Positions 1 through 64,000 of a stretch of 64,000 bases of DNA are shown here, one piece after another. Where the stretch lies: the NCBI GenBank assembly GCA_031409875.1, contig JANNYB010000133.1, positions 4,765 to 68,764 on the forward strand, in the 5' to 3' direction. Numbering within the stretch: the first letter of the stretch is position 1; each line of letters begins with the position of its first letter. The stretch is from Acidobacteriota bacterium. GTDB lineage: Bacteria; Acidobacteriota; Blastocatellia; Pyrinomonadales; Pyrinomonadaceae. A program made the position numbers and the translations under genes. The notes beneath the pieces are model-generated. The model was not told where the DNA came from. It was given only the letters and a program-made list of their open reading frames with translations, and did no database searches.

Positions 1-864
1 GACACAATTTGTTACGCCAAATTGATAAAGCGCAATCAAATCCAGATAACCTTCAACCAAAATCGCGTATTTTTTCTTGCGGATTTCGTCTTTCGATTGA
101 AAAAGTCCGTAAAGATTATCGCCTTTCGTATAAGCCGGAGTTTCGGGCGAATTCAAATATTTCGGTTCGCCGGTTTGCAAAATTCGCGCACCAAACGCCA
201 CCGGATTACCGTCCGCATTCAAAACCGGAAACATTATGCGCCCGCGAAAACGGTCATAAACTCGTTTCTTTTCTTCATTTATCGAAACCAAACCGCTCGT
301 TTCGATGAGCTTTTCGTCCGCGCCTTTCTCCTTGAGCAAAGACATCAGCGCGTCCCACGAATCAGGCGCGTAACCAATATGAAATTTTTTGATTATTTCA
401 TCAGAAATCTCTCGTTTTTCCAAATATTCACGCGCCGCTTTGCCGTCATTCGACTGCAAATTATTTTCCCAAAATTCAAGCGCGTAAGCGTTCAATTCAA
501 TAACTTGGTCGGCAATCGCTTTGCGTTCTTTTTTACGCTGTTTATTGCGCTCGTAATTTTTATCATCAATCGGCTCAGGCAACATCACGCCCGCAATTTC
601 CGCAACTCGTTTTATCGCTTCGGGAAAGTTCAAGCCTTCCATTTCCATCACGAAATTGTAAGCTGATCCGCCCTTGCCACAGCCGAAACACTTATAAAAA
701 CCTTTCGCCGGATTAACCGAAAAAGAAGCCGTCTTTTCACCGTGAAACGGACAATTTCCCCACCAATTCGCCCCTTTTTTCTTCAACGGAACGTGCATCT
801 CCACAATCCGCACAAGATCAGCGCGATTCTTCAAATCATCAATAAAATATTGGTCGTAGAGCAT
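1..864 (-). CDS. dnaG: DNA primase DnaG, N-terminal part (CHC2 zinc finger and start of TOPRIM core); 3' end lies beyond the window start
   Basis: Absent from the ORF track because it has no stop in the window. Manual minus-strand translation from ATG (864-862) gives MLYDQYFIDDLKNRADLVRIVEMHVPLKKKGANWWGNCPFHGEKTASFSVNPAKGFYKCFGCGKGGSAYNFVMEMEG. Further on it reads DRFRGRIMFPVLNADGNPVAFGARIL..GEPKYLNSPETPAYTKGDNLYGL..ILVEGYLDLIALYQFG, which are classic primase motifs. Plus-strand ORFs 9-308 and 22-666 are antisense artefacts. Confidence 0.93.
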   Translation of the reverse strand, partial: MLYDQYFIDDLKNRADLVRIVEMHVPLKKKGANWWGNCPFHGEKTASFSVNPAKGFYKCFGCGKGGSAYNFVMEMEGLNFPEAIKRVAEIAGVMLPEPIDDKNYERNKQRKKERKAIADQVIELNAYALEFWENNLQSNDGKAAREYLEKREISDEIIKKFHIGYAPDSWDALMSLLKEKGADEKLIETSGLVSINEEKKRVYDRFRGRIMFPVLNADGNPVAFGARILQTGEPKYLNSPETPAYTKGDNLYGLFQSKDEIRKKKYAILVEGYLDLIALYQFGVTNCV

Positions 865-944
865 TACGGATTCGGAAAACTAATAAGAATATTTAGATTA
901 TACTCAAAAGAAAATGAATTGCGAAAAACAATTAGCCGGAAAAT

Positions 945-1005
945 GTCCGACACGCTTTAGCTTGTCGAGATGCCGGCAGGTTCAACAAGCTAAAGCGTGT
1001 TGGAC
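945..1005. repeat. REP-like hairpin
   Basis: 21-nt arms GTCCGACACGCTTTAGCTTGT / ACAAGCTAAAGCGTGTTGGAC (one mismatch) around a 19-nt loop. It shares the CACGCTTTAGC core with the element at 19658-19796. Confidence 0.8.
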
Positions 1006-1243
1006 TTTTTAATCAAATGTTTTCGCAACCCAATTCTTATTTGGTATAGAACATATTTCGCAAATTGACTAAAAAAGGAAAATTCGTTTGTGAGAAATAA
1101 AATAATATGGTTAAAATTATTTACCTCCGAAATCGGAAACAATCAGATAGAAAGTTTAGTCTAAATGATTGAAATTCCAAAACTCTCTGTGAGAAAACAA
1201 AGATTTTAACAGAAACAACTTCTTGTAAATTAAACTGTCGGCG

Positions 1244-1795
1244 TTGGCGAATATGACGAATGAATCTTTCCGAATTTTGCTCGAAGCTCTGAAATCGCAT
1301 TCAAACGATGCGGGCGGAGCTTACACGAATTTGCGAAATTCGCTGGTCAGATATTTTCAAATCAAAGGTGATACTGAAGCGGACGAAGCGGCAGACGAAG
1401 TATTGGACAGAGTTGCGCTCAAACTTTCGCAAAATACTGAAATTAAGAATTTGACTGCATACAGTTTCGGCGTGGCGCAGATAATTTACTTGGAGCGTTT
1501 GCGAACGGCAGCGAAAAATAAAAAGGCGCAAACCGAATTTTACGCCGCTCGTGAAAGACAATCCGACGACGATTTACAAGACGATTTGATATATTTTAGA
1601 GAATGTTTTCAAAAATTATCGGTTGAAGAAAAGAAGTTTATGCAAGATTATTTTCCCGAATTGCCGTTCACCGAATTAACTTCGCACCGCGAAAAATTGT
1701 GTGTCGAAAAAAAACTTTCGATTAATAATCTGCGAATAAAAATTTACCGTCTGAAACAGCGTCTCGAAGATTGCGTCAGGAGAAAACTGCCGTAA
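1244..1795 (+). CDS. sigma-70/ECF-like transcription factor (tentative)
   Basis: 183-aa ORF (TTG 1244, or ATG 1253). Helical protein with a region-2-like N-half (DEAADEVLDRVALKL) and a region-4-like HTH C-half (LSVEEKKFMQDYF..LSINNLRIKIYRLKQRLEDCV). It is followed by a single-pass membrane protein, as in sigma/anti-sigma pairs. Confidence 0.5.
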   Translation: MANMTNESFRILLEALKSHSNDAGGAYTNLRNSLVRYFQIKGDTEADEAADEVLDRVALKLSQNTEIKNLTAYSFGVAQIIYLERLRTAAKNKKAQTEFYAARERQSDDDLQDDLIYFRECFQKLSVEEKKFMQDYFPELPFTELTSHREKLCVEKKLSINNLRIKIYRLKQRLEDCVRRKLP

Positions 1796-1830
1796 TGTTT
1801 TAGCCAAAGTTAAAAAAATAATTTTCGGTG

Positions 1831-2020
1831 TTTGTCGCTGAAAGCGACCGACATTATAGCCTAGCGAGAATCGCTAGGTCAGCGTTAAAGTGTTTTCCGT
1901 CGCTGAAGGCGACGAACAAAACGTGCGGAGATTGTGGCTCGCTTTCAGCGAGCGAACGATGTGTCGAAATTACCCAGCGATTCTCGCTAGGCTATAATGT
2001 TCGTCACTTTCAGCGACAAA
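1831..2020. repeat. 190-bp MITE-like nested palindrome, copy A (second copy at 50196-50390)
   Basis: ~48-nt terminal inverted repeats TTTGTCGCTGAAAGCGAC..ACATTATAGCCTAGCGAGAATCGCTAGG, each made of two small hairpins. The asymmetric core is the reverse complement of the core of copy B. ORF 1828-2085 inside it is spurious. Confidence 0.85.
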
Positions 2021-2097
2021 ACCCAAAACAATTTGAAAAAATATTTGAAATTTTGTCAAAAAAAAATACACTTAAAGACAACTGACCGAAAAAAAAC

Positions 2098-2991
2098 GTG
2101 AACGACGATAAAGCAAAAGAATATTTTTTAGGAAAACTCGACGAATCCGAAGCCGAAAATTTCGTAATTGAAACGGCTTCGAGCGGTGAGTTGACCGAAC
2201 ACGCCCGAATGATCGAAAGCGAATTGCTTGAAGCCTATTTGCGCGGCGGACTTTCGGCGGACGAAAGCCGTCTGTTTGAAAAAAACTATTTAATCACCGA
2301 AGCGCGGCGGCAAAAATTGAGATTCGCGCAGGTTCTTCAACAAAATATTAACAGTCAAACCGACGAATTTGTGCCGCAGATTTCGTTTTGGGAAAAACTT
2401 TTTGCCTTCAAACAACTTAAAATCGCTTTCGCCGCAATTATTTTAATCGGATTTTCAGCCGCAATGTTTTGGCTTCTCAAATCCGATTCAAAAAAAGAAA
2501 CTGAAATTGTCGAACAAAAAAACACCGCGCCAACGCCGACTCCGAAAATCGAAAATCAACGCATCGAAATTAGCCCGACTCCGGCAAATAACACTCAAAA
2601 AACAAATAATTCGCCCGTTAATAAACCGCTCAAAGAACCTTCGCCGACCGCAATGCCGAAACCCGCCCAACCGATATTTGCGAGCTTTACGCTTCTGCCC
2701 GGAGCTTTGCGAAACGAAGGCGAACAATTTATAAAACTTTTGCCGAACACAAACAAAGTCAATCTTCGCTTGAGCTTGCCGAAAGAAGCCGCGAAATATG
2801 ACACATACTCGATCAGCGTTAAAAACGCGAACGGCGAAACTGTCTTTTCCGCCGAAAACTCAAAATCAACCGCGCTCACCGTCCCCGCCGCCAAACTTGA
2901 AAACGATGTCTATATTATTTTTCTAAAAGGAAATAACCCGCAAAAAAACGCCGAATCCATCGCCGAATACACCTTTCGCGTGAGCCGCTAA
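2098..2991 (+). CDS. single-pass membrane protein, putative anti-sigma factor
   Basis: GTG start. Cytoplasmic helical N-domain (~95 aa), TM helix IAFAAIILIGFSAAMFWLL, P/T/K-rich linker and a C-terminal beta-rich domain. Position immediately downstream of the sigma-like gene. Confidence 0.45.
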   Translation: MNDDKAKEYFLGKLDESEAENFVIETASSGELTEHARMIESELLEAYLRGGLSADESRLFEKNYLITEARRQKLRFAQVLQQNINSQTDEFVPQISFWEKLFAFKQLKIAFAAIILIGFSAAMFWLLKSDSKKETEIVEQKNTAPTPTPKIENQRIEISPTPANNTQKTNNSPVNKPLKEPSPTAMPKPAQPIFASFTLLPGALRNEGEQFIKLLPNTNKVNLRLSLPKEAAKYDTYSISVKNANGETVFSAENSKSTALTVPAAKLENDVYIIFLKGNNPQKNAESIAEYTFRVSR

Positions 2992-3090
2992 AAAAATAAA
3001 AAATTATTTTTTCATATCTGTAATTTTCTGCTGATTTTCGACACTCGTTAATAGAAAGCTAAAAATCTAAAAAACACTTGGGAGAAAATT

Positions 3091-4246
3091 ATGGGAAATT
3101 TATGGTCAGACAAATTGAACAATCTAATCAATGTCGGAAGTTCGATTACACACAATTATGATCCGCACGAATCAACTATCAAACTTTTAGGAAACAAAAC
3201 AATCTACCTTAAATCCGATATGTCAGCCGATGCGGACGGCTCACCGCGGGCAACTCAAATAGACCCGGATGGACAACTCGAAACTTCTTTGAGAAAGACA
3301 AACGGCTGGAAAGGGGAAGGCGATAATGTTAATGCCGAAAAAATCCCGTATTTCGTTTTGCCCGGAAACTTCAAAACCGTTACGAATGTTTCCTGCAAGT
3401 TGGGTGATAGCTTTGGTTCGCTACAAAGATCAGGAAGTTTTCGCAATCTACGCCGATGCGGGACCCAAAACGCTTTTGGGAGAAGGCTCTATCAAATTAA
3501 TTGAAGCACTCGGCGGAAATCCTTGGAACCGTGATAAAACGAAAATTGTTCGGGGAATTGAATTCGGAGTCGAATATCTGGCGTTTCCGCGTTCGTCCGA
3601 AACATTCGGTATTCCGACGACTTTTGACGAAATTCAGAAAGTCGGGCGCAAGGTCTTTAAAGCCACATTTGATCTTGCAGTTGAAAATGCTCCTGGTGGA
3701 CAAAACAGCGATACTTTTTTAGAACTCGCCGACACGGTAAATCAAAGCGTTCCGGCGCAAAGACTTGTCGAGTATAAACTCCAAAATAGTCCGAGCGGCA
3801 ATCCGAGTTATTGGGCGATTGTTGATTTTAATCAGCCTTCGACGAAAAAGCGTTTTTATCTTTTCGATACGAAGGAAAAGAAAATCGTTCAATACTACGT
3901 CGCGCACGGCAAAGGTTCGGAAGGCACAACCGACGACGCAATGGCGGACGTTTTTTCAAATATTTCGGGTTCAAATTGTTCATCTTTGGGCATTTACCGT
4001 TGCGATAAACCATATCAAGGCGGACACGGTTTGTCATTATTGCTCGACGGTTTGGAAGACACGAATTCAAATGCCCGGGCGCGGAAGATTGTCCTGCACA
4101 ACGCTATTTACGTTTCCGACGCACACATCGCCGCACACGGACGCATCGGACGCTCGGAAGGCTGTTTCGTCGTCGAAAAATCGGTCAGCGAAACTTTGAT
4201 TAATGAACTCAAAAACGGTTCGTATTTAATTGCTTGGAAGCAATAA
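3091..4246 (+). pseudogene. frameshifted gene: N-terminal secreted-hydrolase-like domain fused to a YkuD_2-type L,D-transpeptidase-like domain
   Basis: ORFs 3091-3504 and 3326-4246 overlap in different frames. The domain sequence continues across frames (..VSCKLGD | ALVRYKDQEVFAIYADAGPK..) if one base near 3409 (GGT GAT A GCT) is removed. The C-terminal half (FYLFDTKEKK..YYVAHGKGSEG..FSNISGSNCSSLGIYRC..YQGGHGLSLLLDGLE..NSNARARKIVLHNAIYV..GRIGRSEGCFVV) matches the YkuD_2 pattern. The N-terminal domain assignment is weak. Confidence 0.65.
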
Positions 4247-4258
4247 ATTAAGGAGAAT

Positions 4259-5843
4259 ATGATGAAACAAACTATTACAAACATAAACGCGCTGCTTGCA
4301 CCGCGCATCGTTAAATTTATGATCGACTGCGCTCAATCAGGCGCGCCGGTCAGGAATAATAAACAAATGAAAATTGATGTTGTCGGGTATATCCGAGCCG
4401 TGTTTGGTTCAGTCACTGTCGCCGCAATTATCTGCTGCGCGTTTGCAATGCTGGCGTTGGTCAGCCCAGCGAACGCGCAAACAACGCTCGACACGGCTTT
4501 CAACCCTGATGCTAACGCCAGGGTTTGGACGACAGCGGTTCAGCCGGACGGGAAGATTATCATTGGTGGTCTTTTTACAACGGTTGGCGGAGTGACGCGC
4601 AATCGCATCGCCCGCGTGAATGCAGACGGTTCGCTCGACACGGCTTTCAACCCTGATGTTGGCGGCAGCAGCAGTAGTGTTCTTGCGATAGCGGTTCAGC
4701 CGGACGGGAAGATTATCATTGGTGGTTTTTTTACAGCAGTTAGCGGAGTGACGCGCAACTTTATCGCCCGTTTAAACGCGGACGGTTCGCTCGACACGCT
4801 TTCAACCCTAATGTTGATGGCTTCGTTGGTGCGATTTTCGCGCCCTTCGGCAGAGCGCAATCAATACACCTTTCAACCCTAATGTTGATGGCTTCGTTGG
4901 TGCGATAGCGATTCAGCCGGACGGGAAGATTATCATTGGTGGTAATTTTAGAACAGTTAGCGGAGTGGCGCGCAACAGCATCGCCCGCCTGAAAGCGATG
5001 CGAACTACTGCCTCCGACTTTGACGGCGACGGAAGGTCGGATATTTCAGTCTTTCGACCCGCATTAGGCGAATGGTGGTATTCAAAATCATCAAACGGGG
5101 GAAATGCCGCTGTCCAATTTGGTTCTTCGAGCGACAAAATTGTTCCGGCTGATTATACCGGCGACGGCAAAACCGATTTTGCTTTTTGGCGACCTTCAAA
5201 CGGGCAATGGTTTATTTTGCGCTCGGAAGATTTTTCATTCTTTGCGTTTCCGTTCGGAATTTCGACTGATGTTCCCGTGCCGGCTGACTATGACGGCGAT
5301 GGCAAAGCTGATGCGGCAGTTTTTCGTCCGTCAAATTTGACTTGGTATATCTCGAAATCAACGGGCGGAACTCAAATTACGACTTTCGGCGCAGCGGGCG
5401 ATAAGCCTGTTGTGGCTGATTACGACGGTGACGGGAAAGCCGATATTGCGATTTTCCGACTGAACGGCGCAAACGTGGCGGAATGGTGGATTAGTCGAAG
5501 TTCAAACGGCAGCGTCTTTGCGCTCCAATTCGGCAATGCAAATGACAAACCTGTGCAGGGCGATTATACGGGCGACGGCAAATCTGACATTGCTGTTTTC
5601 CGACCGTCAAATGGCAATTGGTTTATCCTGCGAAGCGAAAATCTTTCGTTTTACTCGTTTCCTTTCGGCACCGGAACGGACATTGTTGCGCCGGGTGATT
5701 ATGACGGCGACGGTAAGTTTGATGCGGCGGTGTTCCGACCTTCAAATTTGAACTGGTATGTTCAACGCTCAACGGCAGGAACACTAATTCAACAATTCGG
5801 AATCGCCGGAGATTTGCCTGTGCCAAATGCTTTTGTTCCGTAG
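4259..5843 (+). pseudogene. secreted delta-60-repeat / FG-GAP (VCBS) repeat protein, reading frame broken at 4799-4906
   Basis: N-terminal TM/signal. Repeats [43 protein letters not shown], then at least 6 FG-GAP-like repeats (DYDGDGK.D.AVFRPSN..WYI). ORFs 4259-4882 and 4965-5843 are in different frames. A 37-nt string CTTTCAACCCTAATGTTGATGGCTTCGTTGGTGCGAT occurs twice, 71 nt apart (4799 and 4870), and one G is missing relative to the canonical GACACGGCTTTCAAC. Confidence 0.7.
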
Positions 5844-5851
5844 GATATAAT

Positions 5852-5901
5852 AAGCATCGAAAAGCCTTCGTTTAGCTTAAGCCGAGGCTTTTTCGATGCT
5901 T
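5852..5901. terminator. bidirectional hairpin terminator between convergent genes
   Basis: AAGCATCGAAAAGCCTTCG / CCGAGGCTTTTTCGATGCTT stem with an ~11-nt loop, located between the stops at 5843 (+) and 5945 (-). Confidence 0.75.
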
Positions 5902-5944
5902 GACTTTGAAAATTAAAAAGCCGTTTTCGTGTTATTCGTAATTT

Positions 5945-8900
5945 TTAACGCCATTCTCCCGTTAGAACAAAGCCAGCCCAGAAGCGTGGATGTGAAAAGC
6001 GCGGGATTTGGCGGAGTTCGTTTTGAGCCGTTTGCAATGCTGCCGACGGCTTTTTGTTTTCTTTGATGAGTGCGCGGTAAAATCTTGCCATTAGTTCGGC
6101 GGTTGCTGCGTCGTCAACTTTCCAAAGCGTGGCGATAATGCGCGGCGTGCCGATGGCGAGAAAGCCGCGTGTCAGCCCAAAAACACCTTCGTTTTCAAAC
6201 TGTTTTCCCAAACCTGTCTGACACGCGCTCAGGACAACCATTTGCGGTTTAATTTTGAGCAGATATAAATCTTGAGTTCGTAAAAATCCGTTTTGCGAAT
6301 TACCTTTTTCGTCAAATAACGATAAAACCAAGCCGGAAAGTTCGGGATGTTCATTGTTAAGAAAGCCGTGCGTGGCAAAATGCAAAATGTCGAAACGGTC
6401 AAACTCACCATTTAAAAGTCGTTCGCGGCTGGCTTTAAAATCTAGATTTAAACTTGTATCGGGCAAAGAATTGGCAGCAATATTTTCGGCTTCGAGGCGC
6501 GTGAATGGCAAGCGCGAAAGCGTCGTTAAATTAAAATCACGCAAAACGGCTGATAAATCCGTCGAAACCGTTTCTTTTTTCTGTCGTTTATTTTTTGCCA
6601 GACGCGCATCGTTCGCTGAAAAAACCGGATCGGCAATAATTGCTATCGAACGCGGCGCGAAAGGTTTGTTGTTGTTTTGACGCAGAATATGCAAAGTAGT
6701 GAGCGAAGGCAAAAGCACGGAATCGAATTTTTCCGCCAAATAAATCTTTTTATTTTGAGTTTCATCAAAAAAAGTCAAACTCGCAAACGGCACGAGATTT
6801 AAAGCTCCGTCCGTTGCAAAAACAATTCGTTTTGCCGGAATTTGCGCCAATGTTTTGATTAAAAGCATTTCGCCGAGTTTTTCGGATTCGACGGCGGAAT
6901 CTTTTTTGACGGCGGAATTATTTTTCGCACGATTTTTTCCAATCGGGCGATTTGTGCCGTTGTCGTTTTGGCTTAAAGTTTCGTAAAAGTTTTTGGCTTG
7001 CGCTTCGATTTCAGAGCGTTTCGGCAGCTCAAAACTTTGAAACGAATTTTTGCCGACAATCCATAAATAACTGCGCTGTGTGCCGAGCGAATATTCCACC
7101 AAAACCGTGTTATCATCAAGTTCCGCTTGCATTTCCGGCAACGAAAGCGTCGGCGGTTGCGCGAGATTTGAAAGATTCGGATTGCTTTCTCGAAGTTCGG
7201 CTTTTAATGTTTCGTCTTCTTTATTGAGCGCGGCGATGGTTTTTTCGATTTCGTCAATATTGTCTGTTTGATTAGCGTCGCTTTGCGCTTTTGCGAGCAA
7301 ACTTAATTGTTCGCCGATTTGCTGCTGAACTTTTTGAATTCGTTGAATAATCTGAAAATCAACCGATTGCGGCGTGTTTTTCAACGCCTCACGATATTGC
7401 CAAATAAGCGTTCGCATTCGCGCATTTTCGCTCACTTGCAACGCTTGCAACGCAAAATTTTCGTTCGGACGTTCTTTTTCCAAACGCATCAAAATATCAA
7501 TATACAAATCAAAAAATCGTCGCCGCTGATCTATAAATCTCGTTAAACGACGGAGATTATTATGTTTTGCCTGTTCGTATTCGTGAAGTTGTAATGCGCG
7601 TTCGATTTTTGTTTTGGCAGCATCCAGTTGATTTTCGACGCTTTCGAGCATCGCTAATTGATACAAAGCCGTCGCTTCGCCGCCGATGTCGCCTGACCGA
7701 CGATATAAACTTTGCGCTTTCTCCAAATCGCGGCGCGATTCCGCAAACTTTGAAAGTTGACGGTTCGCCGTGCCGCGACTCAGATACAAAGTGCGATACA
7801 GCGTTAAATCTTTATTTTCAAACAACGCAAAGCATTGATCGTAAATTTGTAGAGCTTTCGGAAAATCACCTTTTTCGCGGTAAATATGCGCCACAAGAAT
7901 CAAAATATCGAACTGATTTGTGCGGTCGTCAAATTCTTGGCTAATCGGCAAAGTTTTTTGAAAAACTTTCAGAGCTTCATCAAATTTTTTCAGACTGTGT
8001 AAAACCATTCCGAGAAAAGTTAATGAGATCGCTTGCCCGCGCCGATTGCCGAATTTTTCGCGTAAATCAGCGGCAATTTGAAAATTTTTCGCCGCCGCTT
8101 CCATTTCATCCGAATTAAATTCGAAAAGTCCGAGCAGATGTCGCGTTTGTGCTTCGTTGTAAATATCGGGAAATTGGCGAAGATTTTCTAACGCTTCATC
8201 AAATAATTTTTGAGCTTTTTCATACTCGCCATCTGTCTGATAAAAAAAGGCTAAGGCAGTCAAAATATTAACTTGTCGCGGCGATGGCGTGGAAAATAAG
8301 GCGAGAGCTTTCTGCATTGTGGCGATTGATTCGGCAAATTCGCCGCGTGAGTTTTGAATTTGTCCGATTTGATAAAATGCGTCGGATTTATGCAAATCGT
8401 TTTCCGCCGAATCTGGAAATGCCAAAACTTTGTTGGCAAATTCGAGCGATTTTTCAGAATTCCCCAAAATCCGATTTAGATATGATAAAACTGAAAGCGT
8501 CTTAATTTCACCGTTTTTATCGTCAATTTCGCGCCACAGCTTCAGCAAATTTTCAAAAATTTCGGCTGATTTTTTTCGGTCGGAAGTTTTTCCCGTGGCG
8601 CGTAAAATTTGCGCTTGCGAAAATAATTTTTCAGCTTCGGCGCGTTTCAAATCGGCGGGCAATGCGCGTTTTAAATCATCGAATTTTATGTCAACAAAAC
8701 CAATTTCATCAGGAAATTTCGCCGTGATTTCAAGCCGATAAATTCCGCCGGATTCGGCAACGACAAAGATTTTCTCAACATCTTGCTCGCTAAACGGATA
8801 ATCCGATTCGCCGACCGAAACGCCCGCAGGATTAAACAATTTGACTTTCACATCAACGCCGTTTTGTTTGATTCCAATCGAAATTACATCTTGATTTTCA

Positions 8901-9049
8901 GCCTTAACATTAAATGATTGCGAACCGTTTTTGATGTATAAATTTTCGCTTGATCGAAGATTTTTAGTCTGCGCCGAAATAAAACCAACGCCAAAAAACA
9001 TCGCCATCAAAGCAAAAAATAATTTCTTTGTAACGATAAAACCGAGCAT
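5945..9049 (-). CDS. CHAT-domain protein with TPR repeats (secreted or membrane-anchored)
   Basis: 1034 aa. N-terminal signal/anchor, beta-sandwich-like region, long TPR-like helical repeats. C-terminal CHAT His/Cys dyad (ILHFATHGFLN .. MVVLSACQTGLGK). Confidence 0.9.
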   Translation of the reverse strand: MLGFIVTKKLFFALMAMFFGVGFISAQTKNLRSSENLYIKNGSQSFNVKAENQDVISIGIKQNGVDVKVKLFNPAGVSVGESDYPFSEQDVEKIFVVAESGGIYRLEITAKFPDEIGFVDIKFDDLKRALPADLKRAEAEKLFSQAQILRATGKTSDRKKSAEIFENLLKLWREIDDKNGEIKTLSVLSYLNRILGNSEKSLEFANKVLAFPDSAENDLHKSDAFYQIGQIQNSRGEFAESIATMQKALALFSTPSPRQVNILTALAFFYQTDGEYEKAQKLFDEALENLRQFPDIYNEAQTRHLLGLFEFNSDEMEAAAKNFQIAADLREKFGNRRGQAISLTFLGMVLHSLKKFDEALKVFQKTLPISQEFDDRTNQFDILILVAHIYREKGDFPKALQIYDQCFALFENKDLTLYRTLYLSRGTANRQLSKFAESRRDLEKAQSLYRRSGDIGGEATALYQLAMLESVENQLDAAKTKIERALQLHEYEQAKHNNLRRLTRFIDQRRRFFDLYIDILMRLEKERPNENFALQALQVSENARMRTLIWQYREALKNTPQSVDFQIIQRIQKVQQQIGEQLSLLAKAQSDANQTDNIDEIEKTIAALNKEDETLKAELRESNPNLSNLAQPPTLSLPEMQAELDDNTVLVEYSLGTQRSYLWIVGKNSFQSFELPKRSEIEAQAKNFYETLSQNDNGTNRPIGKNRAKNNSAVKKDSAVESEKLGEMLLIKTLAQIPAKRIVFATDGALNLVPFASLTFFDETQNKKIYLAEKFDSVLLPSLTTLHILRQNNNKPFAPRSIAIIADPVFSANDARLAKNKRQKKETVSTDLSAVLRDFNLTTLSRLPFTRLEAENIAANSLPDTSLNLDFKASRERLLNGEFDRFDILHFATHGFLNNEHPELSGLVLSLFDEKGNSQNGFLRTQDLYLLKIKPQMVVLSACQTGLGKQFENEGVFGLTRGFLAIGTPRIIATLWKVDDAATAELMARFYRALIKENKKPSAALQTAQNELRQIPRFSHPRFWAGFVLTGEWR

Positions 9050-9170
9050 AATCTATTTATTATGAAGCACTTACAAATATAAATCCGCACCGAAAAAAAA
9101 GCAATATTTAAAACAATACGACTTTTCAAATTATCCATAAAACATTAGTCGTAGAGCATTTACGAAAAAG

Positions 9171-10157
9171 TTAATACCAAAGATAACCGACACGGGTTTT
9201 TACTTTAAGAGATGATTTAATTTTCGGACAGGGAATTTGGTTAGATTCGTTATCTTCACAATAATCATTTTTATTATCGTCAATGCTTCTGGAAATTTTG
9301 CCGACAGCACTGTTTTGATTGACTTTAGTGATAATGATTTCTTCTTGTGTTTCGCCAAAAAAAAGAATCATTCCTTCTTTTACTTTTTTATTTTTTCCCG
9401 CACCAATGGTTACAGTATAAAATGCCATTTCTTCAGTGTTTTGATAATCTTCTACGTCTTTTTCAGTTTCGATTGTGCGTTTCCCGACGGAAATTATTTT
9501 CGTTTCAATCGGAGAACGCTCAAACTTTTTATAGCTTACGGGAAGAACAGGCAAGCCTGTTAATTCTTTTTCGGAATCACCTGAAATCCAATAATTTGAC
9601 CATTTATGCAACATTTCGTCTTCATTGTTAGACGGTTCAATATAAATTCCAACGGCTTTTTCGGCAAAAGCCTCAAGCGAAGATTCTTCAACCAAATAAC
9701 GTCTTTCGCCCCAACTGACTTTTACAAATCTTTCCGGCAAAGATTTTCGCGGTGAATTACCCGAAAATTCGGGAAGTATTTCTACATAATCCGATGTATT
9801 TATAACATTGCCGTAGTTCATAGTCCGAAGTTCGGGATAACAAGTATAAAGGTAAAAACTAACAAATCCCGCTTTTGAATCCAAAATAAACAAATTAACT
9901 CCGAGTTCGGAAAACTCGTTGTTATATATGCCGTTCCATTCATCCGCAGATTTCGCGCTTTTAATTAAATCAAGTTTTTCTCTGAATTTTACGAGGTCTT
10001 CTCTTGAATATTTATCAAATCGAAAAGTAAGCGTCGGCGATTGATAAGGATAAAATTCCTGCATCCAATTTTCGCCTTCTTCAAACTCTTGCCCTAAACA
10101 AAATTGTATTGATAATCCTAAAATCAAAATCAGAATTGTGATGTTTCTTAATTTCAT
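9171..10157 (-). CDS. hypothetical secreted protein
   Basis: 328-aa ORF with signal peptide MKLRNITILILILGLSIQFCLGQ. No recognisable motif. Confidence 0.7.
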   Translation of the reverse strand: MKLRNITILILILGLSIQFCLGQEFEEGENWMQEFYPYQSPTLTFRFDKYSREDLVKFREKLDLIKSAKSADEWNGIYNNEFSELGVNLFILDSKAGFVSFYLYTCYPELRTMNYGNVINTSDYVEILPEFSGNSPRKSLPERFVKVSWGERRYLVEESSLEAFAEKAVGIYIEPSNNEDEMLHKWSNYWISGDSEKELTGLPVLPVSYKKFERSPIETKIISVGKRTIETEKDVEDYQNTEEMAFYTVTIGAGKNKKVKEGMILFFGETQEEIIITKVNQNSAVGKISRSIDDNKNDYCEDNESNQIPCPKIKSSLKVKTRVGYLWY

Positions 10158-10178
10158 AACTTTCCTATTCCAAAAATC

Positions 10179-10586
10179 TCAAATCAATTTCAAAAACTCG
10201 CTTGGCGAATAAACTTTCACCGTTGCATTTTTATAATCTTTTGCATTGCGCGTAACGATTGCGTCCAAGTTTTCCGCCAAAGCGCATTCGTGTTGGACGG
10301 CATCTTCGTAATCGGTAATCGGCGAAGTTAAGCCAGATTGCAAGTTTGTCGAGTCAATCGGACAAACTTTGACCAATTTCAATAATTTCTCCAATTCCTG
10401 CAAAACCGAATTTCTGCCGATTTCTTTTCTGCCGATGTAGTAAATATTGATTGCCGAAATACTTGCAATGTAAGCCACGAACTTATTTTGAGCAGCGGCA
10501 ATAAAAATCTGTTCGGCTTCGGCGAAAAACGGTTGTCGCGCCAAAACAAAATCCAAATTTACATCATTATCAAGCAAAACACGCAT
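10179..10586 (-). CDS. vapC: PIN-domain toxin (VapC-like)
   Basis: 135 aa. MRVLLDNDV.. N-terminal acidic motif, ..ITDYEDAVQ.., ..IVTRNAKDY. 1-nt overlap with the small upstream ORF. Confidence 0.8.
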   Translation of the reverse strand: MRVLLDNDVNLDFVLARQPFFAEAEQIFIAAAQNKFVAYIASISAINIYYIGRKEIGRNSVLQELEKLLKLVKVCPIDSTNLQSGLTSPITDYEDAVQHECALAENLDAIVTRNAKDYKNATVKVYSPSEFLKLI

Positions 10587-10834
10587 TATTTGTATTTCTC
10601 CGAAAGATGTTCATAGATAATTTCGCGTTCTTCTTCTCGCGTCATCGGTGGATTTTTCATTTTTAGACTTCCACCGAGACGTTTCACAATCGCCAGTTTT
10701 TCTTCGACTGATAATTCTTTTTCGGCGTTTCCGTTTTTCCGTCCGATGTTATCCGAAACTTTCTCGACAATTTCGCACTGTTCCGAAACCGGAAGCGTAA
10801 AAATTTCATTTAAGATTTCTGTCTGCGTCAACAT
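10586..10834 (-). CDS. putative antitoxin / addiction-module component
   Basis: 82-aa ORF directly upstream of and overlapping the PIN gene. N-terminal EILNEIFTLPVSEQCEIVEKV resembles addiction-module component proteins. Confidence 0.65.
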   Translation of the reverse strand: MLTQTEILNEIFTLPVSEQCEIVEKVSDNIGRKNGNAEKELSVEEKLAIVKRLGGSLKMKNPPMTREEEREIIYEHLSEKYK

Positions 10835-10855
10835 AAATTTATAAAACCTCCGAAA

Positions 10856-13357
10856 CTATTGTTTCAATTCTGCTATTGTAGCACCGTTTCCGCCTTGGTT
10901 TGAGGGCGCGAAGGAGAATTTGGAAATGTGCGGATGTCCTTTTAAGAAATGATGGACGAAGTTTTTTAACGCGCCGGTGCCGAAGCCGTGAATGATGCGG
11001 ACGCGAGGCAGTTGGGCGATGTAGGCTTCGTCTAAAAAGCGGTCAATTTCGTATTCGGCTTCGGCGGTTGTGTGTCCGATTAGGTTTAATTCGGCGTTTG
11101 CGTCTTCGGTGTCGAGTTGTAAATTTGAATCTTTCGCTTGATTTTGCAAAGTTTCCAAACGGTTTTCTTTTGGTTTTTCGTGAGTTTCGACGGCTTGCAG
11201 ATTTGATAATTTCTCGCGCAGACGCATTGCGCCAACGAGAACTTCCGCCATTTCTTTGTCAATTTTTTCGACTTTTCCGACACCGAAATTTGTCAGAACT
11301 TTTGAGCCGATTGCGATTGGTTTATTGGTTTGTTCGATGTTCGTTGGGGAATTTAGCTGATTGCTATTAGCTGATAGCTTTTGGCTGTTTTGTGGATTTT
11401 GGACTTTTGAAAGAACGGCGCGATTGAGTTCAGCCTTTCGTGCGAGTCGCTCTTTTTCGAGTTTGGTTTTTAACGCTTTGTCTTCGATGGTGTTGATAAA
11501 AGCGCGAGATTGGCGTTCAAATTCTTCGATTGTTTGGGCAAGTTCGCGCTCAAATTGCTTTTGGCGTTCACGTTCTTTTTTGCCGGCTTCGATGTCGAGT
11601 CTGGCGTATTTCATTGCGACAACTTCGCGTTCATCTTCGAGTGCAACGCGCAAATCGGTCGCAATTGTTGTTTCGGTTTGCAATTTTTTGAGATAATTTT
11701 CAGCTTCTTGCGATGAAATATCAAGATTTTTTCGTGCGATTTCAATCACATCATCACGAATTCCAAAACGTCGTGCAATCTCGATTCCGCTTGATGCACC
11801 GGCAAGTCCGACAAGTAATTTATATGTCGGTTGCAGAGTTTTTTCGTTAAATTCGACGCTCGCATTGATGACATTTTCATCGTTCGCAGCATAAATTTTT
11901 AATCCGCGATAATGTGTCGAAGCAATAACTTGTGCGCCGCAATTTCGGCGGAAAAAATCAACAATCGCCACGCCCAAAGCCGAACCTTCTTCGGGATCAG
12001 TTCCGGTGCCGACTTCGTCCAATAAAACGAGCGAAGGCGCGGAACATTCGCGCATCATTTCGGCGATATTTGAAATATGCGAGCTAAAAGTCGAAAGATT
12101 CGCGCTCAAAGATTGATGATCGCCGATGTCTGCGAGAACCGATTTGTAAAAGGGAATTTTCGCCTCCCGCGCTGGCACAGGCAAACCTGAAATTGCCATT
12201 AAACTCAGCAATCCGGCAGTTTTCATCACGACAGTTTTGCCGCCCGCGTTTGCGCCGGAAATTATCATTACGGATTTTTGTTTGGTTAATTTGAAAGATG
12301 TCGGAACGATGTCAGAACCGCCTGCGGTAGCGGGTGGTTGAAGTTTAGCGGTTGGGATGTTTGCCGATGATTCAGACCGTTGAGTTAAACCGCCCGCTAC
12401 CGCAGGCGGTTCTGACTTTCGCAAGTTTTCCTCAAGTAATGGATGCCGCGCATCAATCAAATCTAATGTTTCATCGTCGGAAATTGTCGGCACAATCGCT
12501 TTGAAACTTCGCGCAAATTCGACTTTGGCTTTGATAAAATCGAGTTCCGTAACGGCTTCGACCGCCGCTTCGATTGCCGGAAGTTGTTCGCGTAATTCTT
12601 CCGTTAAAGCGAATAAAATTCGGGCAATTTCACGTTCTTCTTTGCCTTTGAGATTTTGCAGTTCGTTGTTCGCTTCGATGACTTCGAGCGGTTCGATGAA
12701 AACCGTTGCGCCGCTCGATGAAAAACCGTGCGCCACGCCACCGACTTTGCCGCGAAAATCGGATTTTACCGGAATGACATAACGCTCGTTTCGTTGCGTA
12801 ACAATCGCATCTTGAATTGCGTCGCCTGCGTTTCGCATCGTGCTTTCGAGAGCTTTTTGCAATCGTCCGCGCTGATTGTTTATTTCGCGTCTTAATCTTG
12901 CAAGTTCAGGCGAAGCCGAATCGTCAATTTCGCCGCTCGGCAGAAGTTTTTTGTTGATTTTATCAATTGCCGCAAAAAGCGTCGGCGGAATATTTTCGAC
13001 AATTTCCCACAAAACCGGCGCAAATTCTTTTTCGGGCGAAATTGCCGAACGCGCAAAAAGTGCTTGATTGCAAACTCGCGTCAGTTCGAGCAAAATTATC
13101 GGTTCGAGCGTCGCGTTTTTGATTCGCAAAATCGCTATCGCATCGCTTGGGTCTTCGAGTCCGCTAAATGACCACGAAACTTGTTTTACTTCATTGAGCA
13201 AAATTGTTTCCGCGATTGCCTTTAAATCTTTTTCGAGTTCGAGCCGCGAATGAACGGGCGCGAGATTTTCAAGCCGCGATTTGCCCGTCGGCGTTTGTGC
13301 AAAACGCGCAATGAGTCGGCAAAGTTTTTCGTATTCGAGAGTGTTTAATGATTGCAT
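10856..13357 (-). CDS. mutS2: endonuclease MutS2 (MutS domain V ATPase + C-terminal Smr)
   Basis: Walker A GANAGGKTVVMKT, DEVGTGTDPEEG, Smr tail LNLIGHTTAEAEYEIDRFLDEA..RIIHGFGTGALK. The ORF track starts at 13393 (alternative start); ATG at 13357 (MQSLNTLEYEKL) is the more plausible start. Confidence 0.93.
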   Translation of the reverse strand: MQSLNTLEYEKLCRLIARFAQTPTGKSRLENLAPVHSRLELEKDLKAIAETILLNEVKQVSWSFSGLEDPSDAIAILRIKNATLEPIILLELTRVCNQALFARSAISPEKEFAPVLWEIVENIPPTLFAAIDKINKKLLPSGEIDDSASPELARLRREINNQRGRLQKALESTMRNAGDAIQDAIVTQRNERYVIPVKSDFRGKVGGVAHGFSSSGATVFIEPLEVIEANNELQNLKGKEEREIARILFALTEELREQLPAIEAAVEAVTELDFIKAKVEFARSFKAIVPTISDDETLDLIDARHPLLEENLRKSEPPAVAGGLTQRSESSANIPTAKLQPPATAGGSDIVPTSFKLTKQKSVMIISGANAGGKTVVMKTAGLLSLMAISGLPVPAREAKIPFYKSVLADIGDHQSLSANLSTFSSHISNIAEMMRECSAPSLVLLDEVGTGTDPEEGSALGVAIVDFFRRNCGAQVIASTHYRGLKIYAANDENVINASVEFNEKTLQPTYKLLVGLAGASSGIEIARRFGIRDDVIEIARKNLDISSQEAENYLKKLQTETTIATDLRVALEDEREVVAMKYARLDIEAGKKERERQKQFERELAQTIEEFERQSRAFINTIEDKALKTKLEKERLARKAELNRAVLSKVQNPQNSQKLSANSNQLNSPTNIEQTNKPIAIGSKVLTNFGVGKVEKIDKEMAEVLVGAMRLREKLSNLQAVETHEKPKENRLETLQNQAKDSNLQLDTEDANAELNLIGHTTAEAEYEIDRFLDEAYIAQLPRVRIIHGFGTGALKNFVHHFLKGHPHISKFSFAPSNQGGNGATIAELKQ
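12311..12416. repeat. 106-bp palindromic element embedded in frame inside mutS2
   Basis: GTCAGAACCGCCTGCGGTAGCGGGTGG .. CCGCCCGCTACCGCAGGCGGTTCTGAC. It encodes SEPPAVAGGLTQRSESSANIPTAKLQPPATAGGSD in MutS2, just N-terminal of the Walker A region. Confidence 0.85.
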
Positions 13358-13416
13358 AAATTTGTTAGTGGTTAGTTGCAAAGACAAAAGCAACGAACAA
13401 CGAACAACGAACTAGC

Positions 13417-13722
13417 CTAATTTTCATCAATTTTCATAAAATGCCGCCGCAGTTCTTCGATGCCGCCGGGAACGATTTCGGCTTTGATTTCTTCATCTGT
13501 CGCGTCCATTTCTTTGGCGGCGCAGTTCATACAAAACGGAATCAAATCTTTGCGCGTCCGCAAGGCATTTTGCCCTGAAACCGAAACCCAAACGGCGGTT
13601 TTGCATTGATGACAATTGGCGCGAATACTGCCATAAACCGGGCGCGTTCCTCCGTCGGCAGGCACGCAAACCAACATATCAATATCTTCATCTTCCGGCA
13701 GTTTGTTTCCTAAAATATTCAT
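13417..13722 (-). CDS. small Cys-rich hypothetical protein (zinc-ribbon-like)
   Basis: 101 aa containing CHQC .. CMNC pairs. Confidence 0.6.
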   Translation of the reverse strand: MNILGNKLPEDEDIDMLVCVPADGGTRPVYGSIRANCHQCKTAVWVSVSGQNALRTRKDLIPFCMNCAAKEMDATDEEIKAEIVPGGIEELRRHFMKIDEN

Positions 13723-14011
13723 ATTTTTTTACTAAAACTTTCGTTGGCAATTTCGGCGTGAAGTTTCGGCATTTGCCTAAAAAGGCGAATGAAGTTATAT
13801 TTTCAAAGCATCCCTAAATTATTTGAAAACTCCTAAACGATAACATTAACCGCTTCGGCTGTATTATAAGCCAACACTTTAAACAAATTTGTTAATTACA
13901 AAACTTATTTGACTAATAAATCAGCGGTTGGCGATAAATCGCGTGTTATCACAAAAAATCCCAATAGTTGTAAAAATCAACTTTAAATATACTATCACCG
14001 AGCCGGAAAAA

Positions 14012-14408
14012 ATGCGCTTTTATATTTGGCAAATTTTGCTTGTTCTGGTATTTGTTTTTGCCGTCAAAGCTGAGCAAAACGACCAGAATTTTTTGCAAAC
14101 TCAATGGACGACCGAAAACGGTTTATCCAACGATTATGTCCGCGATATTTACGAATGATGCGGACGGCACGATTTGGATCGGCACTTACGGCGGCGGATT
14201 AAATCGTCTGCGCGACGGAAACATTACGCATATTACGACCAAAGACGGACTTTTCGACGACATCGTTTCGCGGATTCTGGTTGATGACGACGATAATTTT
14301 TGGATGCTCGGCAATCGCGGAATTTTTTCCGTTAATCGTCAAATACTCATTACTGAGCGGCATAGAAATTGCGCGGCACAAAAAAAAGAAAATTTGCCCG
14401 CGAATTAA
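14012..14408 (+). pseudogene. 5' remnant of a two-component-regulator-propeller (Reg_prop) sensor protein, frameshifted and truncated
   Basis: Signal peptide, then WTTENGLSNDYVRDIYE | DADGTIWIGTYGGGLNRLRDGNITHITTKDGLFDDIVSRILVDDDDNFWMLGNRGIF, split over two frames (extra T at 14156). The ORF ends inside the palindromic element at 14348-14564, whereas proteins of this family are normally over 900 aa. Confidence 0.7.
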
Positions 14409-14564
14409 CGCGAATTAACGCGAATAAAAACCAATGCGGGCAGATTCTCTCACGACAATTTTAAGAAAAGAAAAATATTCGCGCCAATTCGCGTTTATTC
14501 GCGGGCAAAAAATCTTAAAATAATCTTTTTTTGCGGTTAGCAATAACTGTGCCGCTCAGTAATG
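14348..14564. repeat. ~217-bp MITE-like nested palindrome
   Basis: Terminal inverted repeats CATTACTGAGCGGCA / TGCCGCTCAGTAATG. Inner arms TTTGCCCGCGAATTAACGCGAATTAACGCGAATAAA / TATTCGCGCCAATTCGCGTTTATTCGCGGGCAAA. Confidence 0.8.
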
Positions 14565-14611
14565 ATGTAATCTGTAATTTGTAAAAAAAACTTAATTACA
14601 GACTGCTCAAA

Positions 14612-15001
14612 TTATTTTAAAAATTTCTCGCGGATTTCGGGTGTCGGAAGCATACACGCATCTTGTTTTCCGAACAGACGATAGCGGTATTTTGCAAAAA
14701 GTTTGTAGAAAAAATCTCGAATCGGACGCGGAATGATTATAAAAGCATAAAACATCGCCCAAATGCCGCCCAAACCTTTAGCAATTTTCAACGCCGCAGT
14801 CGAATGCGTAAAAACTTTTTCTTCTTCAATCAAAACCACCGAATCAACATCGCTCAAACCAAATTTATCAATATATTTCTGTCCGATTTCCGATTGCAAA
14901 GGCGCAAATTTAAAGAGATTTTTCTTATCGCGCCCGATGATGAAATTGATCGAACCGTTACAAAAATTACACACGCCGTCGAATAAAATAATCGCGCTCA
15001 T
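14612..15001 (-). CDS. thiol-disulfide oxidoreductase DCC family (DUF393)
   Basis: 129 aa. N-terminal ILFDGVCNFCNGSINF CxxC motif typical of DCC proteins. Confidence 0.8.
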   Translation of the reverse strand: MSAIILFDGVCNFCNGSINFIIGRDKKNLFKFAPLQSEIGQKYIDKFGLSDVDSVVLIEEEKVFTHSTAALKIAKGLGGIWAMFYAFIIIPRPIRDFFYKLFAKYRYRLFGKQDACMLPTPEIREKFLK

Positions 15002-15040
15002 AAATTTGAGTTTATTTAATTTTGCCGAAAAAGTCTTGCA

Positions 15041-15170
15041 GGCAGAAGGCAGAAGGCAGAAAACAGAAAACAGAAAACAGAAAACAGAAAACAGAAAACA
15101 GAAAACAGCAATCCTCAGAGATATTTGTTAGCTGAAAGTTGCTGATTTCTGACTTCTGCCTTCTGTCTTC
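15041..15170. repeat. heptanucleotide tandem array with inverted partner
   Basis: GGCAGAA x3 then AACAGAA x6 (15041-15108). The inverted partial copy TTCTGACTTCTGCCTTCTGTCTTC lies at 15147-15170. Confidence 0.85.
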
Positions 15171-15260
15171 TAAAATAGTTTTTGCATTTTGAAACCATTT
15201 CCGCTATCTTTCCGTAAAGTATCTTAAAGCAGTTCTGATTTTATTTTTCCGCTAAAATTT

Positions 15261-16880
15261 ATGAAAATTCGGATTTTTTTATTCGCTTTTTTAGCGATAA
15301 TTTTGTATTCCGTTTCGTTTGCCGAGGCGCAAACACGGCTCGAAACTTTTGCGCTGACAAACGCGCAAATTGTAACGGTTTCGGGCGCAACGATTGCGAA
15401 AGGCACGATTGTTATCCGCGACGGATTGATTGAAGCCGTCGGCGAAACGGTGAAAATTCCGTCAGATGCGCGGGTGATTGACGCAAGCGGTTTGACGATT
15501 TATCCCGGACTTTTTGACGCAAACACCGCGCTCGGAATTCAGCCGCGAACTCCACAAACGGCGCAAACCACGCAAGTCGCGCCATCAAATTCAAATTTTC
15601 CCGATGGCATAAGACCTGAAGAATCAGTTGTTTCGCAATTAAAAGCGGGCGATGTGCAGTTTGAAAATAACCGTAATGCCGGATTTACGACTGCGCTGAC
15701 CGTTTCGCGCGAAGGCGTTTTTAACGGGCAATCGGCGATTATTAATTTGTCGGGAAATTCGGTTTCGGAAATGATTGTTCGTGCGCCTTTTGCACAACAT
15801 TTTACGTTCACGATAGCTCGCGGCGGCGTTTATCCGACTTCGTTGATGGGAACGATTTCCGCGCTTCGACAGATGCTTTTCGACGCGAAAAGATTAGACG
15901 AAATGCGGAAAAATTACGAAAAAAATCCGCGTGGAATGAAACGCCCCGAAGCCGATGCTTCGCTTGATGCGCTGATTCCGGTCGTCAACGGCACGATGCC
16001 GATGGTTTTTAATGCGAATAGCGAGATCGAAATTATCCGCGCATTAGATTTGGCGAAAGAATTTAATTTAAAAGCGATAATTTCCGGCGGTTTTGAAGCG
16101 TGGAAAGTTGCTGACAGATTGAAAAAACAAGACGTTCCGGTTCTGCTTTCGCTGAATTTTCCGAAACGCACGACAGCGGCTTCAAACGAAGCTGATGCCG
16201 AACCGCTCGAACTTTTGCGGCTTCGCGCCGAAATTCCGAAAGGTGCGTCAAGATTAGCAACGGCGGGCGTGAAATTCGCTTTTCAATCGGGTGGAATGAC
16301 GAGTTTGAACGATTTTTTGACGAATGCCGGAAAAGCCGTCGAAAACGGTTTGGACAAAGGTGCGGCAATTCGTGCGATGACTTTGAGCGCGGCGGAAATT
16401 TTCGGCGTTGACAATCGTTTAGGTTCGATTGAAGCCGGAAAAATCGCTAATCTCGCAGTCGTGCGCGGCGATATTTTTTCAAAAGACCGAGCATTTACAC
16501 ACATTTTTGTTGACGGTAAATTGTTCGAGCAAAAAGAAAGACCGAAAGTTCCGACGACGACAACGACAAACACGAATTTCGCAAATGTCGGCGGAAATTA
16601 CAATTTTACGATTGAAATTCCGGGGCAAGCTCTCACGGGAACACTGAATTTAGTTCAGCAAGGCGCGGTGCTAACCGGAACGATGCAATCGCAACTCGGC
16701 ACATCACCAATCAAAGACGGCAAAGCGACGGCAGACGGTTTCAGTTTTTCGTCAACGGTTGAGTTTGGCGGCTCGACGATTGATATAAACGTCAACGCTA
16801 AAAGTTCGGGAAACGGGTTTACAGGAACACTTGATTCGCCGCAAGGTGCGGTGCCAATTTCGGGAACGAAGATTCCGTAA
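15261..16880 (+). CDS. secreted amidohydrolase-superfamily paralog with degenerate metal site
   Basis: 539 aa with signal peptide. The composite-domain N-terminus (IVIRDGLIEAVG..VIDASGLTIYPGLFDANTALG) lacks the HxH motif. Extra C-terminal ~100-aa beta domain. Confidence 0.8.
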   Translation: MKIRIFLFAFLAIILYSVSFAEAQTRLETFALTNAQIVTVSGATIAKGTIVIRDGLIEAVGETVKIPSDARVIDASGLTIYPGLFDANTALGIQPRTPQTAQTTQVAPSNSNFPDGIRPEESVVSQLKAGDVQFENNRNAGFTTALTVSREGVFNGQSAIINLSGNSVSEMIVRAPFAQHFTFTIARGGVYPTSLMGTISALRQMLFDAKRLDEMRKNYEKNPRGMKRPEADASLDALIPVVNGTMPMVFNANSEIEIIRALDLAKEFNLKAIISGGFEAWKVADRLKKQDVPVLLSLNFPKRTTAASNEADAEPLELLRLRAEIPKGASRLATAGVKFAFQSGGMTSLNDFLTNAGKAVENGLDKGAAIRAMTLSAAEIFGVDNRLGSIEAGKIANLAVVRGDIFSKDRAFTHIFVDGKLFEQKERPKVPTTTTTNTNFANVGGNYNFTIEIPGQALTGTLNLVQQGAVLTGTMQSQLGTSPIKDGKATADGFSFSSTVEFGGSTIDINVNAKSSGNGFTGTLDSPQGAVPISGTKIP

Positions 16881-16911
16881 GTAAAAAGTAAAAAATAAAA
16901 AATAAAAAATT

Positions 16912-18303
16912 ATGAGAAGAGCAATAGTTTTTCTGTTAATAATTTCGATAATTCAGTTTTCGCCGACTTTGATTTTCGCGCAGTCGAAAACCGAAGTTTT
17001 GATTCGTAACGCGACGGTTTTGACTGCCGCGAAAGGCACGTTGGAAAATACGGATATTTTGATTCAAAACGGCAAAATTGCAAAAATCGGAAAGAATTTG
17101 AAAGCGTCGTCAAACGCGCAAATCATTGATGCGACGGGTAAATTCGTTTCGCCGGGAATCATTGATTGTCATTCGCACACGATGATGGACGCGGTCAACG
17201 AATTTTCGTTTTCGGTAACTTCGATGACGCGCATCCGCGATGTTTTGAATCCGAAAGATATTTCGATTTATCGCGCACTTGCCGGCGGCGTTACGGCGGC
17301 AAATCTGCTTCACGGTTCGGCAAATGCTATCGGCGGACAAAATTCGACGGTGAAATTTAAATACGGTCGGCAGGTTGAAGATTTTGTCGTGGCAGACGCG
17401 CCGCAAGGTATAAAATTTGCGCTTGGCGAAAACCCGAAACGGACGAATTTTCAGCCGCAACCGGGACAAACTTTTCGTTATCCGCGCACGCGAATGGGCG
17501 TGATGGAAACGATTCGAGATGCTTTCACACGCGCCCGCGATTATAAAAAAGCTCTCGACGATTTTCGCGCCGGACGCACGAAAACACAGCCGCGAAAAGA
17601 CTTGGAACTCGAACCACTGATCGAAGTTTTGGAAGGCAAAAGATTGGTTCACGCGCACGGCTATCGTTCGGATGAACATTTGAATTTGATGCTTTTGGCG
17701 GACGAATTCGGCTTTAAAATCGCCACGCTTCAACACGGACTCGAAGCCTACAAAATCGCGCCGGAAATCGCTAAACACGGCGCGGGCGTTTCGATTTTCA
17801 CGGACAGTTGGGGTTATAAAATCGAAGCCTATGATTCGATTCCGTATAACGCCTATATTTTGTGGAAAAATGGAGTCGTTGTTTCGATAAATTCGGATTC
17901 GGACGAACGAATGCGAAGATTAAATCTCGACGCGGCAAAAGTGATGAAATACGGTGGCGTGCCGGAAGAAGATGCGTTGAAAATGATTACGTTGAATCCG
18001 GCAAAACAACTCGGAATTGACAAGCGCACAGGCTCAATTGAAGTTGGAAAAGATGCCGATATTGTGATTTGGTCGGAACATCCGTTCAGCGTTTATGCAA
18101 AAGTCGAAACGACGATGATCGAAGGCGAAATTTATTTTGATAAAGCGAAAGATTTGATGATGCGCGAAGATTTGAAAAAAGAACGCGAAGCATTGGAAAA
18201 ATTAGACATCAACCGCCCGCCCGGAACAGGCACAACGCAACCGCAAATCCCGCGCGAACGCAAGGCAGAACACTTGGACGAAGCCGACGGAGGTGATAAT
18301 TAA
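16912..18303 (+). CDS. secreted amidohydrolase (intact HxH metal site)
   Basis: 463 aa. ILIQNGKIAKIG..IIDATGKFVSPGIIDCHSHTMMD. Confidence 0.85.
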   Translation: MRRAIVFLLIISIIQFSPTLIFAQSKTEVLIRNATVLTAAKGTLENTDILIQNGKIAKIGKNLKASSNAQIIDATGKFVSPGIIDCHSHTMMDAVNEFSFSVTSMTRIRDVLNPKDISIYRALAGGVTAANLLHGSANAIGGQNSTVKFKYGRQVEDFVVADAPQGIKFALGENPKRTNFQPQPGQTFRYPRTRMGVMETIRDAFTRARDYKKALDDFRAGRTKTQPRKDLELEPLIEVLEGKRLVHAHGYRSDEHLNLMLLADEFGFKIATLQHGLEAYKIAPEIAKHGAGVSIFTDSWGYKIEAYDSIPYNAYILWKNGVVVSINSDSDERMRRLNLDAAKVMKYGGVPEEDALKMITLNPAKQLGIDKRTGSIEVGKDADIVIWSEHPFSVYAKVETTMIEGEIYFDKAKDLMMREDLKKEREALEKLDINRPPGTGTTQPQIPRERKAEHLDEADGGDN

Positions 18304-19658
18304 TGATTTCAAATTTCAAATTTCAAATTTCAAATTTTTTATGCTGTGCGGTATTTCTACTGCTTACTGCTTACTGCTTACTGCTTACTGCCAACGCGCA
18401 AAGCGACGGTTCACAGCAAAATCTCAACGGACGAAGCGGAACTTTTGCGATAACGAATGCGCGAATCGTCACGGTTTCGGGCGCGGTGATTGAATCGGGA
18501 ACGATTGTGATTAAAGACGGCAAAATCGAAGCCGTCGGCGCAAATGTGCAAATTCCTTCGGGTGCGGAACGTATTGACGGCAAAGGATTAAGCGTTTTTC
18601 CCGGAATGATTGACGCGGGAACGAATATGGGTTTGTCGGAAATTTCGCTCGGCGTTTCGGCAACGGTTGACACGACGGAAGCGGGTGAATTAAACGCCAA
18701 CGCCAAGGCAATCACCGCAATTCATCCGCACAGCGCACATATCAACGTAACGCGCGTCAACGGCATTACGACGGTGATGAGTATGCCGACTGGCGGCATC
18801 GTTTCGGGGCAATCGGCGATTATTAATTTGATCGGTTCGACGCAAAGCGAAATGGCGATTGCGCCGACATTCGGACTCGTTATAAATTTTCCGCGCGTTT
18901 CGACTTTTGCAGGTTTCGGACAGCCGCAGATTGATTTTAACGAAGCTGTAAAACGCCGCGATTTGCGAATGGACGATCTCAAAAAACTTTTCAAATCGGC
19001 GGAAAATTACTCGAAAATGTTAGAAGGTTACGCGAAAGATAAAACTTTGCCTGCGCCTGCGACGGATTTGAAATTGGAAGCAATGATTCCGTATATTCGC
19101 GGCGAAAAACCTGTAATTTTCACTGCCGAACGTGAACGCGACATTCGTGGCGTAGTTAAATTTGTTGAAGAAACGAAGGTTAAAGGAATTATTTTTGGCG
19201 GTCAAGACGCTTGGAAAGTTGCCGACGGTTTGAAGAAAAATAATATTTCGGTTATTTATACAAACATTTATAATCTGCCCGTGCAAAACGATGACGATTA
19301 TGATTATCTGTTCAACGCGCCCGCGAAAATGGCAGCCGCCGGAATAACATTTTGCATTTCAACAGGCGACAGCGGACCCGAAGTGCGCGATTTGCCGTAT
19401 CAGGCAGGTTTGGCTTCGGCTTACGGTTTGTCAAAAGACGACGCGCTGAAATCGGTTACGCTTTATCCGGCGCAAATTCTCGGCATTGCCGATAAAATGG
19501 GTTCGCTCGAAGCGGGAAAAATCGCCAATGTCGTAGTCGCGGACGGCGATATTTTGCAACCGCGCACGAACATCAAATATCTGTTCATCAACGGACGAAT
19601 GATGCCGTTGACGAGCCGACACACGGAACTTTTTGAGCAGTTTAAGGACAGAAAATAG
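18303..19658 (+). CDS. secreted amidohydrolase-superfamily paralog with degenerate metal site
   Basis: 451 aa. IVIKDGKIEAVG..RIDGKGLSVFPGMIDAGTNMGLSE has no HxH. The start overlaps the stop of the previous gene (TAATGA). Confidence 0.8.
   Translation: MISNFKFQISNFLCCAVFLLLTAYCLLLTANAQSDGSQQNLNGRSGTFAITNARIVTVSGAVIESGTIVIKDGKIEAVGANVQIPSGAERIDGKGLSVFPGMIDAGTNMGLSEISLGVSATVDTTEAGELNANAKAITAIHPHSAHINVTRVNGITTVMSMPTGGIVSGQSAIINLIGSTQSEMAIAPTFGLVINFPRVSTFAGFGQPQIDFNEAVKRRDLRMDDLKKLFKSAENYSKMLEGYAKDKTLPAPATDLKLEAMIPYIRGEKPVIFTAERERDIRGVVKFVEETKVKGIIFGGQDAWKVADGLKKNNISVIYTNIYNLPVQNDDDYDYLFNAPAKMAAAGITFCISTGDSGPEVRDLPYQAGLASAYGLSKDDALKSVTLYPAQILGIADKMGSLEAGKIANVVVADGDILQPRTNIKYLFINGRMMPLTSRHTELFEQFKDRK
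18305..18391. repeat. two heptamer arrays (ATTTCAA x4, TGCTTAC x4-5) inside the 5' end of CDS 18303-19658
   Basis: GATTTCAAATTTCAAATTTCAAATTTCAAATTT and CTACTGCTTACTGCTTACTGCTTACTGCTTACTGCC. Together they encode MISNFKFQISNF..LLLTAYCLLLTANA. Confidence 0.9.
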
Positions 19659-19796
19659 TTTTGAGTCCACGCTTTAGCGTGCAACCGCCAGCGAAGCGAA
19701 GCGGTTTTGGCGTTGATTAAGATTCAAGTTTATTTACGCAAAGCAACCGTTTCGCTTCGCTGACGGTTGCGGCACGCTGAAGCGTGGACTCAAAAC
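19658..19796. repeat. 139-bp nested palindrome of the GAGTCC family between convergent genes
   Basis: GTTTTGAGTCCACGCTTTAGCGTGCAACCGCCAGCGAAGCGAAGCGGTT .. AACCGTTTCGCTTCGCTGACGGTTGCGGCACGCTGAAGCGTGGACTCAAAAC. The TAG stop codons of both flanking genes abut its ends. Confidence 0.9.
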
Positions 19797-21286
19797 TATT
19801 GAGCAAATGAATTATAATATTCGACAGGCGCGAGTTCATCCGTTAAGATTTGCGAATCGAAGTTTAATTCTTTGTCATAAATGTTAGAAAATAAAGGTTT
19901 AAGTTCCGTGTCGTTTGATGAAAGCGGCGCGGAATTTTTTTCTTTTACGGCGATGATTATGAGGTTTTGAACTTCGTCGTCCGGTTTTGACGAATCAACT
20001 TTGAAAAGCAAAACACGCGGGAAGATTTTGCGGTAAGTGGCGAGTTCGGCTTGCACGAATTTACTTGAATTTCCTGTGATTGCGCCGCCGACATTGAAAA
20101 TTACAACGCCATCGTCTTTCAAAGTGTGATTGATTTTTTGCACGGCTTCGATGGTCGTTAGTTGAAACGGAACGCTGAATAATGAGCCGAAAGCGTCCAT
20201 TAAAACCGCATCGTATTTGTTCGATTCAGCATTATTTAAGAAAATTCTTCCGTCTTCGTGAAAGATTTTAAGACGCGGATTTTCTTCGAGTCGAAAATAC
20301 TTTTTGGCGATGTCGGTCATTTGCGCGTCAATTTCGACAACATCAATCTGCTTTTCAGGATACTTTTTCAAGTAATCTTTCGGAAACGAATAACCCGCGC
20401 CGCCAATCAATAAAGTGTTTTGAAAATCAGGTTTGAAATGTCGAATCAAGTGATAAAACTTGGCGTATTCGGAAGCTAATTCGTCGGAATCGAGAAACAT
20501 TTTCGATTGATAAAAGTTCGGATCAATCGAAAGTGCGCGGATTTGTCTGCCGGTTTTTGCATCGGTCGCGTTGAAAACCTGAACGCGGCTGTATTCGGTG
20601 TCAATGTCGTGCAAATCGAGTGTTTTGCTCAGAAAATAAGATTTCGCTTCGTTCGTCAAAACGCCGAAACCGAAGAGAATCGGAATCATCAAACTCACAC
20701 GCGAAAGCGCAAACGGCGCAATCAGAAGCGAAAGCAAAATCAGGCTTGCGCCGACAATATAAAGCGTCCGCACACTTCCGACAAACGGAATCAGAAAAAA
20801 TCCGGCAAGAAAAGTTCCCAAAATGCTCCCAACAGTCGAAAGCGCGTAAAGTCTGCCGACAATTTTGCCCGAATCGGAAAGCGAATTCATCTTTAATTTC
20901 ACCGCGTAAGGCGTTACGAATCCGAGCAAAACACTGGCAGGCGCGAACAAAATCAACGCGGCGATAACAGATTTTATTTCTAAGCCGACGTAAAATTTGC
21001 CGATTATCGAAAGAATTAAATCGTGCAATAAAATCGTCAAAGAAACTAATCCGCCCGCGAGAAAAAGCACGAAAGCTAAAATTTTTATCTCAGGTTTGCG
21101 GTCAGCCCATTTTCCGCCAAGCCAATAACCAAGACTCAAAGCCGCAAGAATCACGCCAATCAGCGAAGTCCAAACGTAAGTTGACGCGCCGATGTAAGGC
21201 GCAAGCAGACGCGAACCGACGATTTCGTAAATCATTACGAGTGCGCCGCTGGTGAAGACAGTTGTTTCAAGAATGTATTTTTTCAT
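19796..21286 (-). CDS. fused polytopic membrane domain / spermidine-synthase-like methyltransferase-fold protein
   Basis: 496 aa. ~7 TM segments, then LLIGGAGYSFPKDY, VVEIDAQM, HEDGRIFL, YDAVLMDAF. Confidence 0.8.
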   Translation of the reverse strand: MKKYILETTVFTSGALVMIYEIVGSRLLAPYIGASTYVWTSLIGVILAALSLGYWLGGKWADRKPEIKILAFVLFLAGGLVSLTILLHDLILSIIGKFYVGLEIKSVIAALILFAPASVLLGFVTPYAVKLKMNSLSDSGKIVGRLYALSTVGSILGTFLAGFFLIPFVGSVRTLYIVGASLILLSLLIAPFALSRVSLMIPILFGFGVLTNEAKSYFLSKTLDLHDIDTEYSRVQVFNATDAKTGRQIRALSIDPNFYQSKMFLDSDELASEYAKFYHLIRHFKPDFQNTLLIGGAGYSFPKDYLKKYPEKQIDVVEIDAQMTDIAKKYFRLEENPRLKIFHEDGRIFLNNAESNKYDAVLMDAFGSLFSVPFQLTTIEAVQKINHTLKDDGVVIFNVGGAITGNSSKFVQAELATYRKIFPRVLLFKVDSSKPDDEVQNLIIIAVKEKNSAPLSSNDTELKPLFSNIYDKELNFDSQILTDELAPVEYYNSFAQ

Positions 21287-21287
21287 A

Positions 21288-21378
21288 GAAAGTGAGAAAG
21301 CGAGAAAGCGAGAAAGCGAGAAGAAAAGATTACAAAATTCTATCTCCTCTTCTCACTTTCTCGCTTTCTTACTTTCTC
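21288..21378. repeat. palindromic octamer array (GAGAAAGC/GAGAAAGT type)
   Basis: AGTGAGAAAGCGAGAAAGCGAGAAAGCGAGAAG .. CTTCTCACTTTCTCGCTTTCTTACTTTCTC. It sits downstream of the ilvE stop and probably acts as its terminator hairpin. Confidence 0.8.
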
Positions 21379-21381
21379 AAA

Positions 21382-22368
21382 TTAGCTTGCCGTTTTTTTT
21401 TCCGCCGTTTCATTAACGTAAGTCAGCCACGGCGCGTTGTTTGGTGCGGCGCGTCTGCCGTGAATTACGTCGAAGTAAACGTCTTGCAATTGTTTGGTGA
21501 TTTCGCCGCGTTTGCCTGAACCGACGGTGATGCGGTCAACCGAACGAATTGGCGTGATTTCGGCGGCTGTTCCGGTGAAAAACAGTTCATCTGCCAAGTA
21601 TAAAGCGGCGCGTTGAACTGTCGTTTCGATGACTTCGATCCCGAGTTCACGGGCAATAGCAATAACCGAATCGCGTGTAATCCCGGGCAAAATCGAAGCT
21701 CCAAGCGGAGGCGTGATAAGTTTGCCGTTGTTGACCAAAAACAAATTTTCGCCCGAACCTTCGGAAACCATTCCGCGATCATCGAGCGCAATTCCTTCGC
21801 TGAAACCGCCGAGAATCGCTTCCATTTTGATAAGTTGCGAATTCATATAATTCGCGCCGGCTTTGGCAACTGCGGGCAGGGAATTCGATGTAATGCGCGT
21901 CCAACTTGAAACGCAAACATCAACTCCGGCTTCGAGTGCTTCTTCGCCGAGATATTTGCCCCAATCCCACGCGGCAATGTAACAATCAACCGGATTCGGG
22001 AACGGATTTACGCCGAACGCGGGTTTGTCTTCGTTCAATCCGCGAAAAATGACGGGGCGCACATAACATTCATCCATTCCGCCGCCGCGAACGAGTTCAA
22101 CTGCCGCATCGCAAATAGTTTGGCGGTCAAATTTGACATCCATTCGATAAACTTTCGCTGAATTTAAGAGTCGCTGGATATGTTCGGTCAAGCGAAAAAC
22201 CGCCGTTCCGTTCTCCGTGTTGTAGGCGCGGATTCCCTCGAAAACGCTCGAACCGTAATGAATCGCGTGCGTCATAACGTGAACGCGGGCGTTGTCCCAA
22301 TCAATAAACTCACCGTTGCGCCAAACTTTCGACGCAATTTTCATCGTGTTGACATCTGTTGTTGACAT
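21382..22368 (-). CDS. ilvE: branched-chain amino acid aminotransferase
   Basis: 328 aa. HAIHYGSSVFEGIRAY, EGSGENLFLV, LPGITRDSVI: fold-type IV PLP enzyme pattern. Confidence 0.9.
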   Translation of the reverse strand: MSTTDVNTMKIASKVWRNGEFIDWDNARVHVMTHAIHYGSSVFEGIRAYNTENGTAVFRLTEHIQRLLNSAKVYRMDVKFDRQTICDAAVELVRGGGMDECYVRPVIFRGLNEDKPAFGVNPFPNPVDCYIAAWDWGKYLGEEALEAGVDVCVSSWTRITSNSLPAVAKAGANYMNSQLIKMEAILGGFSEGIALDDRGMVSEGSGENLFLVNNGKLITPPLGASILPGITRDSVIAIARELGIEVIETTVQRAALYLADELFFTGTAAEITPIRSVDRITVGSGKRGEITKQLQDVYFDVIHGRRAAPNNAPWLTYVNETAEKKTAS

Positions 22369-22500
22369 ATTTTATGTAGAACTCCTCTGATACAAGGTTA
22401 TGTAAAATCCAAAAGGAAGAAATGACGAAACTCAGCTTATTTTCCAGAAAAAAACTTGTTTTATTTTTGCTTCCGTATAGAAATAATACTACAAAATGCA

Positions 22501-22557
22501 GAAACACGCACGAAGTAAGTGTGCAACAATTCGGCACACTTACTTCGTGCGTGTTTC
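22501..22557. terminator. 24-bp perfect-stem hairpin
   Basis: GAAACACGCACGAAGTAAGTGTGC aacaattcg GCACACTTACTTCGTGCGTGTTTC, 17 nt downstream of the stop of minus-strand gene 22574-25159. Confidence 0.8.
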
Positions 22558-22573
22558 CGCAAACAGCAATAAG

Positions 22574-25159
22574 CTATAAAATCCGCAATCGCGGCGCGGT
22601 GTCGTCAAGACGACTGTTATAAGTTACGCCGTTGACAGTTGTCGAAATGACAATCGGTTGATCGCCCGCGCCGTTCAGTTCCTTAGGAAGAGTGAAATCG
22701 AGCGTAAATTCCCCCGGTGCAATCAGCGTTGCGTTTGAAACGATAAGCTGACTTCCGCTAATAGTTCGGTCGCCGATTCGGATTGAAAAATCTGTGTTCA
22801 GCAAACTTTGAACGCCCGTTAAATGAACGCGCAAAATTGTTGCTACACGCCTTCCGCCGCGCCGTTTGATGGTCGTAACGGTGAACGGTTCACTGTTTAG
22901 AAACGGCGAGTTTGTCGCGTTGAAAATCCGCGCTCGTCCACCGGCTCCGGGCGTTGAAAGATTCGTAAAAATGTCAGGGCGCGAAGGCACGATGGTAATT
23001 TTGCCTTTGATTATCGTGCCGTTGTTGTTGATGACGACATCATAAATCGAATTATTAGTCGTGCCGTTAATGGTTAAACCCATCGGCACAACGAAAACGA
23101 TTTGACGTTGGCTGACGCGCTTCAAACCGCAAGCCGCGCCGTTAATTGTCATTGAAACGCCGCTCAGTTCAATCGGAAGCGTGAACGCACGTTCGAGCGA
23201 ACCGACAGCTTCGCGGGCGACAATCGGCTCATTGATACCTGTCTGATAATCGAGAATTACCAGCGAACCGGGCGAAGTTCCTTGCACGGCTGGCGGCGTT
23301 ATCGGAGTCGGCGTGGCAATCGGAGTCGCACTCGGACTCGGCGTTGGAGTCGGTGTCGGTGTCGGTGTCGGGCTTGGAGTCGGCACGGGCGAAGCCGTAA
23401 CCGGAATGCGGCTTGCGCCTGTCGCAAAACTGAATGTTGCCGGAGTTTGCGCGGTTGCCACCGGAGTTAAAAGATAAAAAACTTCCGACAATAAATCAAA
23501 ATTTCCCGTTCCCGTCTCGGTCAAAGCCAAATTAAAAGCCATTCGACGGAACGAATTAGACGTTAAAGGCTGAACGGACGGAAGCAAACTTATGGGCGAA
23601 GGAAATTTTGACAGCCGCGTAAAAGTTGCCGCCATCGGCGAAACATTCAGCGGATACGAATAAATTTGCGGCGGACGGGTTACATTCGGATTTAAGCCGT
23701 CGTCGGCAGTTGCCGGAATCGTGCCGTCGGCTTTGATATTCATACGGGTTTCCAAAACGAGCGTGTTCGGCGCACCGTTTGCATCCGTATCGGTAAAGCC
23801 CGGATAGCGGAAAACGTCGCCGCCCGTGGCTCCCGAATCCGCTGTGCTACGAAGTCCGATGCGGCGGAAATTTCCGGTCGCTAAAGTTGTGTCGTAGAGA
23901 TAAGTTGCAAAACTCGTCTGATTTGCCGGCGAAGTGTTTTCCAAATCAACAAACGAATCAAAAGCGATATAACGCCCGTCGCGGCTCATTCTTCTGCCAT
24001 AATTCAGCACGTTCAAAACGTCGCCGGGAACTGTTCGCACGGTTGACGTAACTTGTTTTTTCGTCGCCGTCAACGTGCCGACAGGATCAATGTCGGCGTA
24101 GAAAACTTCGGCGTTTTTGTCGCTGTTCGTGCCGCCGGTCATTAAATGAATCGGGTTATCGGCGTTGCTTTCAAAAAGTATACGATGATTGCCGGTCGGT
24201 AATTTTGAAATCGTCGGGTTGCGGTTTTTAATCGGTGCCGAAATCGTTCCGCGCGGCGTTTTAGTGATTTGCGAAACAGTCGAAGACGAACGAATAAAAG
24301 TAAAAATTTCGGCGTTGTCTTCTGCCGGAAAAGCATTGCCGACTGCCGTAACTAAATCGCGGTTTGAACCAAAGGCGATAACGCTGCCGTCGTCGTTAAT
24401 ACTTGCGTCGTGGTTGTCGTCGGCAATAAACGGGAATTGTTCCGTGCTTCCGGCAAGCGGCAAACTACTCGGAAACGTATTTGTCGCGCGGGTAAAAGTT
24501 CCTTGCGTCAAATCTGTTAGCGCGAGTTCGTCGCCAAACGAAAGATTGACGGGCGAAACCAGCGGAATTTGATAAAACCACATTTCGGTATTGCCGTCGT
24601 TGACCAAATTGCTGGTAACGGTCATTCCCGAAGTGATATTACAGGGAAAAGTCGTTGCCGTCGTATTCGGGTCGAAACTTCCCGGATTTGTCGTGCTGAT
24701 AATCGGCGGAAGATTCGGCGTTACCGTCGTATTTCCCGGAAAAGCACAAGTCGCGTTTGAACCGAAAGCAATCCAGCGTCCGTCGTTGCTGATAACGGGA
24801 CGAATACTGACAATATCAACTTTGATGTTATCGAAGGTTGGCGCATTTGCCGCATTGTTCAAAAGACTTTTTGTGTCGGTGATTTGAAAAATGCGGCGTT
24901 GCGCGTAATCGAAAAGAAATATCTCACGATTACCGTCGGCGTTGTTGCGCGTCGTTTTGTCGGTGGCAAGATTGCCCGACGATTCAAAAACGACAAAACG
25001 CCCGTCGCCGCTGATGCCTCCGGCGAAAACTTCATATTCAGCGGATGACGAAACTTGACCGATAATCGAATCAACCTGCGCCGAAACGCTTGAAAACACG
25101 CTGAATACAACTAAAATTGCGAATAAAAATAAATTGTGAAATTTCACAAACTCCTCCAA
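22574..25159 (-). CDS. secreted PD40/TolB-like beta-propeller protein with PT-rich linker and C-terminal Ig-like domain
   Basis: 861 aa with signal peptide. Recurrent blades GDGRFVVFES, NDGRWIAFGS, DDGSVIAFGS, RDGRYIAFDS. Linker SPVPTPSPTPTPTPTPTPSPS. The C-terminal ~230 aa resemble, from memory, the Solibacter-type uncharacterised C-terminal domain. Confidence 0.85.
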   Translation of the reverse strand: MEEFVKFHNLFLFAILVVFSVFSSVSAQVDSIIGQVSSSAEYEVFAGGISGDGRFVVFESSGNLATDKTTRNNADGNREIFLFDYAQRRIFQITDTKSLLNNAANAPTFDNIKVDIVSIRPVISNDGRWIAFGSNATCAFPGNTTVTPNLPPIISTTNPGSFDPNTTATTFPCNITSGMTVTSNLVNDGNTEMWFYQIPLVSPVNLSFGDELALTDLTQGTFTRATNTFPSSLPLAGSTEQFPFIADDNHDASINDDGSVIAFGSNRDLVTAVGNAFPAEDNAEIFTFIRSSSTVSQITKTPRGTISAPIKNRNPTISKLPTGNHRILFESNADNPIHLMTGGTNSDKNAEVFYADIDPVGTLTATKKQVTSTVRTVPGDVLNVLNYGRRMSRDGRYIAFDSFVDLENTSPANQTSFATYLYDTTLATGNFRRIGLRSTADSGATGGDVFRYPGFTDTDANGAPNTLVLETRMNIKADGTIPATADDGLNPNVTRPPQIYSYPLNVSPMAATFTRLSKFPSPISLLPSVQPLTSNSFRRMAFNLALTETGTGNFDLLSEVFYLLTPVATAQTPATFSFATGASRIPVTASPVPTPSPTPTPTPTPTPSPSATPIATPTPITPPAVQGTSPGSLVILDYQTGINEPIVAREAVGSLERAFTLPIELSGVSMTINGAACGLKRVSQRQIVFVVPMGLTINGTTNNSIYDVVINNNGTIIKGKITIVPSRPDIFTNLSTPGAGGRARIFNATNSPFLNSEPFTVTTIKRRGGRRVATILRVHLTGVQSLLNTDFSIRIGDRTISGSQLIVSNATLIAPGEFTLDFTLPKELNGAGDQPIVISTTVNGVTYNSRLDDTAPRLRIL

Positions 25160-25402
25160 AAAACTTTAACGAAAGTAGAAAATAAAAAGGAAAATCCGGT
25201 ATTTTGAGCCGGTCTAAATAAAAAATTGTAACATTATTTCCCGAACATATTACTTAATGCACAAAGTATTGCATTTTAAAGGTAAAAAATGCCTGTTGCA
25301 AGCAAGTAGCGAATTTAATTTTTAAATTAGTCCGAAAAACATCTGGTTTGATGCACGGAAAGCGCGAAAAAGTTGTTTGTAAAGCAGTGCTTATTTTAGT
25401 GT

Positions 25403-25563
25403 TTCGGGCGCGTTCAGAGTTCAAACTTCAGTTTGTAACCGCCAGCGAAGCGAAGCGGTTTTCGCTCAACGGGAGAGATTTACTCGAAATATTGTAACGC
25501 CAATCCGCGACCGCGTAGTGCAACGCGGAGCAAACTAAAGTTTGAACTCTGAACGCGCCCGAA
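25403..25563. repeat. 161-bp nested palindrome
   Basis: TTCGGGCGCGTTCAGAGTTCAAACTTCAGTTTG .. CAAACTAAAGTTTGAACTCTGAACGCGCCCGAA. The inner module CCGCCAGCGAAGCGAAGCGGTT is identical to that of the 19658-19796 element. Confidence 0.85.
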
Positions 25564-25700
25564 AAAAAATATTGACTTTATTGAGCGATAGGAATAAGGT
25601 TTTAATATCCGAAAATTTCGTCAAACAGAATTAACTTTGAATGTTTTTTAACAGCAATCATTTTTAGTCCAGAAACAAAAATCACTTTAACCATATTTTA

Positions 25701-25706
25701 AGGAGA
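25701..25706 (+). promoter_or_regulatory. Shine-Dalgarno AGGAGA for the ATG at 25713
   Basis: AGGAGAAAAATTATG; the spacing is consistent with a functional RBS. Confidence 0.7.
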
Positions 25707-25712
25707 AAAATT

Positions 25713-25808
25713 ATGCCTTTAATTAACCCTAAGTTGTTTGCACTTTTAATTGGAATTGATAAATATTCGCAAGTTAGGCATTTCGTGTATGTTGAGGTTT
25801 ACAAATGA
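25713..25808 (+). pseudogene. detached 5' end of the caspase gene, now a 31-codon leader ORF
   Basis: Below the ORF-track size cutoff. MPLINPKLFALLIGIDKYS is the canonical first strand of peptidase C14 domains. It is followed by unrelated QVRHFVYVEVYK and a stop that overlaps (ATGA) the start of the next ORF. Confidence 0.7.
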
Positions 25809-26611
25809 AGAAACCTGATAAATTCCAAGCCGGAGTCCTTTGCACAGTTGGCGCAGCGATATTCTGCTTGGCATTAGCTAAAGAACCGATTTCCAAATTT
25901 ATTATACTTCCAGATTTCATATATAGTATCGCGTTCGTGATTGGAACTTTAATGATACTTTGGGGATTTTTGGGTTGGTTTGCATCGGTTTTAACACCAC
26001 CAGCAAACAGGGTTCTTGAAATTGTTCATAAGAAACTTAATGCTAAATATATATGCGTTTTTGCCACGCAAGACGATTTACCTCAACTTTATGATTTATA
26101 TTCAGAGTTTTTCGATGATGAAGTGCCTTCACTAAACCTTATGAAGTCTTGGGTGCGTCAGAATCGTAAGGCGTTCGCTCTAGTTTATAGAGTTGATAAT
26201 TCCTCAATAAAGCAGAAGGAACAGGTTCTTGCTGGCTCATTCAAAGTGCTTCCAATTACTCAGGAGGCAGTTCAGGGTTTGGAATCTGAACAACTTAGCG
26301 GTTCAACATTTGAGGCTAAACATATCGCTCGTAATCAAAAGGACGCTGCTGCTTACTATGTAGGCGATGTTGTAGCAACGAGACGCTCTGCACGCGCTTT
26401 CATTCTCGCATCCTTAAACTTTGCTTGTGAAAACGCGCTCCGAAAAGGACTTCCAATTTACGCAAGACCATTAACCGAAGATGGAAAGCGCGTAATGACA
26501 AAGTATAATTTTGTTCAAGCGAACGATGGTAAGTCGCCGCCTCAAATTGGAAAAATATGTAAGCTGATGGTAGGTGCTGTTAAATTTTTAAAGGGAAGAT
26601 CTCAAAATTAA
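25805..26611 (+). CDS. membrane-anchored (2 TM) protein with GNAT-acetyltransferase-like C-terminal domain (tentative)
   Basis: 268 aa. TM helices VLCTVGAAIFCLALA and IAFVIGTLMILWGFLGWFASVL. The alpha/beta region YICVFATQDDLPQLYDLY..KAFALVYRV..VLAGSFKVLPI..YYVGDVVATRRSARA..LPIYARPLTEDGKRVMTKYNF has a GNAT-like pattern. Codon style differs from the flanks. Confidence 0.6.
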   Translation: MKKPDKFQAGVLCTVGAAIFCLALAKEPISKFIILPDFIYSIAFVIGTLMILWGFLGWFASVLTPPANRVLEIVHKKLNAKYICVFATQDDLPQLYDLYSEFFDDEVPSLNLMKSWVRQNRKAFALVYRVDNSSIKQKEQVLAGSFKVLPITQEAVQGLESEQLSGSTFEAKHIARNQKDAAAYYVGDVVATRRSARAFILASLNFACENALRKGLPIYARPLTEDGKRVMTKYNFVQANDGKSPPQIGKICKLMVGAVKFLKGRSQN

Positions 26612-26688
26612 GATTAAACTCGTAGTGGAAAAACGCCTAACAATTCAATGGACGTGAGGGCGAAACAGCGACTTTCTTAAAACGGTCT

Positions 26689-29600
26689 TTGGTTTTCCTT
26701 ACGCTGCGTGTATTCGTTTTCGCCCACGTCATCTCAACCGTTCGTTTGCCCGACGGAAGTTATTATCCGAATCTCGGCGGTTGCGTGCGCGATGTTAATT
26801 TGGTTGAACAGATGCTGAAAAATCGTCTGAATCTGCCGGACGCACAAATTATCAAATTGCTTTCCGAAAATAATAATCCGACCGTAACCGCCGAACGTAT
26901 TCCGAATTACGAAAACCTCGTCAAAGCGTTCAAAGAAATAACCGATTCAGCCGAAGCGGACGACCAAATTTACATTCATTATTCGGGACACGGCGGACGT
27001 TCGACGACGATTTTCCCTGAAATCAAAGGTCAAAACGGTTTGGACGAATCGCTCGTGCCGTGCGACATCGGCGCAAACGGCGTTTGTTATTTCCGCGATT
27101 TGGAAATAAGTTTCTTGCTCAAAAAAATGTCGGACAAAGGCATTTTGGTAACTTTGGTGTTCGACAGTTGTCATTCGGGCGGCGCAACTCGCGGCGAAGG
27201 CGGCGCGTTTGCCAGAGGAATTGACAGTATTGATACGCGAAAACAGACGCAAGAAAGTTTGGTTTTCAAAAATATTGATGTCAAAGCCGCTTTTGCAGAA
27301 TTTCCGCCGTCGGCGACTCGAAATTTGAATTCCGCGCAAGGTTGGCGTTTGCCGATTCCGCCGAATCTGGTTTTTATTTCGGGTTGCCGTGCGAATGAAT
27401 TGGCGAATGAATTCGCGTTTGACGGTTTGCAGAGAAACGGCGCATTGACTTATTGGCTACTCGATTCCCTGCGGCAAGCGGACGAAAATTTCACTTATAA
27501 AATGCTCTACAATCGCGTTTCCGCGAAAGTTCACGCCAAATTTATCAATCAAACGCCGGTCATTGAAGGCGACCGCGACCGCATTGTTTTTGGCGGCTTG
27601 AAATTATCTTCGGGCGAAAGTATCAATGTTACCAAAGTTGATTTGCCGAACAATCGAATTACGCTCAACACGGGACTTTTTCAAGGCGTTTCCAAAGGCG
27701 CACAATTTGCCGTGTTTTCAGCGGAAACCGTTGATTTTACTGATGTTTCAAAGCGTCTTGTCATCGTTGAAATCGAAAACGTCGGCACGACCGAATCAAC
27801 CGCTTTGATAGTTTCGGGCGACGCGAAAGATAAAATTCAGGAAGGTTCGCAAGCGGTTCTGCTCGGTGTCGGGATTCGTCTGCGCGGGCGGATTCGGCTT
27901 GTTTTTCAAGCGAATGGGTTTGACGAAGATTTGAAAAAATTAGGCAATTTTATTGCTCGAAACGAAGGCGATTTAGAAGCGCGAGATAAATGGATTCGGC
28001 TTTGCAACGACGGCGAAGAAGCCGATTTTCAAGTTGCCGTAAATAAATTCGGCGAGTTTGAAATCTGGGACGCAGAAGGCAGAGTTTTGCCGAATTTGCG
28101 TCCGGCTTTGCGCGTTGAAAAAGCAGAATCTTTAGCAAAAATGCAGGAAAGATTGGTGCAGTTGACGAAATATCGAAACGTCCGTTTGATTGATAATACC
28201 GATCCGGCTTCGCCTTTGGCTAACAAACTTAAAGCCGAATTGATGATTGTCAAAACAGATAAAAAGGAGGTGGAAACAACTCATTTGTTGCCCGTTCCGC
28301 TTCGTCCGCTTTCGGTTGGCGAACGCGCTTGTTTGCGCGTTACGAATCTTTCAAACACGCCTTTGAACTTTGTGATTATGGATTTAGCACCTGATTGGGG
28401 AATTTCGCAAATTCATCCTGACCCGAACGCGCAAGACTTCGATTTTTTGGACAGCGGCGCGACTTTCGACTTTAAAATGGATGCTTTTTTGCCTTCGGAT
28501 GATTACCAATCGGGAACTGATATTTTAAAAGTTTTCGCCACGGTTGAAGGCACAAGTTTTCGTTGGTTGCAAATGTCGCCGCTCGATCAACCGCCGATGC
28601 CGATTCAGCGAAGCGGTGAAATTAATGATGATTTGGAACAACTTTTGACAGGTTTTAACGCCGAAACTATGCGGAATATGAAACCCGTAACCAATTTAAA
28701 TTCGCCGAAAGGCAGAAGTTGGACGACTGCCGAAGTTGCCGTAACCGTGCGCCGTCCGTCAATCGCGCACGTTACCGATCCGGCACTTTCGCTGCTTCAA
28801 TCGGCGGTTGAAGAATTGGTTTTGAGCAAAAATGCCGAAACGAAATCACGCAGTGTCAACGGCAAAGAATATAAATATTTGCGCCCCGAATTGGACAATC
28901 AAATAATCAAAGAAGTCGCTCAATATTGCATTGCGCTGAATGAAAATCGAGTTACTGAAACCGAATTAATAACAAAAGATTCAACGGCTTACAGCGATGC
29001 TCAGGAACGCGGCGCATTCGATACGATAAATTATTGTGCAGGTTTGACAGCAGGTTTGGCGAAAGAATGGTTTAAAGCAAAACTTTGGGGCGATGATGCC
29101 GAATATAACCGAATCAAAGAATCTTTGACCGTAAAATTCGGCGGTTGCGATCCGAATTTTAAGGATACGGCAATTCTTTATTTGAAATATCTCAAAGAAG
29201 GCGGACACACGCCTTATCGAACTGCGAATAATCCGACGGATTTTGTGGTTGACGGGCGTTTGGCGGAAGATGCGACAATCGGAATCGTCGCGGATTGGGC
29301 AACGGGCGAACCGGCGGCGTTGGAAGTTTTGCGCCAGATGAAAAATCTTAACCCGAATGTTGCTATACATTTAGGCGATATTTATTATGCCGGAACGGAA
29401 CTCGAAGTCGAAAATTATTTTTATCAACCTTGGAAAAATATTCTTCGACTCGAAACTTCGGAAATCATTTCGTTCGCTTTGCCCGGAAATCACGATCTTT
29501 ATGCCGGCGGCAAACCTTTTTATGATTTGCTGGACAAATTGCAGATTTTGAATAAGTTTGACGGCAAAATGGCGAGTTATTTTTGTCTGCGAAACAAATA

Positions 29601-30138
29601 TTGGCAATTTATCGGATTGGACACGGCTCTGCACGACAGATTGGGCGCAGGTCCGACTTATCTCGAACCTCAGGAACTCGAATGGTTTAAAGACAAAATC
29701 GAAAATGCCGACGGCAGAAAAACCGTTTTGCTTTCGCATCATCAATTATTTTCGGCAAACGACCAATGGAAGGATGAAAAAGACGATGGGAATAATAAGG
29801 AATATAACCCGAAACTTTTTGATAAACTCGCTCCGATACTGGAAAAAGTTGATTTATGGCTTTGGGGACACGAACACGATTTGGTTATTTTTGATGAATT
29901 TCTAAAACTAAAACGCGGACGCTGTATCGGCGGAAGTGCTTTTCCCGTAGGCAATTACGAAATGCCGACAACGGTCAAAAATCCGAATGTTACGTTTAAC
30001 AAAGAAGTCGCACTCAGCAAAGGAAGCGTTTTTTATCAGCATTGCTACACGATGATTAAACTCAATGGCGAAAACGCCGTCGTTTCCTATTACGAAGACC
30101 GCGACGGCGGCAGATTGCTTTTTGAGGAAACGATTTAA
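26689..30138 (+). CDS. caspase-like peptidase C14 / metallophosphoesterase fusion protein (5' end displaced; start uncertain)
   Basis: C14 dyad IYIHYSGHG (His codon 26989-26991) and VFDSCHSGG (Cys codon 27169-27171). C-terminal purple-acid-phosphatase-like motifs VADWATG, GDIYYAG, LPGNHD, LLSHHQ, WGHEHD. The frame is open only from 26641, with TTG 26689 as the only start candidate before the domain. Confidence 0.85.
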   Translation: MVFLTLRVFVFAHVISTVRLPDGSYYPNLGGCVRDVNLVEQMLKNRLNLPDAQIIKLLSENNNPTVTAERIPNYENLVKAFKEITDSAEADDQIYIHYSGHGGRSTTIFPEIKGQNGLDESLVPCDIGANGVCYFRDLEISFLLKKMSDKGILVTLVFDSCHSGGATRGEGGAFARGIDSIDTRKQTQESLVFKNIDVKAAFAEFPPSATRNLNSAQGWRLPIPPNLVFISGCRANELANEFAFDGLQRNGALTYWLLDSLRQADENFTYKMLYNRVSAKVHAKFINQTPVIEGDRDRIVFGGLKLSSGESINVTKVDLPNNRITLNTGLFQGVSKGAQFAVFSAETVDFTDVSKRLVIVEIENVGTTESTALIVSGDAKDKIQEGSQAVLLGVGIRLRGRIRLVFQANGFDEDLKKLGNFIARNEGDLEARDKWIRLCNDGEEADFQVAVNKFGEFEIWDAEGRVLPNLRPALRVEKAESLAKMQERLVQLTKYRNVRLIDNTDPASPLANKLKAELMIVKTDKKEVETTHLLPVPLRPLSVGERACLRVTNLSNTPLNFVIMDLAPDWGISQIHPDPNAQDFDFLDSGATFDFKMDAFLPSDDYQSGTDILKVFATVEGTSFRWLQMSPLDQPPMPIQRSGEINDDLEQLLTGFNAETMRNMKPVTNLNSPKGRSWTTAEVAVTVRRPSIAHVTDPALSLLQSAVEELVLSKNAETKSRSVNGKEYKYLRPELDNQIIKEVAQYCIALNENRVTETELITKDSTAYSDAQERGAFDTINYCAGLTAGLAKEWFKAKLWGDDAEYNRIKESLTVKFGGCDPNFKDTAILYLKYLKEGGHTPYRTANNPTDFVVDGRLAEDATIGIVADWATGEPAALEVLRQMKNLNPNVAIHLGDIYYAGTELEVENYFYQPWKNILRLETSEIISFALPGNHDLYAGGKPFYDLLDKLQILNKFDGKMASYFCLRNKYWQFIGLDTALHDRLGAGPTYLEPQELEWFKDKIENADGRKTVLLSHHQLFSANDQWKDEKDDGNNKEYNPKLFDKLAPILEKVDLWLWGHEHDLVIFDEFLKLKRGRCIGGSAFPVGNYEMPTTVKNPNVTFNKEVALSKGSVFYQHCYTMIKLNGENAVVSYYEDRDGGRLLFEETI

Positions 30139-30177
30139 AAAGTCGTTGCAACTTTGCTTTAAAATCGGAGGTCGCTA

Positions 30178-32328
30178 ATGCCTGATTATGAAGATTTCAA
30201 AATAGTTATCAACAGCACCGATAATCTAACTTTCACGGTTGATGTCATCAAACCTTGCGGCGGAAATGTCGGCGACGCTCACGGCGTTTTTAATTTTGAC
30301 GAAATCAAATCAATTTCCGACGCTTTCGATAATTTGGCTGATGCGCCGCCGCTTGCCGAACGCAATTTCAAACCTGTTGCCAACAATAATAAAGAACTGA
30401 CTCTGAACTATCACAAACCGCTTTCAAACCTCAAAGCCGAAGAATTAGGCGCGAATCTTTCGGACGTTTTGTTCAAAGATGACGTGCGCGAGATTTTGGG
30501 CAGATGTAAAGAATATTGTGAAGCAAATCAAGCGATTTTAAGAATCAGATTAGATTTATCGCGCGTTCCGAAACTCGCGGAATTGCCTTGGGAATATCTT
30601 CGCAACACCGAAGATGATAATTTTTTGTGTTTGGACGAAGACACGACTTTGGTTCGATATTTACAAACCGCCGATGCTGTTCGTCCGCTCAAAGCCGTGT
30701 TGCCTTTGCGGATTTTGGTGATGGCTTCCACGCCGCAAAATCTGCCCGCGTTGGCGAAAAATGACGAGATAAACAAAATCAAAGTCGCTCTAGCCGAAAT
30801 TTTTAACGATGCAATTGAAATCGTCGTTTTGGAAAAGCCGACGGTTAAAGCTCTGCAAACAGCTCTGAAACAAGCAAAAGACAAGGAAATGCCGTTTCAT
30901 ATTTTTCATTTTATCGGTCACGGCGCGTTCGATGCGGAAAAAGACAGAGGCGTTTTGCTTTTTGAAGACGACGCAAAAAACAGCGTTGCCGTTGACCACG
31001 AAGATTTGGGCAGATGGCTTCAGCCTTATCGAAATAATTTGCGTCTTGTCGTGCTGAATGCTTGCGAAGGCGCGAAGGTTGCGGCAGACGATACTTATTC
31101 GAGCGTTGCTGCAAGATTGATGCAAACTGCTGAAATACCTGCGGTTATCGCAATGCAATACAGCATTAAGGACACAGCGGCGATTGAATTTTCAAAATCG
31201 TTTTACGAAGAAATCTCGAAAGGAAATTATCTCGAAGGCGCAATTCAAACGGCGCGAAAAGCTATAAACGATTTGAATTTACCAACCGAAGAGTGGGCAA
31301 CTCCTGTTTTTTATCTGCGGGCTGAAAGCGGACATTTGTTCGACATCAGAATTCCGACACCGCCTGAAAATTTGGTCAGATTTGGACATTTTACGACTTT
31401 AAAAACTGTGCTTCCGACTTGTAATCTTGTAATTTTCATCGGTTTGGATGTTAATGTTTCAAACCGACCGTATTTTAGTTCGTGGCAACCGAATCGAGGT
31501 TTGCCGAACGCCGCCGAACTCTGTTCTTACATCAGCCAAAGCCAAAGTATCAATCCGCCGATTACTTCTTTAGCTTCTTTGGCGAAAAAACTTCAAGTAA
31601 CAAGTCAGCTTAATCCCGACGCAATGGCTTTGCTGTTTTCGCCGCCGCCGCAGCCGATTAAACTTTATCGGATTTGGGCAGAAATTGCGCGTCAAATTAC
31701 CGATAATTTGCCGGAAACGATTGTTGATCCGCTTCATTGTTCGTTGCTTTTTGTAACGACGACTTACGATTTTTCGTTGGAAAAATCTTTTTCTGCGGCG
31801 GGAATTACAAAATACAACACGATTTGCTATAACCGTTCGACAAACGGAAATTGGATTTTTTCGCATAATTATTTTGAAAACGGAAGTTTGATTTTCAAAA
31901 ATGATTTAATCGCGCCCGAATATACGCCGAACGAATACAAAAAATTGGGCAATAAATATCCGATTATTTTAAAGTTGCCGGGCGAAATTACTTCGGATTT
32001 GAATTATGCGATTACCGAAGATGACTTTTTTGCTTTTGCCAATAAAAGTTTGTCCGAACTTTTGCCCGCCGATTTGCTCGGACAAATAAACACCAGCCGA
32101 CATCTTTATTTGGGCTACGATTTGCAAAATTGGACGCTTCGTTTGCTTTTGAACAGAATTTGCGAAAATCAAAGTCCGCCGAAGAAAAAAACTTCTTGCG
32201 CCGTAATTTTTGATGAAAACGATGATCCGAATGTGGATTTTTGGAAGGAACAAAATGTTTTGCTCGCGCCGGCGAATTTGGAAGATTATGTTGCCGGTTT
32301 GGAAAAATTTGTCTTGAATCAAATGTAA
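30178..32328 (+). CDS. CHAT protease domain / SIR2_2-like domain fusion protein
   Basis: RBS GGAGG. LRIRLDL..LAELPWEYLRN, FHFIGHG (His 30919-30921), VVLNACEG (Cys 31063-31065). C-terminal VIFIGLDVN, VTTTYDFSLEKSF, ILKLPGE..AITEDDFFAF and LYLGYDLQNWTLRLLL follow the SIR2_2 motif order, but the canonical Asn and His positions are substituted. Confidence 0.85.
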   Translation: MPDYEDFKIVINSTDNLTFTVDVIKPCGGNVGDAHGVFNFDEIKSISDAFDNLADAPPLAERNFKPVANNNKELTLNYHKPLSNLKAEELGANLSDVLFKDDVREILGRCKEYCEANQAILRIRLDLSRVPKLAELPWEYLRNTEDDNFLCLDEDTTLVRYLQTADAVRPLKAVLPLRILVMASTPQNLPALAKNDEINKIKVALAEIFNDAIEIVVLEKPTVKALQTALKQAKDKEMPFHIFHFIGHGAFDAEKDRGVLLFEDDAKNSVAVDHEDLGRWLQPYRNNLRLVVLNACEGAKVAADDTYSSVAARLMQTAEIPAVIAMQYSIKDTAAIEFSKSFYEEISKGNYLEGAIQTARKAINDLNLPTEEWATPVFYLRAESGHLFDIRIPTPPENLVRFGHFTTLKTVLPTCNLVIFIGLDVNVSNRPYFSSWQPNRGLPNAAELCSYISQSQSINPPITSLASLAKKLQVTSQLNPDAMALLFSPPPQPIKLYRIWAEIARQITDNLPETIVDPLHCSLLFVTTTYDFSLEKSFSAAGITKYNTICYNRSTNGNWIFSHNYFENGSLIFKNDLIAPEYTPNEYKKLGNKYPIILKLPGEITSDLNYAITEDDFFAFANKSLSELLPADLLGQINTSRHLYLGYDLQNWTLRLLLNRICENQSPPKKKTSCAVIFDENDDPNVDFWKEQNVLLAPANLEDYVAGLEKFVLNQM

Positions 32329-32343
32329 AAAGTAGAAAAAAAG

Positions 32344-34602
32344 ATGAAAAAAACTGAAAAACCAAACGAAAATTTTTCTCCGTATGTCGGTTTAATTCCG
32401 TTTTCGGAAAAAGATGCCGCGTATTTTTTCGGGCGCGATTCGGACGGCGAAATTATAGCAACAAATCTTCGCGCCACGGCTTTGACGGTTTTTTACGGCG
32501 CAAGCGGTGTCGGGAAAAGTTCGCTTTTGAATGCGCGGGTCATTCCTTACTTGAAAAAAATCGCCGTTTCTTCAAATTTACCCGACGAACCGCCCGAATT
32601 TATTTTGGTTGTTTTGCGCGAATGGGCGAATAATCCTTTGGAAAGTTTGCGTTTGCGACTCAAGGAAGCGGTTGCGGAAACCGTCAAAAAAGTAAAAATT
32701 CCGAAGCCGAATCTGCAATCGCCCGAAGCACAGATAGCTCAAAAAACAATTGAATATCTCGATGAAAAAGATGTCGAACAAACGGCAAATGTTTTGAAAA
32801 ATAACCACGATATTTGCGATTTGCTGAAAAACTGGGCTGATTTGACGGGAACGATTTTTTTAATAATCTTTGACCAATTTGAAGACATTTTTTTGCATCC
32901 CGAATTTCTCGCGGGTGAAAATTCATTTGGCGATGAATTTGCTAAAACATTGAATTGCAAAGATTTACCCGCGAATTTTATGATTTCGATGCGCGACGAT
33001 GCGTTGGCGAAAATGGATATTTTCAAAGGCAAAGTGCCGAATATGATGAAAAATATTCTGCGCCTTTTGCATCTTGACCGCGCCGCGACCGAAATCGCCA
33101 TTCGCGCACCGCTTATCGAATACAACAAAGAATTCGGCACGAATTTTACGATTGAAAAGGAACTTGTCGAAACGCTTTTGAACGATCTTCAAGTTGATAA
33201 AATTAAGTTTGAAACGCAAGGTCAAGCAGATTGCGCTCCTGAAAAAACGAGCATTGATAACGCTTATCGCGTCGAAACTCCTTATTTGCAGTTAGTTATG
33301 AAGCGGCTTTGGGAAAATCCGCTGACGCAAGAATCTCAAAAACTCCAACTTTCAACGCTTATCGGCACGGAAACCGATCAACTCGGCGGCGTGCAAAACA
33401 TCGTCGAAACGCACCTCGACAAAGTGATGGAACAATTCAGCGAAGACGAAAAACATCTTGCCGCTAAATTTATTCATTTCACCGTTACGCGCGGCGGCAC
33501 GAAAATTCCTTCCGATGTGAATGATTTGGCTGATTGGGCGGAATTGACCGACGACAAAAAATCGAACATCGAAAAAATCCGAAACATTCTTGACAAACTT
33601 TGCGAAGGCGAAAATCGAATCTTCAAAAAAGTAAATAACCGCAAAGACTCGAAAAATCCGTATTACGAAGTTTCCCACGACGCACTCGGACCGGCAATCA
33701 TAAGTTGGCGCAAACGCCAAAACGAAAGCCGTCTGAAAACCGAAAATGACCGCAAAATGCAAGCCGAAGTAGAAAAAGCGGTAAAAGAGAAAGAGGAACA
33801 AGAACAAAAATTACAAGAAGAACAAAGTTCTCGCTTAATGCAAGAACATCTTCTTGTTTTACAAAAACGCTATAATTTTCTCGGCAAAGTTATTTGGGGA
33901 GCGAGCATTGTTTTTCTAATTGGCGCAGTAGGAATTTATTATTATTGGTGGGTTTGGTCATACAAAGATTATATTAAAAAAGCTGAAGATGACCAAAAAA
34001 GGTATGCAAATTTATACGATTCACAGTTAAATGAATATAAATCGTTAATCAATATCTTGTTTAACCTTCAATCAAACGAACCGTCAAAAATAACTTCGGC
34101 TCTCGATAATTTGCAAAAAGAAACTGAGAATAATGATTTGCCCGACGAATACAAAGATGAAATAACGAAAGTTTTGAATAAGATTGAAAATAAAACTGAG
34201 GATGAAAAAGAAAAAGAAAAAATTAAAACGATTATCAAAAATCCGCAGTTGCAAACTAAGGCTCAAAAATCAGTTGAAAATGTTTTAATATTTGTTCAAT
34301 ACGCAAATGATAATCAAGAAACTGCCGTCAATCAATGGCGAATTTTTCTAAAGGGAAGCGGATATATTGCGCCACCATTAGATAAGGTGGGAGATAAAGC
34401 ACCGCCACAAAATGAACTCCGTTATTTTCGTAAAAGAGATGAGAAACAAGCTACAAGTATTATTCAATTATTGGGTTCAAAAGGGTTAAAAGTGGATGCG
34501 AAGTTAATTAGCGGTTATGAAGATTCGCCATTAATCAAAGAAAATCAATTTGAATTATGGTTCAATGAAAATATTCCGAATGCTCCCGTAACGGCAAAAT
34601 AA
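32344..34602 (+). CDS. STAND/NLR-like P-loop NTPase with coiled coil, one TM helix and an unassigned C-terminal domain
   Basis: PYVGLIPFSEKDAAYFFGRD..VFYGASGVGKSSLLNA (Lys codon 32515-32517), Walker B IFLIIFDQFED. Coiled coil ~aa 455-500, TM VIWGASIVFLIGAVGIYYYWWVW, K/E/N-rich segment. The C-terminal ~110 aa (IFVQYANDNQE..LRYFRKRDEKQATSIIQLL..) are unassigned. Confidence 0.85.
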   Translation: MKKTEKPNENFSPYVGLIPFSEKDAAYFFGRDSDGEIIATNLRATALTVFYGASGVGKSSLLNARVIPYLKKIAVSSNLPDEPPEFILVVLREWANNPLESLRLRLKEAVAETVKKVKIPKPNLQSPEAQIAQKTIEYLDEKDVEQTANVLKNNHDICDLLKNWADLTGTIFLIIFDQFEDIFLHPEFLAGENSFGDEFAKTLNCKDLPANFMISMRDDALAKMDIFKGKVPNMMKNILRLLHLDRAATEIAIRAPLIEYNKEFGTNFTIEKELVETLLNDLQVDKIKFETQGQADCAPEKTSIDNAYRVETPYLQLVMKRLWENPLTQESQKLQLSTLIGTETDQLGGVQNIVETHLDKVMEQFSEDEKHLAAKFIHFTVTRGGTKIPSDVNDLADWAELTDDKKSNIEKIRNILDKLCEGENRIFKKVNNRKDSKNPYYEVSHDALGPAIISWRKRQNESRLKTENDRKMQAEVEKAVKEKEEQEQKLQEEQSSRLMQEHLLVLQKRYNFLGKVIWGASIVFLIGAVGIYYYWWVWSYKDYIKKAEDDQKRYANLYDSQLNEYKSLINILFNLQSNEPSKITSALDNLQKETENNDLPDEYKDEITKVLNKIENKTEDEKEKEKIKTIIKNPQLQTKAQKSVENVLIFVQYANDNQETAVNQWRIFLKGSGYIAPPLDKVGDKAPPQNELRYFRKRDEKQATSIIQLLGSKGLKVDAKLISGYEDSPLIKENQFELWFNENIPNAPVTAK

Positions 34603-34607
34603 TTTAC

Positions 34608-35075
34608 ATAAATCACCTTACGCGATTTTTGATTTTAGCCCGATTATGGTCTTTGAAAAATAAAAGTCGTAAATAATAAAAAAAGCGAATGGCTGGGAGT
34701 GCGGGCTTCTCAGCCTGCTACGCCGCGTTTTTCAGCGGTGTAAAAGCGTTCGATTAAAAATCAACTTGAATTTACGCAAAGTCTTTTGAGCATTTTTCAA
34801 ACGCTCAGCAGGCTGGGAAGCCCGCGCTCCCAGCGAAAAACATTCTTTTTTTTACGGTTTTTATTTTTCAAAGAACATTAACATCCTTTTCTTCATCTGA
34901 GAGCTTTTGTCTGTATTTTGGCGGCTCAAGCCAAGAAAAAGGACGTTAAAACGCCCTTTGAAAAATCGTTCTTCGCTTGACCGCGCCATAAATGGACGCG
35001 GCTAAGTGCCGCGAAACGCGGAAAGCCTCGTGAACGAGGCTAAATTCACAAAATCGTGTAAGGTGAATTAAATAA
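34608..35075. repeat. nest of palindromic elements (MITE within MITE)
   Basis: Outer arms AATCACCTTACGCGATTTTTGATTTTAGCC / GGCTAAATTCACAAAATCGTGTAAGGTGAATT. Middle arms TCTTTGAAAAATAAAAGTCGTAAA / TTTACGGTTTTTATTTTTCAAAGAAC. Central element 34692-34834 has GCTGGGAGTGCGGGCTTCTCAGCCTGC / GCAGGCTGGGAAGCCCGCGCTCCCAGC arms. An extra ~160 bp containing further hairpins sits in the right arm. Confidence 0.75.
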
Positions 35076-35327
35076 ATCAGAACCTTTGAGCGATAGCGAA
35101 CGGGCTTGAATGGTAATTTTAAGCGTTGCCAAATCGCTACCGCTCGTTGTTCCGATTTAAATTTTTGCGAAAAACTCTGCGTTACGCTTTTTGTTTCGGC
35201 GCGATTAAGTTAAAATTACGGCAATTTCTGATTTTTTCCAAAAATTTAATCAAGACGAAAACGGCGCGTCGGTTAATTCGACGTAAAAAACCGCACGGTT
35301 TTCGATTTCGCATAAACTTCTAAAAAA

Positions 35328-38300
35328 ATGAATATTGTTCTAGCCGAAATAGTTGGGGGCGGGCAAATGAAGCCCGAAAAATCATTTGGCGGAAACGCCG
35401 TGCGAATCGGGCGCGACCCGAACGATTGTCAGATAACTTTTGACAGCGCACAGTTTCCGATGGTTTCGCGCAAACACGCCGAATTGCATCTGCAAAACGG
35501 GCAATGGGTTTTGCACGATTTGAATTCGTCTTACGGAACTTACTACAACGGGCAAAAAATTTCTGCGCCGCAAATTGTTTCTGCCGGCGGTTCGATTCAA
35601 TTCGGCACAAACGGTCCGGTTTATCGCGTCGTGCGGTTTGAAAATTCTTATCAATCTTCGGACGCTTCGCAACAAAGCTATGCGAACGAAGTGAAGCCGC
35701 AAAATTATCAGCCGCAAAACCCGACAATTCCACCGCAAAATCAGCCCTCGACGCAAACGCCGCAACTCGATTTCGTCGGCAGAAACGCATCTGCACAGCC
35801 TTTTAGAATCACCAAAAACAGCATTTGGCTCGGACGCGATCCGAATGGCGATATTGTGATGGATGCCGATGCCGTGATGGTTTCGCGCCGCCACGCCGAA
35901 ATTCGCAACGAAAACGGCAATTATTTGGTTTATGACAACGGCAGTTTTAACGGAACACTCGTCAACGACCAAAGACTTTCCGCGCCGACACCGATTTATC
36001 ATAACGACCAGATTCAACTCGGAATGGGCGGACCTGTTTTAAAATTTAATATGCCTTCGCGCATTGCTCCGAAAGGCGCAAGCCACGCCGGACAGCGCGG
36101 CGTAGCACAATCGCAGATGGCTGATTTGAGCGCGATGTTGGAAGACGGCGGCTCGAAAACGATGGTTTTCAAGGCGGGCGATATTTCGCAACAAATGGCG
36201 AAAAACCAAGTTTCAGTCGAACCTTCGCTGTTGATGTCTCTGACATTTGGAAGCAAACAGGAACTCGTCATCGGACGCGCCGATTCGTGCGATATTACGC
36301 TCGACGGTTTGCAGATTTCCAATCAACACGCACGGCTCGTTCGCACGGCTTCGGGCGTTGACATCGAAGATTTGAATTCGACAAACGGCGTGTTTATCGA
36401 AGGAAATCGCATTTCGCGGCGTTCGCTTACATTAAATGATTCGGTGCAAATCGGTTCGTTCGTTTTGCGAATTGACCAAAGTTTCAACATCGGCATTTAT
36501 GACACGCGCTCGAAAACGCGGATTGATTCGGTCAATATTACGAAGGAAGTCAAAGATCGTTCGGGCGGCGGAAAACTTCGTCTGCTCGATGATGTTTCGC
36601 TTTCGATTATGCCGAATGAATTTGTCGGATTATTAGGTCCTTCGGGCGCAGGAAAATCAACTTTTATGGACGCGCTCAACGGAATGCGTCCGGCTTCGAG
36701 CGGCAATGTTTTGGTTAATGGTGCTGACCTTTATCAAAATCTCGACGCGATTAAACAATCAATTGGCTACGTTCCGCAAGATGACATTATTCACCGCGAA
36801 TTGACGGTTTATCGAACGCTTTATTATGTAGCAAAACTGCGGCTTTCGGGCGACGTTTCGCGCAAGGAAATTGATCAAATCGTTGATGAAGTGATGGACG
36901 TTACCGGCTTGAGCGAACGGCGCGATGTGCCGATTAATCAACTTTCCGGCGGACAAAGAAAGCGCGTTTCGATTGCCGTCGAACTCGTTACGAAACCTTC
37001 CGTAATTTATTTGGACGAACCGACTTCGGGGCTTGATCCGGCGACGGAAGAAAAAATTATGGTGCTTTTCCGGCAAATTGCCGAATCGGGCAGAACCGTA
37101 ATTTTGACGACGCACGCGATGGAAAACGTCAAACTTTTTGACAAAATCGTTTTGCTGATGCGCGGAAAATTGGTTTTTTACGGCGAACCGCAAGGTGCGC
37201 TCGACCACGTTGGCGCGAAGAGTTTTAAAGAACTTTACGACAAAATCGAAGCCCCGATTGAGGAAAGATTAAAAAACGGCGGCAATCGAAATCAAGTTAC
37301 CGAACAAGTTGCGGAAGAATGGAAACAGAAGTTTATGAAAACTCCTGAATACCGCAAAAACGTCTATGAACCGCTCAGTCAACTCGGAAATATGCCAAGC
37401 ACCGGAGTCAATCAAAAACGGCGTTTGGGACTTTTCGGTTCGATTCGGCAATTTTTCACGCTGTCGCGACGATATTGGGAAGTGCTGATGCGCGACAAAC
37501 TGAATCTGTTTATTTTGTTCGCCCAAGCTCCGATTGTCGCATTTTTGACGTTTCTCGTGATGGATGACGACCAGCCGCGCGATTTTCTGTATTTCGTTTT
37601 GTCGCTCGTTGCGGTTTGGTTCGGAACGTCGGTTGCGGCGCGTGAAATTATTCGTGAACGCGCCGTTTATAACCGCGAACGAATGGTTAATCTCGGTTTG
37701 ATGCCGTATGTTTTCTCGAAACTTTTTATTTTGGGAATCATCGTCGGACTGCAATGTATAATGCTGTTTTTGCCTCTGAAATTTTTCGATATTATCGGAG
37801 TAATGCCGATGCCGGGAGTTTTAGGCGGAATTCCGCATTTTTGGATAATGCTTTTGGTTGCGGCAGTCGGAATTTCACTTGGGCTTCTGATTTCCGCGCT
37901 CGTGAAAACATCGGAAATGGCAACTTCGCTCGTGCCTTTGATTCTGATTCCGCAGATTTTATTTTCCGGTTTGGTCGGAATTCCATACGGAATGGCGCGT
38001 GCCGGAAGTCTTGTAATGCCTGCAAGTTGGGCGTTTGACACGATGAAACGGCTTTCCGATTTGCCCGTTTTGCGCGATGAAGACGATAAAGAAAAGGATA
38101 AAAATTGCGACACCGATACAACTTGCGGATATTATGAACAAGTCGAAAGCAAGAACCGCAAAATCATCGAAGACGCGAAAGGCGATATGAAAGACTATAA
38201 GGATGATGCCAAAAAGGACATGGATGATTATAAGAAAAAAATGGAAGATTATATGGAAGATGTCCAGAACCAGCGCAGTGCAACCAAGCCGACAGCTCCC

Positions 38301-38480
38301 GTAATGAAAGACGAACCGAAGATCAAAGAAGCCGCAAAAATTGACAAAGATTTGAGCAATTACATAGATTTTCTGCATCCTTGGATGAACGAAATCGTCA
38401 ATCAGCTAATTTTGATGATGATGTTTTTTATGCTCGTGATGGCGACGCTCATCGTTTTGCGAATGCAAGACATCGCCTGA
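35328..38480 (+). CDS. triple-FHA-domain ABC transporter (ATPase + ABC-2 permease fused)
   Basis: 1050 aa. Three FHA cores (VRIGRDPNDCQITF..VSRKHAEL; IWLGRDPNGDIVM..VSRRHAEI; LVIGRADSCDITL..ISNQHARL). GLLGPSGAGKST, LSGGQRKRVSIAVEL, IYLDEPTSGLD. Six-TM ABC-2 region with a D/K-rich ~120-aa insert before the last TM helix. Confidence 0.9.
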   Translation: MNIVLAEIVGGGQMKPEKSFGGNAVRIGRDPNDCQITFDSAQFPMVSRKHAELHLQNGQWVLHDLNSSYGTYYNGQKISAPQIVSAGGSIQFGTNGPVYRVVRFENSYQSSDASQQSYANEVKPQNYQPQNPTIPPQNQPSTQTPQLDFVGRNASAQPFRITKNSIWLGRDPNGDIVMDADAVMVSRRHAEIRNENGNYLVYDNGSFNGTLVNDQRLSAPTPIYHNDQIQLGMGGPVLKFNMPSRIAPKGASHAGQRGVAQSQMADLSAMLEDGGSKTMVFKAGDISQQMAKNQVSVEPSLLMSLTFGSKQELVIGRADSCDITLDGLQISNQHARLVRTASGVDIEDLNSTNGVFIEGNRISRRSLTLNDSVQIGSFVLRIDQSFNIGIYDTRSKTRIDSVNITKEVKDRSGGGKLRLLDDVSLSIMPNEFVGLLGPSGAGKSTFMDALNGMRPASSGNVLVNGADLYQNLDAIKQSIGYVPQDDIIHRELTVYRTLYYVAKLRLSGDVSRKEIDQIVDEVMDVTGLSERRDVPINQLSGGQRKRVSIAVELVTKPSVIYLDEPTSGLDPATEEKIMVLFRQIAESGRTVILTTHAMENVKLFDKIVLLMRGKLVFYGEPQGALDHVGAKSFKELYDKIEAPIEERLKNGGNRNQVTEQVAEEWKQKFMKTPEYRKNVYEPLSQLGNMPSTGVNQKRRLGLFGSIRQFFTLSRRYWEVLMRDKLNLFILFAQAPIVAFLTFLVMDDDQPRDFLYFVLSLVAVWFGTSVAAREIIRERAVYNRERMVNLGLMPYVFSKLFILGIIVGLQCIMLFLPLKFFDIIGVMPMPGVLGGIPHFWIMLLVAAVGISLGLLISALVKTSEMATSLVPLILIPQILFSGLVGIPYGMARAGSLVMPASWAFDTMKRLSDLPVLRDEDDKEKDKNCDTDTTCGYYEQVESKNRKIIEDAKGDMKDYKDDAKKDMDDYKKKMEDYMEDVQNQRSATKPTAPVMKDEPKIKEAAKIDKDLSNYIDFLHPWMNEIVNQLILMMMFFMLVMATLIVLRMQDIA

Positions 38481-38503
38481 CGATGAATTATTTTATAAGA
38501 ATT

Positions 38504-38577
38504 TAGCCGCGGATTAACGCGGATAACGCGGATTAAATCGGAAAAAAATCAGCGTCATCTGCGTTAATCCGCGGCTG
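38504..38577. terminator. palindromic element / terminator hairpin after the ABC transporter gene
   Basis: TAGCCGCGGATTAACGC(GGATAACGCGGATTAA) .. GCGTTAATCCGCGGCTG. Confidence 0.75.
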
Positions 38578-38686
38578 AAAAAATTCTAAAAATTTTCTCG
38601 GCAACTTTGCAAGAATCCCAATTTTTAAGGAATAAAGAGCCGAAATTTTTGCATCTTATTATTTATTGTTGATTTAACGCAAAATA

Positions 38687-39325
38687 ATGAATAAGGTAGA
38701 ATGTGAAATGCAGAAAGATTTTTACGCCAGTTTTATGAAGAATTTATTTACCAAAGCAATTTTATTTGTCGCGCTGTGCATTGTTTTTTCCGGCTGTGAA
38801 ACGGCAAAAACGGATTCGCTCAACACCGCGCCGAAGGACGATAAAACAACGAACGCGAAAAAGGACTCAAACCCGAATAATTATCCGTTTGCGCCGTCGG
38901 CTATTTTGCAGGCGGAAATCAAAATGACGGACGGCACGAGTTTTAAAATGGAAGACAAAAAAGGCAAAGTTATTCTTTTGAATTTGTGGGCGACGTGGTG
39001 CGGACCGTGTCGTTCGGAAATGCCGCATCTTGTTGAAATGCAAGAGAAATACCGCGATAAAGGTTTTGAAGTTATCGGCTTAAATCAAAGCGACGAAAGC
39101 GTTGAAGAAATTAAAGATTTTGTCGGAAAAATGAAGCTGAATTATGCTCAAGGCTATTCGGACAACAAACTCACCAACGAATTTGTCAAACTTTCGCAAA
39201 TGAACGGCATTCCGCAAAGCATCTTGATTGACCGCGAAAATCGTCTGACCGGAGTTTTCGGCGGCGGCGGTCCGAAAGTCATAAATTCGATGAAAGATAC
39301 GGTTGATAAAATTGTCAATCAATAG
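38687..39325 (+). CDS. TlpA/ResA-like thioredoxin-fold lipoprotein
   Basis: Lipobox-like FSGC and LLNLWATWCGPCRSEMPHL. The true start may be an internal ATG (MQKDF or MKNLF). Confidence 0.85.
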   Translation: MNKVECEMQKDFYASFMKNLFTKAILFVALCIVFSGCETAKTDSLNTAPKDDKTTNAKKDSNPNNYPFAPSAILQAEIKMTDGTSFKMEDKKGKVILLNLWATWCGPCRSEMPHLVEMQEKYRDKGFEVIGLNQSDESVEEIKDFVGKMKLNYAQGYSDNKLTNEFVKLSQMNGIPQSILIDRENRLTGVFGGGGPKVINSMKDTVDKIVNQ

Positions 39326-39406
39326 TTTTGAGTCCCGCCTTCAGGCGGCGTTGTCAGTTCGCCGCGGTTCGCTGGCGACCTGCCGCCTAAAGGCGGGACT
39401 CAAAAC
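39325..39406. repeat. 82-bp palindrome of the GAGTCC family
   Basis: GTTTTGAGTCCCGCCTTCAGGCGGC .. GCCGCCTAAAGGCGGGACTCAAAAC. It overlaps the stops of both convergent genes. Confidence 0.9.
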
Positions 39407-40832
39407 TTTTCGGTTCAACTAAAATCGTCTTAAAACTTGCCAAACTCACAAGCCCAAGTGCCGAGCCTTTCTGTTTATTGACGAATTTTTTTGGCGTGTA
39501 ATGCACGGCAACTTTGGGCTGTTCGCGGGCAGTGCTGTAAAACGCGGCAAATTGTGCGGCTTCGAGCAGAGTTTTCTGCGGGATTTCTGCGCGATTCGGA
39601 TTTTTAACGACAACGTGCGAACCCGGATAATCTGCCGCGTGAAGCCACAAATCGTTTGATTTTGCCACACGAAATGTCAAAAAATCATTATCTTTTGCGC
39701 CTTTTCCAACCAAAATTTCAAAACCGTCGGACGAAATAAATTTTCTCGCGCATTTGATAGTTTCGGCAGATTTAACTTTCGATTTTGCTGAAACTTTTTC
39801 CGGTTTTTCGCCGATAAATTCATCTAAAACGGATTCGTCTTTTTCCGTAATCGCCGTTTCGAGTTCGGTAATTCGTAATTCGTAATTCGTAATTTGTAAT
39901 TCAAGAGCCGCCAAACGCTTGGCAATTTCTTGTTTCGCATTTCGGGCTTTCGTATATTTTTTGAAAAACTTTTCGGCAGCGTGCGTCAATTCATCATTTT
40001 CATCAACCTCAATTTCCAGCGTCGGAATATTTTCATCAAAATAATCAACGACTAAAACTTTATTTTCAATCCGCACCGCGTCAGCCAAATTCGCCAAAAT
40101 CAAATCGCCAAACCGTTTCCACGTCTCAGCGTTACCGTGTTTCGCCAAATCCGCATTCAAATTCGCAACCTGTTTTCCGCGCTTTTTTAATTCCTGATTC
40201 AACTTGCTTCGAGCCGCATTCGCCTTAGACTTAAAGGCATTTTCCACCTCTTTTTCCAGATAAAAATTATCAAGACTCTCAGACAAACTCTCAAAATCTC
40301 CCAACGGAAAAATCTCCTCGTCTCCTTTTCTCACTTTCTCCCCTTCTCGAACCGGCGGCGCGAATTTCTGTCCAACCAACTGTCCTTCGCCCGAATTTTC
40401 GCGGCTGGCATCAATAATAAAGCCGCGTTCATCGAGCAGAAAAAGATTCGCCGAACGTCCCGTTAATTGGACGATTAAGCCGAGATTTTCCGCTTGCCCG
40501 ATTTCGCTCACGGCTGAAAAATCAAATCGCAAAATGCGTTCGTCTTTAAACTTTTCGATGTTTTCCAAAATTGCATTTGAAAGTTTTTTTCGCAGATGCA
40601 GAAGAAAAGGCGCAGGATTTTTTGATGATTTTTCCAAATCGCGCAAGCGTCTTTTGATCAAAAAAATACGCGGCGCAGAAGGTTCAAAACTGATAAAAAG
40701 ATAGCGCGAATCGTTAAGCCGAAAATCAATCGCCAACTGAAACCGCGAAAGAGGAAAAATTTTGCCGAACTTTCGCCCGCACAAAACAGACGAAAGCTCG
40801 GCACTTATGTTTTCGAGTGTTGAATTGTTCAC
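39387..40832 (-). CDS. NFACT-family ribosome quality control protein (RqcH/FbpA-like)
   Basis: C-terminal NFACT-R/DUF814 signature DGFEILVGKGAKDNDFLTFRVAKSNDLWLHAADYPGSHVVV. The N-terminal NFACT-N-like domain starts at VNNSTLENISAELSSVLCGRKFGKIF. The ORF-track start at 40967 overlaps the upstream gene and crosses a heptamer array, so GTG 40832 is proposed; the start remains uncertain. Confidence 0.8.
   Translation of the reverse strand: MNNSTLENISAELSSVLCGRKFGKIFPLSRFQLAIDFRLNDSRYLFISFEPSAPRIFLIKRRLRDLEKSSKNPAPFLLHLRKKLSNAILENIEKFKDERILRFDFSAVSEIGQAENLGLIVQLTGRSANLFLLDERGFIIDASRENSGEGQLVGQKFAPPVREGEKVRKGDEEIFPLGDFESLSESLDNFYLEKEVENAFKSKANAARSKLNQELKKRGKQVANLNADLAKHGNAETWKRFGDLILANLADAVRIENKVLVVDYFDENIPTLEIEVDENDELTHAAEKFFKKYTKARNAKQEIAKRLAALELQITNYELRITELETAITEKDESVLDEFIGEKPEKVSAKSKVKSAETIKCARKFISSDGFEILVGKGAKDNDFLTFRVAKSNDLWLHAADYPGSHVVVKNPNRAEIPQKTLLEAAQFAAFYSTAREQPKVAVHYTPKKFVNKQKGSALGLVSLASFKTILVEPKSFESRL
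39868..39903. repeat. heptamer array GTAATTC x5 inside the rqcH-like CDS
   Basis: GGTAATTCGTAATTCGTAATTCGTAATTTGTAATTC. It encodes ..LELQITNYELRITELE.. on the minus strand. Confidence 0.85.
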
Positions 40833-40842
40833 TTTGTGAATT

Positions 40843-40878
40843 TCAGATTCCAGATTCCAGATTCCAAATTCCAAATTA
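40843..40878. repeat. heptamer array CAGATTC x3 / CAAATTC x2 between RDD-family gene and rqcH-like gene
   Basis: TCAGATTCCAGATTCCAGATTCCAAATTCCAAATTAG. Confidence 0.85.
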
Positions 40879-40905
40879 GTTAATTTAAATCTGAAATCTG
40901 GAACC

Positions 40906-42159
40906 TTAAATCTCCTTAACGACAATCGTTCCCGAAGCGATGTCATGAACGGCGCGTTTTTCTTCATTAAAAGGCAATGTTAGGAAACCTGCGCCGCCGA
41001 AAGCCAACGAAAGCAGATAAAGCGACGCGCTGACTGCGGCTTGATGGATTGACGGGTAATTTTCGCCTTCGATGTCCACGACTTCGAGCGAAAACAGGCG
41101 CATTCCGAGCGTTCTGCCGTAAAACCCGACGGCGACCGTCATATAAACGAACATCACGCCCGCGCAAACTGCCAAAAATCCCAAAAATCCGCCGAATGTG
41201 AACCAACCGCCTTTCAACATAAACGGCGAAAGTAAAATCAAAGACGCAAACGAACCGATAATCAAATCGAAAAGTCCGGCATTAAAGCGCATTGCAAACG
41301 GCGCGATGTCTTCGATTTCTTCTTCCGCTTCGACGAGCTTTAATTCAGTTTTTTGAATTTCTTCGTCCACGACCGTTTTATGCAAATCGTCTGAATTGGT
41401 TTTGTGAATATCGAATGTTGCGGAAACTTCATCCGGCAACGGCGGCAATTTGTTGGTGTCAAATGTTTTCGCCTCGGTTTTTAGTGTTCCGATGTGGCGC
41501 GGTTTGATGGTTTGATTTATCGTCGCCGGTTTCGGATCGGGCAAAATCTCGCCTTCTCTGGCAGCAATGCGAAACGGATAATTTTTCTGCGGCACAGGCG
41601 TTTCTTCAACCGCAACGGGCGCAAGCGCAACTTCTTCCGCAACGATAAACTGCCGCCGCGAATTGGCAATGCGCTGTAAAGCCGCATTTAACGTCGGATT
41701 CGCGTGTGAAACGGCGGAAATCTCCGGCGTTGGTTCCGGCGCAGGTTCGTATTGCGGTTGGAGTTTGAGCGCGTTTGCGCCGCTCGTCATCGCCATCGGC
41801 TGTGAATTCGCTACACCGTAATCCAAATCTTGACGTTTCCGCACGGCGTTTTGAATTTGCAAACGCCATTCGGGAAGCGTGGAGTTTTTGCTTTGAAATT
41901 CAACTAAAGTCGGAGCCGTGTTTTTGGCGGGAATTTCGCGTGTGTCAGGCTTTGCCGAAGCAAGCCGCACATTGTTAATTGGCAATTCTTGTTTTTTCGG
42001 AATGTTCAAAATTTCTCTTTTCTCCATAATTTTTGGTTTTGAAATCGGAGTTATTTTTACTTCCAACTCTTCACGAACCTTGTCATTGATCATCGCTCCG
42101 CAACTCGGACAGATTGACAAGTCGGCGTGGTTTTCTCGATTACAAACAGGACAATTCAT
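40906..42159 (-). CDS. zinc-ribbon + RDD-family membrane protein
   Basis: N-terminal MNCPVCNREN..CPSCG. C-terminal RDD-like region FNAGLFDLIIGSF..YGRTLGMRLFSLEVV..RAVHDIASGTIVV with 3 TM helices. Confidence 0.8.
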   Translation of the reverse strand: MNCPVCNRENHADLSICPSCGAMINDKVREELEVKITPISKPKIMEKREILNIPKKQELPINNVRLASAKPDTREIPAKNTAPTLVEFQSKNSTLPEWRLQIQNAVRKRQDLDYGVANSQPMAMTSGANALKLQPQYEPAPEPTPEISAVSHANPTLNAALQRIANSRRQFIVAEEVALAPVAVEETPVPQKNYPFRIAAREGEILPDPKPATINQTIKPRHIGTLKTEAKTFDTNKLPPLPDEVSATFDIHKTNSDDLHKTVVDEEIQKTELKLVEAEEEIEDIAPFAMRFNAGLFDLIIGSFASLILLSPFMLKGGWFTFGGFLGFLAVCAGVMFVYMTVAVGFYGRTLGMRLFSLEVVDIEGENYPSIHQAAVSASLYLLSLAFGGAGFLTLPFNEEKRAVHDIASGTIVVKEI

Positions 42160-42419
42160 AGATTTTTAAAGATTGATAATACCGGATATGAATTTTTTTG
42201 AGACGGAAAATTCTTGATATGAACTAAACTGAAAAAATAATATCAGAGATTACTTTAAGTAGTCAATAGTAAATTGTGCAAACAATGAAGATTTTTGATT
42301 TATATTTATCTTCATTCGTGATTTTACCGAATTCTTCGAGTATTTTTTTTTACAAAAATGTAAAATTTAGCTTGCAAATTTTTTTATTTGAGATTATTAT
42401 CGCTTCGCTTAGCAAAATT

Positions 42420-42623
42420 TTAATTTTTAAAACATTTTATGTGTCCGTATTGCATTAATGGACTAAAAAAGTTTTGACTTTTACAATTTTCAAGGCTCTT
42501 TGACATATTTAAGTTCCGGCTTTTATCAGAACAATAGCAATAAACATTTTCGGTCAAACAATCATCATTTATGAATCTACAACGACCGATTCCAAGTTGC
42601 GAAGATAAATTGAAATTCTGCAC
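42420..42623 (-). CDS. possible small Cys-rich ORF (very tentative)
   Basis: 67 aa with 7 Cys (CRFINDDCLTENVYCYCSDKS..) in an AT-rich region that is otherwise noncoding. No clear RBS seen. Confidence 0.2.
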   Translation of the reverse strand: MQNFNLSSQLGIGRCRFINDDCLTENVYCYCSDKSRNLNMSKSLENCKSQNFFSPLMQYGHIKCFKN

Positions 42624-42906
42624 AAAGTTTTACAAAGACTGATTTTATCAACGCAAAAACCATTTACATTCAACCGAAACCGTCCGTGTCATCAGTGCCA
42701 CGGGCATTCATTACAAAAGAGAGCAATCATCATTTTCCCAAAGAAACCGCTGTTAAATTTGGCATCAGAGGCAGAAACACGCGCGTTAGCAAGTGTGTTA
42801 AACCCATCTTTTGAGCAAAAGCACTTCAAACAGCAAACTTTGGCTAATTACAAGAGGTAATTCCCTAAATTATTTCAAAAACCCGAGGAGGTAATTAACA
42901 AAGAAT

Positions 42907-43251
42907 ATGAACGCATTACACAAAGCCGAACTCAATATGCAAAGCGGCATCGAACACCAACCCGATGCCAACATCCCAATCATTGAAACCGTCCGCGCAT
43001 TTTCGACGACCTTCAATAACCAAAAGGCATCCAAAGCCCAAACCAAACCTGCCAACGGCGGACAAAAATCGCCGCGCACAGGCTTTGCTCCCGCTAAATC
43101 TGCGTCAAAAAGAGCATTACGCAACACAACTTTAACAATCGCCACCGAAAAATGCACAATCCGTGTAACTAAGACAAGTTTTACAAACTTTGAAGTCTTC
43201 GACTTCGAGATCAAATTTGGCGATATTACGACTTTGAATACTGTAAATTGA
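42907..43251 (+). CDS. hypothetical 114-aa protein, first ORF of the AT-rich island operon
   Basis: Strong RBS GAGGAGG 8 nt upstream of the ATG. Basic, disordered-looking middle with a beta-rich C-terminus. Preferred over the overlapping minus-strand ORF 42870-43316, which has no RBS. Confidence 0.6.
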   Translation: MNALHKAELNMQSGIEHQPDANIPIIETVRAFSTTFNNQKASKAQTKPANGGQKSPRTGFAPAKSASKRALRNTTLTIATEKCTIRVTKTSFTNFEVFDFEIKFGDITTLNTVN

Positions 43252-43292
43252 TATTGAATCTTATAAAATAATCTAAATAATTTACCAAACAT

Positions 43293-44771
43293 ATGGAAGA
43301 GAATACTTATCAGCATACAATGGACATAGCTCGATACACTTTTTTTGTTGTAAATATTGCTTGTGTTATTTTTGTTGCTGCTGTTTATGGCTTTGCTTTT
43401 AAGTTTCTTGACAATAAGTTTTATCGGACAATCGCCATAGGTTGGGTAACAAATGCTATTTATTTAACATTGGAAACTTACTTCTTCATTTTGAATGATA
43501 CAAAAAATGATACCTTGTCTTATATCATCCTTACTATTTCGTTATTATCTACACTGATTTTTCATTATGCGATAAATAGAGACGAAAAATTTCTCCAAAG
43601 AGTTAAATTTATAGCTAGATTCAAGCCCTTATACGGGCTAATTCCAATAACTCTTTGTGTTATCGGAATGATTTATGCAAGTAATGCCGCTTATGACCAT
43701 AAATTTTGGTTTTCTCTGTTCTTAATGCCGACAATTCTTTATTCTTTTATTATACTAAGTTTAATTTCATACCGTTTTTTCATATCCTTTCCAGACGATG
43801 AGTTCGGACTTAGTTCCACTATACTTTATGGTTCCTGGGGAATTTATGGTGTCATACAATTTTATTATCCATTAGCAATCTTCAATAAAGAAATAGAAAC
43901 TGTTCAGACGCTATCCTTTTCCATATTTGTTCTTGCCTTTGTTTTAAAGATACTTAACATCATCGGACTTCTCAACGTCCTTCAGAAAGAGTATTCAAAT
44001 TTACAAGGGGAAAATCTTCAATATTCTGTTCATCAAGAAGTTGGCGAACTTGCCGCCGGCTTGCATCATGATATTAAGTTGCCTTCCGCGTTAATTGACG
44101 GTGAACTAACACTTCTTGAGACTGATAAACCTAATGACGCAAGAATAAAAGCTTTTATTAAACCTGTAAGAAAGGCAAATAAAATGATTTCTGAAACCGT
44201 TAAGTTGGTAGATATGATTCAACTTGACCCTAAACAGATTTCACAAAGATTTAAGAAATTACATGTTGGAACACTAATTTCATCCGCCAGAGGCTTTTAT
44301 AATAGAGCAATCAAAGAAAACAGTCTAAAAATAGTCAAGTCAGAACAGCCTATCCCAACTGCATATGTGTTTGCAAATGAAGAACTTTTGACTCAAGCAT
44401 TTTTTAATATCATGAAAAATGCTAAGGAGTCTTTAGCAACATTATTAGAGATTCAAGTTCAGAAATCTGATACGAACCCCAAAAATATAGAATTTTTATT
44501 TTTTAATAATGGCGAAATTATTTCGGATGATGAAATGGATAATTGCTTTAGGGCGGGGTGGTCTTCTGAAAAGAAGAGAGAAAGAAGAGCAGATGAGGGT
44601 AATGTTGGGATGGGATTATATATGTGTTTTAGAATAATTGCCTTTCACCGTGGAAAGATTGAAATTTTCAGGTTTGATGAAGCATCCAAATCAAACAAAA
44701 CTTTCAAAAAAGAAGAGTTTTCCAAATATAAAGTTGGTGTGAGAATAACTCTTCCAATTGCATCTAATTAG
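43293..44771 (+). CDS. polytopic membrane sensor histidine kinase
   Basis: 492 aa. ~6-7 TM helices, H-box ELAAGLHHDIKLP, N-box FFNIMKNAKES, G-box GNVGMGLYMC. Confidence 0.85.
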   Translation: MEENTYQHTMDIARYTFFVVNIACVIFVAAVYGFAFKFLDNKFYRTIAIGWVTNAIYLTLETYFFILNDTKNDTLSYIILTISLLSTLIFHYAINRDEKFLQRVKFIARFKPLYGLIPITLCVIGMIYASNAAYDHKFWFSLFLMPTILYSFIILSLISYRFFISFPDDEFGLSSTILYGSWGIYGVIQFYYPLAIFNKEIETVQTLSFSIFVLAFVLKILNIIGLLNVLQKEYSNLQGENLQYSVHQEVGELAAGLHHDIKLPSALIDGELTLLETDKPNDARIKAFIKPVRKANKMISETVKLVDMIQLDPKQISQRFKKLHVGTLISSARGFYNRAIKENSLKIVKSEQPIPTAYVFANEELLTQAFFNIMKNAKESLATLLEIQVQKSDTNPKNIEFLFFNNGEIISDDEMDNCFRAGWSSEKKRERRADEGNVGMGLYMCFRIIAFHRGKIEIFRFDEASKSNKTFKKEEFSKYKVGVRITLPIASN

Positions 44772-44788
44772 AAAATAAGGAGATAAAT

Positions 44789-45535
44789 ATGCCTGAAGAA
44801 ACTGTAAATACTAAGAGCGAAAAAAAATTTATTAAAGTCGACCGAGATGAACTTTCAAAGAACCTTGGGGAAGTTCTTGTTGTAGATGATAATGGAATTT
44901 ATACGGATTTAATAAGTCGGAACCTAACTTCAGTTGGATTTGAATCTAAATCTATAAATTCCTTTGTCCAAATGGAATCAATACTCGAAGAAAAACACTA
45001 TCCTTTGATTCTTTGCGATAATATTGATGACAAATCAACTCTCAAAGGAAGCGAAATAATATTAAATAATAATCATCTTTTCAAAGATTCAAGAACAGTT
45101 CTTGTTACAGGTCATCCATTAAGCCAGATCAAAGATCAAAATGAATTGTTAAAAAGAGGAGTAATAGTATTACAAAAAGGCGAGGGGCATGTTGATGAAA
45201 TAATCAAGATTTGTAGAGAGACCTTTACTAATAAAGTTGAAGCCATTGCCCAAGAAGCTGAAGATTATGTTGGCAAATTGCTTTTAAATTACAAAGACAT
45301 GCCAAAATTAGACAATCCAACTCCATACGAAAAGCTAATAAAAAGAACAAGACTAAGATTTAAAGATTACATTAGTAAGCTGCCAAATCCAGACTCGCCA
45401 CAATTTTTTATTAAAGGAAAAGGTTTAAGTCCTAATCAAGTAATGTTTGAAATTGAAAAAGATGATTCCGAAATAGGAGTTTTGTTAATTGATATTTTAT
45501 TGGAGGATATTTTAGAAGGAGAAATTTATGATTAG
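44789..45535 (+). CDS. receiver (REC) domain protein with unassigned C-terminal domain
   Basis: RBS AAGGAG. VLVVDDNG, PLILCDNID (putative phospho-acceptor Asp), VLVTGH, VLQKG. The C-terminal ~100 aa are unassigned, with no HTH recognised. Confidence 0.8.
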   Translation: MPEETVNTKSEKKFIKVDRDELSKNLGEVLVVDDNGIYTDLISRNLTSVGFESKSINSFVQMESILEEKHYPLILCDNIDDKSTLKGSEIILNNNHLFKDSRTVLVTGHPLSQIKDQNELLKRGVIVLQKGEGHVDEIIKICRETFTNKVEAIAQEAEDYVGKLLLNYKDMPKLDNPTPYEKLIKRTRLRFKDYISKLPNPDSPQFFIKGKGLSPNQVMFEIEKDDSEIGVLLIDILLEDILEGEIYD

Positions 45536-46247
45536 AAAGTTAATAAAAAAGTTAATAAATTGGATACGCCGCAAAAAAGAAGATGAAGAAGAAAATGAGG
45601 AAATTGTTTCCCAAGATTATCAACACTCATTATTTGTCCCTACTTATGATGTAGCGACTCAAATAATTACAAATTGGACAAAGAGTTGGCAATTACCTAA
45701 TGTATTAGTGTTTTATGGAAATAAGGCTAGTCACGAGAATGCAATCAATAGACTAAATCATAGTAATCAGTTGCGTGTCATTGCATTTGTTGGACATGGA
45801 AATGTATCGGAACTTCTCACAGATATGAGTATCGGAAAACCCTCTATTAGTATTGATCATGGATGTTTAATGAATTGTGAAGACATAATAGAAGAACTGT
45901 CTGGCGTTCATATAATTGCTTGGTCTTGTAGTTCAAGTCAAACATTTGGAAGAAAAATTGGAAGCTTCCCAAAATGCGGTTTTTGGGGATTCAACGAAGA
46001 GATTGTGATGCTTGTTAATCCAGAAAGTGAAACATTATGGAGTGGTTTAATTAAGGGAGTTATTTCAAGAATTATGAGCAAAAACCACATCCATGTTGAT
46101 GATAAAAAATGGTTTAGAAAAGAGGTTTCAACAGTAACAAGGAATATCGAAGATGGTGAAATTAACACTGGTAGTCACGAATATAATAGGCTTAATTCAT
46201 TGTTTCTTAGACGAATTGCACGAAGTTTAGAAGTTCACCCTAGATAG
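45528..46247 (+). CDS. small caspase/CHAT-fold-like protein (His/Cys dyad) - tentative
   Basis: 239 aa. 8-nt overlap with the REC gene. LRVIAFVGHGN (His codon 45795-45797) and VHIIAWSCSSS (Cys codon 45927-45929) lie 44 residues apart, each after a hydrophobic strand, as in caspase-fold proteases. Confidence 0.55.
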   Translation: MIRKLIKKLINWIRRKKEDEEENEEIVSQDYQHSLFVPTYDVATQIITNWTKSWQLPNVLVFYGNKASHENAINRLNHSNQLRVIAFVGHGNVSELLTDMSIGKPSISIDHGCLMNCEDIIEELSGVHIIAWSCSSSQTFGRKIGSFPKCGFWGFNEEIVMLVNPESETLWSGLIKGVISRIMSKNHIHVDDKKWFRKEVSTVTRNIEDGEINTGSHEYNRLNSLFLRRIARSLEVHPR

Positions 46248-46256
46248 GAGGAAAAT

Positions 46257-46547
46257 ATGTTTTTTGTTACAATTAAAAATTTTTTGACGGATGTAAAGAC
46301 TCTACTTTCAAATCAAGATGAAGAATTAATAAGTTCTGATAAAAATGATGACCCAAATATAATTTCATTAGGAACTAGTAAAAAAGATAAGAAAGAAGCT
46401 ATTGCTAGAACTTTTGCTCAATTAGCTTTGACCTTATTCGTAATAGGATTATGTCTGTATGTCGTTAGCACAAAATCTGAGGGCGGTATAGGCGAGAAAC
46501 TCGCGTATACAGGGTTTGGAGTAGTCTTTGGTTATTGGTTTAGGTGA
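46257..46547 (+). CDS. small membrane protein (soluble N-terminus + 2 TM helices)
   Basis: RBS GGAGG 6 nt upstream. 96 aa. FAQLALTLFVIGLCLYVV and LAYTGFGVVFGYWF. Confidence 0.7.
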   Translation: MFFVTIKNFLTDVKTLLSNQDEELISSDKNDDPNIISLGTSKKDKKEAIARTFAQLALTLFVIGLCLYVVSTKSEGGIGEKLAYTGFGVVFGYWFR

Positions 46548-46642
46548 GTTAATTATTCAAATTCTTTCCGAGAAATCCAATCAACTTTGCAATCAATGAC
46601 AAGTTGGATTTTGTCTATTGCATTGCTGTTTTCGGCGCGATT

Positions 46643-46762
46643 TTAGCGGTCGAAGATTTTTTTGAAGTCAACTTTGATGCCTTCGCTTTCGATGGTTTGG
46701 TTGGTGAATTTTTGTTTCCCGTTTTTGGTGATAACGAAGATTGTGTTGGTAAAAGATGGCAA
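46643..46762 (-). CDS. 39-aa small ORF, paralog of 48493-48627 (possibly decayed)
   Basis: Below the ORF-track cutoff. TTG start, (M)PSFTNTIFVITKNGKQKFTNQTIESEGIKVDFKKIFDR. ~85% nucleotide identity over ~100 nt to the 48.5-kb copy. Confidence 0.4.
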   Translation of the reverse strand: MPSFTNTIFVITKNGKQKFTNQTIESEGIKVDFKKIFDR

Positions 46763-46830
46763 AGCGGCTGTTGTAGATTATCGAAAATATCTGAAACCTT
46801 AACTTTTCTGTGCTAAAATATGGTTGAGAG

Positions 46831-47088
46831 GTGAAGATTATGACGCATTCATTGACTTTAGATTTACCCGAAGAAATTTATCAACTGCTTTTGAAAACTG
46901 CGTTGACAAACGGCAAAAAGGTTGAGGAAGTTGCGGTTGAGGTGTTGGCAAGTGTGAAAAGAAAGAAGGTTGCAGACCCTTTTGAAAGGTTTATCGGTTC
47001 GGTGCGAAGCGATATTACCGATTTAGCTGAAAACCACGACAAATACATCGGCGAAAATTTAGCGCAAGACTTGAACGGTAATAAATAA
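46831..47088 (+). CDS. VapB-type antitoxin-like protein
   Basis: 85 aa (ATG at 46840 is the more likely start). LTLDLPEEIYQLLLKTALTNGKKVEEVAVEVL. Its stop abuts the ATG of the PIN pseudogene (TAAATG). Confidence 0.7.
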   Translation: MKIMTHSLTLDLPEEIYQLLLKTALTNGKKVEEVAVEVLASVKRKKVADPFERFIGSVRSDITDLAENHDKYIGENLAQDLNGNK

Positions 47089-47712
47089 ATGAAAGGTATT
47101 TTCGTTGATACCTTCGGGTTGGGCAAGTCTGGTGGTTGAAACACAGACTTTTCACACAAAAGCAAAAGAAATTTACCAAACGGCGTAATGCGCCAACAAA
47201 AAGTTAAAAGACTGGAGCGCGAGCGTCCCCGCTTGCAATGAGTGTTTGCTTCAAACGCGAAAAAGCGTCGGAGTTCCATTCAAGTTTATTCAATGCCAAC
47301 GCCTTTACACCGCTAAAAAACAGCGGCGTTTGCAAGCGGGGACGCTCGCGCTCCAGTCAGAACTTTTTGTTGGCGCATTACCAAACGGCAATATCAGACC
47401 AAACGCCTCTGCTGACAACGAATTATATTTTGACCGAACTTGTTGCTTTACTGACAAGTCCGCTCAGATTATCTCGTCCGCGAGTTATCGCGCATTGTTG
47501 AAGGAATAAAAACCTCGCCATTCTTTGAAATCATCCATATTGACAAAGATTCGGATAAAAGAACTTGGGAATTACTGAAAAATCGCCCTGATAAAAAATG
47601 GAGTTTAGTTGATTGCTCAAGTTTTGTCGTGATGCAAGCAAGAGAAATATCCGAATCATTAACCACCGACCATCATTTTGAGCAAGCCGGTTTTATCAGA
47701 CTTTTGAAATAA
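47089..47712 (+). pseudogene. vapC: PIN-domain VapC toxin gene destroyed by MITE insertion and at least 2 frameshifts
   Basis: The pieces read MKGIFVDTFG / WASLVVETQTFHTKAKEIYQTA / [MITE] / ISDQTPLLTTNYILTELVALLTSPLRLSRPRVIA / IVEGIKTSPFFEIIHIDKDSDKRTWELLKNRPDKKWSLVDCSSFVVMQAREISESLTTDHHFEQAGFIRLLK, spread over three frames. Confidence 0.85.
47186..47380. mobile_element. 195-bp MITE with terminal inverted repeats and flanking direct repeat
   Basis: TIRs (G)TAATGCGCCAACAAAAAGTT..GACTGGAGCGCGAGCGTCCCCGCTTGCA and the inverse at the other end. Flanked by CCAAACGGC on both sides (47176-47184 and 47381-47389). Removing the element rejoins the vapC reading frame ..KEIYQTA-ISDQ... Confidence 0.88.
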
Positions 47713-47785
47713 TGGTTTGGCTGGCGATATTGAAAGGATATTTCTCGGCGGTTTTTGATTTTTGTCGGTTTGGCGGTAAAATGAA

Positions 47786-48043
47786 GTGGAGATGACGACA
47801 AACGAACAAACATATCAATCCGTCTTATTCAAGTTGAGCCGTGTGCCGGTTGAATCGCTGCCGCAGATAGACGCTTATCTTGAAAACTTTACGCCCGAAA
47901 ACGGCGCGAAACGGCAAAACCGCGAGGCGATTCTGGCATTGGCGGGAAGTTGGAATGAAATGTCCGAAACGGATTTTGGGGAATATCTTTCCGAAGCTAA
48001 ACGGAGCGGCGGCGAAACATTCAACCGCGATGTTACATTATGA
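47786..48043 (+). CDS. antitoxin of VapBC-like pair
   Basis: 85 aa. 4-nt overlap (ATGA) with the downstream PIN gene. Confidence 0.75.
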   Translation: MEMTTNEQTYQSVLFKLSRVPVESLPQIDAYLENFTPENGAKRQNREAILALAGSWNEMSETDFGEYLSEAKRSGGETFNRDVTL

Positions 48044-48447
48044 AACCCGCCATTATTGATACTGACACAACCTCTTACTTTTTTCGCAACAATGCCAATG
48101 TCGTGGCTAAACTTGAAGAATATTTGCAAGAACACGGCTTCGTTTATCTCAGCGTGGTAACATATTACGAAGTTCTCAACGGATTGTATTTCAAAGACGC
48201 AAAAAATCAATTGGCACAATTTGAAAAATTCATAAAACTCAATCAAGTTCTGCCGCTTACCAACCAAATTGCTCGAAAATCAGCTAAACTATATGCCGAA
48301 TTGCGTAGAAAAGGACATAACATCGGACATAACGATGTCTTGATTGCAGGGACGGCAATCGTCAATGACTTAACCTTAATAACGAACAACGTCCGCCATT
48401 TTTCCAGAATTAAAGAGTTGGACATTGACAATTGGGCGGAAGAATAA
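48040..48447 (+). CDS. vapC: PIN-domain toxin VapC
   Basis: 135 aa. MKPAIIDTDT.., ..TYYEVLNG.., ..HNDVLIAGTAI.., ..LITNNVRHF. Confidence 0.88.
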   Translation: MKPAIIDTDTTSYFFRNNANVVAKLEEYLQEHGFVYLSVVTYYEVLNGLYFKDAKNQLAQFEKFIKLNQVLPLTNQIARKSAKLYAELRRKGHNIGHNDVLIAGTAIVNDLTLITNNVRHFSRIKELDIDNWAEE

Positions 48448-48492
48448 AGCTGAGATTTTAATAAAGAAGCAAATCGTTGCGAAGTTTTCCGA

Positions 48493-48627
48493 TTAACCGC
48501 CGAAGATTTTTTTGAAATCAACTTTGATGCCTTCGGTTTCGATGGTTTGAACGGATAATTTTTCTTCGCCGTTTTTGGTGGTAACGAAGATTGTTTCGGT
48601 GATAATTTCTTCGAGTTCGGCTAACAT
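48493..48627 (-). CDS. 44-aa small protein of unknown function
   Basis: Below the ORF-track cutoff. RBS GAGGT 8 nt upstream. MLAELEEIITETIFVTTKNGEEKLSVQTIETEGIKVDFKKIFGG. A paralogous copy lies at 46643-46762. Confidence 0.55.
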   Translation of the reverse strand: MLAELEEIITETIFVTTKNGEEKLSVQTIETEGIKVDFKKIFGG

Positions 48628-48687
48628 TTTTTTTACCTCAAATTTAATGAATTAATTATCTCATAGAAAAATTGATATGAAAAGAAA

Positions 48688-49068
48688 TTAAAGCGGTTGT
48701 CGTCCGGCGAAACCTGTGTCGGTTTCGTGCCACCATTCTAATTTATCGCTGTCGCCGAATTGCCAGCAGAGGAGGACGATGCGACCTTCGCGGAGGGAAG
48801 GGAAATCTATTAAGCCGCGTGTGTAATCTTTTAGTTGGATGCCGAGTTCGTGGATTTCGGTGGTGTGTTTGCCGATTTCGTAGAGCGATTTAACGTATTC
48901 CGAGCCGCCGGACATTCCGCCGCCGCCGGATTCGTTGCCTGCCGTTGCCGCCGCTCTTGCAGATTCGCGGTAGAGCGACATTTTTTCGTATTCACGTTTT
49001 ATTTTTTCGAGCTGCGGGCGCACGAATGTGAGTATTTCGTTGGCTTCGCTGACGGTGAAAAGTTTCAT
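48688..49068 (-). CDS. DUF2203-family protein
   Basis: 126 aa. MKLFTVSEANEIL..VRPQLEKI.. and ..GIQLKDYTRGLIDFPSLREGRIVLLCWQFGD..LEWWHE pattern. Confidence 0.75.
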   Translation of the reverse strand: MKLFTVSEANEILTFVRPQLEKIKREYEKMSLYRESARAAATAGNESGGGGMSGGSEYVKSLYEIGKHTTEIHELGIQLKDYTRGLIDFPSLREGRIVLLCWQFGDSDKLEWWHETDTGFAGRQPL

Positions 49069-49075
49069 AGCTTTT

Positions 49076-49211
49076 GTTTTGAGTCCCGCCTTTAGGCGGC
49101 TTTCCGCAAGCGAAGCGAGGCGGAAATTCGTTACAAAGTAAAGTTTTGAATTGTAACGTGAAACCGCACCGCTTCGCTTGCGGAAAGCCGCCTAAAGGCG
49201 GGACTCAGAAC
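49076..49211. repeat. 136-bp nested palindrome of the GAGTCC family
   Basis: GTTTTGAGTCCCGCCTTTAGGCGGCTTTCCGCAAGCGAAGCGAGGCGG .. CCGCACCGCTTCGCTTGCGGAAAGCCGCCTAAAGGCGGGACTCAGAAC. Confidence 0.9.
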
Positions 49212-49213
49212 TT

Positions 49214-49900
49214 TTATCTTTCGTCTTTGATGCGAACTAAATCGCGGAAGTTTTCGAGTTCTTCGTCGGCAAAATCGGTGTCGAAATGCGAAATCGGTTG
49301 GCGGATAATTTCGGGTGGCGGCATTTCGTCGGGCGGAATAAATGACGGCACATCGTAACTTCCGGTTTGCGAAATATCTTTGCGGACGAGTTCGTGAATG
49401 TCGCCCAAATCAATGAAAAAATCGGCAACATCAATCAAACGCGGCGCGGTATTTGAACGAAATCCGGCAACTTCGACGCGGCAACCTTTATATGCCACAG
49501 CATTCAACGCATACACAAAATCTTCATCGCCCGAAACCAAAACCGCCGTGTCGTATCTGCCCGCGAGCGAGAGCATATCAACCGCGATTTCGACATCGAG
49601 ATTTGCTTTGCGCGTGCCGTCGTAGAAGGTTTTGAGTTCTTTCTGAATAACGCGAAAACCGTTGCGCCGCATCCATAAAAGAAAACCTTGCTGACGTTCC
49701 GCGCCCGCATCAACGCCGGTGTAAAAAAAGGCGCGAAGAAGCCTGCCGTCTCCGAGAAGAACGCGCAGAAGTTTGTTGTAATCTATATCAATATTATGAA
49801 ATCTGGCGGCGTGGAAGAGATTGTTTCCATCAATAAAAACCGCCACTCGTCCGCGATGTCCGAACTGCCAAGACGAGTTGGCACTCATATCAAACTGCAT
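49214..49900 (-). CDS. NYN-domain (LabA/DUF88-like) protein
   Basis: 228 aa. VAVFIDGNNLFHAA.., ..KANLDVEIAVDML.., ..AVLVSGDEDFVYAL... Confidence 0.85.
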   Translation of the reverse strand: MQFDMSANSSWQFGHRGRVAVFIDGNNLFHAARFHNIDIDYNKLLRVLLGDGRLLRAFFYTGVDAGAERQQGFLLWMRRNGFRVIQKELKTFYDGTRKANLDVEIAVDMLSLAGRYDTAVLVSGDEDFVYALNAVAYKGCRVEVAGFRSNTAPRLIDVADFFIDLGDIHELVRKDISQTGSYDVPSFIPPDEMPPPEIIRQPISHFDTDFADEELENFRDLVRIKDER

Positions 49901-50195
49901 TAATTCAAAACCTTTATGATAAAATTCTAAGATATTCTGAAAAGCAGTCGAAATCGGTAAAAAAACGGGGAAATTTCCTACCTTAACTTTTGAATTTTCA
50001 ATAAATTAAATTATAAAATAAGCCTCTTTGTTATATTATTGTCCTGTTTTTCTAAAAATTTGACTGCTATAAAAAAAACTACTAATTAAAAGTAATAATA
50101 GTTTGCCTTTTTCACGGATAATTGGCAAGTAAAACATTGCAAAGCCGGTAATGCCACAGTCGAAAGTTAGAAGCTCAAATTAGTTTATTTTGGTT

Positions 50196-50390
50196 TTTGT
50201 CGCTGAAAGCGACGAACATTATAGCCTAGCGAGAATCGCTAGGAAAATGTGGCAAATGCGCCCGCTCGCTGAAGGCGAGCAACAATTACCGTGCGTTTTT
50301 TGTTCGTCGCTTTCAGCGACGGAAAATCTTATAAATGCTGACCTAGCGATTCTCGCTAGGCTATAATGTTAGTCGCTTTCAGCGACGAAA
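50196..50390. repeat. 195-bp MITE-like nested palindrome, copy B (copy A at 1831-2020)
   Basis: Same ~48-nt terminal inverted repeats as copy A. The core is the reverse complement of the copy A core (GCTCGCTGAAGGCGAGC .. GTCGCTTTCAGCGAC). Confidence 0.85.
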
Positions 50391-50475
50391 ATTGATAGAT
50401 GAGAGATAATAGCTGATAGATTTAGTCGCAAACCTGAATTTTTGATTTAACTAAAGTCTGCGCTACATTAACTTT

Positions 50476-51483
50476 ATGGAAAAAAAAGCCGAAAAGATTC
50501 ACGATGAAGATTGGCTGAAAAAGTTGCCTGTGTTGACGGAAGAAATTGCGTTTAAGCCTGAAGAAATGGTTGTTTGCGGTTCGTGTCAGCGGACGAGTCC
50601 GCCAACTCGCGTGAAGTGTTTTTATTGCGGAAAAGAACTTGAAATTAGCGCGGAACAAGCCAAAAACATCAAAACGAATTTGCGAAAATTGGAGGCTTGG
50701 GAAAAAGGTTTTAATTTGATTTACAAGCCGGACGACAAAGAAAAATCTACGGTTGAAGCGGCAAAAATTGTTAATCTCGAAACCGCGACGCTCGAAAAAA
50801 TCTGTGCGGCGCAGACGGCTTTGCCTTTGGCGCGTGTCGAATCTGAAAAAGAAGCCGAAATTATCGGCGAAAGATTGCGTGAATTCGGTTTTGACACTTT
50901 AATTTTGAGCGATGAAAAATTGGCGGCGAACAAAATGCCGCAACGTCTGCGCGGCGTGGAATTTTGGGACGACAAGTTGATTTTAGTGCTTTTTAATACG
51001 AGCGAAATCGTAGAAATTGATGTTCAAGATTTGGTTTTAATGGTTTCCGGCGCAATTTTCGAGCGCACGACAAGTTCAATCGAAGATCGCAAAAAAGGCG
51101 AGAATATATTGCTTAAATCAAGTGAAACGGCTTCGGACGAAATGCTTTTCGATATTTACAGCCGTGTTGATGCGGAAGGCTTCCGCGTGTTTGCCAAAGG
51201 TTTTGATTTTTCTTCGCTCGAAACGGAAAAGGCTTTGACGGCGAACGAAAATCTGAAAAAACTTGCGGAAAAATTAAAATCCGTTGCGCCGAATCTGAAA
51301 ACGATTGAAAATTATGTGTCCGTGCGCGAAAGTTTGGCAAGCGTTTGGGAAGCCGAAGAAATGAAGGATTCAAAAGGTTTGACGCGCCACAAATTCGGTA
51401 AATTTAATCTGGAAAATGTCACAAAAGTCAGTAATTGGACGCAATTTAATAAATTTTCGCGCCTTCAATGGCACATCTTATGA
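50476..51483 (+). CDS. hypothetical protein with N-terminal zinc ribbon
   Basis: 335 aa. CGSC..x13..CFYCG. The rest is unassigned. Confidence 0.7.
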   Translation: MEKKAEKIHDEDWLKKLPVLTEEIAFKPEEMVVCGSCQRTSPPTRVKCFYCGKELEISAEQAKNIKTNLRKLEAWEKGFNLIYKPDDKEKSTVEAAKIVNLETATLEKICAAQTALPLARVESEKEAEIIGERLREFGFDTLILSDEKLAANKMPQRLRGVEFWDDKLILVLFNTSEIVEIDVQDLVLMVSGAIFERTTSSIEDRKKGENILLKSSETASDEMLFDIYSRVDAEGFRVFAKGFDFSSLETEKALTANENLKKLAEKLKSVAPNLKTIENYVSVRESLASVWEAEEMKDSKGLTRHKFGKFNLENVTKVSNWTQFNKFSRLQWHIL

Positions 51484-52343
51484 AGTCAAAAGTAAAAAGT
51501 AAAAAGGCAAAATTTGAACCGCAGCGACGCGGAGAAACGGAGAAAAGAGAGTTTGAGAAAAGTTCTTCGAGTTCGCGGATTATTTTCGGTTTGCTGCCGG
51601 TTTTAGAAGCCTTACGCGCAAACTCGCGGCGCGTGGAAAAAATTCTGATTGCCGATGGTGCGCGTGAACATCGAATTGCGGAAATCATTGATTTAGCGAG
51701 AGAGAATCGTATTCTATTTCAGAAAATGCCGCGCGAAAATTTGGCAAAATTGATTGACGCGGGCGCAAATCATCAAGGCGTAATCGCGTTTGCGGCGGCG
51801 GCTGATTACACGGATGCGGACAAACTTTTAGAAGAAATTTTTGCTAAAGAAAATCCTCTGGTTTTGATTTTGGACGGCGTGGAAGATCCGCGAAATCTGG
51901 GTGCGATTTTGCGGACGGCAGAATGCGCGGGCGTTGACGGCACGTTTATTCCCGAACATCGCGCCGCCTCGTTGACCGAAACCGTTGTCAAAACTTCTGC
52001 CGGAGCGACCGAATATGTAAAAATTGCGAAGGCGAAAAACCTGAATCGTTTGATTGAAGAATTGAAAAAGAATAATATTTGGGTTGTCGGCACAAGCGGC
52101 GACGCGAAAATGAATTATACCGATTGGGATTGGACGCAAAAAACCGCGCTGGTTTTAGGAAGCGAAGGAAAAGGCTTGCATCGGCTCGTTGCTGAAAATT
52201 GCGATGCGCTCGTAAAAATTCCGATGCGCGGAAAAATTGAAAGTTTGAACGTCTCGGTTGCCGCCGGCGTATTGCTTTTCGAGGCAAACCGCCAAAGGCA
52301 AGAAAGTGAGAAAGTGAGAAAGGGAGAAGAGGAGAAATCGTAA
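51468..52343 (+). CDS. rlmB: 23S rRNA (guanosine-2'-O)-methyltransferase RlmB (SpoU/TrmH family)
   Basis: LPVLEALRA.., LILDGVEDPRNLGAILRTAECAGV, ALVLGSEGKGL, IPMRGKIESLNVSVAAGVLLFE. An alternative start ATG 51480 overlaps the upstream stop (ATGA). Confidence 0.9.
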   Translation: MAHLMKSKVKSKKAKFEPQRRGETEKREFEKSSSSSRIIFGLLPVLEALRANSRRVEKILIADGAREHRIAEIIDLARENRILFQKMPRENLAKLIDAGANHQGVIAFAAAADYTDADKLLEEIFAKENPLVLILDGVEDPRNLGAILRTAECAGVDGTFIPEHRAASLTETVVKTSAGATEYVKIAKAKNLNRLIEELKKNNIWVVGTSGDAKMNYTDWDWTQKTALVLGSEGKGLHRLVAENCDALVKIPMRGKIESLNVSVAAGVLLFEANRQRQESEKVRKGEEEKS

Positions 52344-52395
52344 GTTTGAAGTTCGATTGTCTTTTGCAACGAACAAATAACGACTAACAAATATT

Positions 52396-52950
52396 ATGTT
52401 TTGCCCTAAATGTGGAACACAAAATCCTGAAACAGGAAGATTTTGCCGTTCGTGCGGCGCGGATTTGGGAAATGTTACGGCGGCACTTTCGGGGAAATTG
52501 CCGCAACCGCAAAAACTCGTCAATGACAAAGGCAAACCCGTAAGCTGGGAAAGCGCGATTACCAAATTTTTTATGGGTTTGGCTTTTCTGACGGTTTCGA
52601 TTGTTTTGGGCGTATCGGGAATGGCGGGCGGAAAAGATTGGTGGTTTTGGATGTTGATTCCGGCGTTTGCAATGCTCGGAAGCGGTGTCGCGCAATATGT
52701 CCAAATTAAAAAAAGCGAATCGCAAAGCGTTAATTTTGCACCGCAAAACACGCAAAATATAATTTCTTCCGCGCCGCAAAACGCCGCACTTCCGCCAACG
52801 CAAACCGAATATGTTTCAATGGATAATTCGCGCTACAAAACCGGCGATCTCGTGCCGCCGAGCATCATCGAAAACACGACGCGCCATCTCGAAATGGATT
52901 CCGAAGGCGAAACTATGACGCTTCCGAAACCGGAAGCAAGTAAAAAGTAA
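52396..52950 (+). CDS. zinc-ribbon / 2-TM protein, tandem paralog 1 of 3
   Basis: MFCPKCGTQNPETGRFCRSCGADLGNV, two TM helices, and a conserved tail LPPTQTEYV..TGDLVPPSIIENTTRHLEMDSEGETMTLPK. Confidence 0.8.
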   Translation: MFCPKCGTQNPETGRFCRSCGADLGNVTAALSGKLPQPQKLVNDKGKPVSWESAITKFFMGLAFLTVSIVLGVSGMAGGKDWWFWMLIPAFAMLGSGVAQYVQIKKSESQSVNFAPQNTQNIISSAPQNAALPPTQTEYVSMDNSRYKTGDLVPPSIIENTTRHLEMDSEGETMTLPKPEASKK

Positions 52951-53004
52951 AAAGTAAAAAGTAAAAAATTAAGAGCAACGAACCACGAACCACTAACCAC
53001 GAAC
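52939..53004. repeat. heptamer arrays AGTAAAA x4 and CGAACCA x3-4 between paralogs 1 and 2
   Basis: AGTAAAAAGTAAAAAGTAAAAAGTAAAA .. CGAACCACGAACCACTAACCACGAAC. The first array supplies the last codons and the stop of paralog 1. Confidence 0.85.
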
Positions 53005-53012
53005 TAATATTT

Positions 53013-53567
53013 ATGTTTTGTCCGAAATGTGCAACTGAAAATCCTGATAACGGTAAATTCTGCCGTTCGTGCGGAATTGATTTAGGCAATGTTTCGGCGG
53101 CTTTGGCAGGTAAGTCGTCGGCATTGCAATATACGGTTGACCCTAGAAAAAGAGGTGTTAGCTGGGAAATTTCCATTACTAAAATGTTCACGGGCGCGGC
53201 TTTTCTGGTGGTTGCTTTGATTCTGGGATTTGTCGGAAAATTCGGGGCGGACAATTGGTGGTTTTGGCTATTGATTCCCGCATTTGGATTGCTTAGTAGC
53301 GGAATTGCCCAAGCGGTTCAATTGAAAAAATTGGAAAAACTCGAAGCTGATTTTTCTCCGCAAAACCCGCAAAACACAATTTCATCACCGCAAAATAATA
53401 ATGCTTTACCGCCGATTCAGACCGATTATGCTGTTTCGCCAAGACAATCTTTATACGAAACGGACGATTTAGTTATTCAGCCGAGCGTAACAGAAAACAC
53501 GACACGGAATTTGGAAATGAATTCTGAAGGCAAAACGATGACTTTGTCGAAAAAACAGGAGAATTAG
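53013..53567 (+). CDS. zinc-ribbon / 2-TM protein, tandem paralog 2 of 3
   Basis: MFCPKCATENPDNGKFCRSCGIDLGNV .. LPPIQTDYA..TDDLVIQPSVTENTTRNLEMNSEGKTMTLSK. Confidence 0.8.
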   Translation: MFCPKCATENPDNGKFCRSCGIDLGNVSAALAGKSSALQYTVDPRKRGVSWEISITKMFTGAAFLVVALILGFVGKFGADNWWFWLLIPAFGLLSSGIAQAVQLKKLEKLEADFSPQNPQNTISSPQNNNALPPIQTDYAVSPRQSLYETDDLVIQPSVTENTTRNLEMNSEGKTMTLSKKQEN

Positions 53568-53571
53568 GTTT

Positions 53572-54114
53572 ATGTTTTGTCCGAAATGTGGAATTGAAAA
53601 TCCTGATAACGGTAAATTTTGCCGTTCGTGCGGAGCTGATTTGAGCAATGTTTTGGCGGTTGTCGAAGGGAAATTTTCGGTAGAAAATGTGGCTTCGTCC
53701 GAAGATTCTTCGGCGGAACTTTACAGCACCTCGATTAGAAATATAATTCTCGGATTCGGGTTTTTAACGGCGGCGGTTTTTCTTTTCACGATTCCACCGA
53801 ATAACGGAATTTTATGGCTTTTGGCAATGATTACAGGTTTTTGTCTGCTGGCTTCGGGCATCAGTCGTTGGGTAAAAGCCGATGCGTTGAAAAAGGAACG
53901 CACATTGCGCGGTAATGTTCCGAAACAACCAATATTTACTGCAACTCAACCAAATAAAGAACTTCCGCCGACGCAAACCGATTACGTCAAACCGCAAAAA
54001 TCAATTTACCAAACCGAAGATTTAGCCGTCGAACCTCAAAGCGTTACCGAAGAAACAACGCGCCAACTCGAAATGAAAGCCAAAAGCGAAACGATGAATT
54101 CGCCGGAGAAATAA
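53572..54114 (+). CDS. zinc-ribbon / 2-TM protein, tandem paralog 3 of 3
   Basis: MFCPKCGIENPDNGKFCRSCGADLSNV .. LPPTQTDYV..TEDLAVEPQSVTEETTRQLEMKAKSETMNSPEK. Confidence 0.8.
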   Translation: MFCPKCGIENPDNGKFCRSCGADLSNVLAVVEGKFSVENVASSEDSSAELYSTSIRNIILGFGFLTAAVFLFTIPPNNGILWLLAMITGFCLLASGISRWVKADALKKERTLRGNVPKQPIFTATQPNKELPPTQTDYVKPQKSIYQTEDLAVEPQSVTEETTRQLEMKAKSETMNSPEK

Positions 54115-54164
54115 TTTATGCCCACGAGAATATATTTGGCGGTGAATTAAAAATTGAAGTAAAA

Positions 54165-54470
54165 TTGTCTGAAGAGGAATTGAATATGGTTAAAATGCAG
54201 GAAGCGATGGGACTTGCAAAGTCTTTTATAATTAAAAATAGCGGAGTAAAACAAGGATTTCATTTAGAAGAAGCCTTTTTCAATAAAAATGAAAACATTT
54301 GGAAAGTAACTTACAGTTTTTTTCAAAAAAATGATGCGCTGAATACGCTTCAAGAGTTAGCCGGAATAGAAGGCAGAAGAGTTTATCGAACGGTTGAAAT
54401 AGACAATGAAAACGGAGAAATTCTCGGAATGAAAGCCGGTTTCGGCTCGAATTTGGGCGTTATCGTATGA
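54165..54470 (+). CDS. small protein upstream of a PIN-like gene (antitoxin candidate)
   Basis: 101 aa (an internal ATG at MVKMQEAMG is possible). 4-nt overlap (ATGA) with the next ORF. AT-rich. Confidence 0.6.
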   Translation: MSEEELNMVKMQEAMGLAKSFIIKNSGVKQGFHLEEAFFNKNENIWKVTYSFFQKNDALNTLQELAGIEGRRVYRTVEIDNENGEILGMKAGFGSNLGVIV

Positions 54471-54946
54471 CCAGTTATGTAAAAAAACTGATTCAAAAAT
54501 ATAAATTCAAAGGTCTTTTGACAGATACGAATCTGCTTTTGCTTTATCTTGTCGGTTCTTTCGATATTGAGTTAATTAGAAATTTCAAAAGAACATCACA
54601 TTATTCGATTGATGATTTTTATATCGTATCCGATTTTTTGAAATTATTTGAAAGGAAAATAGTTACTCCGCACATACTCACGGAGGTCAGCGATTTTATT
54701 GATAACCGGCGCGAATTACAAATATTGTTGAAAACTTTTATCGAAAAAGGGTTAGAAGAAAAATTTACTAAAAGTGAGATAATTGTTCAAAACAAAGAGT
54801 TTATCAATTTCGGCTTGGCAGATACGGCAACAATGGAGATTGCCAAAAATTCTTACTTGATTTTTACTGATGACAATCCCCTTTACGGACTTTTGCTCAA
54901 TTCAGACATTGATGCCGTAAATTTATCTTTGCTTCGGGAAATCTAA
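54467..54946 (+). CDS. PIN-like nuclease-fold protein (tentative)
   Basis: 159 aa. Acidic positions in LLTDTNLLLLY, TPHILTEVS, GLADTA and IFTDDNPLY follow the PIN pattern. Confidence 0.6.
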   Translation: MTSYVKKLIQKYKFKGLLTDTNLLLLYLVGSFDIELIRNFKRTSHYSIDDFYIVSDFLKLFERKIVTPHILTEVSDFIDNRRELQILLKTFIEKGLEEKFTKSEIIVQNKEFINFGLADTATMEIAKNSYLIFTDDNPLYGLLLNSDIDAVNLSLLREI

Positions 54947-55782
54947 CTTTTCTTTCGCAAATCGAGCCGATGACCGGAAAGGCGTTCGATTATTTTCAGG
55001 TATTTTTTCGGGAAAAGACGCGAAACGTAATTTATTGCGTGAGCGTCTTTGCCGATTAAGATTCGCGGATTTTTGGCTTTTATGCCTTTTATAATCGTTT
55101 CGGCGGCTTGTTCGGGCGTGGTTATGGCGACTTTATCGAAAAATTTTACGCCTTGCGTTTTGAATTCTTCGGGCGTGTTTTCGCCAATGCGCGAATTGCG
55201 GGCGATGTTGGTTTTGATGCCGCCGGGATGAACGCTCGAAACGCGGACGTTTGTGTCTTCGAGTTCGTGGCGCAAAGATTCGGTAAAGCCGCGAACGGCG
55301 AATTTACTCGAACAATAAGCGGTTTGTTCGGGCGGCGCGACGAGTCCGAAAACGCTGGAAATGTTGACGATATGCGCTGATTCTTGCTCGCGTAAAACAG
55401 GCAAAAAAACTTTACAGCCGTAAATCACGCCCCAAAAATTTATTGACATCAACCATTCAAAATCTTCCAGCGAAATTTGCTCGAAAGTTCCAATAAGCCC
55501 GACTCCGGCATTGTTTATCAAATGCGTTGCGCGTCCGTGTTTTGCTAAAACTTCCGTTTTCAAACGCTCGATTTCCGCGAGTTTTGAAGTGTCAACGAGA
55601 TGCGCCGAAACCGCAACGCCAAGTTTGTCAACCATTTCCGCTGTTTCGGTTAAACCGTTTTCATTAACATCCGAAATCGAAATTCCGGCAATTTTTTCCT
55701 GTGCGAAACGCACGGCAAGCGCACGCCCGATACCTGAACTCGCGCCCGTAATCACGGCAACGCTATTTTTTGAAAGTGTCAT
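54943..55782 (-). CDS. short-chain dehydrogenase/reductase
   Basis: AVITGASSGIGRALA, NNAG, and the S..YCSSKFAV catalytic motif. Confidence 0.9.
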   Translation of the reverse strand: MTLSKNSVAVITGASSGIGRALAVRFAQEKIAGISISDVNENGLTETAEMVDKLGVAVSAHLVDTSKLAEIERLKTEVLAKHGRATHLINNAGVGLIGTFEQISLEDFEWLMSINFWGVIYGCKVFLPVLREQESAHIVNISSVFGLVAPPEQTAYCSSKFAVRGFTESLRHELEDTNVRVSSVHPGGIKTNIARNSRIGENTPEEFKTQGVKFFDKVAITTPEQAAETIIKGIKAKNPRILIGKDAHAINYVSRLFPKKYLKIIERLSGHRLDLRKKS

Positions 55783-55801
55783 AAATATCTCGAATTTGAA
55801 A

Positions 55802-57937
55802 TTATTTTCTTACCGCAACTCCGATAATTCCGATGTTTCCATTGGCATCAAAAACGCGAAAAGCAACCGAATTATCGCCTTTATTCGGAACTGTTAAATC
55901 TAAAGTGTAAGATTCTTTCGTGCCGTCGGAAATTCCGTCGTCGGCATAGACGGTTTGCCATTCGCCGCCGTTGATGCTGTATTCGGCGCGGGTTAGATAA
56001 CTTGCCGTTTCGCTTGCGTTTAGAGAGATTTTAACGCGGTCGCCGTTGATTTGCGTCGTGCCGTTTTGCGTAATTATTGGCGCAGAATTATCAATGTCGA
56101 AAGGTTCGCTCAGACGTTCACCGGAAAGCATTTTCGATGTCGGATTTGAAAGCGAATCTTTAACGATGATTTTGAAAATATAACGTCCGTCGGCAAGCGT
56201 CGAACCGTCAATCGTGTAAAAATTTACGCGCAAATTTTCGGCTAAAAGTTTGAAATCGTTTTGGTTAATCTCGCGGTAATAAAGGTCATACAAAAGTTTA
56301 TCGCCGTTGCGATCTTCGGCTGTCCAAGCCAGCGAACGCGCTCCGCGCTGATAAATTCGGCGCGGTGGAATTTGCGGATTTTGCAAACCGAAAACGCTCA
56401 AATCAATGCCGGAATTTTCGATATTCGGATCAATTTGCATCGGCGGATTTTCCGCAAGTCCGACGTTTGTCGGCAAAATCTGAACTGAAAGAATTTCGGG
56501 CGCAATGTTCGCGGGAAGATAAGAAACATTCGCTTCGTTTAAAGTCGAAGTTCCTTTCAAAACTGCCCGCCATTGCAGAAATTTTGCTTTCGGGCTGGAG
56601 ATTTGTGCGCCTTTTTGATCGGATGAAGCCGCGCTCCAATCGCTCCAAGTTTCGTTCGGTTTTTCGGTGTTGCCGCTGCGCGTTTGAATCGTAACATTGC
56701 CGCTCGAACGCCACCAGATTCTGCCCCAATCAGCCGTTGCTTTTGCATCTAAAACCGCCGATTCGTAAATACCTTCGGCGTTTGATTCCGCGCCGAAACG
56801 GAAAAGTTTTCCTTGATTGCTCGAAGTCGCAAAAAGATTTTTGCCGTTTGATTTTATCGTCGAAATTTGACCTTCGCCCGTCTGCAAAAGCAAAGTTTCG
56901 CGCCCGTCGTTCGTGATGTTATAAATTCTGCCTTTGTCGGAAGTGCCGACGAGAACGCCGTTTCCGGTTTGATGTGCGTAGATTGAAAATCCGATAACCG
57001 TCGGCGAATTCCATAAAACATTCGTGCTGCCATCGGGCAAAATTCGATAAATAATTGTTTTTGCATTCGTCAAATCATAACGGCTTTTCACGGGAGTTTC
57101 TGTCGGATTTGTTTCAACTGTAACGGTATTTGAAGTTGTCGTCGTGGTTGTCGTCGTTTCGGTTTTCGGTGCGGTAATCGTTTCGCTCAAAGCCAGCACA
57201 TAAACCGAACCGTCCGCGCCGATTGCCAAATCGTGAATTTCACGAAGCGGCGAATCGAGCAAAGCAAACGCTTTTCCGTCCGTGCCGAAACGCAAAACCA
57301 ATCCGCCCGAATCCGTTCCGGCGAAAAGATTTCCGTTTTTATCTGCCGCGAGCGAGATAATATGATTTTCGCTCGTATCAAAAAGCAGGGAAGTTTCAGG
57401 CGTAGAATTTGCCGATTTCACTTTGTAAATCTTCCCGTTTTCGCCCGTTCCAACCGCTAAACTTCCATCAGATAAAACCGCTAAAGACCAAATATATTTT
57501 TCCTTCGGTTCAAAATAAACAGTCGCGTTTCCGCTTGCGTCAATCCGATAAACCTTGCCATCGGGCGAAGTTCCGGCGTAAATTTCGCCTGATTTTCCGA
57601 CGGCGATTGCCGAAACATTCAATTCCGCCGAATCGTAAAAAAGTTTTCCGTTTCCGCTTGCGTCAACCTTAAAAATTTTGCCGTCCGAACCTGTGCCGAG
57701 AAAGACATTTCCGCTCGCATCAACCGCGCTCGACCAGACGTAAGATTGATCGGTTTTGAAAACTTCGGTCAATTTTGGCGCAAGCGAAATTTCACCGTTA
57801 TCGCCAATTGAAATACCTTTCGCGTCGCCGCGCAAAACGTCGGCACGGGAATTAACCGACCAAATCGAAGGTTCGCCGGCATTGATTGAAAAGGAAAATA
57901 AAAGCAGGAACGTAAAGAACAGAAGATATTTATTCAT
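55802..57937 (-). CDS. secreted beta-propeller repeat protein with C-terminal Ig-like domains
   Basis: 711 aa with signal peptide. Repeated blades of the form SGN.F.GTGSDGKIFKV, SGEIYAGTSPDGKVYRI, DGSLAVGTGENGKIYKV. T-rich linker. Confidence 0.8.
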   Translation of the reverse strand: MNKYLLFFTFLLLFSFSINAGEPSIWSVNSRADVLRGDAKGISIGDNGEISLAPKLTEVFKTDQSYVWSSAVDASGNVFLGTGSDGKIFKVDASGNGKLFYDSAELNVSAIAVGKSGEIYAGTSPDGKVYRIDASGNATVYFEPKEKYIWSLAVLSDGSLAVGTGENGKIYKVKSANSTPETSLLFDTSENHIISLAADKNGNLFAGTDSGGLVLRFGTDGKAFALLDSPLREIHDLAIGADGSVYVLALSETITAPKTETTTTTTTTSNTVTVETNPTETPVKSRYDLTNAKTIIYRILPDGSTNVLWNSPTVIGFSIYAHQTGNGVLVGTSDKGRIYNITNDGRETLLLQTGEGQISTIKSNGKNLFATSSNQGKLFRFGAESNAEGIYESAVLDAKATADWGRIWWRSSGNVTIQTRSGNTEKPNETWSDWSAASSDQKGAQISSPKAKFLQWRAVLKGTSTLNEANVSYLPANIAPEILSVQILPTNVGLAENPPMQIDPNIENSGIDLSVFGLQNPQIPPRRIYQRGARSLAWTAEDRNGDKLLYDLYYREINQNDFKLLAENLRVNFYTIDGSTLADGRYIFKIIVKDSLSNPTSKMLSGERLSEPFDIDNSAPIITQNGTTQINGDRVKISLNASETASYLTRAEYSINGGEWQTVYADDGISDGTKESYTLDLTVPNKGDNSVAFRVFDANGNIGIIGVAVRK

Positions 57938-58011
57938 TTGATTGTGTTAAGTTCTAATAACAAAAATACACGAAAACACCTAAAAAATCCAACAAAAATA
58001 AAATTGCTTTC

Positions 58012-58174
58012 AGCTGGGAGCGCAGGCTTTCCAGCCTGCAAGATTGTGAAGCGTTTCGCGGAGCAATCTAACGACGTTGCGGATAAAATCAACTTGATTT
58101 CTACTCGAATGCTCTTAGATTGCTCCGCGAAACGCTCTGCAATCTTGCAGGCTGGGAAGCCTGCGCTCCCAGCT
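58012..58174. repeat. 163-bp nested palindrome of the CTGGGAGCGC family
   Basis: AGCTGGGAGCGCAGGCTTTCCAGCCTGCAAGATTGTGAAGCGTTTCGCGGAGCAATCTAA .. TTAGATTGCTCCGCGAAACGCTCTGCAATCTTGCAGGCTGGGAAGCCTGCGCTCCCAGCT. ORFs 57934-58179 and 57938-58276 are artefacts of it. Confidence 0.9.
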
Positions 58175-58175
58175 A

Positions 58176-59519
58176 TCATTTCGCCGTTTTTCTTTTCGTC
58201 TTTTTCGGAATTGTCGCGGTCTGATTGGCTTCCAAAAAATTTAAAGCATCACGCAATTCTTCCGCGTCGCCCGTAATCAAACGCGCACTTCTTTCGCGTG
58301 TCAAATATGCCCAAAACCATTCGCTGAGAACGTAAAGGCGATTTTTGAAACCGATTAAACTGATAACGTGAATAAAAAGCCACGCAAGCCACGCGATAAA
58401 TCCGGTTAATTTGAACTTTCCGGCTTCGACAATCGCTTTGCTTTTTCCGATTGTTGCCATCGAACCTTTGTCCCAATATTTAAAATCTTTGCGTGGTTTA
58501 TTTTTTGCATCGTTCAAAATATTCTCACAAGCCGTTTGCGCCATTTGAGTTGCGGCTGGCGCAACGCCCGGCACGATTTTTCCGTTTGCCTGTTTCAAAC
58601 TCGCCATATCGCCAATGACGAAAATGTTTTTTTGATTCGGAACGCTCAAATCATTATTCACAAAAACTCGTCCGGCTTTGTCGGTTTCTGCGTCAAATTG
58701 TTTGCCGAGAGGTGAAGCCGCAACGCCTGTCGCCCAAACTAAAACATCGCAATTTATCCATTTATCGCTGTATTTTACTCGTCCGGCTTCAACTTCCGTA
58801 ACAAAACTATTCAAATAAACTTCAACGCCCAAACCTTCCAAATCTTTTTTCGCACGTTCCGAAAGTTCCGGCGAAAATGTGTTTAAAACTCTGTCGCCGC
58901 CTTCAAGCAGCATCACGAGAGCTTTGCGTGTATCAATCAAATTGAAATCGTTTGACAACGCCTGACGCGCAATTCCGGCAATCGCGCCTGCGAGTTCAAC
59001 GCCGGTTGCGCCCGCGCCGACCACGACAAAATTCAAATGTTTTTTCACGCCCGTCAAATATGCTTCACGCTCGGCGAGTTCAAAAGCCAGCAAAACACGC
59101 CGCCGAATTTCGAGCGCATCTTCGACGGTTTTGAGTCCGGGCGCGAAATTTTCCCATTCGTCGTGTCCGAAATAAGAATGCCGCGCACCTGCCGCAACAA
59201 TCAAATAATCAAACGAAATTTCAGAATCATCAGCGAGTTTGACTACTTTTTTGGCTAAATCAAACGCGACAACTTCGCCCAAAATTACTTGCACATTCTT
59301 AAACTTGTGCAAAATGCGTCGAATCGGCGAAGCAATTTCACCCGGCGATAAAACCGCCGTCGCAACTTGGTAAAGCAAAGGCTGAAAAGTATGATGATTT
59401 TTCTTATCAATCAGCGTAACTTCGACATCTTCGCCGCCCAATTCCTTCGCCGCCTGAAGTCCGCCGAATCCGCCGCCGATAATTACAACTTTTGGTTTAT
59501 TTTCCATAAGAATCTCCAA
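58176..59519 (-). CDS. ndh: type II NADH dehydrogenase (NDH-2)
   Basis: KVVIIGGGFGGLQAAKEL, a second dinucleotide fold VVVGAGATGVELAG, and IFVIGDMA. Confidence 0.9.
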   Translation of the reverse strand: MEILMENKPKVVIIGGGFGGLQAAKELGGEDVEVTLIDKKNHHTFQPLLYQVATAVLSPGEIASPIRRILHKFKNVQVILGEVVAFDLAKKVVKLADDSEISFDYLIVAAGARHSYFGHDEWENFAPGLKTVEDALEIRRRVLLAFELAEREAYLTGVKKHLNFVVVGAGATGVELAGAIAGIARQALSNDFNLIDTRKALVMLLEGGDRVLNTFSPELSERAKKDLEGLGVEVYLNSFVTEVEAGRVKYSDKWINCDVLVWATGVAASPLGKQFDAETDKAGRVFVNNDLSVPNQKNIFVIGDMASLKQANGKIVPGVAPAATQMAQTACENILNDAKNKPRKDFKYWDKGSMATIGKSKAIVEAGKFKLTGFIAWLAWLFIHVISLIGFKNRLYVLSEWFWAYLTRERSARLITGDAEELRDALNFLEANQTATIPKKTKRKTAK

Positions 59520-59591
59520 TATTTATCGCGCAAAATATTTGTGAAAAGTATCTCATATATCTTAAAATTATTATAAATCGCCGAATAAAAT

Positions 59592-60080
59592 ATGTTACAA
59601 TTCGAACGAATGAAAAGCGGCGCAGGCGGAAATTGGCGAAGATTTGACGAAAAATTTGATGTTTCGATTATTAAGCAAGAAAGCGGACTTTCGTGTGTTT
59701 CGGCGGTTGGTGAAATGCTTCTGAAAAATCGAGGAATCTTTGTTTCGCAAGCGAAAATCCGTGATATAATCGGGGAACCTGCTGCTATTGAAAGTTTGGC
59801 GGAAGTTTTGAATATTTTTGATAATTCCGACGATGGAAAATCTTGGCACGGACACGCAACTGATATAAAAAGTCTTGAAATACTTTTTCGTATGGAAAAT
59901 TGGGCAGTTTTTATGGTTGATGATTTTGTTTTGAATCGAATGCTTCACGCGGTTTTTATTGAAGGAAAAACAAACGGCGATTTAGTGAAAATCAAAGATA
60001 CTTTCGACCAAACTTCATACAAAATGACAATGCCGGATTTCATTAAACATTGGGGCGGACAAATTATTTACAGAAAATGA
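59592..60080 (+). CDS. papain-fold cysteine peptidase, C39-like (tentative)
   Basis: 162 aa with no signal peptide. QESGLSCVSAVGEML (Gln/Cys) and MLHAVFIEGKTNGDLVKIKDTFD (His..Asp) follow the C39-like order. Confidence 0.55.
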   Translation: MLQFERMKSGAGGNWRRFDEKFDVSIIKQESGLSCVSAVGEMLLKNRGIFVSQAKIRDIIGEPAAIESLAEVLNIFDNSDDGKSWHGHATDIKSLEILFRMENWAVFMVDDFVLNRMLHAVFIEGKTNGDLVKIKDTFDQTSYKMTMPDFIKHWGGQIIYRK

Positions 60081-60322
60081 ACAGAAGAAAATTACAACTT
60101 AATATTTTGGAAATTTCAGCCGATGGAGTAAATTTCGAGGTTGTTTTGGATAATAAAAAAACGCAATACAAAGCGAAAATTGTCAACAATGGCGGAATTT
60201 TCGGTGTGGAATTTCCGAAAGAAGTAAGTTTAAAGGTTTCGTATTTTCCCGATGAAACCAAAGAATTTATCAGTAATTTAAGAGAAATTTACTTTTCTTC
60301 CGAAGAACTTCAAGCCGCTTAA
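60077..60322 (+). CDS. 81-aa protein translationally coupled to the C39-like gene (immunity/partner candidate)
   Basis: ATG 60077 overlaps stop TGA 60078-60080 (ATGA). Beta-rich sequence MNRRKLQLNILEISADGVNFEVVLDN... Confidence 0.55.
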   Translation: MNRRKLQLNILEISADGVNFEVVLDNKKTQYKAKIVNNGGIFGVEFPKEVSLKVSYFPDETKEFISNLREIYFSSEELQAA

Positions 60323-60324
60323 AT

Positions 60325-61341
60325 TTAACTTCCTATATATTTTGCATAAATCGAACGTGCTGTCGAAACATCATCCGTGCCGCGAATGATGGCGCGTCCG
60401 TCGCGGAAAATGGTTAGTTCGTAATCTTCAAATGTCAGACGCAAAAGATATTCGTTGAGTTTGATTTCGCCGTGAGATTTTAGTTTTTCGGCGAGATTTT
60501 TTAAATCAATTTCGGTCGGTTTCGGCGCAATTTGGACGGCATTTCGTCCGCATAAAACGGCGGAAAATTCGCTGGCTTCGGCATCGAGAAATTCAAAATT
60601 TTGTTTCGCGCAACATTCGCAATCTTCGTTCGGTTTTCCGAGTTTTATTTTGCGCCAATCGTTTTGCCAAACGTCAATTTGAATCAGAGATTTGTGCAAT
60701 TTATCAAAATTTCCGGTCAAGATTTTTAACGCTTCGGTTGTTTGAATTGCGGAAATGCTCGAAATTATCGGCGAAATTACGCCTGCCGTGTCGCACGTCG
60801 GCGAACTTCCGGCGTTTGGGATTTCTTCAAAAATACAGCGCAAACACGGCGTTTCATTCGGGAAAATCGTCATCGTCGTTCCATAAGACGAAACCGCCGC
60901 GCCGTAAATCCAAGTTTTTGTGTGTTTGACGCAAGCGTCATTGAGTAAATAACGAATCTGAAAATTGTCCGTGCCGTCGAGAATTAAATCAACGTCTTTT
61001 ACATAACTTTCGATATTTGAATGATTTACGTCCGCGACAATCGCGTCAATTTCAACCTCAGAATTGATTGCCGCAAGCCGATTTTTCGCCGCAATCGCTT
61101 TCGGCAAACGCTCTTTCGCATCAGATTCGGAATATAAAGTTTGCCGCTGTAAATTCGTAAATTCAACAAAATCTCGATCAACAATCCGCAAAAATCCAAC
61201 TCCGCCACGCGCCAAAACTTCCGCGTGCGCCGCACCGAGCGCACCGCAACCGACGAGCAAAACACGCGAATTTTTGAGTTTTTCTTGTCCGGTTTTACCG
61301 ATTGGCGAAAATAAAATTTGTCGGCTGTATCGTTCGTTCAT
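60325..61341 (-). CDS. ThiF/MoeB-family adenylyltransferase with C-terminal extension
   Basis: YSRQILF..IGKTGQEKLKNSRVLLVGCGALGAA, DRDFVEFTNLQRQ, CLRC .. CDTAGV. Confidence 0.88.
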   Translation of the reverse strand: MNERYSRQILFSPIGKTGQEKLKNSRVLLVGCGALGAAHAEVLARGGVGFLRIVDRDFVEFTNLQRQTLYSESDAKERLPKAIAAKNRLAAINSEVEIDAIVADVNHSNIESYVKDVDLILDGTDNFQIRYLLNDACVKHTKTWIYGAAVSSYGTTMTIFPNETPCLRCIFEEIPNAGSSPTCDTAGVISPIISSISAIQTTEALKILTGNFDKLHKSLIQIDVWQNDWRKIKLGKPNEDCECCAKQNFEFLDAEASEFSAVLCGRNAVQIAPKPTEIDLKNLAEKLKSHGEIKLNEYLLRLTFEDYELTIFRDGRAIIRGTDDVSTARSIYAKYIGS

Positions 61342-61426
61342 TGCAAATCTTTGCGATTATCCAAAATTGTATTCAACAGAAGATTTATTGTAAATTATTG
61401 TAGGAAGGCTTACCATTTCAAGATTT

Positions 61427-61684
61427 ATGAAAACTTTTGAACCAATTATGGAAATACCGCTCGCGCTTCGTGAAGATGGCACGATTTGTGTTAAAAACAC
61501 TCGTTTGCCGATTGATGCGATTGTCGGTGCATATAATCGAGGCGAACGTGCCGAAAGTATTTTCGAGACTTATTCCGCGGATGTTTCTTTATTATCCGAT
61601 ATTTTTTCGATAATTTCTTACTATTTAAATAACAAGACAATGATTGATGATTATCTTGCCAAACGGCAAAGCAAATTTGATTAA
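61427..61684 (+). CDS. DUF433-like small protein (orphan antitoxin-like)
   Basis: 85 aa. ..VKNTRLPIDAIVGAYNRGERAESIFETY..DIFSIISYYL. No partner toxin gene lies downstream. Confidence 0.6.
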   Translation: MKTFEPIMEIPLALREDGTICVKNTRLPIDAIVGAYNRGERAESIFETYSADVSLLSDIFSIISYYLNNKTMIDDYLAKRQSKFD

Positions 61685-61691
61685 AGAATTT

Positions 61692-63296
61692 CTAACTTAA
61701 TCTTTTCAAAACTTCCGCGCTCATTTCCTTCATTGGCGCGTCTAAACCTGTCCAGATTTTTTGTTGTTCCATAGCTTGCGCGATGAGCATTGCCATTCCG
61801 CCGATTTTCGGGACATTTGCGCGGTCGGCTTCGGACATTAATTTTGTTTGGAACGGATTATAAACCAAATCATAAACCAAATTTACCTTTTCGATTTGTT
61901 CGGCGCGGACGATTGATTCGTTTTCGAGTTCGCCTTTGGTGCCGAGCGGCGTTGAATTTACTAAAATATCAAAATCTTTATAATTTGCGATTTGCGATTT
62001 GCGATTTGCGATTGGAAATTCATTAAAATTCGAGTCGAATTCTTCGGCTAATATTTTTGCTTTTGCTAAATCTCTGGCAAAAATCGTTACGTTCGCGCCC
62101 GCTTGCGTGAGTGCGTAGATGCAAGCACGAGCCGCGCCGCCTGCGCCGAAAACGGCGACTTTCGCAGAACTCAAATCGCCGTAGGAATTTAACAAAGGTG
62201 TGATAAATCCGTGCGCGTCGGTGTTGTAGCCGTGAAGTTTTCCGTCTAAGATTTTTACAGTATTGACTGCGCCGATTTTTTTTGCGGTTTCGTCTATAAA
62301 ATCTAAATGCTTGATAATGTTTTGTTTATGCGGATTCGTTACGGAAAAACCTTTGAAATTTAATTCGATTTCGCGTGTTTCTTCGCGCACCATTCGGCGC
62401 ATAAATTCGTCTAAATTTTGCGTTTGAAGCGGCACGAAAACCGAATTCAAACCGTGAAACTTAAACGCCGCATTTTGCATAAAAGGCGACATCGAATAAC
62501 TCGTATTGCCGCCGATAATTCCGTAAATTTCGGTTTGTTCGTTTAAACTTTTGACGCGATAAACGTCAACCAAATCTGCCACCGAAACTTGTCCGGGCGC
62601 AGTTTCTTTACCCGAATCGAGCGAAGAGTATGTCATAAACGCGCCGTGCGCCAAACCCAAAATCCGCGTCCATTTTCCGCTCTCGTCCATTGCGATTGGA
62701 ATGATTTGACGGTTTTCGCGTTTGGCAAATTTTAGAAGTTCCCAAATAGGCAAAGTGTCGGTTATGTCGTGCGTTTGCGTGGCAATTTTGATAATGCTTT
62801 TTTCAATTTTCGATTGAATTAAAGCTGTATCTTTTTTCGACACGGTGAATCTCAGCTTTGTATTTACCAACCGTTCGTAAAGATAATTTAGCTTTCCATA
62901 AGTTTGTTTAAAATTGTGATATGAACAAATAAATTGCGAGTTTTTAAGTTCGTGCAATTTCCAGTTGTGTCCTTCATCGCAAAACAAATCGAATTCAATA
63001 TCTACAAAATCCATTTCGCGTATTTCACGTTCATGAAGCCAGAAACCAATTCTATCGAAAAAATCTATCTCACGATTTCCGCCTTGTTCTTTTGGGCGAA
63101 AAGTAATTATAAAAGGCTTGCCAATTTTTTGACGCAAGGATTTCAATTCTTTCAAAGCATTTTTAGTTTCGCTTTCATCCAAACAATCAAAACGAATCTC
63201 AATCACGTCCGCCAAATTTTCGGCGCGTTTGATTTGCGCGAATAAATCTTCGGCGGTTTCGGCGCAGATTGAGATGCAGATTTTTCCGTTATTCAT
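61692..63296 (-). CDS. bifunctional 3-dehydroquinate dehydratase (type I) / shikimate 5-dehydrogenase
   Basis: The N-terminal half (KICISICAETAEDL..VIEIRFDCL) is AroD-like. The C-terminal half (IYGIIGGNTSYSMSPFMQNAAF.., VAVFGAGGAARA, LVNSTPLG) is AroE-like. Confidence 0.9.
   Translation of the reverse strand: MNNGKICISICAETAEDLFAQIKRAENLADVIEIRFDCLDESETKNALKELKSLRQKIGKPFIITFRPKEQGGNREIDFFDRIGFWLHEREIREMDFVDIEFDLFCDEGHNWKLHELKNSQFICSYHNFKQTYGKLNYLYERLVNTKLRFTVSKKDTALIQSKIEKSIIKIATQTHDITDTLPIWELLKFAKRENRQIIPIAMDESGKWTRILGLAHGAFMTYSSLDSGKETAPGQVSVADLVDVYRVKSLNEQTEIYGIIGGNTSYSMSPFMQNAAFKFHGLNSVFVPLQTQNLDEFMRRMVREETREIELNFKGFSVTNPHKQNIIKHLDFIDETAKKIGAVNTVKILDGKLHGYNTDAHGFITPLLNSYGDLSSAKVAVFGAGGAARACIYALTQAGANVTIFARDLAKAKILAEEFDSNFNEFPIANRKSQIANYKDFDILVNSTPLGTKGELENESIVRAEQIEKVNLVYDLVYNPFQTKLMSEADRANVPKIGGMAMLIAQAMEQQKIWTGLDAPMKEMSAEVLKRLS
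61983..62013. repeat. heptamer array ATTTGCG x4.4 inside the aroD-aroE CDS
   Basis: ATTTGCGATTTGCGATTTGCGATTTGCGATT. It encodes ..PIANRKSQIANY.. on the minus strand. Confidence 0.9.
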
Positions 63297-64000
63297 ATTG
63301 TGTCGGTCGGTCTTTGAGAACGAATGAAAGTGCTGAGAGTAAGCAAGCGATTGTGCCGAAAGCCGCGAAAATGACGATTGCCGTTTTGCCGCTTTGTTGC
63401 ACGCCGATTGCCGTTAATGCCCACGCGATTGCCAGCGGATATGCCGAATTTGACAAAATCGGACGCATTACGGCGGCTAAAACTGCGGCGATTACAATTA
63501 AAATGCAAGCCAAAACGGTTGTCGTCGTTTCGGAAGGTTTCACGCCGAGAGAAACGAGCGTAATTGTTGCATTAACAATAGTTGCCGCCGTAACCCAGCC
63601 GAAATAAAGCGCAAAAGGTGTGGCAACTAAAAGAGTTTCGGCTTTTGATTCGGTGTTTCTCACGTTCAGATTTATAACCGCTAACAGCATTAGAAGCACG
63701 AAAATTACAAGCAGGGAAACCGCTAACATTTCGTAATGAAAAACGTAAATCCACGCGCAATTTGCCGCACAGCTTAAAATATAAACCGAGCGTAAATTGC
63801 GAAATCTTTCGGCTTTTGAAGGCAGAGCCTGATAAATGCTGAAGGCGATTAAACCTAAGTAAATCAAGCCCCAAATCGAAAATGCGTAACCTGCCGGAGT
63901 TACGGAAGTAAAATATTTGTCGGAAACATCTTTCGGCAGAATATTGCCGATTTTTCCTGTCGAAGCCAGTCCGTTGACGATAATCGTGCCGATTGTGGCG
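63289..64000 (-). CDS. TspO/MBR-related polytopic membrane protein (5' end beyond the window)
   Basis: The ORF track begins it at 63867 (TTG), but the frame stays open to the window end. Manual translation upstream gives ATIGTIIVNGLASTGKIGNILPKDVSDKYFTSVTPAGYAFSIWGLIYLGL... The Trp/aromatic-rich TM pattern suggests a TspO-like family (tentative). Confidence 0.7.
   Translation of the reverse strand, partial: ATIGTIIVNGLASTGKIGNILPKDVSDKYFTSVTPAGYAFSIWGLIYLGLIAFSIYQALPSKAERFRNLRSVYILSCAANCAWIYVFHYEMLAVSLLVIFVLLMLLAVINLNVRNTESKAETLLVATPFALYFGWVTAATIVNATITLVSLGVKPSETTTTVLACILIVIAAVLAAVMRPILSNSAYPLAIAWALTAIGVQQSGKTAIVIFAAFGTIACLLSALSFVLKDRPTQYE

Follow-up and report, generated by a model that had tools for sequence, protein, structure and literature searches.

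A recurrent three-gene locus of Acidobacteriota with two caspase-fold proteases and a STAND ATPase, a candidate conflict system

Three codirectional genes in a 64,000-nucleotide stretch of an Acidobacteriota genome (contig JANNYB010000133.1; here, the window) encode a metacaspase-phosphoesterase fusion (g1), a CHAT protease with a SIR2-like domain (g2), and a membrane STAND ATPase (g3) (Table 1). This gene order recurs on more than 10 independent Acidobacteriota contigs with different flanks, at 29-82% identity (the ATPase down to 29%), and the triad is a genuine conserved cassette of soil Acidobacteria. We give about an even chance to the reading that the locus is a conserved conflict system of this phylum, serving regulated cell death or immunity, in which a membrane-anchored STAND switch is combined with a two-protease cascade. 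The intergenic gaps are 39 nt (g1-g2) and 15 nt (g2-g3), and Shine-Dalgarno-like sequences precede the start codons of g1 (AAGGAG) and g2 (GGAGG); g2 and g3 are intact in the window genome. The coordinates, strands, gaps, motifs, and residue numbers of the first-pass annotation were exact on recheck, and its domain calls were all upheld by Pfam, with the g1 and g2 matches (Peptidase_C14, Metallophos, CHAT, and SIR2_2) above gathering scores.

Table 1. Positions of the genes, domains, and insert, numbered from the first base of the window
Feature	Position (nt)	Strand	Description
g1 5' fragment	25713..25773	+	Start and codons 1-20 (MPLINPKLFALLIGIDKYSQ), first base of codon 21
Insert, 967 bp	25774..26740	+	Splits g1 between G and TT
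Insert ORF, 268 aa	25805..26611	+	Two N-terminal hydrophobic helices, conserved C-terminal domain
attC-like imperfect hairpin	26634..26740	+	3' end of insert
Hairpin R''	26634-26640		GCCTAAC
g1 ORF	26689-30138	+	
g1 remainder	26741..30138	+	Metacaspase-like C14, beta-sandwich domains, helical bundle, metallophosphoesterase
g1 beta-rich middle	27619..28890	+	FlgT-like and PapD/MSP-like Ig-type domains
g1 helical bundle and metallophosphoesterase	28900..30135	+	Equivalent to stand-alone ~450-aa proteins in other genomes
g2	30178..32328	+	N-terminal ~88-aa domain, CHAT (aa 89-390), SIR2_2-like (aa ~400-716)
g3	32344..34602	+	nSTAND1 (aa 13-488), coiled coil, TM, K/E/N-rich linker, C-terminal domain
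g3 predicted TM helix	33880-33957		Single; aa ~513-538
g3 conserved C-terminal domain	34276-34578		~105 aa (aa ~645-745); LytR_C-like

The g1 protein combines a Peptidase_C14 domain (2.5e-17; dyad H101/C161 in ORF numbering) with a metallophosphoesterase (MPE; Metallophos, 1.7e-16) that has a complete set of metal-ligand motifs (VADWATG, GDIYYAG, GNHD, SHHQ, and GHEHD), and its catalytic residues are invariant in orthologues sharing 58-64% identity. Its middle, initially left without an assignment, consists of beta-sandwich domains belonging to a ~700-aa caspase family, followed by the helical bundle of a ~450-aa phosphoesterase family. An AlphaFold2 model of the beta-rich part (pLDDT 84.6, pTM 0.84) resembles FlgT (Foldseek, 1e-3) and PapD-like domains (4e-3), and Pfam gives a weak FlgT_C match. 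As far as residue ~690 the ORF corresponds to a widespread family of stand-alone ~700-aa caspases, and stand-alone phosphoesterases (P0153, P0255, P0276, and P0279) align to residues 676-1135; g1 is thus a fusion of two widespread modules. The fused form accounts for at least 85 full-length clusters (90% identity) among 120 listed. A stand-alone ~700-aa C14 protein adjoins a CHAT protein in a KSB1 genome and in Rhodothermales. The MPE had been called purple-acid-phosphatase-like, a description that its motif pattern supports (D without H; GDxxY), whereas the nearest solved fold is instead the diesterase GpdQ (3d03; Foldseek E, 4e-9).

The CHAT domain of g2 (Pfam, 3e-21; dyad H248/C296) is similar to the CHAT domain-containing protein of solved structure 8tl0 (1.9e-13). 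Its SIR2-like domain (SIR2_2, 1.2e-7, 32 bits) is weakly similar to defence SIR2 proteins of solved structure. Mutation of the catalytic Asn and His is the means by which experimenters inactivate SIR2 NADases. In alignments with solved enzymes of this kind, VTTTYD of g2 falls on TTNYD and ILKLPGE falls on IKFHGT/YKLHGD; these Asn-to-Thr and His-to-Pro substitutions, already pointed out as a caveat in the first-pass annotation, are invariant in six orthologues and hold across all those examined. Since both residues are replaced and the glycine-rich NAD-binding (GAG) loop is degenerate, canonical NADase activity is not expected. The closest relatives of the module occupy the sensor/adaptor position at the C terminus of nSTAND1 ATPases: proteins of ~890 aa bear a homologous domain there (E down to 1e-22), and in the two alignments inspected, those of P0104 and P0072, the catalytic His is replaced. 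The initial view of the module as an effector therefore gives way to one in which, because related ATPases bear its homologue C-terminally, its function is probably docking or ligand binding.

A ligand-based version of this role would place small-molecule gating at the center of the system. The catalytically dead SIR2-like domain would sense NAD+, ADP-ribose derivatives, or another nucleotide and switch on the fused CHAT protease, much as SAVED does in SAVED-CHAT; the signal, or nucleotides generally, would be degraded by the GpdQ/CpdA-like phosphoesterase of g1, and the membrane ATPase would act upstream as a regulator or scaffold. The SIR2 fold is indeed retained with invariant noncatalytic motifs (FIGLD, TTTYD, KLPGE, and AITEDDF) and has counterparts at the sensor position of nSTAND1 proteins, the best PADLOC match of g2 is SAVED_CHAT (covering the CHAT part only), and the MPE has a phosphodiesterase as its nearest solved structure and a weak NCBIfam match to CpdA. 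Calcineurin-like phosphodiesterases have been predicted to cut signalling nucleotides in NTPase-centred conflict systems (PMC7159879). However, neither the operon nor its conserved neighbours contain a nucleotide cyclase, TIR domain, or other signal generator, the NAD-binding loop is degenerate, and the MPE motif pattern is atypical of cyclic-nucleotide phosphodiesterases. We consider this possibility quite improbable.

The third gene encodes an nSTAND1 ATPase (Pfam, 9.6e-40, 138 bits) with Walker A K58 and the Walker B motif DQFED at 177, followed, as first described, by a single TM helix, a K/E/N-rich linker, and a C-terminal domain. The latter appears to be LytR_C-like, on weak scores: Pfam LytR_C is found in 4 of 19 family members (E, 0.0017), and an AlphaFold2 model (pLDDT 88) has as its best PDB match the LytR_C domain of Rv0431, with a Foldseek probability of 0.91 (E, 0.07; TM, 0.43). 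In paralogous nSTAND1 proteins, the NTPase is followed by WD40, TPR, or SIR2_2, where g3 has the TM helix and this domain. Some g3 homologues have SH3_3 or SPOR extensions, and the giant NTPase encoded by a related cluster carries PG_binding_1. When the window is compared with a syntenic relative, identity is 86-92% for the flanking genes and 87% for the g3 NTPase but falls to 39% in the TM/linker region and 58% in the predicted periplasmic domain; the fast divergence of the linker may reflect low complexity instead of selection. No shared adaptor (EAD or Death-like) was detected between g3 and g1 or g2, so their physical coupling is something that we purely infer.

The recurrence of cell-wall-binding domains on the ATPase also fits a system for envelope surveillance or development rather than phage defence, in which the periplasmic domain would report cell-wall status and the ATPase would control limited CHAT/metacaspase proteolysis for remodelling of the cell wall, for division, for dormancy under stress, or for programmed death of cells in the population. 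Comparable roles have been suggested for orthocaspases and for HetF, a CHAT protein of cyanobacteria; the cell-division protein HetF is also the best NCBIfam match of g2, though far under the cutoff. In some versions of g1 a GH19 domain, from a Pfam family of chitinases or lysozyme-like muramidases, is present at the N terminus. The flanks examined are of housekeeping type and free of known defence genes, and the locus is syntenic in the window and L001, which suggests vertical inheritance. Against such a role, a STAND switch governing a phosphoesterase, an alpha/beta-hydrolase, and two proteases of caspase fold has the effectors typical of conflict systems; the locus varies between genomes and is patchily distributed, and its accessory-gene turnover and repeated pseudogenization would be unusual in a housekeeping regulator. 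On balance, we regard the envelope role as credible, if unlikely.

The triad or the g2-g3 pair was present in every related locus examined. The order g1-g2-g3 is intact in L004, L005, and L007; an alpha/beta-hydrolase gene lies between g1 and g2 in L006 and L008; and in L001 a g1 truncated by the contig end, with its C-terminal part remaining, is followed by the hydrolase, g2, and g3. Further conserved loci are L013-L016, and L091 and L092 also carry the locus, with a g1 that is only 48% identical. An nSTAND1 gene lies directly downstream of the full CHAT-SIR2-like gene in 9 of 9 GTDB species. In the more distant L018 and L019, g1 is missing within 10 kb of the g2-g3 pair, so the core pair does not require it. 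Chance adjacency of generic domains, or a decayed remnant without joint function, would accord with the disrupted g1 of the window and with the absence there of the hydrolase gene found in its closest relative. Yet order and tight spacing persist among divergent loci with varied flanks, and the C14, CHAT, and MPE catalytic residues and Walker motifs are invariant; the conserved neighbourhood largely refutes this explanation, which we judge very improbable.

The split of g1 had been recognized from its disrupted 5' end, and it proved genuine and exactly mappable. The 5' fragment, with its upstream ribosome-binding site, accounts for the first beta-strand of the caspase fold; its translation matches the N termini of intact orthologues, MxxNxRPNLFALLIGIDRYSQV(R/P)LPDG. 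The insert begins with TTAGGC and ends with CTCAACCG; its removal restores the S-Q-V-R-L-P-D-G of intact orthologues, the frame resuming immediately after it. Its ORF has no Pfam, NCBIfam, or PADLOC match and 17 homologues, from Acidobacteriota wherever the source names an organism and from soil metagenome contigs. One homologue lies directly 3' of a type I R-M operon. The R' core of the hairpin, GTTAGGC, is rebuilt from the last G of the insert and its first six bases, and the cores fit RYYYAAC/GTTRRRY. The DNA folds have energies of -21.4 and -22.5 kcal/mol (z, -4.3 and -3.7), and the circularized insert contains a single perfect R''/R' pair with a spacing of 112 nt; the entire window has only 4 candidate pairs on both strands. 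The insert is thus probably an integron-type gene cassette at a secondary site. With g1 deprived of its first beta-strand and native start, and the hydrolase gene absent, the cascade is probably broken in the window genome.

PADLOC v2 gave domain-level matches only on the locus, and our literature search found no paper describing the g1-g2-g3 architecture, in agreement with the first-pass annotation, which did not recognize it as a named system. "Undescribed" holds in that sense, although the kinds of component already feature in published surveys: caspase or CHAT partners of nSTAND1 ATPases, STANDs with transmembrane segments, sensors that bind peptidoglycan, and MPEs and alpha/beta-hydrolases as effectors associated with proteases. 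The loci lie outside recognizable defence islands, no known defence system being found in any flank examined. Read as a whole, an NTP-dependent sensor partnered by protease-effector fusions is consistent with the STAND/protease-effector logic already described. The nSTAND1-centred systems predicted by Kaur, Burroughs, Iyer, and Aravind (eLife 2020, PMC7159879; eLife 2021, PMC8195603) share the NTPase clade, caspase-fold peptidase and calcineurin-like phosphoesterase partners, and a predicted role in regulated cell death or immunity. In contrast to their EAD, Death-like, or EACC1 coupling and cytoplasmic WD40/TPR/FGE sensors, g3 lacks an N-terminal domain and ends in the TM helix and predicted periplasmic domain. 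In the SAVED-CHAT/PCaspase cascade of a Haliangium type III-B CRISPR-CBASS hybrid (Steens et al., bioRxiv 10.1101/2023.06.23.546230), two caspase-fold proteases likewise occur together, and SAVED-CHAT, whose CHAT is also fused to a noncatalytic regulatory domain, cleaves and activates PCaspase; by analogy, the C14-type protease is the likely CHAT substrate here. In our locus the pseudo-SIR2 of g2 takes the place of SAVED as the regulator and a STAND ATPase that of Cas10 cA3 as the upstream switch, and the C14 protein has beta-sandwich domains and a fused phosphoesterase. The modules of Evans et al. (2025, PMC12642450), in which transmembrane STANDs and peptidoglycan-binding sensors are also mentioned, place a latent hydrolase effector beside or fused to a caspase-like protease under a sensor. 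They include an alpha/beta-hydrolase zymogen activated by caspase and MPEs among the protease-associated effectors (PMC12642450). Four-gene versions of our locus similarly place the alpha/beta-hydrolase directly after the caspase gene; the effector is here covalently fused to the protease (C14-MPE), and a second protease is present. The SIR2 domains of ThsA, DSR1/2, SIR2-HerA, and KomC belong to the same fold family, from which g2 differs by its lost catalytic residues. With Borvo, a single-gene CHAT system lacking a STAND partner, SIR2-like domain, or second protease, the likeness is at the domain level only (PADLOC BovA, 8e-5). Avs and bNACHT also use a P-loop STAND switch to control a death effector. 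In Avs, one polypeptide joins an effector at its N terminus to a large cytoplasmic sensor of phage proteins, which it binds, at its C terminus; in our locus separate genes encode the effectors and the sensor would be extracytoplasmic, and g3 matched neither the Avs nor the bNACHT models of PADLOC.

In the conflict system that we propose, g3 would be an inner-membrane protein whose NTPase would face the cytoplasm and whose LytR_C-like domain, in the periplasm, would replace the sensor arrays of its paralogues; in relatives, SH3/SPOR peptidoglycan-binding domains would lengthen this periplasmic part. A trigger, probably envelope or peptidoglycan perturbation, would cause the NTPase to oligomerize, and the oligomer would recruit g2 through its dead SIR2-like domain, activating CHAT by proximity. 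CHAT may then cut g1, in an order taken from one unrelated system, SAVED-CHAT/PCaspase, so as to activate the metacaspase-like domain and/or free the phosphoesterase at the seam of the ancestral proteins; in four-gene versions, the alpha/beta-hydrolase zymogen would be an additional protease substrate. The final outcome would be growth arrest or death of the cell, and the repeated inactivation of the locus, by splitting of g1 in the window and of g2 in L002/L011 and in L092, is what would be expected of costly suicide systems.

Profile searches placed every domain call of the first-pass annotation above the curated Pfam thresholds, i.e., a caspase (Peptidase_C14)-metallophosphoesterase (MPE) gene (g1), a CHAT-SIR2-like gene (g2), and a gene for a membrane-anchored nSTAND1 ATPase (g3). 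The annotated open reading frames (ORFs) and the gaps of 39 and 15 nt between them are exact, as are the quoted motifs and residue numbers (g1 H101/C161, g2 H248/C296, and g3 K58 and DQFED). Loci in which g3 is 69, 47, 45, 37, and 29% identical to that of the window carry C14-Metallophos, CHAT-SIR2_2, and nSTAND1 genes in one order with tight spacing, which bears out the expectation that the triad is conserved as neighbors across genomes. The flanks vary among these loci; only the 69% relative shares synteny with the window, on its downstream side. A C14-MPE gene whose product is 48% identical to g1 is still followed by genes for CHAT-SIR2_2 and transmembrane (TM)-anchored nSTAND1 proteins. 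That the triad forms one unit is well supported by these genomic comparisons; an adjacency arising by chance is ruled out by the conservation of the neighborhood, and we put its probability at next to nil.

Coordinates of the operon, the insert in g1, related loci, and other features of the window
Feature	Locus	Coordinates	Strand	Remarks
g1 ORF	window	26689-30138	+	
g2 ORF	window	30178-32328	+	
g3 ORF	window	32344-34602	+	
g1 5' piece	window	25713-25773	+	codons 1-20 and G of codon 21; good ribosome-binding site upstream
g1 remainder	window	from 26741	+	TT of codon 21 onward; reading frame resumes as in orthologs
Insert, 967 bp	window	25774-26740		single 268-aa ORF inside; starts TTAGGC, ends G
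Insert ORF, 268 aa	window	25805-26611		
R'' core GCCTAAC	window	26634-26640		fits RYYYAAC
R''/R' pair, rejected	window	43462-43608		AT-rich coding sequence
Intact operon	L004	4351-12370		
Intact four-gene operon	L006	3477-12328		
α/β-Hydrolase gene	L001	1252-2145		
α/β-Hydrolase gene	L006	6974-7864		
α/β-Hydrolase gene	L008	6780-7688		
CHAT-SIR2-like gene as two ORFs	L002	2085-4218		metagenomic locus
CHAT-SIR2-like gene as two ORFs	L092	7276-9476		metagenomic locus
Glyco_hydro_19-C14-MPE	L092	3214-7092		
Insert-ORF relative	L010	8001-8885		
Insert-ORF relative	L009	8001-8861		
Inverted repeats (examples)	window	1823-2028; 14347-14565; 19654-19800; 25402-25564; 34646-34878; 39321-39410; 47210-47358; 50194-50391		
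Low-GC stretch	window	42001-46000		GC 0.33
HATPase_c protein	window	43293-44771		followed by two ORFs

Full-length g3 homologs (NTPase, TM helix, and C-terminal domain) are numerous, and the named ones belong to Acidobacteriota, mainly Pyrinomonadaceae and Blastocatellia. Scanning one genome per GTDB species with a g2 alignment recovered only nine species with the complete CHAT-SIR2-like architecture, every one of them in Acidobacteriota; an nSTAND1 gene lies immediately downstream in all nine, and g1 is present in five (a contig end cuts one of the other four). The most distant g2-g3 pairs (loci L018 and L019) have no g1 within 10 kb, and a further locus (L017) has only a protein with the C14 and middle regions, without the phosphoesterase, on the opposite strand. 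Because of these three loci, we read the g2-g3 pair as the core of the system, which g1 joined in the window's own clade. Of the 120 clusters listed (90% identity), at least 85 are full-length versions of the C14-MPE fusion. In four loci (L001, L002, L006, and L008), a gene for a ~297-aa α/β-hydrolase (PGAP1/DUF676-like) lies between g1 and g2; it is present in the closest, syntenic relative (L001) and missing from the window.

The nSTAND1 domain of g3 (PF20703; 137.8 bits against a cutoff of 27.1; 9.6e-40) spans profile positions 1 to 376 of 379, and its Walker A (GASGVGKSS, containing K58) and Walker B (LIIFDQFED) motifs are kept in homologs. Because the NTPase starts at residue 13, there is no N-terminal effector or adaptor. 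The STAND module is followed by a coiled coil, a TM helix, a low-complexity linker, and a ~105-aa domain, in agreement with the membrane part annotated earlier (one strongly hydrophobic helix at about aa 513 to 538, a K/E/N-rich linker, and a conserved C-terminal domain). Typical STAND receptors have a large C-terminal repeat-type (TPR/WD40/LRR) sensor array; Pfam searches and structure comparison found no such array in g3. LytR_C was matched by 4 of 19 members (best E value, 0.0017; Pfam), and the best PDB match of the AlphaFold2 (AF2) model of this domain (pLDDT, 88) was the LytR_C domain of Rv0431 (probability, 0.91; E, 0.07). These weak signals from two independent sources suggest a LytR_C-like domain. 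Homologs of g3 add SH3_3 or SPOR domains. Since g3 has no signal peptide and its N-terminal domain is ATP dependent, the C terminus should be periplasmic. Between the window and the syntenic relative, identity is 86 to 92% in the flanking housekeeping genes and 87% in the NTPase, compared with 39% in the TM/linker region and 58% in the periplasmic domain, a divergence that is compatible with a fast-evolving sensor and to which low complexity contributes.

A related, larger gene cluster around the protein P0383 (JGI 3300047160) encodes Metallophos, CHAT, PLD-like, C14-MPE (36% identical to g1), and CHAT proteins, together with a giant NTPase of 2938 aa containing AAA_22, PG_binding_1, C14, and DUF7379 domains. 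Judged by its domain content, it may be one of a broader family of systems that combine peptidoglycan-linked NTPases with several caspases.

In g2, the CHAT domain (PF12770; 76.6 bits; 3e-21) has a dyad that is invariant in orthologs, and the domain matches the solved CHAT-domain structure 8tl0 (1.9e-13). SIR2_2 is matched at 32.3 bits against a cutoff of 24.5 (1.2e-7), and the early caution about its catalytic residues proved justified. On alignment to solved defense SIR2 NADases, the Asn of TTNYD is Thr (VTTTYD) and the His of hKhHG is Pro (ILKLPGE), and these are the residues replaced in deposited inactive SIR2 mutants. All six g2 orthologs share the His-to-Pro change and lack the Asn (Thr in five and Gly in L008). 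The Gly-rich loop at the GAGxS position reads F(I/L)GLD(V/I)N, with one Gly kept; copies fused to nSTAND1 keep GAG or GPG. As the catalytic Asn and His are gone in all six orthologs and other SIR2-fold motifs are conserved across them, the domain is, judged from its sequence, a conserved pseudo-enzyme. Its nearest relatives are the C-terminal domains of ~890-aa nSTAND1 proteins (E values down to 1e-22), where it sits in the place of the WD40 or TPR sensors of paralogs; the catalytic His is also replaced in P0104 and P0072, the two nSTAND1-SIR2-like proteins read in detail. From this Rosetta-stone relation (i.e., fusion to nSTAND1 elsewhere), we read the domain as a module for docking or ligand binding that would act in physical contact with the nSTAND1 ATPase, and not as an NADase. 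A variant in which the pseudo-SIR2 domain is a ligand sensor and the phosphoesterase degrades a signal or nucleotide appears quite improbable, given that the conserved neighborhood contains no signal-generating enzyme. An EAD-like adaptor shared within the triad was sought with hhalign by comparing the g2 N-terminal, g3 C-terminal, and SIR2-like domains with g1 and g3, and none was found (probability, <1%).

The g1 protein combines Peptidase_C14 (63.8 bits; 2.5e-17) and Metallophos (PF00149; 61.7 bits; 1.7e-16) domains. Its caspase dyad is invariant in orthologs, and the domain matches Yca1 by sequence (6e-15) and AtMC4/MC9 by fold (1.6e-9), i.e., it is type II metacaspase-like. All MPE metal-ligand motifs (VADWATG, GDIYYAG, GNHD, SHHQ, and GHEHD) are likewise invariant. 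The annotated purple-acid-phosphatase (PAP) motif pattern is present (D without H in motif I; GDxxY as motif II), whereas the closest solved fold is that of the diesterase GpdQ (4e-9; fold search). The AF2 model of g1, built from 107 sequences, is confident (pLDDT, 84.6; pTM, 0.84), and fold and sequence searches identified FlgT-like and PapD/MSP-like β-sandwich domains in the middle region. Single-sequence searches of the PDB with g2 and the C-terminal half of g1 gave no useful match, and a profile or fold search was needed. With all catalytic residues invariant, g1 is the best conserved of the triad (58 to 64% identity where g3 has 29 to 47%). An exhaustive profile-free search revealed that it is a fusion of two modules found widely as separate proteins: (i) a ~700-aa protein with a C14 domain and a ~380-aa extension (hundreds of representatives at 35 to 45% identity) and (ii) a ~450-aa protein with a helical region and Metallophos. 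Some C14-MPE proteins (P0350, P0355, P0358, P0364, P0366, and P0367, as well as that of L092) have an N-terminal Glyco_hydro_19 domain, which we take to be lysozyme/chitinase-like; they would carry a cytoplasmic-looking muramidase on a caspase and may represent a further tie of the system to peptidoglycan.

The 5' disruption of g1 noted in the first-pass annotation is real. Intact orthologs start M..N.RPNLFALLIGIDRYSQV(R/P)LPDGSYYPHLGGC in the alignment, and in the window, codons 1 to 20 are parted from the remainder by a 967-bp insertion between CAAG and TTCGT (i.e., at G/TT). Circularization of the insert restores an R' core, GTTAGGC (fitting GTTRRRY), that is perfectly complementary to its R'' core, and the 112 nt that separate the two cores form an imperfect hairpin (ΔG, -21 to -22 kcal/mol; z, ~-4). 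Because G/TT insertion, a 3' attC-like site, and a single ORF are hallmarks of integron gene cassettes, the insert looks like a cassette that was captured by a putative immunity gene at a secondary site. Within the window, no other attC-like site of its type was found, one candidate R''/R' pair having been rejected as a chance match. The idea that the insert ORF is habitually an integron cassette was also rejected: its homologs at L009, L010, and 13 metagenome loci with sequence past the gene are ordinary chromosomal genes without attC-like sites. The ORF belongs to a small family from Acidobacteriota and soil metagenomes with two TM helices and a conserved domain (YYVGDVVA and YARPLT); the window copy is without the basic C-terminal tail of its relatives, and one homolog overlaps by 4 nt the final gene of a type I R-M operon (HsdM/S/R plus YgjP-like).

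The caspase fold, complete in orthologs, is incomplete in the window, where the insert cuts off its first β-strand; having lost this strand and the native translation start, g1 is most likely a pseudogene here. Disruptions affect 3 of ~12 loci (g1 in the window and g2, which is split, in L002/L011 and in L092), which indicates either frequent loss of function in this system or assembly errors. A cassette-like insertion would be one concrete route for switching off a costly system of this sort.

The best-supported model of the mechanism is an NTP-dependent switch over a two-protease cascade. Oligomerization of g3 would gather g2 through the pseudo-SIR2 domain, the CHAT protease of g2 would be switched on by proximity, and it would then process g1, thereby activating the metacaspase and/or freeing the phosphoesterase; in four-gene versions, the α/β-hydrolase would be a further zymogen substrate. 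The model predicts that g1 is cut in the p20-p10 linker, which has conserved R-G sites, and/or close to the module seam (about aa 690). The order from CHAT to g1 is borrowed by analogy, and the experimental precedents belong to unrelated systems. SAVED-CHAT has been shown experimentally to cleave and activate PCaspase (bioRxiv 10.1101/2023.06.23.546230), and an α/β-hydrolase is activated when a caspase-like protease cleaves it twice in a study that also lists MPEs, transmembrane STANDs, and peptidoglycan-binding sensors as partners of protease-effector modules (PMC12642450). The operon α/β-hydrolase may be a counterpart of the hydrolase zymogens, activated by caspases, that were described in 2025. 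In a KSB1 genome and in Rhodothermales, stand-alone ~700-aa C14 proteins are encoded beside a CHAT protein; thus, the two-protease pairing is not unique to the triad operon.

A more specific proposal, which we advance tentatively and hold to be less likely than not, is that g3 is an "outside-in" NLR. Its periplasmic sensor would read peptidoglycan damage or occupancy (by phage lysins, injection machinery, or antagonist wall hydrolases) and signal through the single TM helix to cytoplasmic oligomerization, with the fossil SIR2 domain as a docking or ligand-gating adaptor to a CHAT-to-metacaspase cascade ending in the phosphoesterase. We know of no experimental demonstration of trans-membrane signaling by a STAND/NLR protein or of a pseudo-SIR2 adaptor.

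The defense-island setting sought for the operon was not found. Among the 10 genes neighboring the operon in the window, Pfam found housekeeping families, and PADLOC, applied to the flanks of seven related loci (26 proteins), detected no defense system, returning only HEAT-ARM, caspase, and CHAT matches. These housekeeping flanks and the cell-wall domains in the system would favor a role in cell-wall surveillance or development in place of phage defense, an alternative that we nevertheless hold to be unlikely. A tblastn search for plasmid carriage of g3 gave only distant NTPase-domain matches (<27% identity). No RNA family was matched in an Rfam scan of the locus at E values up to 1, and promoter and terminator scans gave counts near the shuffled expectation.

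The window also holds 22 long inverted repeats (arms of 22 to 81 nt, with spacers of ~90 to 98 nt in several of the largest), with members on both sides of the operon; those placed on the gene map are intergenic. Some share arm sequences (those starting at 1823 and 50194 and at 19654 and 39321). The set has the appearance of a REP/MITE-like hairpin family spread across the genome. As a system-specific element, the 34-nt inverted repeat preceding g1 (25402-25564) was rejected, since it is one among these hairpins. The low-GC stretch listed in the table (~0.43 elsewhere) may be a horizontally acquired island.

That the operon is not a named system, as first suspected, agrees with PADLOC v2, which gave domain-level matches only (caspase, SAVED_CHAT, BovA, and weak ThsA). 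NCBIfam has no model specific to the triad proteins, and no description of the triad was found in the literature searched. Avs and bNACHT combine effector, NTPase, and sensor in a single polypeptide, whereas the effectors of the triad are separate genes; no Avs or bNACHT model matched g3 in PADLOC, the only matches being mad8 and mad3 over the P-loop (E, 0.002 to 0.09). In its logic, the triad belongs with protease-effector modules and with the STAND/nSTAND1 conflict systems, predicted by Kaur et al., whose effectors have a caspase fold. The parts are known families, and their combination appears undescribed. The family would be marked by (i) effectors encoded apart from the ATPase, (ii) an extracytoplasmic LytR_C-like domain in the sensor position, (iii) a conserved pseudo-SIR2 domain on the CHAT protein, (iv) the metacaspase-β-sandwich-MPE fusion, and (v) restriction to Acidobacteriota.

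A theme uniting innate immunity in bacteria and eukaryotes is the use of STAND/NLR switches to drive protease-activated death effectors. To our knowledge, the characterized bacterial examples sense cytoplasmic phage proteins; in the triad family, the sole plausible sensor would lie outside the membrane, in a cell-wall-associated domain. The operon also places two caspase-fold proteases side by side and conserves a SIR2 domain after the loss of its catalytic residues. The catalog of such systems now reaches the Acidobacteriota, a dominant yet poorly studied soil phylum. If an intact ortholog proves functional, it would open to testing the activation of an NLR-like ATPase across the envelope, an initiator/executioner cascade of bacterial caspases beyond CRISPR, and an adaptor role of pseudo-enzymes.

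What the first reader, a model, noticed from the sequence alone, without database searches (positions are those of the whole stretch)
25713..26745. Caspase gene decapitated by a ~0.95-kb cassette; its original RBS/start now drives a 31-codon leader coupled to a TM-GNAT-like gene
Seen: RBS AGGAGA plus ATG 25713 opens MPLINPKLFALLIGIDKYS, the canonical first strand of a C14 domain. It then diverges and stops at 25806-25808, overlapping (ATGA) the start of a 268-aa ORF with 2 TM helices and an acetyltransferase-like region. The caspase domain resumes only at ~26743 (RLPDGSYYPNLGGCVRDVNLVEQML). That frame is open from 26641 and has no ATG/GTG ahead of the domain, only TTG 26689. TATTCG occurs at both junctions (25764-25769 and 26711-26716). 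An inverted repeat GACGTGAGGGCGAAA / TTTCGCCCACGTC (26651-26665 / 26718-30) sits at the right junction. The insert has a different codon style from its flanks. Inference: a foreign gene cassette inserted into the 5' end of the first gene of the putative defence operon. It may inactivate that gene, re-wire its expression, or represent an anti-defence or hitch-hiking gene. Caveat: joining at the TATTCG repeats leaves the two caspase parts 1 nt out of frame, so simple excision does not restore the gene.
Basis: partly seen in the sequence, partly recalled or inferred. Interest (0 to 1): 0.62.

Follow-up and report, generated by a model that had tools for sequence, protein, structure and literature searches.

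The report
Integron cassette inserted inside a caspase gene
A 967-bp integron gene cassette, carrying a membrane-anchored acetyltransferase-like gene and its attC recombination site, has inserted at a stray GTT inside the start of a caspase-like defence gene in an uncultured soil or sediment acidobacterium; this beheads the gene, and it is a clean natural example of a process that is already known.

Summary
More than 40 orthologues (Pyrinomonadaceae) begin M..LFALLIGIDKYSQ(V/T)xLPDGSYYP. In the window this N-terminus is split between a 31-codon ORF (25713-25808) and the ORF that starts at TTG 26689.

The junctions are not the TATTCG repeats. They are CAAG|TTAGGC (25773|25774) and CAACCG|TTCGTTTG (26740|26741). 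Removing 25774-26740 (967 nt) restores the gene exactly in frame.

The insert is an integron gene cassette:
- It has one ORF with its own GAGG ribosome-binding site.
- It ends in a 112-nt attC site (26635-26746). R'' (GCCTAAC) is the exact reverse complement of the left junction GTTAGGC.
- A covariance model built from 19 attC sites of other acidobacterial loci scores the site at 96.8 bits. The next best hit in the window scores 14 bits.
- The same attC family forms cassette arrays in those genomes, one of them next to an integron integrase (TIGR02249, 453 bits).
- The ORF's closest homologue (64% identity) lies in such an array.

No other attC and no integrase-sized recombinase lies in the 64 kb. 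It is therefore an isolated cassette (SALIN), inserted by attC x genome-site (attG, 5'-GWT-3') recombination, a mechanism described in 1994-95 and in 2023.

The ORF has a GNAT fold behind two transmembrane helices. This is a new member of a known kind and is moderately interesting.

The parts
25713..25773 (+). Original 5' end of the caspase-metallophosphoesterase gene: RBS AGGAGA just upstream, ATG, codons 1-20 and the first base of codon 21 (MPLINPKLFALLIGIDKYSQ + G of Val). It encodes the first beta-strand of the C14 domain.
   Evidence: It is collinear with the orthologue start in L007 and with more than 40 orthologous N-termini. Adding it back extends the Pfam C14 match to profile position 3.
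25713..25808 (+). Chimeric 31-codon leader ORF: 21 native codons, then 10 codons read from the cassette's 5' UTR. Its TGA overlaps the cassette ATG (ATGA).
   Evidence: read directly from the sequence.
25773..25779 (+). Left junction GTTAGGC. The G comes from the target and TTAGGC from the cassette. It matches the integron core site GTTRRRY and is the exact reverse complement of R'' GCCTAAC.
   Evidence: The covariance-model consensus for R' is GUUaggc.
25774..26740 (+). Inserted integron gene cassette, 967 nt (TTAGGC ... CAACCG).
   Evidence: The empty site in orthologue L007 reads CGCAAGTTCCGCTGCC. Deleting 25774-26740 gives an in-frame MPLINPKLFALLIGIDKYSQVRLPDGSYYPNLGGC.
25805..26611 (+). 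Cassette ORF of 268 aa: two N-terminal transmembrane helices plus a GNAT-fold domain. Its own Shine-Dalgarno GAGG lies at 25793-25796, 8 nt (25797-25804) before the ATG.
   Evidence: AlphaFold2 mean pLDDT 81. All top Foldseek PDB hits are GNAT acetyltransferases. It has 17 homologues and no Pfam, NCBIfam or PADLOC family. The closest homologue, P0002, lies in a cassette array.
26635..26746 (+). attC site. R'' GCCTAAC 26635-41; spacer 26642-47; L'' arm 26648-65 with bulged G26650, A26657 and one extra G; variable loop 26666-26717; L' arm 26718-32; spacer 26733-39; R' G|TT 26740-42 followed by target-derived CGTT.
   Evidence: Covariance model R1, built without the window, scores it 96.8 bits (E 1e-22) over the full length. 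The next best hit in the window scores 14 bits. The hairpin folds in both the integrated and the circularised form. The structure covaries in the family.
26741..30138 (+). Remainder of the Peptidase_C14 + Metallophos gene (codon 21 position 2 onward). It has no frameshift or stop, and the catalytic motifs HYSGHGG and DSCHSGG are present. It now lacks its RBS, its start and beta-strand 1.
30178..34602 (+). Downstream operon genes: CHAT + SIR2_2 protein (30178-32328) and nSTAND1 NTPase (32344-34602). The same genes follow the intact orthologue in L008.
   Evidence: Pfam, PADLOC caspase and SAVED_CHAT hits, and L008 synteny.

Best explanation
**What it is.** The 967-bp segment 25774-26740 is an integron gene cassette sitting outside any integron. 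It is a single attC site lacking an integron integrase (SALIN).

**How it got there (inferred).**
- An integron integrase of the Pyrinomonadaceae type excised the cassette as a circle.
- It recombined the folded bottom strand of the cassette's attC with a double-stranded genomic site (attG, 5'-G|TT-3').
- That site lay in codon 21 of the caspase-like gene heading a C14-Metallophos / CHAT-SIR2 / nSTAND1 conflict operon.
- The crossover between G and TT places TTAGGC...ORF...attC...G between the target's G and TT.

**Consequences (inferred).**
- The promoterless cassette is now transcribed from the operon's promoter. It is translated from its own GAGG site, possibly helped by ribosomes that terminate at the ATGA overlap of the 31-codon leader.
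- The caspase gene has lost its RBS, its start codon and its first beta-strand, so it is most probably inactive.
- The insertion is conservative, so integrase-mediated excision at the same points would restore the gene exactly.

**Shown versus inferred.** Shown here: the anatomy, the empty site in orthologues, membership of the attC family, integrase-linked arrays of that family, and the GNAT fold. Inferred: the recombination event, expression, loss of caspase function and reversibility.
For: - **Intact orthologues.** Of the 46 closest homologues whose N-termini were read (52-90% identity; P0019-P0063, P0109), all but P0052 carry an uninterrupted N-terminus, and P0052 proved intact at the DNA level. 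L007 DNA shows the empty site CAAGTTCCG. P0052's short N-terminus is only a start-call artefact.
- **In-frame removal.** Deleting 25774-26740 restores ...DKYSQVRLPDGSYY in frame. It also extends the Pfam C14 match from profile position 18 to 3.
- **Junction sequences.** The left junction GTTAGGC fits GTTRRRY and is the reverse complement of R'' GCCTAAC at 26635. That R'' lies 24 nt after the ORF's stop.
- **The attC family.** The pattern scan found it in 25 genome loci, mostly Pyrinomonadaceae MAGs.
- **Covarying structure.** The 19-site alignment has a covarying stem: 95.5% of cells paired, 8 pairs with double changes, 0 of 500 shuffles as good, and 30-47% paired when the partners are slid. 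It also has an invariant bulged A.
- **Model score.** Model R1, trained without the window, scores the window site 96.8 bits over its full length. It is the only hit in the 64 kb.
- **Arrays and integrase.** Same-strand arrays of 5-9 such sites per 8 kb occur in L014, L015, L024, L025, L031 and L034. In L025 the array abuts a divergent integron integrase (TIGR02249, 453 bits, cutoff 265).
- **The ORF's closest homologue.** P0002 (64% identity) lies in a cassette array flanked by attC sites of the same geometry (L009).
- **Support in sequencing runs.** The attC stretch is 40-130 times deeper than its flanks in the source-type metagenomes. The left junction lies inside single contigs of two independent runs and the right junction inside single contigs of three, and in the two runs that hold the cassette contig its depth equals the flank depth.
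- **Published mechanism.** Integrase inserts cassettes at 5'-GWT-3' genome sites. Inserted cassettes are expressed if they lie near a promoter and can be excised precisely. RefSeq holds 3400 SALINs (bioRxiv 10.1101/2022.09.11.507474). Secondary-site insertion has been known since Recchia et al. 1994 and 1995 (cited in PMC4889954).
Against: - No integrase or second attC lies in the window, and the rest of this genome is unseen. It is not shown that this organism has an integron.
- No empty-site allele or circular form was seen in the metagenome contigs or in JGI contigs. Mobility in this population is therefore not demonstrated.
- The window's attC has a 1-nt deletion in L', and its R' now pairs only partly with R''. 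This may reduce its ability to recombine.
- Other homologues of the ORF are ordinary chromosomal genes without an attC (L001, L010, L003).
- There are no expression data.
- The Logan contigs that meet inside the attC overlap by only 15-17 nt of repeated sequence. 'Exactly one cassette' therefore rests on the window's own assembly.
Confidence: 0.9

Rival explanations
1. Assembly artefact. The window's contig was mis-joined through the highly repeated attC sequence. Either the caspase gene is not really interrupted, or it holds more than one cassette.
For: The attC region is 40-130 times over-represented. Logan contigs break inside it, at 26664/26666 and at 26650, and overlap by only 15-17 nt.
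Against: Each junction lies inside a single contig: the left one in two independent runs (X1, X2), the right one in three (X1-X3). The contig 25438-26666 joins the caspase 5' end to the cassette. The contig starting at 26650 joins the attC 3' half to the caspase remainder. In X1 and X2 the depths match (11.7 against 12.5; 19.9 against 21.9). The interruption is therefore real; only the number of cassettes could be wrong.
Confidence: 0.04
2. A transposon, MITE or IS-like element that inserted with a 3-bp target-site duplication (GTT).
For: GTT is present at both junctions.
Against: - There are no terminal inverted repeats: TTAGGCATTTCG against the reverse complement CGGTTGAGATGA.
- There is no transposase; the only ORF has a GNAT fold.
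- The right end is a full-length attC of an integrase-associated family.
- The GTT at both ends is what a conservative crossover between two GTT-containing sites produces.
Confidence: 0.03
3. A self-splicing intron (group I or II) carrying an ORF. The caspase mRNA would then be repaired by splicing.
For: Removal of the insert is exactly in frame, and the insert carries an ORF.
Against: - An Rfam scan of 24800-27600 at E up to 5 gave no hit at all.
- Only about 160 nt are non-coding.
- The boundaries are not GUGYG...AY, nor U|...G|.
- The ORF is not a homing endonuclease, maturase or reverse transcriptase.
- The 3' structure is an attC.
Confidence: 0.01
4. A native operon architecture: a regulatory leader peptide, a TM-GNAT gene, and a caspase gene using an alternative TTG or GTG start.
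For: The ATGA coupling looks designed. The downstream ORF is intact over 1149 codons.
Against: None of about 100 homologues shows this arrangement. The intact synteny in L008 lacks it. The leader is the missing first strand of the C14 domain. No Shine-Dalgarno sequence precedes TTG 26689.
Confidence: 0.01

Closest known systems
Isolated integron cassettes (SALINs) made by attC x attG recombination (Loot et al., bioRxiv 10.1101/2022.09.11.507474), and the classical 'secondary site' insertions (Recchia et al. 1994; Recchia & Hall 1995, aadB in RSF1010)
   Same: - A single ORF plus attC, with no integrase or attI nearby.
- The target has 5'-G|TT (GWT).
- The junction is conservative and precise.
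- The cassette lies in the sense orientation downstream of a host promoter.
- Exact excision is possible in principle.
   Different: - This is a natural case in an uncultured Acidobacteriota (Pyrinomonadaceae) chromosome, not an Enterobacterial plasmid or laboratory E. coli.
- The integrase is not class 1-3.
- The target is the coding sequence of a caspase-like conflict-system gene.
- The positions to the right of the cut (TTGC) do not match the CRGM hotspot motif reported for IntI1.
Sedentary chromosomal integrons of Acidobacteria with taxon-specific attC sites (Ghaly et al. 2021, PMC8352920; mentioned in PMC9176274)
   Same: The attC belongs to a conserved family of about 112 nt. That family forms long same-strand arrays next to an integron integrase in Pyrinomonadales MAGs (L025, L015, L031).
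   Different: The window holds only one site and no integrase. It lies inside a gene, not in an array.
Gene disruption of defence systems by mobile-element insertion (IS or prophage insertions in restriction, CRISPR or abortive-infection genes)
   Same: A mobile element interrupts the first gene of a predicted immune or cell-death operon (C14-Metallophos, CHAT-SIR2, nSTAND1).
   Different: The agent is an integron cassette. It leaves no duplication or scar and could in principle be removed exactly.
GNAT (GCN5-related N-acetyltransferase) cassette genes such as aac(6') and the many acetyltransferase cassettes of Vibrio superintegrons
   Same: The predicted fold follows the GNAT order beta1-alpha1-alpha2-beta2-4-alpha3-beta5-alpha4-beta6, and there is a motif-B-like RVMTxYGF. 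Cassettes often encode acetyltransferases.
   Different: - No GNAT Pfam or NCBIfam model matches.
- There is an N-terminal two-helix membrane anchor.
- The substrate is unknown.
- The family is tiny, with 17 sequences found.

Membership tests
Integron gene cassette | An attC site at the 3' end: an imperfect palindrome R''-L''...L'-R' with the conserved AAC/GTT triplets | tested here: met
   GCCTAAC at 26635-41 and GTT at 26740-42. The L''/L' stems are 26648-65 and 26718-32. Covariance model R1 scores 96.8 bits over the full length.
Integron gene cassette | Folded-strand architecture: R box, unpaired central spacers, L box with extrahelical bases, and a variable terminal structure of 20-100 nt (Cury et al. 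2016, PMC4889954) | tested here: met
   - Spacers of 6 and 7 nt.
- Bulged G26650 and A26657. The A is invariant in all 19 family members.
- Loop of 52 nt.
- The structure covaries in the family.
Integron gene cassette | The attC type is used by an integron integrase, that is, it is found in arrays next to intI | tested here: met
   L025 has seven same-strand sites of this family, followed by a divergent ORF that hits TIGR02249 integron integrase at 453 bits (cutoff 265). This was shown in a related MAG, not in the window's genome.
Integron gene cassette | A compact unit: one promoterless ORF, a short 5' UTR beginning TTRRRY, and the ORF in the same orientation as the attC | tested here: met
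   TTAGGC, then a 31-nt UTR (25774-25804, beginning with that TTAGGC) up to ATG 25805. The attC begins 24 nt after the stop, on the same strand. No convincing promoter lies between the junction and the ATG.
Integron gene cassette | Integrase-catalysed excision and integration of this particular unit | not testable with these tools
   This needs a recombination assay. No circular form or empty allele appeared in the contig-level data.
SALIN / attC x attG (secondary-site) insertion | A single attC with no other attC, attI or intI nearby | tested here: met
   With filters off, the covariance-model search of all 64 kb gave one hit, and the next best scored 14 bits. None of the ten 279-447-aa ORFs scanned against Pfam is a tyrosine recombinase. 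The eleventh ORF in that size range (21382-22368) was not scanned; by its sequence it looks like a branched-chain aminotransferase.
SALIN / attC x attG (secondary-site) insertion | The target carries 5'-GWT-3' and the crossover falls after the G | tested here: met
   The reconstructed target is CAAG|TTCGTTTG. The orthologue has CAAGTTCCGCTG.
SALIN / attC x attG (secondary-site) insertion | The same site is uninterrupted in relatives | tested here: met
   P0063 (90% identity), P0019/L007 (82%), L008, L037 and more than 40 others are intact.
Complete integron | intI, attI and a Pc promoter adjacent to the cassette | tested here: not met
   No integrase was found in the window. The cassette is flanked on both sides by caspase coding sequence.
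Group I / group II intron | A ribozyme core recognisable by covariance model, and canonical splice boundaries | tested here: not met
   Rfam gave 0 hits at E up to 5 in 24800-27600. The boundaries do not fit.
GNAT acetyltransferase (the cassette ORF) | The GNAT fold | tested here: met
   AlphaFold2 mean pLDDT is 81. Of the 50 Foldseek PDB hits listed, all but a few low-probability outliers (M. tuberculosis ICL2, a pre-ribosome chain) are GNAT-type acyl/acetyltransferases; best E 2.7e-4, probability 1.0, TM about 0.45 per target.
GNAT acetyltransferase (the cassette ORF) | A sequence-profile match to a GNAT family, and acetyl-CoA binding | tested here: inconclusive
   Pfam, NCBIfam and PDB profile searches gave no GNAT hit. 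The conserved VVATTxxARG and RVMTxYGF resemble motifs A and B by eye only.
Peptidase C14 (caspase-like), the interrupted gene | A complete C14 domain with the catalytic His and Cys | tested here: not met
   His (HYSGHGG) and Cys (DSCHSGG) are present. However, the current ORF matches the profile only from position 17. The first strand is encoded 1 kb upstream in the leader.

The most novel reading that the evidence does not exclude
The cassette may act as a reversible, integrase-controlled switch on a cell-death or immune operon. Insertion would silence the caspase-like effector, and stress-induced IntI would excise the cassette scarlessly and re-arm the system. Alternatively, the TM-GNAT may itself be a counter-defence or defence-modulating gene selected at this position; homologues sit beside a type I R-M operon and an Mrr-type nuclease.
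Probability: 0.08. Interest if true: 0.7.

Novelty: new member of a known kind. Interest (0 to 1): 0.4.

Why it matters
Off-target (attG) insertion of integron cassettes was demonstrated experimentally in E. coli. For natural genomes it has been inferred mostly from counts of lone attC sites.

This locus is a natural case with base-pair resolution: the filled site, the empty site in orthologues and the donor-type attC family with its integrase are all visible. The case comes from Acidobacteriota, a phylum where integrons are little studied. It shows such an insertion knocking out a gene, the caspase-like effector of a STAND-NTPase conflict system, while placing a new gene under that operon's expression signals.

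It supports the view that integrons reshape chromosomes beyond their own arrays. It also gives a concrete substrate for testing whether such knock-outs are reversible. For annotation, the 1117/1149-aa 'caspase family protein' here should be flagged as disrupted, and the 31-codon ORF is not a gene.

Tried and rejected
- **Rfam.** A scan of 24800-27600 for introns or other RNA families found nothing.
- **TATTCG as the junction.** Rejected: it occurs 24 times in the window, and joining there is out of frame.
- **A second interrupted orthologue (P0052).** Its gene is intact at the DNA level, so the short N-terminus is only a start-call artefact. Model R1 finds no attC there.
- **An empty-site allele or joint in four metagenome runs.** None was found, but these are contig-level data that drop rare variants.
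- **The reconstructed empty site in JGI metagenome contigs.** An exact 26-mer search gave 0 hits.
- **RNA runs.** None are available.
- **An integrase in the window.** None of ten mid-size ORFs is a tyrosine recombinase.
- **Family searches for the 268-aa protein.** PADLOC, NCBIfam, Pfam and PDB sequence profiles gave no significant family.
- **attC next to other TM-GNAT homologues.** L001, L010, L003, L011 and L038 have no convincing site. The best is 23 bits in L010 on the opposite strand. The gene family is therefore not always cassette-borne.
- **Promoter and terminator scan.** The counts are no better than in shuffled sequence.


Full report
**1. The observation**

The window has the RBS AGGAGA and ATG 25713. 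This opens MPLINPKLFALLIGIDKYSQVRHFVYVEVYK and stops at 25806-25808. The stop overlaps, as ATGA, the start of a 268-aa ORF (25805-26611).

The caspase reading frame reappears as ...STVRLPDGSYYPNLGGCVRDV in an ORF that can start only at TTG 26689 and runs to 30138.

Pfam finds Peptidase_C14 and Metallophos in that ORF. The C14 match begins at profile position 17. The next two genes are a CHAT + SIR2_2 protein and an nSTAND1 NTPase. PADLOC recognises 'caspase' and 'SAVED_CHAT' profiles.

**2. Orthologues show an intact gene and define the junctions**

A search with the 1149-aa ORF found more than 1400 homologues. The closest are from Pyrinomonadaceae (Acidobacteriota). Their N-termini read, for example:
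- MPQINPKLYALLIGIDKYSQTSLPDGSYYPNLGGCVRDV (P0063, 90% identity)
- MSPVFPKLFALLIGVDKYSQVPLPDGSYYPHLGGCVRDV (P0019, 82% identity)
- ...YSQVRLPDNSYY (P0031)

The window's leader therefore supplies residues 1-21 of the native protein, and the downstream ORF continues from residue 22.

At the DNA level the orthologue L007 reads GATAAATATTCGCAAGTTCCGCTGCCAGACGG. The window reads GATAAATATTCGCAAG|TTAGGC... on the left and ...CAACCG|TTCGTTTGCCCGACGG on the right.

Deleting 25774-26740 (967 nt) yields MPLINPKLFALLIGIDKYSQVRLPDGSYYPNLGGC in frame. The reconstituted protein matches the C14 profile from position 3 and gains 8.5 bits.

Its caveat that excision would be out of frame is wrong.

One orthologue with a short N-terminus (P0052) proved to be an intact gene with a mis-called start. 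The interruption is therefore unique to this window among about 100 relatives.

**3. The insert is an integron gene cassette**

The left junction G|TTAGGC fits the integron core site GTTRRRY. Its exact reverse complement, GCCTAAC (RYYYAAC, R''), lies at 26635-26641, 24 nt after the ORF's stop.

From there to G|TT at 26740 the sequence has the anatomy of an attC site:
- R'' (26635-41)
- a 6-nt unpaired spacer
- an L'' arm (26648-65) that pairs with an L' arm (26718-32), apart from bulged bases G26650 and A26657
- a 52-nt loop
- a 7-nt spacer
- R'

Both the integrated and the circularised form (26740 joined to 25774) fold as predicted. These are the features that define attC sites in Cury et al. 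2016 (PMC4889954).

**4. Independent test of attC membership**

*Family and alignment.* A pattern covering R'' to L'' (GCCTAACAAKTCAWTSGAC) was scanned over one genome per species. It hit 25 loci, mostly Pyrinomonadaceae or Acidobacteriota MAGs. The hits continue into elements of about 112 nt that end in GTTnnnn and are strikingly like the window's site. Nineteen of them, excluding the window, were aligned (A2).

*Structure.* RNAalifold recovered the R box and the L stem. For my 21-pair structure:
- 95.5% of cells pair.
- 8 pairs show compensatory double changes.
- No shuffle out of 500 reaches the observed values.
- Sliding the partners drops pairing to 30-47%.

*Model searches.* The covariance model R1 gave these results:
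- The window site scores 96.8 bits (E about 1e-22) over all 114 model positions.
- It is the only hit in the 64-kb window, even with filters off; the next best scores 14 bits.
- In the MAG loci it finds same-strand arrays of 5-9 sites per 8 kb, spaced 0.5-1.5 kb apart (L014, L015, L024, L025, L031, L034).

*Integrase.* In L025 the array ends 575 nt from a divergent 347-aa ORF. That ORF matches TIGR02249 'integron integrase' at 453 bits (cutoff 265).

The window's site thus belongs to an attC family that serves bona fide chromosomal integrons in this lineage. Taxon-specific attC models for Acidobacteria have been published.

**5. The cargo**

The 268-aa protein has only 17 homologues in the 5.8-billion-protein collection. 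It has no Pfam, NCBIfam or PADLOC family.

Its closest homologue, P0002 (64% identity), lies on contig L009. There it is flanked by two attC sites of the same geometry (...GGCGGCGGGTTAAT TCGAGC GTTAGGC upstream; GCCTAAC AAGTC ATT-C-GACCGG-A-CGCGCC...GTTGGGC downstream). It shares its cassette with a conventional GNAT gene.

Other homologues are ordinary chromosomal genes:
- L001 and L010
- L003, which follows a type I R-M operon
- L011, which lies next to an Mrr-like nuclease

None of these has a convincing attC. The family is therefore sometimes, but not always, cassette-borne.

An AlphaFold2 model built on 14 sequences (mean pLDDT 81) shows two N-terminal transmembrane helices and an alpha/beta domain. 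The top structural matches to that domain are almost all GNAT-type acetyltransferases (best E 2.7e-4, probability 1.0). Conserved VVATTxxARG and RVMTxYGF resemble GNAT motifs A and B. This last point rests on visual comparison with textbook motifs, not on a test.

The substrate is unknown.

**6. Support from sequencing runs**

Three freshwater-sediment metagenomes hold the locus. The contig 25438-26666 (in two runs, X1 and X2) contains the left junction. The contig starting at 26650 (in all three runs) contains the right junction. In X1 and X2 their depths equal each other (11.7 against 12.5; 19.9 against 21.9).

The interruption is therefore real and appears fixed in those populations. No contig skips the cassette. 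Depth over 26566-26739 is 470-1578, which shows that this attC family is highly repeated in the community. Because the contigs meet inside that repeat, the count of exactly one cassette rests on the window's assembly.

No RNA runs were available. An exact search for the reconstructed empty site in JGI metagenome contigs found nothing.

**7. Mechanism**

*Established knowledge.* An integron integrase recombines the folded bottom strand of an attC with attI. It also does so with 'secondary' sites (Recchia et al. 1994; Recchia & Hall 1995, cited). Loot et al. showed the following (bioRxiv 10.1101/2022.09.11.507474):
- Cassettes insert genome-wide at double-stranded attG sites whose only strong requirement is 5'-GWT-3', cut after the G.
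- Inserted cassettes are expressed when they lie near a promoter.
- Inserted cassettes can be excised precisely.
- Lone attC sites (SALINs) number 3400 in RefSeq.

*This locus.* The window's target CAAG|TTCGTTTG fits that requirement. I infer that a circular TM-GNAT cassette was inserted here by attC x attG recombination. The cassette is promoterless and lies in the sense orientation. It should be transcribed from the operon promoter and translated from its own GAGG (25793-25796). The ATGA overlap with the chimeric leader may add termination-reinitiation coupling. The overlap itself is an accident of the cassette's 5' UTR sequence.

*The caspase gene.* It keeps its catalytic His and Cys motifs and has no frameshift or stop in 1127 codons. 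This points to a recent event. It has, however, lost its RBS, its ATG and the first beta-strand of the domain. TTG 26689 has no Shine-Dalgarno sequence. I therefore judge the gene to be inactive or severely impaired. This is an inference; there are no expression data.

No intrinsic terminator was detected on the + strand, so the downstream genes may still be transcribed.

**8. Rivals**

- **Intron:** there is no Rfam hit, the boundaries are wrong and too little of the insert is non-coding.
- **Transposon with a 3-bp duplication:** there are no terminal inverted repeats and no transposase, and the right end is an attC.
- **Native operon design:** the arrangement is absent from all relatives.
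- **Assembly chimera:** both junctions lie inside contigs from independent runs.

Each of these gets a probability of 4% or less.

**9. Comparison and novelty**

This works like, and qualifies as, an isolated integron cassette at a non-canonical genomic site (SALIN / attG insertion). It is not a complete integron, because no intI or attI is present. The kind is known.

New here are the phylum, the base-pair-resolved filled and empty sites, and the target, which is the caspase-like effector gene of a STAND-NTPase conflict operon.

The boldest reading not excluded is a reversible, integrase-controlled switch on an immune or cell-death system, or a functional link between the TM-GNAT and defence. 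Nothing here supports that beyond the scarless geometry and the defence-island neighbours of some homologues. I give it about 8%.

**10. Verdict**

This is a new member of a known kind, with interest of about 0.4.

Noticed in passing
window 25402-25435 and 25531-25564: A 34-nt inverted repeat, 97% complementary, with a 95-nt loop, lies upstream of the caspase operon. It is single-copy in the window. In the sediment metagenomes its arms are 5-17 times deeper than the flanks, and many contigs join the arms with different loops. It looks like a REP- or MITE-like palindromic element.
   Followed up: partly
window 43293-44771: This 492-aa ORF has GC 0.33 and GC3 0.28, against 0.43 for the window as a whole. 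It may be a foreign low-GC island.
   Followed up: no
L009 1-1647: A two-gene cassette holds a conventional GNAT gene (Acetyltransf_1, 146-649) followed 38 nt later by the TM-GNAT homologue (687-1571). The R'' of the attC lies inside the 3' end of that ORF.
   Followed up: partly
L035 5823-6703; L016 4151-4263; L032 930-1782 and 3850-3965 (chromosome OZ243957.1): These are further lone or paired attC sites of the same family, next to ordinary chromosomal genes and away from the main arrays. In L035 the left boundary is GTTGGGC, before a 239-aa HAD-like ORF. Off-array cassette insertion may be common in Pyrinomonadaceae.
   Followed up: partly
L015 3010-3341 and 5965-6056: Two attC sites lie only about 110 nt apart, which suggests an ORF-less cassette. 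One attC lies in inverted orientation inside an otherwise same-strand array.
   Followed up: no
L003 9696-10885: A TM-GNAT homologue (48% identity) directly follows a type I restriction-modification operon and a 102-aa YgjP-like gene. Its start overlaps that gene's stop (ATGA). Another homologue (L011) lies next to an Mrr_cat nuclease. This hints at an association with defence islands.
   Followed up: no
L008 13466-14361 compared with window 30138-30178: The intact orthologous operon in L008 carries two extra genes (73 aa, and a 225-aa DUF676/PGAP1-like hydrolase) between the C14-Metallophos and CHAT-SIR2 genes. They are absent from the window's operon.
   Followed up: no
window 26482-26509: A promoter-like site, TGGAAA-16-TATAAT (10 of 12), lies inside the 3' part of the cassette ORF, about 180 nt upstream of TTG 26689. 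The number of such sites in the region is no higher than in shuffled sequence.
   Followed up: no

Follow-up and report, generated by a model that had tools for sequence, protein, structure and literature searches.

A candidate signalling-to-proteolysis module with a predicted caspase-fold protein on an Acidobacteriota genomic island

An AT-rich operon in a member of the Pyrinomonadaceae raises the question of what a membrane-bound histidine kinase, a receiver protein, a small caspase-like protein and a small membrane protein may do together. The window, i.e., the whole stretch of DNA analysed here, comprises 64,000 nt of an Acidobacteriota bacterium (GCA_031409875.1, JANNYB010000133.1, positions 4,765-68,764 of the forward strand). 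According to the ORF list, the operon encodes, all on the forward strand, a polytopic histidine kinase (43293-44771, 492 aa), a receiver (REC) protein (44789-45535, 248 aa), a caspase-fold protease candidate referred to as P4 (45528-46247, 239 aa), and a small membrane protein referred to as P5 (46257-46547, 96 aa). The four genes are co-directional (43293-46547), and their coordinates and spacers (17, -8 and 9 nt) agree with those of the initial annotation, which had also assigned a GGAG-type ribosome binding site to each gene; such a site is found for the receiver, P4 and P5 genes, but not at the kinase start.

A conserved four-gene unit and its island

The gene set was proposed to be a unit, and it is found as such elsewhere. 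The order kinase-REC-P4-P5 is present in the window and in loci L006, L008, L010, L011, L012 and L020, while the receiver C-terminus, P4 and P5 follow one another on the short contigs L003, L004, L005, L007 and L021. The gene order is the same wherever a related locus is of sufficient length to reveal it; the loci range in GC from 0.30 to 0.70 and their P4 proteins share 21-49% identity, and the receiver and P4 genes are joined by a start-stop overlap of 1-8 nt in nine of ten loci. At the level of sequence, this comparison shows the four genes to be conserved as a unit. In the loci examined, it is accompanied by no conserved transcription factor, sigma factor, enzyme or other neighbour; L008 has unremarkable neighbours (DUF3300, DUF2950, SnoaL and a 5'-3' exonuclease). 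Defence genes adjoin the module in about five loci, an anecdotal observation, and no homologues of the module were found in phage, plasmid and IMG/VR collections.

The AT-rich stretch described at about 42.2-46.6 kb is borne out by 500-nt windows, in which GC is 0.29-0.35 over positions ~42000-46750 and 0.42-0.52 in the flanks. The GC of the operon is 0.324, compared with a minimum of 0.381 in 205 windows of the same size elsewhere in the 64-kb window; GC3 of the four genes is 0.22-0.28, compared with 0.42-0.58 in host genes, whose overall GC is about 0.44. The operon belongs to a strain-specific genomic island of 6.4 kb (42303-48683, no strand assigned; GC 0.356 vs 0.435 for the remaining window), which consists of a leader, the four-gene module and two toxin-antitoxin-like cassettes. 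The earlier suggestion of an island is upheld by relatives in which the site is vacant: in L014, a Blastocatellaceae MAG with 85-90% nucleotide identity, the counterparts of window positions 48684-49069 and 42302-38621 are only 47 bp apart, and the identical site is likewise empty in L017 (Pyrinomonadaceae). Given the empty site and the deviant GC3, the four-gene cassette looks like a horizontally acquired, accessory element.

The leader (42303-43292, forward strand) is AT-rich and non-coding, lies 5' of the kinase gene and has a GC of 0.29-0.30 at 42000-42750. In L015, this site is occupied by another insertion, which shares pieces of the leader (42258-42410, 42478-42527, 42720-42758 and 42835-42897). 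The leader has no match in Rfam, and its promoter-like hexamers are not enriched over shuffled sequence. It also includes a 114-aa ORF (42907-43251, forward strand) that had been noted ahead of the four genes with its own ribosome binding site; a place for it in the unit is not supported. The ORF is called by Logan only and not by NCBI, the end of the GGAGG 5' of it is 15 nt from the ATG, and tblastn finds no counterpart of it in the related loci. With a GC of 0.44 and flat GC1/2/3 values (0.41/0.45/0.47), it is not AT-rich in the way the operon is, and searches of databases including Pfam, PADLOC and NCBIfam gave no family match. This ORF probably lies outside the module and is possibly not coding.

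Downstream of P5, we read from the translations an antitoxin-like ORF of 85 aa (46831-47088, no match in Pfam) followed by what may be a decayed PIN-like remnant (47238-47501), together spanning 46831-47501 on the forward strand. The second cassette (47786-48447, forward strand) is of the VapBC type, with an 85-aa antitoxin-like ORF that overlaps by 4 nt the gene of a PIN-domain toxin (48040-48447, PIN E 1.9e-13).

The histidine kinase and the receiver

The kinase matches HATPase_c in Pfam (E 2.4e-8), and NCBIfam kinase models align across residues 248-462; HisKA is matched weakly in three of seven kinase homologues. The H, N and G boxes noted previously are confirmed by the invariance of H259, N376, N437, G439 and G441 across the seven homologues, so that the phospho-acceptor His and the N/G1/G2 boxes of a two-component phosphorelay are in place. 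The N-terminal 230 aa consist of hydrophobic helices with short loops between them (about seven TM helices by hydropathy), and Pfam gives no match to this part of the protein in any of the seven members, in line with the initial view that a recognisable periplasmic sensor is lacking. Residues Y185 and Q189 of the TM domain are also invariant across the seven homologues.

The receiver protein is composed of a REC domain (residues ~28-130), a long helix (134-166) and an acidic helical C-terminal domain (179-248) of no known family. Its Pfam Response_reg score is 20.0 bits, under the gathering score of 30.2, while the homologues in L008 and L010 have precomputed Response_reg matches that are not marked weak (E ≤ 1e-5). 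Receiver structures are matched at E 3e-8 by the AlphaFold2 (AF2) model, which has a pLDDT of 69; the model of the C-terminal domain, built from three sequences, is only moderately confident (pLDDT ~65-80). D33, D34, D77, T107 and K130 are conserved among receiver homologues, which supplies the acidic pair, the phospho-acceptor Asp, the Thr/Ser and the Lys of a two-component receiver. In sequence, the kinase and the receiver are thus shown to keep all phosphotransfer residues, and the invariable adjacency of their genes suggests that phosphotransfer may occur between them. As had been noted, the receiver has no recognisable DNA-binding output: no DNA-binding or HTH family is matched in Pfam or NCBIfam, and an acidic helical C-terminus is present instead. 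The last 45 residues carry a net charge of -8 (-3 to -11 in homologues); a charge pairing between this acidic tail and the basic head of P4 is not borne out statistically (Spearman -0.16, p 0.67, n=10).

P4 and P5

P4 has no sequence match in Pfam, NCBIfam, PADLOC, PHROG or PDB, and its family comprises 41 clusters among 1.84 billion representative proteins; as judged from these searches, it is the founder of a rare, previously unclassified family of about 230 residues. In the alignment of 37 members, Cys134 is kept in all 37 and His90 in 36, while D41, G89, G91, G141 and G154 are each kept in at least 90%. The motifs LRVIAFVGHGN and VHIIAWSCSSS had been noted for a His and a Cys 44 residues apart; this spacing (H90-C134) is correct and the pair is conserved across the family.

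The AF2 model of P4 (pLDDT 93.2) starts with a basic N-terminal helix (2-24) and continues as beta1(33-37)-alpha-beta2(59-63)-alpha-beta3(83-88)-hairpin-beta4(127-132)-alpha-beta5(151-155)-three helices-beta6(234-237). F-x-G-H90-G directly follows strand 83-88, and S-C134 directly follows strand 127-132. In caspases, the motifs SHG and QACRG stand at the ends of consecutive parallel strands; their counterparts in P4 are GHG and WSCSS. The best Foldseek matches in PDB are metacaspase, C11, PIGK, Craspase TPR-CHAT, caspase-7, gingipain, legumain and separase; the lowest E-value belongs to metacaspase 7qp0 (2.5e-3), and the highest probability and TM to Craspase TPR-CHAT (PDB 7xsr and 7y84; prob 0.99, TMq 0.45). 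Each of the five highest-ranking BFVD matches is a caspase or metacaspase. The E-values in these two libraries are marginal (2.5e-3 to 5e-2, none ≤1e-3; TM 0.33-0.45), but the top-ranked caspase-fold matches have a probability of 0.90-0.99, compared with 0.2-0.5 for the non-caspase ones, and almost all matches of high probability belong to clan CD.

On the side of sequence profiles, P4 has no significant match to the curated Peptidase_C14, CHAT, C11, C13, C25 or C50. The sub-threshold Pfam matches among the 37 members (C25 in two, 0.033; C50 in two, 0.08; CHAT in one, 0.17) include proteases of clan CD only, and the C50 match covers the His-Cys segment. An hhalign comparison with an approximate caspase-3 query found nothing. 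The caspase-like fold initially proposed for 45528-46247 is supported by clan CD proteases being the best matches in both PDB and BFVD, at marginal E-values. The prediction of a caspase-type fold for P4, together with its conserved His/Cys pair, is a high-confidence one; in the model it combines the clan CD features of an alpha/beta/alpha sandwich with a mainly parallel central sheet and of His/Cys following beta3 and beta4, which makes it a candidate minimal clan CD-like cysteine protease. Asp41 at the start of helix alpha1 is a candidate S1 residue, at what we take to be the position where metacaspases place the S1 Asp for Arg/Lys specificity.

P5 contains a conserved N-terminal helix, a variable basic linker, a TM helix (49-70) and a Gly-zipper C-terminus. 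Two TM helices had been proposed for this protein: the first stands and is the only one to exceed a Kyte-Doolittle threshold, while in place of the second there is a short C-terminal stretch rich in Gly (GxGxxxGYWFR). Homologues of 79-96 aa, ending in GYW[FLI][RKS], lie directly 3' of P4 in L003-L008, L010, L020 and L021, and P5 has no significant match in Pfam or PADLOC. P5 is missing from L009, where the kinase, the receiver and P4 are kept, and was not seen in L019, so it is perhaps dispensable.

Known systems and the proposed function

The initial annotation knew of no described system that combines a kinase, a receiver, a caspase-fold protein and a small membrane protein, and none of matching composition was found in the searched literature or PADLOC. 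In Detocs (defensive two-component system), DtcA is a soluble kinase with TPRs, DtcB a free-standing receiver that serves as a buffer, and DtcC a receiver fused to a PNP, REase, Toprim or TM effector (Rousset et al. 2023, bioRxiv 10.1101/2023.01.24.525353). Like Detocs, the module would use kinase-to-receiver phosphotransfer with a potentially toxic effector, not transcription, as its output, and it has an accessory or mobile genomic context. Outputs also seem swappable in both: in L009, a REC-coiled-coil-2TM protein partners a paralogous kinase, which by analogy may be a modular sensor that echoes effector swapping in Detocs. The module differs in its kinase of about seven TM helices without TPRs, its single receiver and its presumed effector, which is separate (P4 + P5) and not fused. 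With this architecture, and with no PADLOC match at E ≤ 1 for any of the four proteins, it is not assigned to Detocs.

In bacterial gasdermin and CHAT immune modules, such as Craspase TPR-CHAT, the gene of a caspase-fold Cys protease likewise adjoins a membrane-targeting partner, and the protease is off until a signal arrives; this signal would be phosphorylation in our module, but is RNA, nucleotide or protein binding elsewhere. P4, with ~230 aa, differs in lacking sensor domains such as TPR or SAVED. A gasdermin plus protease system was rejected as an assignment, as P5 is not a gasdermin, has no Pfam/PADLOC match, and no other neighbour is conserved. Since no PDB match scores better than TPR-CHAT in probability and TM, the shape of P4 is CHAT-like, but it is not a member by sequence (PF12770, no significant match in 37 members, best E 0.17 in one). 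P4 also resembles metacaspases and orthocaspases (Peptidase C14B) in its predicted fold and in having a His-Gly...Cys dyad where beta3 and beta4 end, although Pfam Peptidase_C14 matches none of the 37 members; P4 is much smaller, has no identifiable p10-type linker or calcium-binding loop, and has a three-helix C-terminal bundle instead in the AF2 model.

RssB (ClpXP/RpoS) and CpdR (ClpXP) resemble the module receiver in having no DNA-binding output and in phosphorylation-dependent control of proteolysis, the latter presumed here. RssB structures are among the matches of the receiver model, and CpdR and RssB are among the weak NCBIfam matches; no search related the receiver C-terminal domain to the PP2C-like domain of RssB. 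RssB and CpdR serve ClpXP, a general AAA+ protease, by handing it substrates, whereas the partner of the module receiver would be a dedicated, co-transcribed caspase-fold candidate.

The intact set recurs in about ten unrelated environmental bacteria, which suggests an undescribed signalling-to-proteolysis module. We lean modestly towards a mobile four-gene module of this kind, in which a phosphorelay has proteolysis as its output and P5 is an anchor, substrate or effector. The kinase would respond to some change within the membrane or at its surface, autophosphorylate on His259 and then phosphorylate Asp77 of the receiver, whose acidic C-terminal domain would hold P4; the start-stop overlap would lead to 1:1 production of receiver and P4. 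Upon phosphorylation, the receiver would dimerise or rearrange and switch P4 on by proximity or release of inhibition. Initiator caspases are switched on in these ways, and RssB and CpdR gate proteases similarly. Because the conserved Asp41 would occupy the metacaspase S1 position, active P4 would probably cut after Arg/Lys; its targets may include P5, or be reached through P5 as an anchor, substrate or membrane-active effector. Protease control by phosphorylation, P5 as substrate or effector, and gasdermin-like killing are what we infer from this arrangement, and by analogy a defence or cell-death role is plausible.

It is rather unlikely that the module is instead a housekeeping envelope-stress circuit, in which P5 regulates the intramembrane-sensing kinase (as in MgrB/PhoQ or LiaF/LiaS), P4, as a protease under control of the receiver, removes P5 as feedback, and the cell adapts rather than dies. 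A kinase with no extracytoplasmic domain and a conserved intramembrane motif (Y185/Q189) is consistent with such a circuit, as are the helix-packing type of the P5 C-terminus (GxGxxxG-YWFR), which suits TM-TM contacts, the lack of PADLOC matches for the four proteins, and the ordinary neighbours in L008. However, such a circuit would lack any output outside itself, given that neither transcription or sigma factors nor enzymes are conserved with it; a rare, patchy, island-borne set missing in close relatives would be unusual for a physiological stress pathway, and in L009 the other three genes persist without P5.

The remaining explanations concern P4 itself. That it has a caspase fold but is non-hydrolytic, either as a transpeptidase or ligase of the PIGK/GPI8 or asparaginyl-ligase type, which would process P5 and attach part of it to another molecule, or as a Raptor-like silent scaffold, seems distinctly improbable. 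PIGK (7wld_K, rank 4), the OaAEP1 ligase and Raptor are among its structural matches, and the conserved terminal motif of P5 behind a hydrophobic segment is loosely like C-terminal sorting or attachment signals; but Foldseek ranks do not separate subfamilies (all E 2e-3 to 5e-2), only a small part of clan CD consists of transamidases and ligases, the neighbourhood has no conserved gene related to an acceptor, and a silent scaffold is hard to reconcile with a Cys that is invariant and a His that is nearly so. Very improbable in our judgement is a generic Rossmann-like alpha/beta protein, such as a receiver-binding adaptor or phosphatase, with a coincidental resemblance to caspases. The TM-scores, the lack of Foldseek matches at ≤1e-3 and of significant profile matches, and the PLP-enzyme and periplasmic-binding-fold entries interleaved among the PDB matches would fit such a protein. 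Against it, caspase-fold proteins rank first in two independent libraries with clearly higher probabilities than the other matches, the sub-threshold Pfam protease families all belong to clan CD, and P4 shares with caspases the placement of its two most conserved polar residues, each at the C-terminal end of one of two consecutive parallel strands.

Organization and conservation of the four-gene module

The module is encoded on the forward strand and consists of a polytopic histidine kinase (43293-44771, 492 aa), a receiver protein (44789-45535, 248 aa), the caspase-fold candidate P4 (45528-46247, 239 aa), and the small membrane protein P5 (46257-46547, 96 aa). These coordinates, as well as the spacers of 17, -8, and 9 nt between the genes, are the same in the initial annotation and in our ORF list, and the AT-rich stretch described there is evident in 500-nt windows (GC of 0.29-0.35 at about 42000-46750 versus 0.42-0.52 in the flanks). 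The GC content of the four genes is 0.324, compared with a minimum of 0.381 elsewhere in the 64 kb (205 windows of equal length), and their GC3 is 0.22-0.28, compared with 0.42-0.58 in the adjoining host genes. GGAG-type ribosome binding sites, initially assigned to all four genes, were found for the receiver, P4, and P5, while the start codon of the kinase has no such site. A 114-aa ORF (42907-43251), whose ATG is separated by 15 nt from the end of an upstream GGAGG, had been included in the AT-rich set, but its own GC is 0.44 and is flat over GC1/2/3. It was predicted by Logan and not by NCBI, and none of the related loci has a counterpart of it; on these grounds and its composition it was excluded from the module.

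The kinase matches HATPase_c (Pfam, 2.4e-8), and many full-length kinase models align at residues 248-462. Its proposed H, N, and G boxes hold in an alignment of seven homologues, in which the phospho-acceptor H259 as well as N376, N437, G439, and G441 are invariant, and so are Y185 and Q189 within the membrane region. The first ~230 residues are hydrophobic helices joined by short loops, and this part was matched by a Pfam model in none of the homologues (0/7). The receiver scores 20.0 bits in Pfam, under the threshold of 30.2, while its residues D33, D34, D77 (the phospho-acceptor), T107, and K130 are conserved in homologues, and the receivers of two related loci (L008 and L010) have a Response_reg match that is unmarked in the precomputed Pfam table. 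The AlphaFold model of the receiver, built from a 3-sequence alignment and with a pLDDT of only 69, matches receiver structures with an E-value of 3e-8, and its Foldseek matches span the receiver part only. The phosphotransfer residues of the kinase and the receiver are intact.

The C-terminus of the receiver consists of a long helix followed by a domain of ~70 residues (helix, hairpin, and two helices), which matched no family and has an acidic tail at its end. The net charge of the last 45 residues ranges from -3 to -11 among homologues, which argues against DNA binding by this domain and agrees with the earlier remark that the receiver has no recognisable DNA-binding output. P5 has a conserved helix (MFxxhRxF) at its N-terminus, followed by a variable, basic linker and then a TM helix, and it terminates in an AxxGxGxxxGYW[FLI][RK] motif; of the two TM helices previously assigned to it, one is strongly hydrophobic and the other is a short Gly-rich terminal segment.

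Contigs encoding P4 homologues (GC 0.30-0.70; P4 identity 21-49%) were compared. The order kinase-receiver-P4-P5 is present in L006, L008 (P5 being an uncalled gene at 8688-8948), L010/L011/L012, and L020 (with a frameshifted receiver), and the short contigs L003, L004, L005, L007, and L021 contain receiver C-terminus-P4-P5. P5 is absent from L009, which has kinase-receiver-P4, and is not found downstream of P4 in L019, whose contig is too short upstream to judge. The synteny across about ten loci establishes a conserved four-gene unit, in line with the module proposed initially, and led us to reject a chance adjacency of unrelated genes. The receiver and P4 genes overlap by 1-8 nt in 9 of 10 loci, which points to translational coupling.

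The neighbourhoods of the module are accessory or mobile. L010 contains a DUF4143/PDC-S01 fragment as well as a DDE transposase immediately 5' of the kinase gene, and L009 contains TrwB, a relaxase, and an N6/N4 methylase. Just 3' of P5 in L005 (1513-1896), a 127-aa two-TM protein shows a weak CyanoTRADDas_TM match (PF20712, cyanobacterial TRADD-N-associated 2TM; 8.7e-5, 23.0 bits with the cut-off at 24.3). L009 (JGI 3300062721, Ga0599163_0000126) also encodes a 163-aa multi-TM protein (9144-9635) directly after kinase-receiver-P4, and next to it (9940-12180) a paralogue of the polytopic kinase with a receiver carrying a C-terminal coiled coil and two TM helices. Kinases of this sensor family thus serve more than one output, and the output of this paralogue is membrane-embedded and lies in a conjugative-element context. 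Downstream of the module in L010 (9904-15259; JGI 3300032070, Ga0315279_10005275), a gene pair (~195 aa plus ~64 aa) without family match, repeated in four tandem copies, was also observed.

The module is rare. The search of genome contigs with alignment A1 found no related locus, the metagenome scan returned the L003 contig only, the IMG/VR scan found no homologue, and tblastn with P4 and P0036 as queries found nothing among the plasmids of PLSDB or the phages of INPHARED. For the receiver, the word-indexed homologue search gave no hit, and with a profile only the L010 receiver was recovered.

The P4 family and its predicted fold

P4 has no match in Pfam, NCBIfam, PADLOC, PHROGs, or PDB sequences. 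Since word-indexed searches gave almost nothing (one relative, at 49%, in 5.8 billion proteins), 1.84 billion representatives had to be scanned exhaustively with HMMER, which gave 41 proteins, all of 200-250 residues. In the 37-sequence alignment of the family, G91, C134, and G154 are invariant, and 90% or more of the members share D41, W50, F87, G89, H90, G141, and L227. The AlphaFold2 model based on this alignment (pLDDT 93.2, pTM 0.85) places strand 83-88 directly before GHG and strand 127-132 directly before SC134, so that the modelled His/Cys placement has the geometry of the caspase SHG/QACRG motifs.

Foldseek against PDB listed, in order, metacaspase, C11 protease, PIGK, Craspase TPR-CHAT (prob 0.99, TMq 0.45), caspase-7, gingipain, legumain, separase, and Raptor, with unrelated folds at low probability only, and the best five matches in BFVD are all annotated as caspase or metacaspase. 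The caspase-like fold first suggested from two sequence motifs is thus upheld by both databases, with marginal E-values (best 2.5e-3). A rival explanation is that the fold of P4 is not that of a caspase: neither phmmer or profile searches against PDB nor Pfam on all 37 members revealed a sequence link to caspases, and hhalign of the family alignment against an approximate human caspase-3 sequence gave a probability of 1.4%. Because the E-values are marginal, the assignment leans on the agreement of PDB and BFVD, the conserved dyad, and the sub-threshold Pfam matches of the family, among which clan CD families are the sole proteases. Taken together, P4 is confidently modelled as a caspase-type fold with a conserved His/Cys pair. 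It might also be non-hydrolytic, acting as a transamidase or scaffold.

Possible mechanism and relation to known systems

The kinase may sense a membrane event and phosphorylate D77 of the receiver, whose C-terminal domain would hold P4; phosphorylation would then turn P4 on, through dimerisation-induced proximity or release of inhibition. P4 would probably cleave after Arg/Lys, because its Asp41 seems to be positioned like the S1 Asp of metacaspases, and P5 could be an anchor, substrate, or effector. The pairing of an acidic receiver tail with a basic P4 N-terminal helix in most loci is suggestive and without statistical support (charge correlation rho -0.16, p 0.67). The most far-reaching reading, which we consider rather unlikely as a whole, is an immune or programmed-death switch of a new class, in which the membrane kinase would detect an envelope perturbation by a phage or other invader, the phosphorylated receiver would dimerise and activate a minimal stand-alone caspase by induced proximity, and P4 would cut the cytoplasmic head off the Gly-zipper protein P5 to free a membrane-disrupting peptide. 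Alternatively, the module may form a feedback loop for envelope stress, with P5 as the regulator of the kinase; even then, it would represent a new way of regulating a kinase, via proteolysis of a small membrane protein.

By far most two-component systems act on transcription; the few in which an effector is driven directly (Detocs) or proteolysis is gated (RssB, CpdR) have changed the view of the pathway. To our knowledge, Detocs is the sole defensive two-component family. It comprises a TPR-kinase, a buffer receiver, and a fused effector (10.1101/2023.01.24.525353), all of which are unlike the parts of the module in the window. Gasdermin-protease and Craspase systems share with the module the idea of a caspase-fold protease but differ in their parts, and RssB and CpdR share receiver-gated proteolysis but use ClpXP as the protease. 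No PADLOC model matches the module. Consistent with the initial statement that no described system of this composition was known, a full-text literature search (kinase/caspase-like/anti-phage; CHAT/response regulator; caspase-hemoglobinase/two-component) returned no such architecture, and two Aravind-lab papers on conflict systems mention receivers only as kinase-independent effectors. Since the known systems differ and these searches returned no such architecture, we regard the module as a new wiring of known building principles, with four domains that are uncharacterised and a putative function.

Proteases of the caspase fold have a central role in the cell death and immunity of animals, plants, fungi, and, as found recently, bacteria, and we know of none that is switched by His-Asp phosphotransfer. 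If the immune or death-switch reading were true, P4 would be the first caspase-type protease under direct His-Asp phosphotransfer control and among the smallest caspase-fold enzymes known. With only ~230 residues and a high-confidence model, the unannotated caspase-fold family of P4 suits the study of the minimal requirements of the fold; the 7-TM sensor domain, the acidic receiver output domain, and the GYWFR membrane peptide are three further uncharacterised parts. The four compact, clonable genes and point mutants of H259, D77, H90, and C134 make a phosphorelay-gated caspase directly testable, and the module could be a new system for phage defence or growth arrest from soil phyla that are under-sampled.

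The island, its borders, and the host backbone

Relatives at the same chromosomal site were obtained by a genome scan with the adjoining RDD-family protein as query. In L014, a relative at 85-90% nucleotide identity, the sequences corresponding to 48684-49069 (DUF2203 gene) and 42302-38621 (RDD and NFACT genes) are only 47 bp apart, so 42303-48683 represents a 6.4-kb insertion, in line with the island proposed initially. L017, a Pyrinomonadaceae genome at greater distance, has the same empty site. A search for elements related to the mobility of the island gave no tRNA, integrase, flanking direct repeat, terminator, or Rfam element. The island contains an AT-rich leader, the four-gene module, and, in its right part (46831-48447), two toxin-antitoxin-like cassettes. 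According to its translation, the first consists of an 85-aa ORF followed by an apparently decayed PIN gene (47238-47501), and the second is an intact antitoxin/PIN (VapC-like) pair (47786-48447; PIN Pfam 1.9e-13). The cassettes have a GC of 0.39-0.49, unlike the module, and the island therefore looks mosaic.

A different insertion occupies the same site in L015, an 86% identical relative, of which CALMEH010000364.1:1-700 was compared with 42258-42897 of the window. Its AT-rich leader of ~650 bp has four blocks in common with the window leader and contains about a dozen degenerate '...TTT(A/T)CA....GCAA...' units spaced by 21-23 nt; the two sequences diverge just past the common GGAGGTAATTA, where the L015 contig ends. 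This leader could be a reusable promoter, a regulatory region, or a recombination site for alternative cargo.

In the host backbone, we also identified a 1050-aa protein (35328-38480) with three FHA domains, an ABC ATPase, and an ABC-2 permease, which is an unusual fusion of phospho-peptide reader and transporter. The NFACT/RqcH-like gene (39387-40967, reverse strand) and the zinc-ribbon/RDD gene (40906-42159, reverse strand), taken as their longest ORFs, overlap by 62 nt (40906-40967), and translation of NFACT probably starts further downstream.
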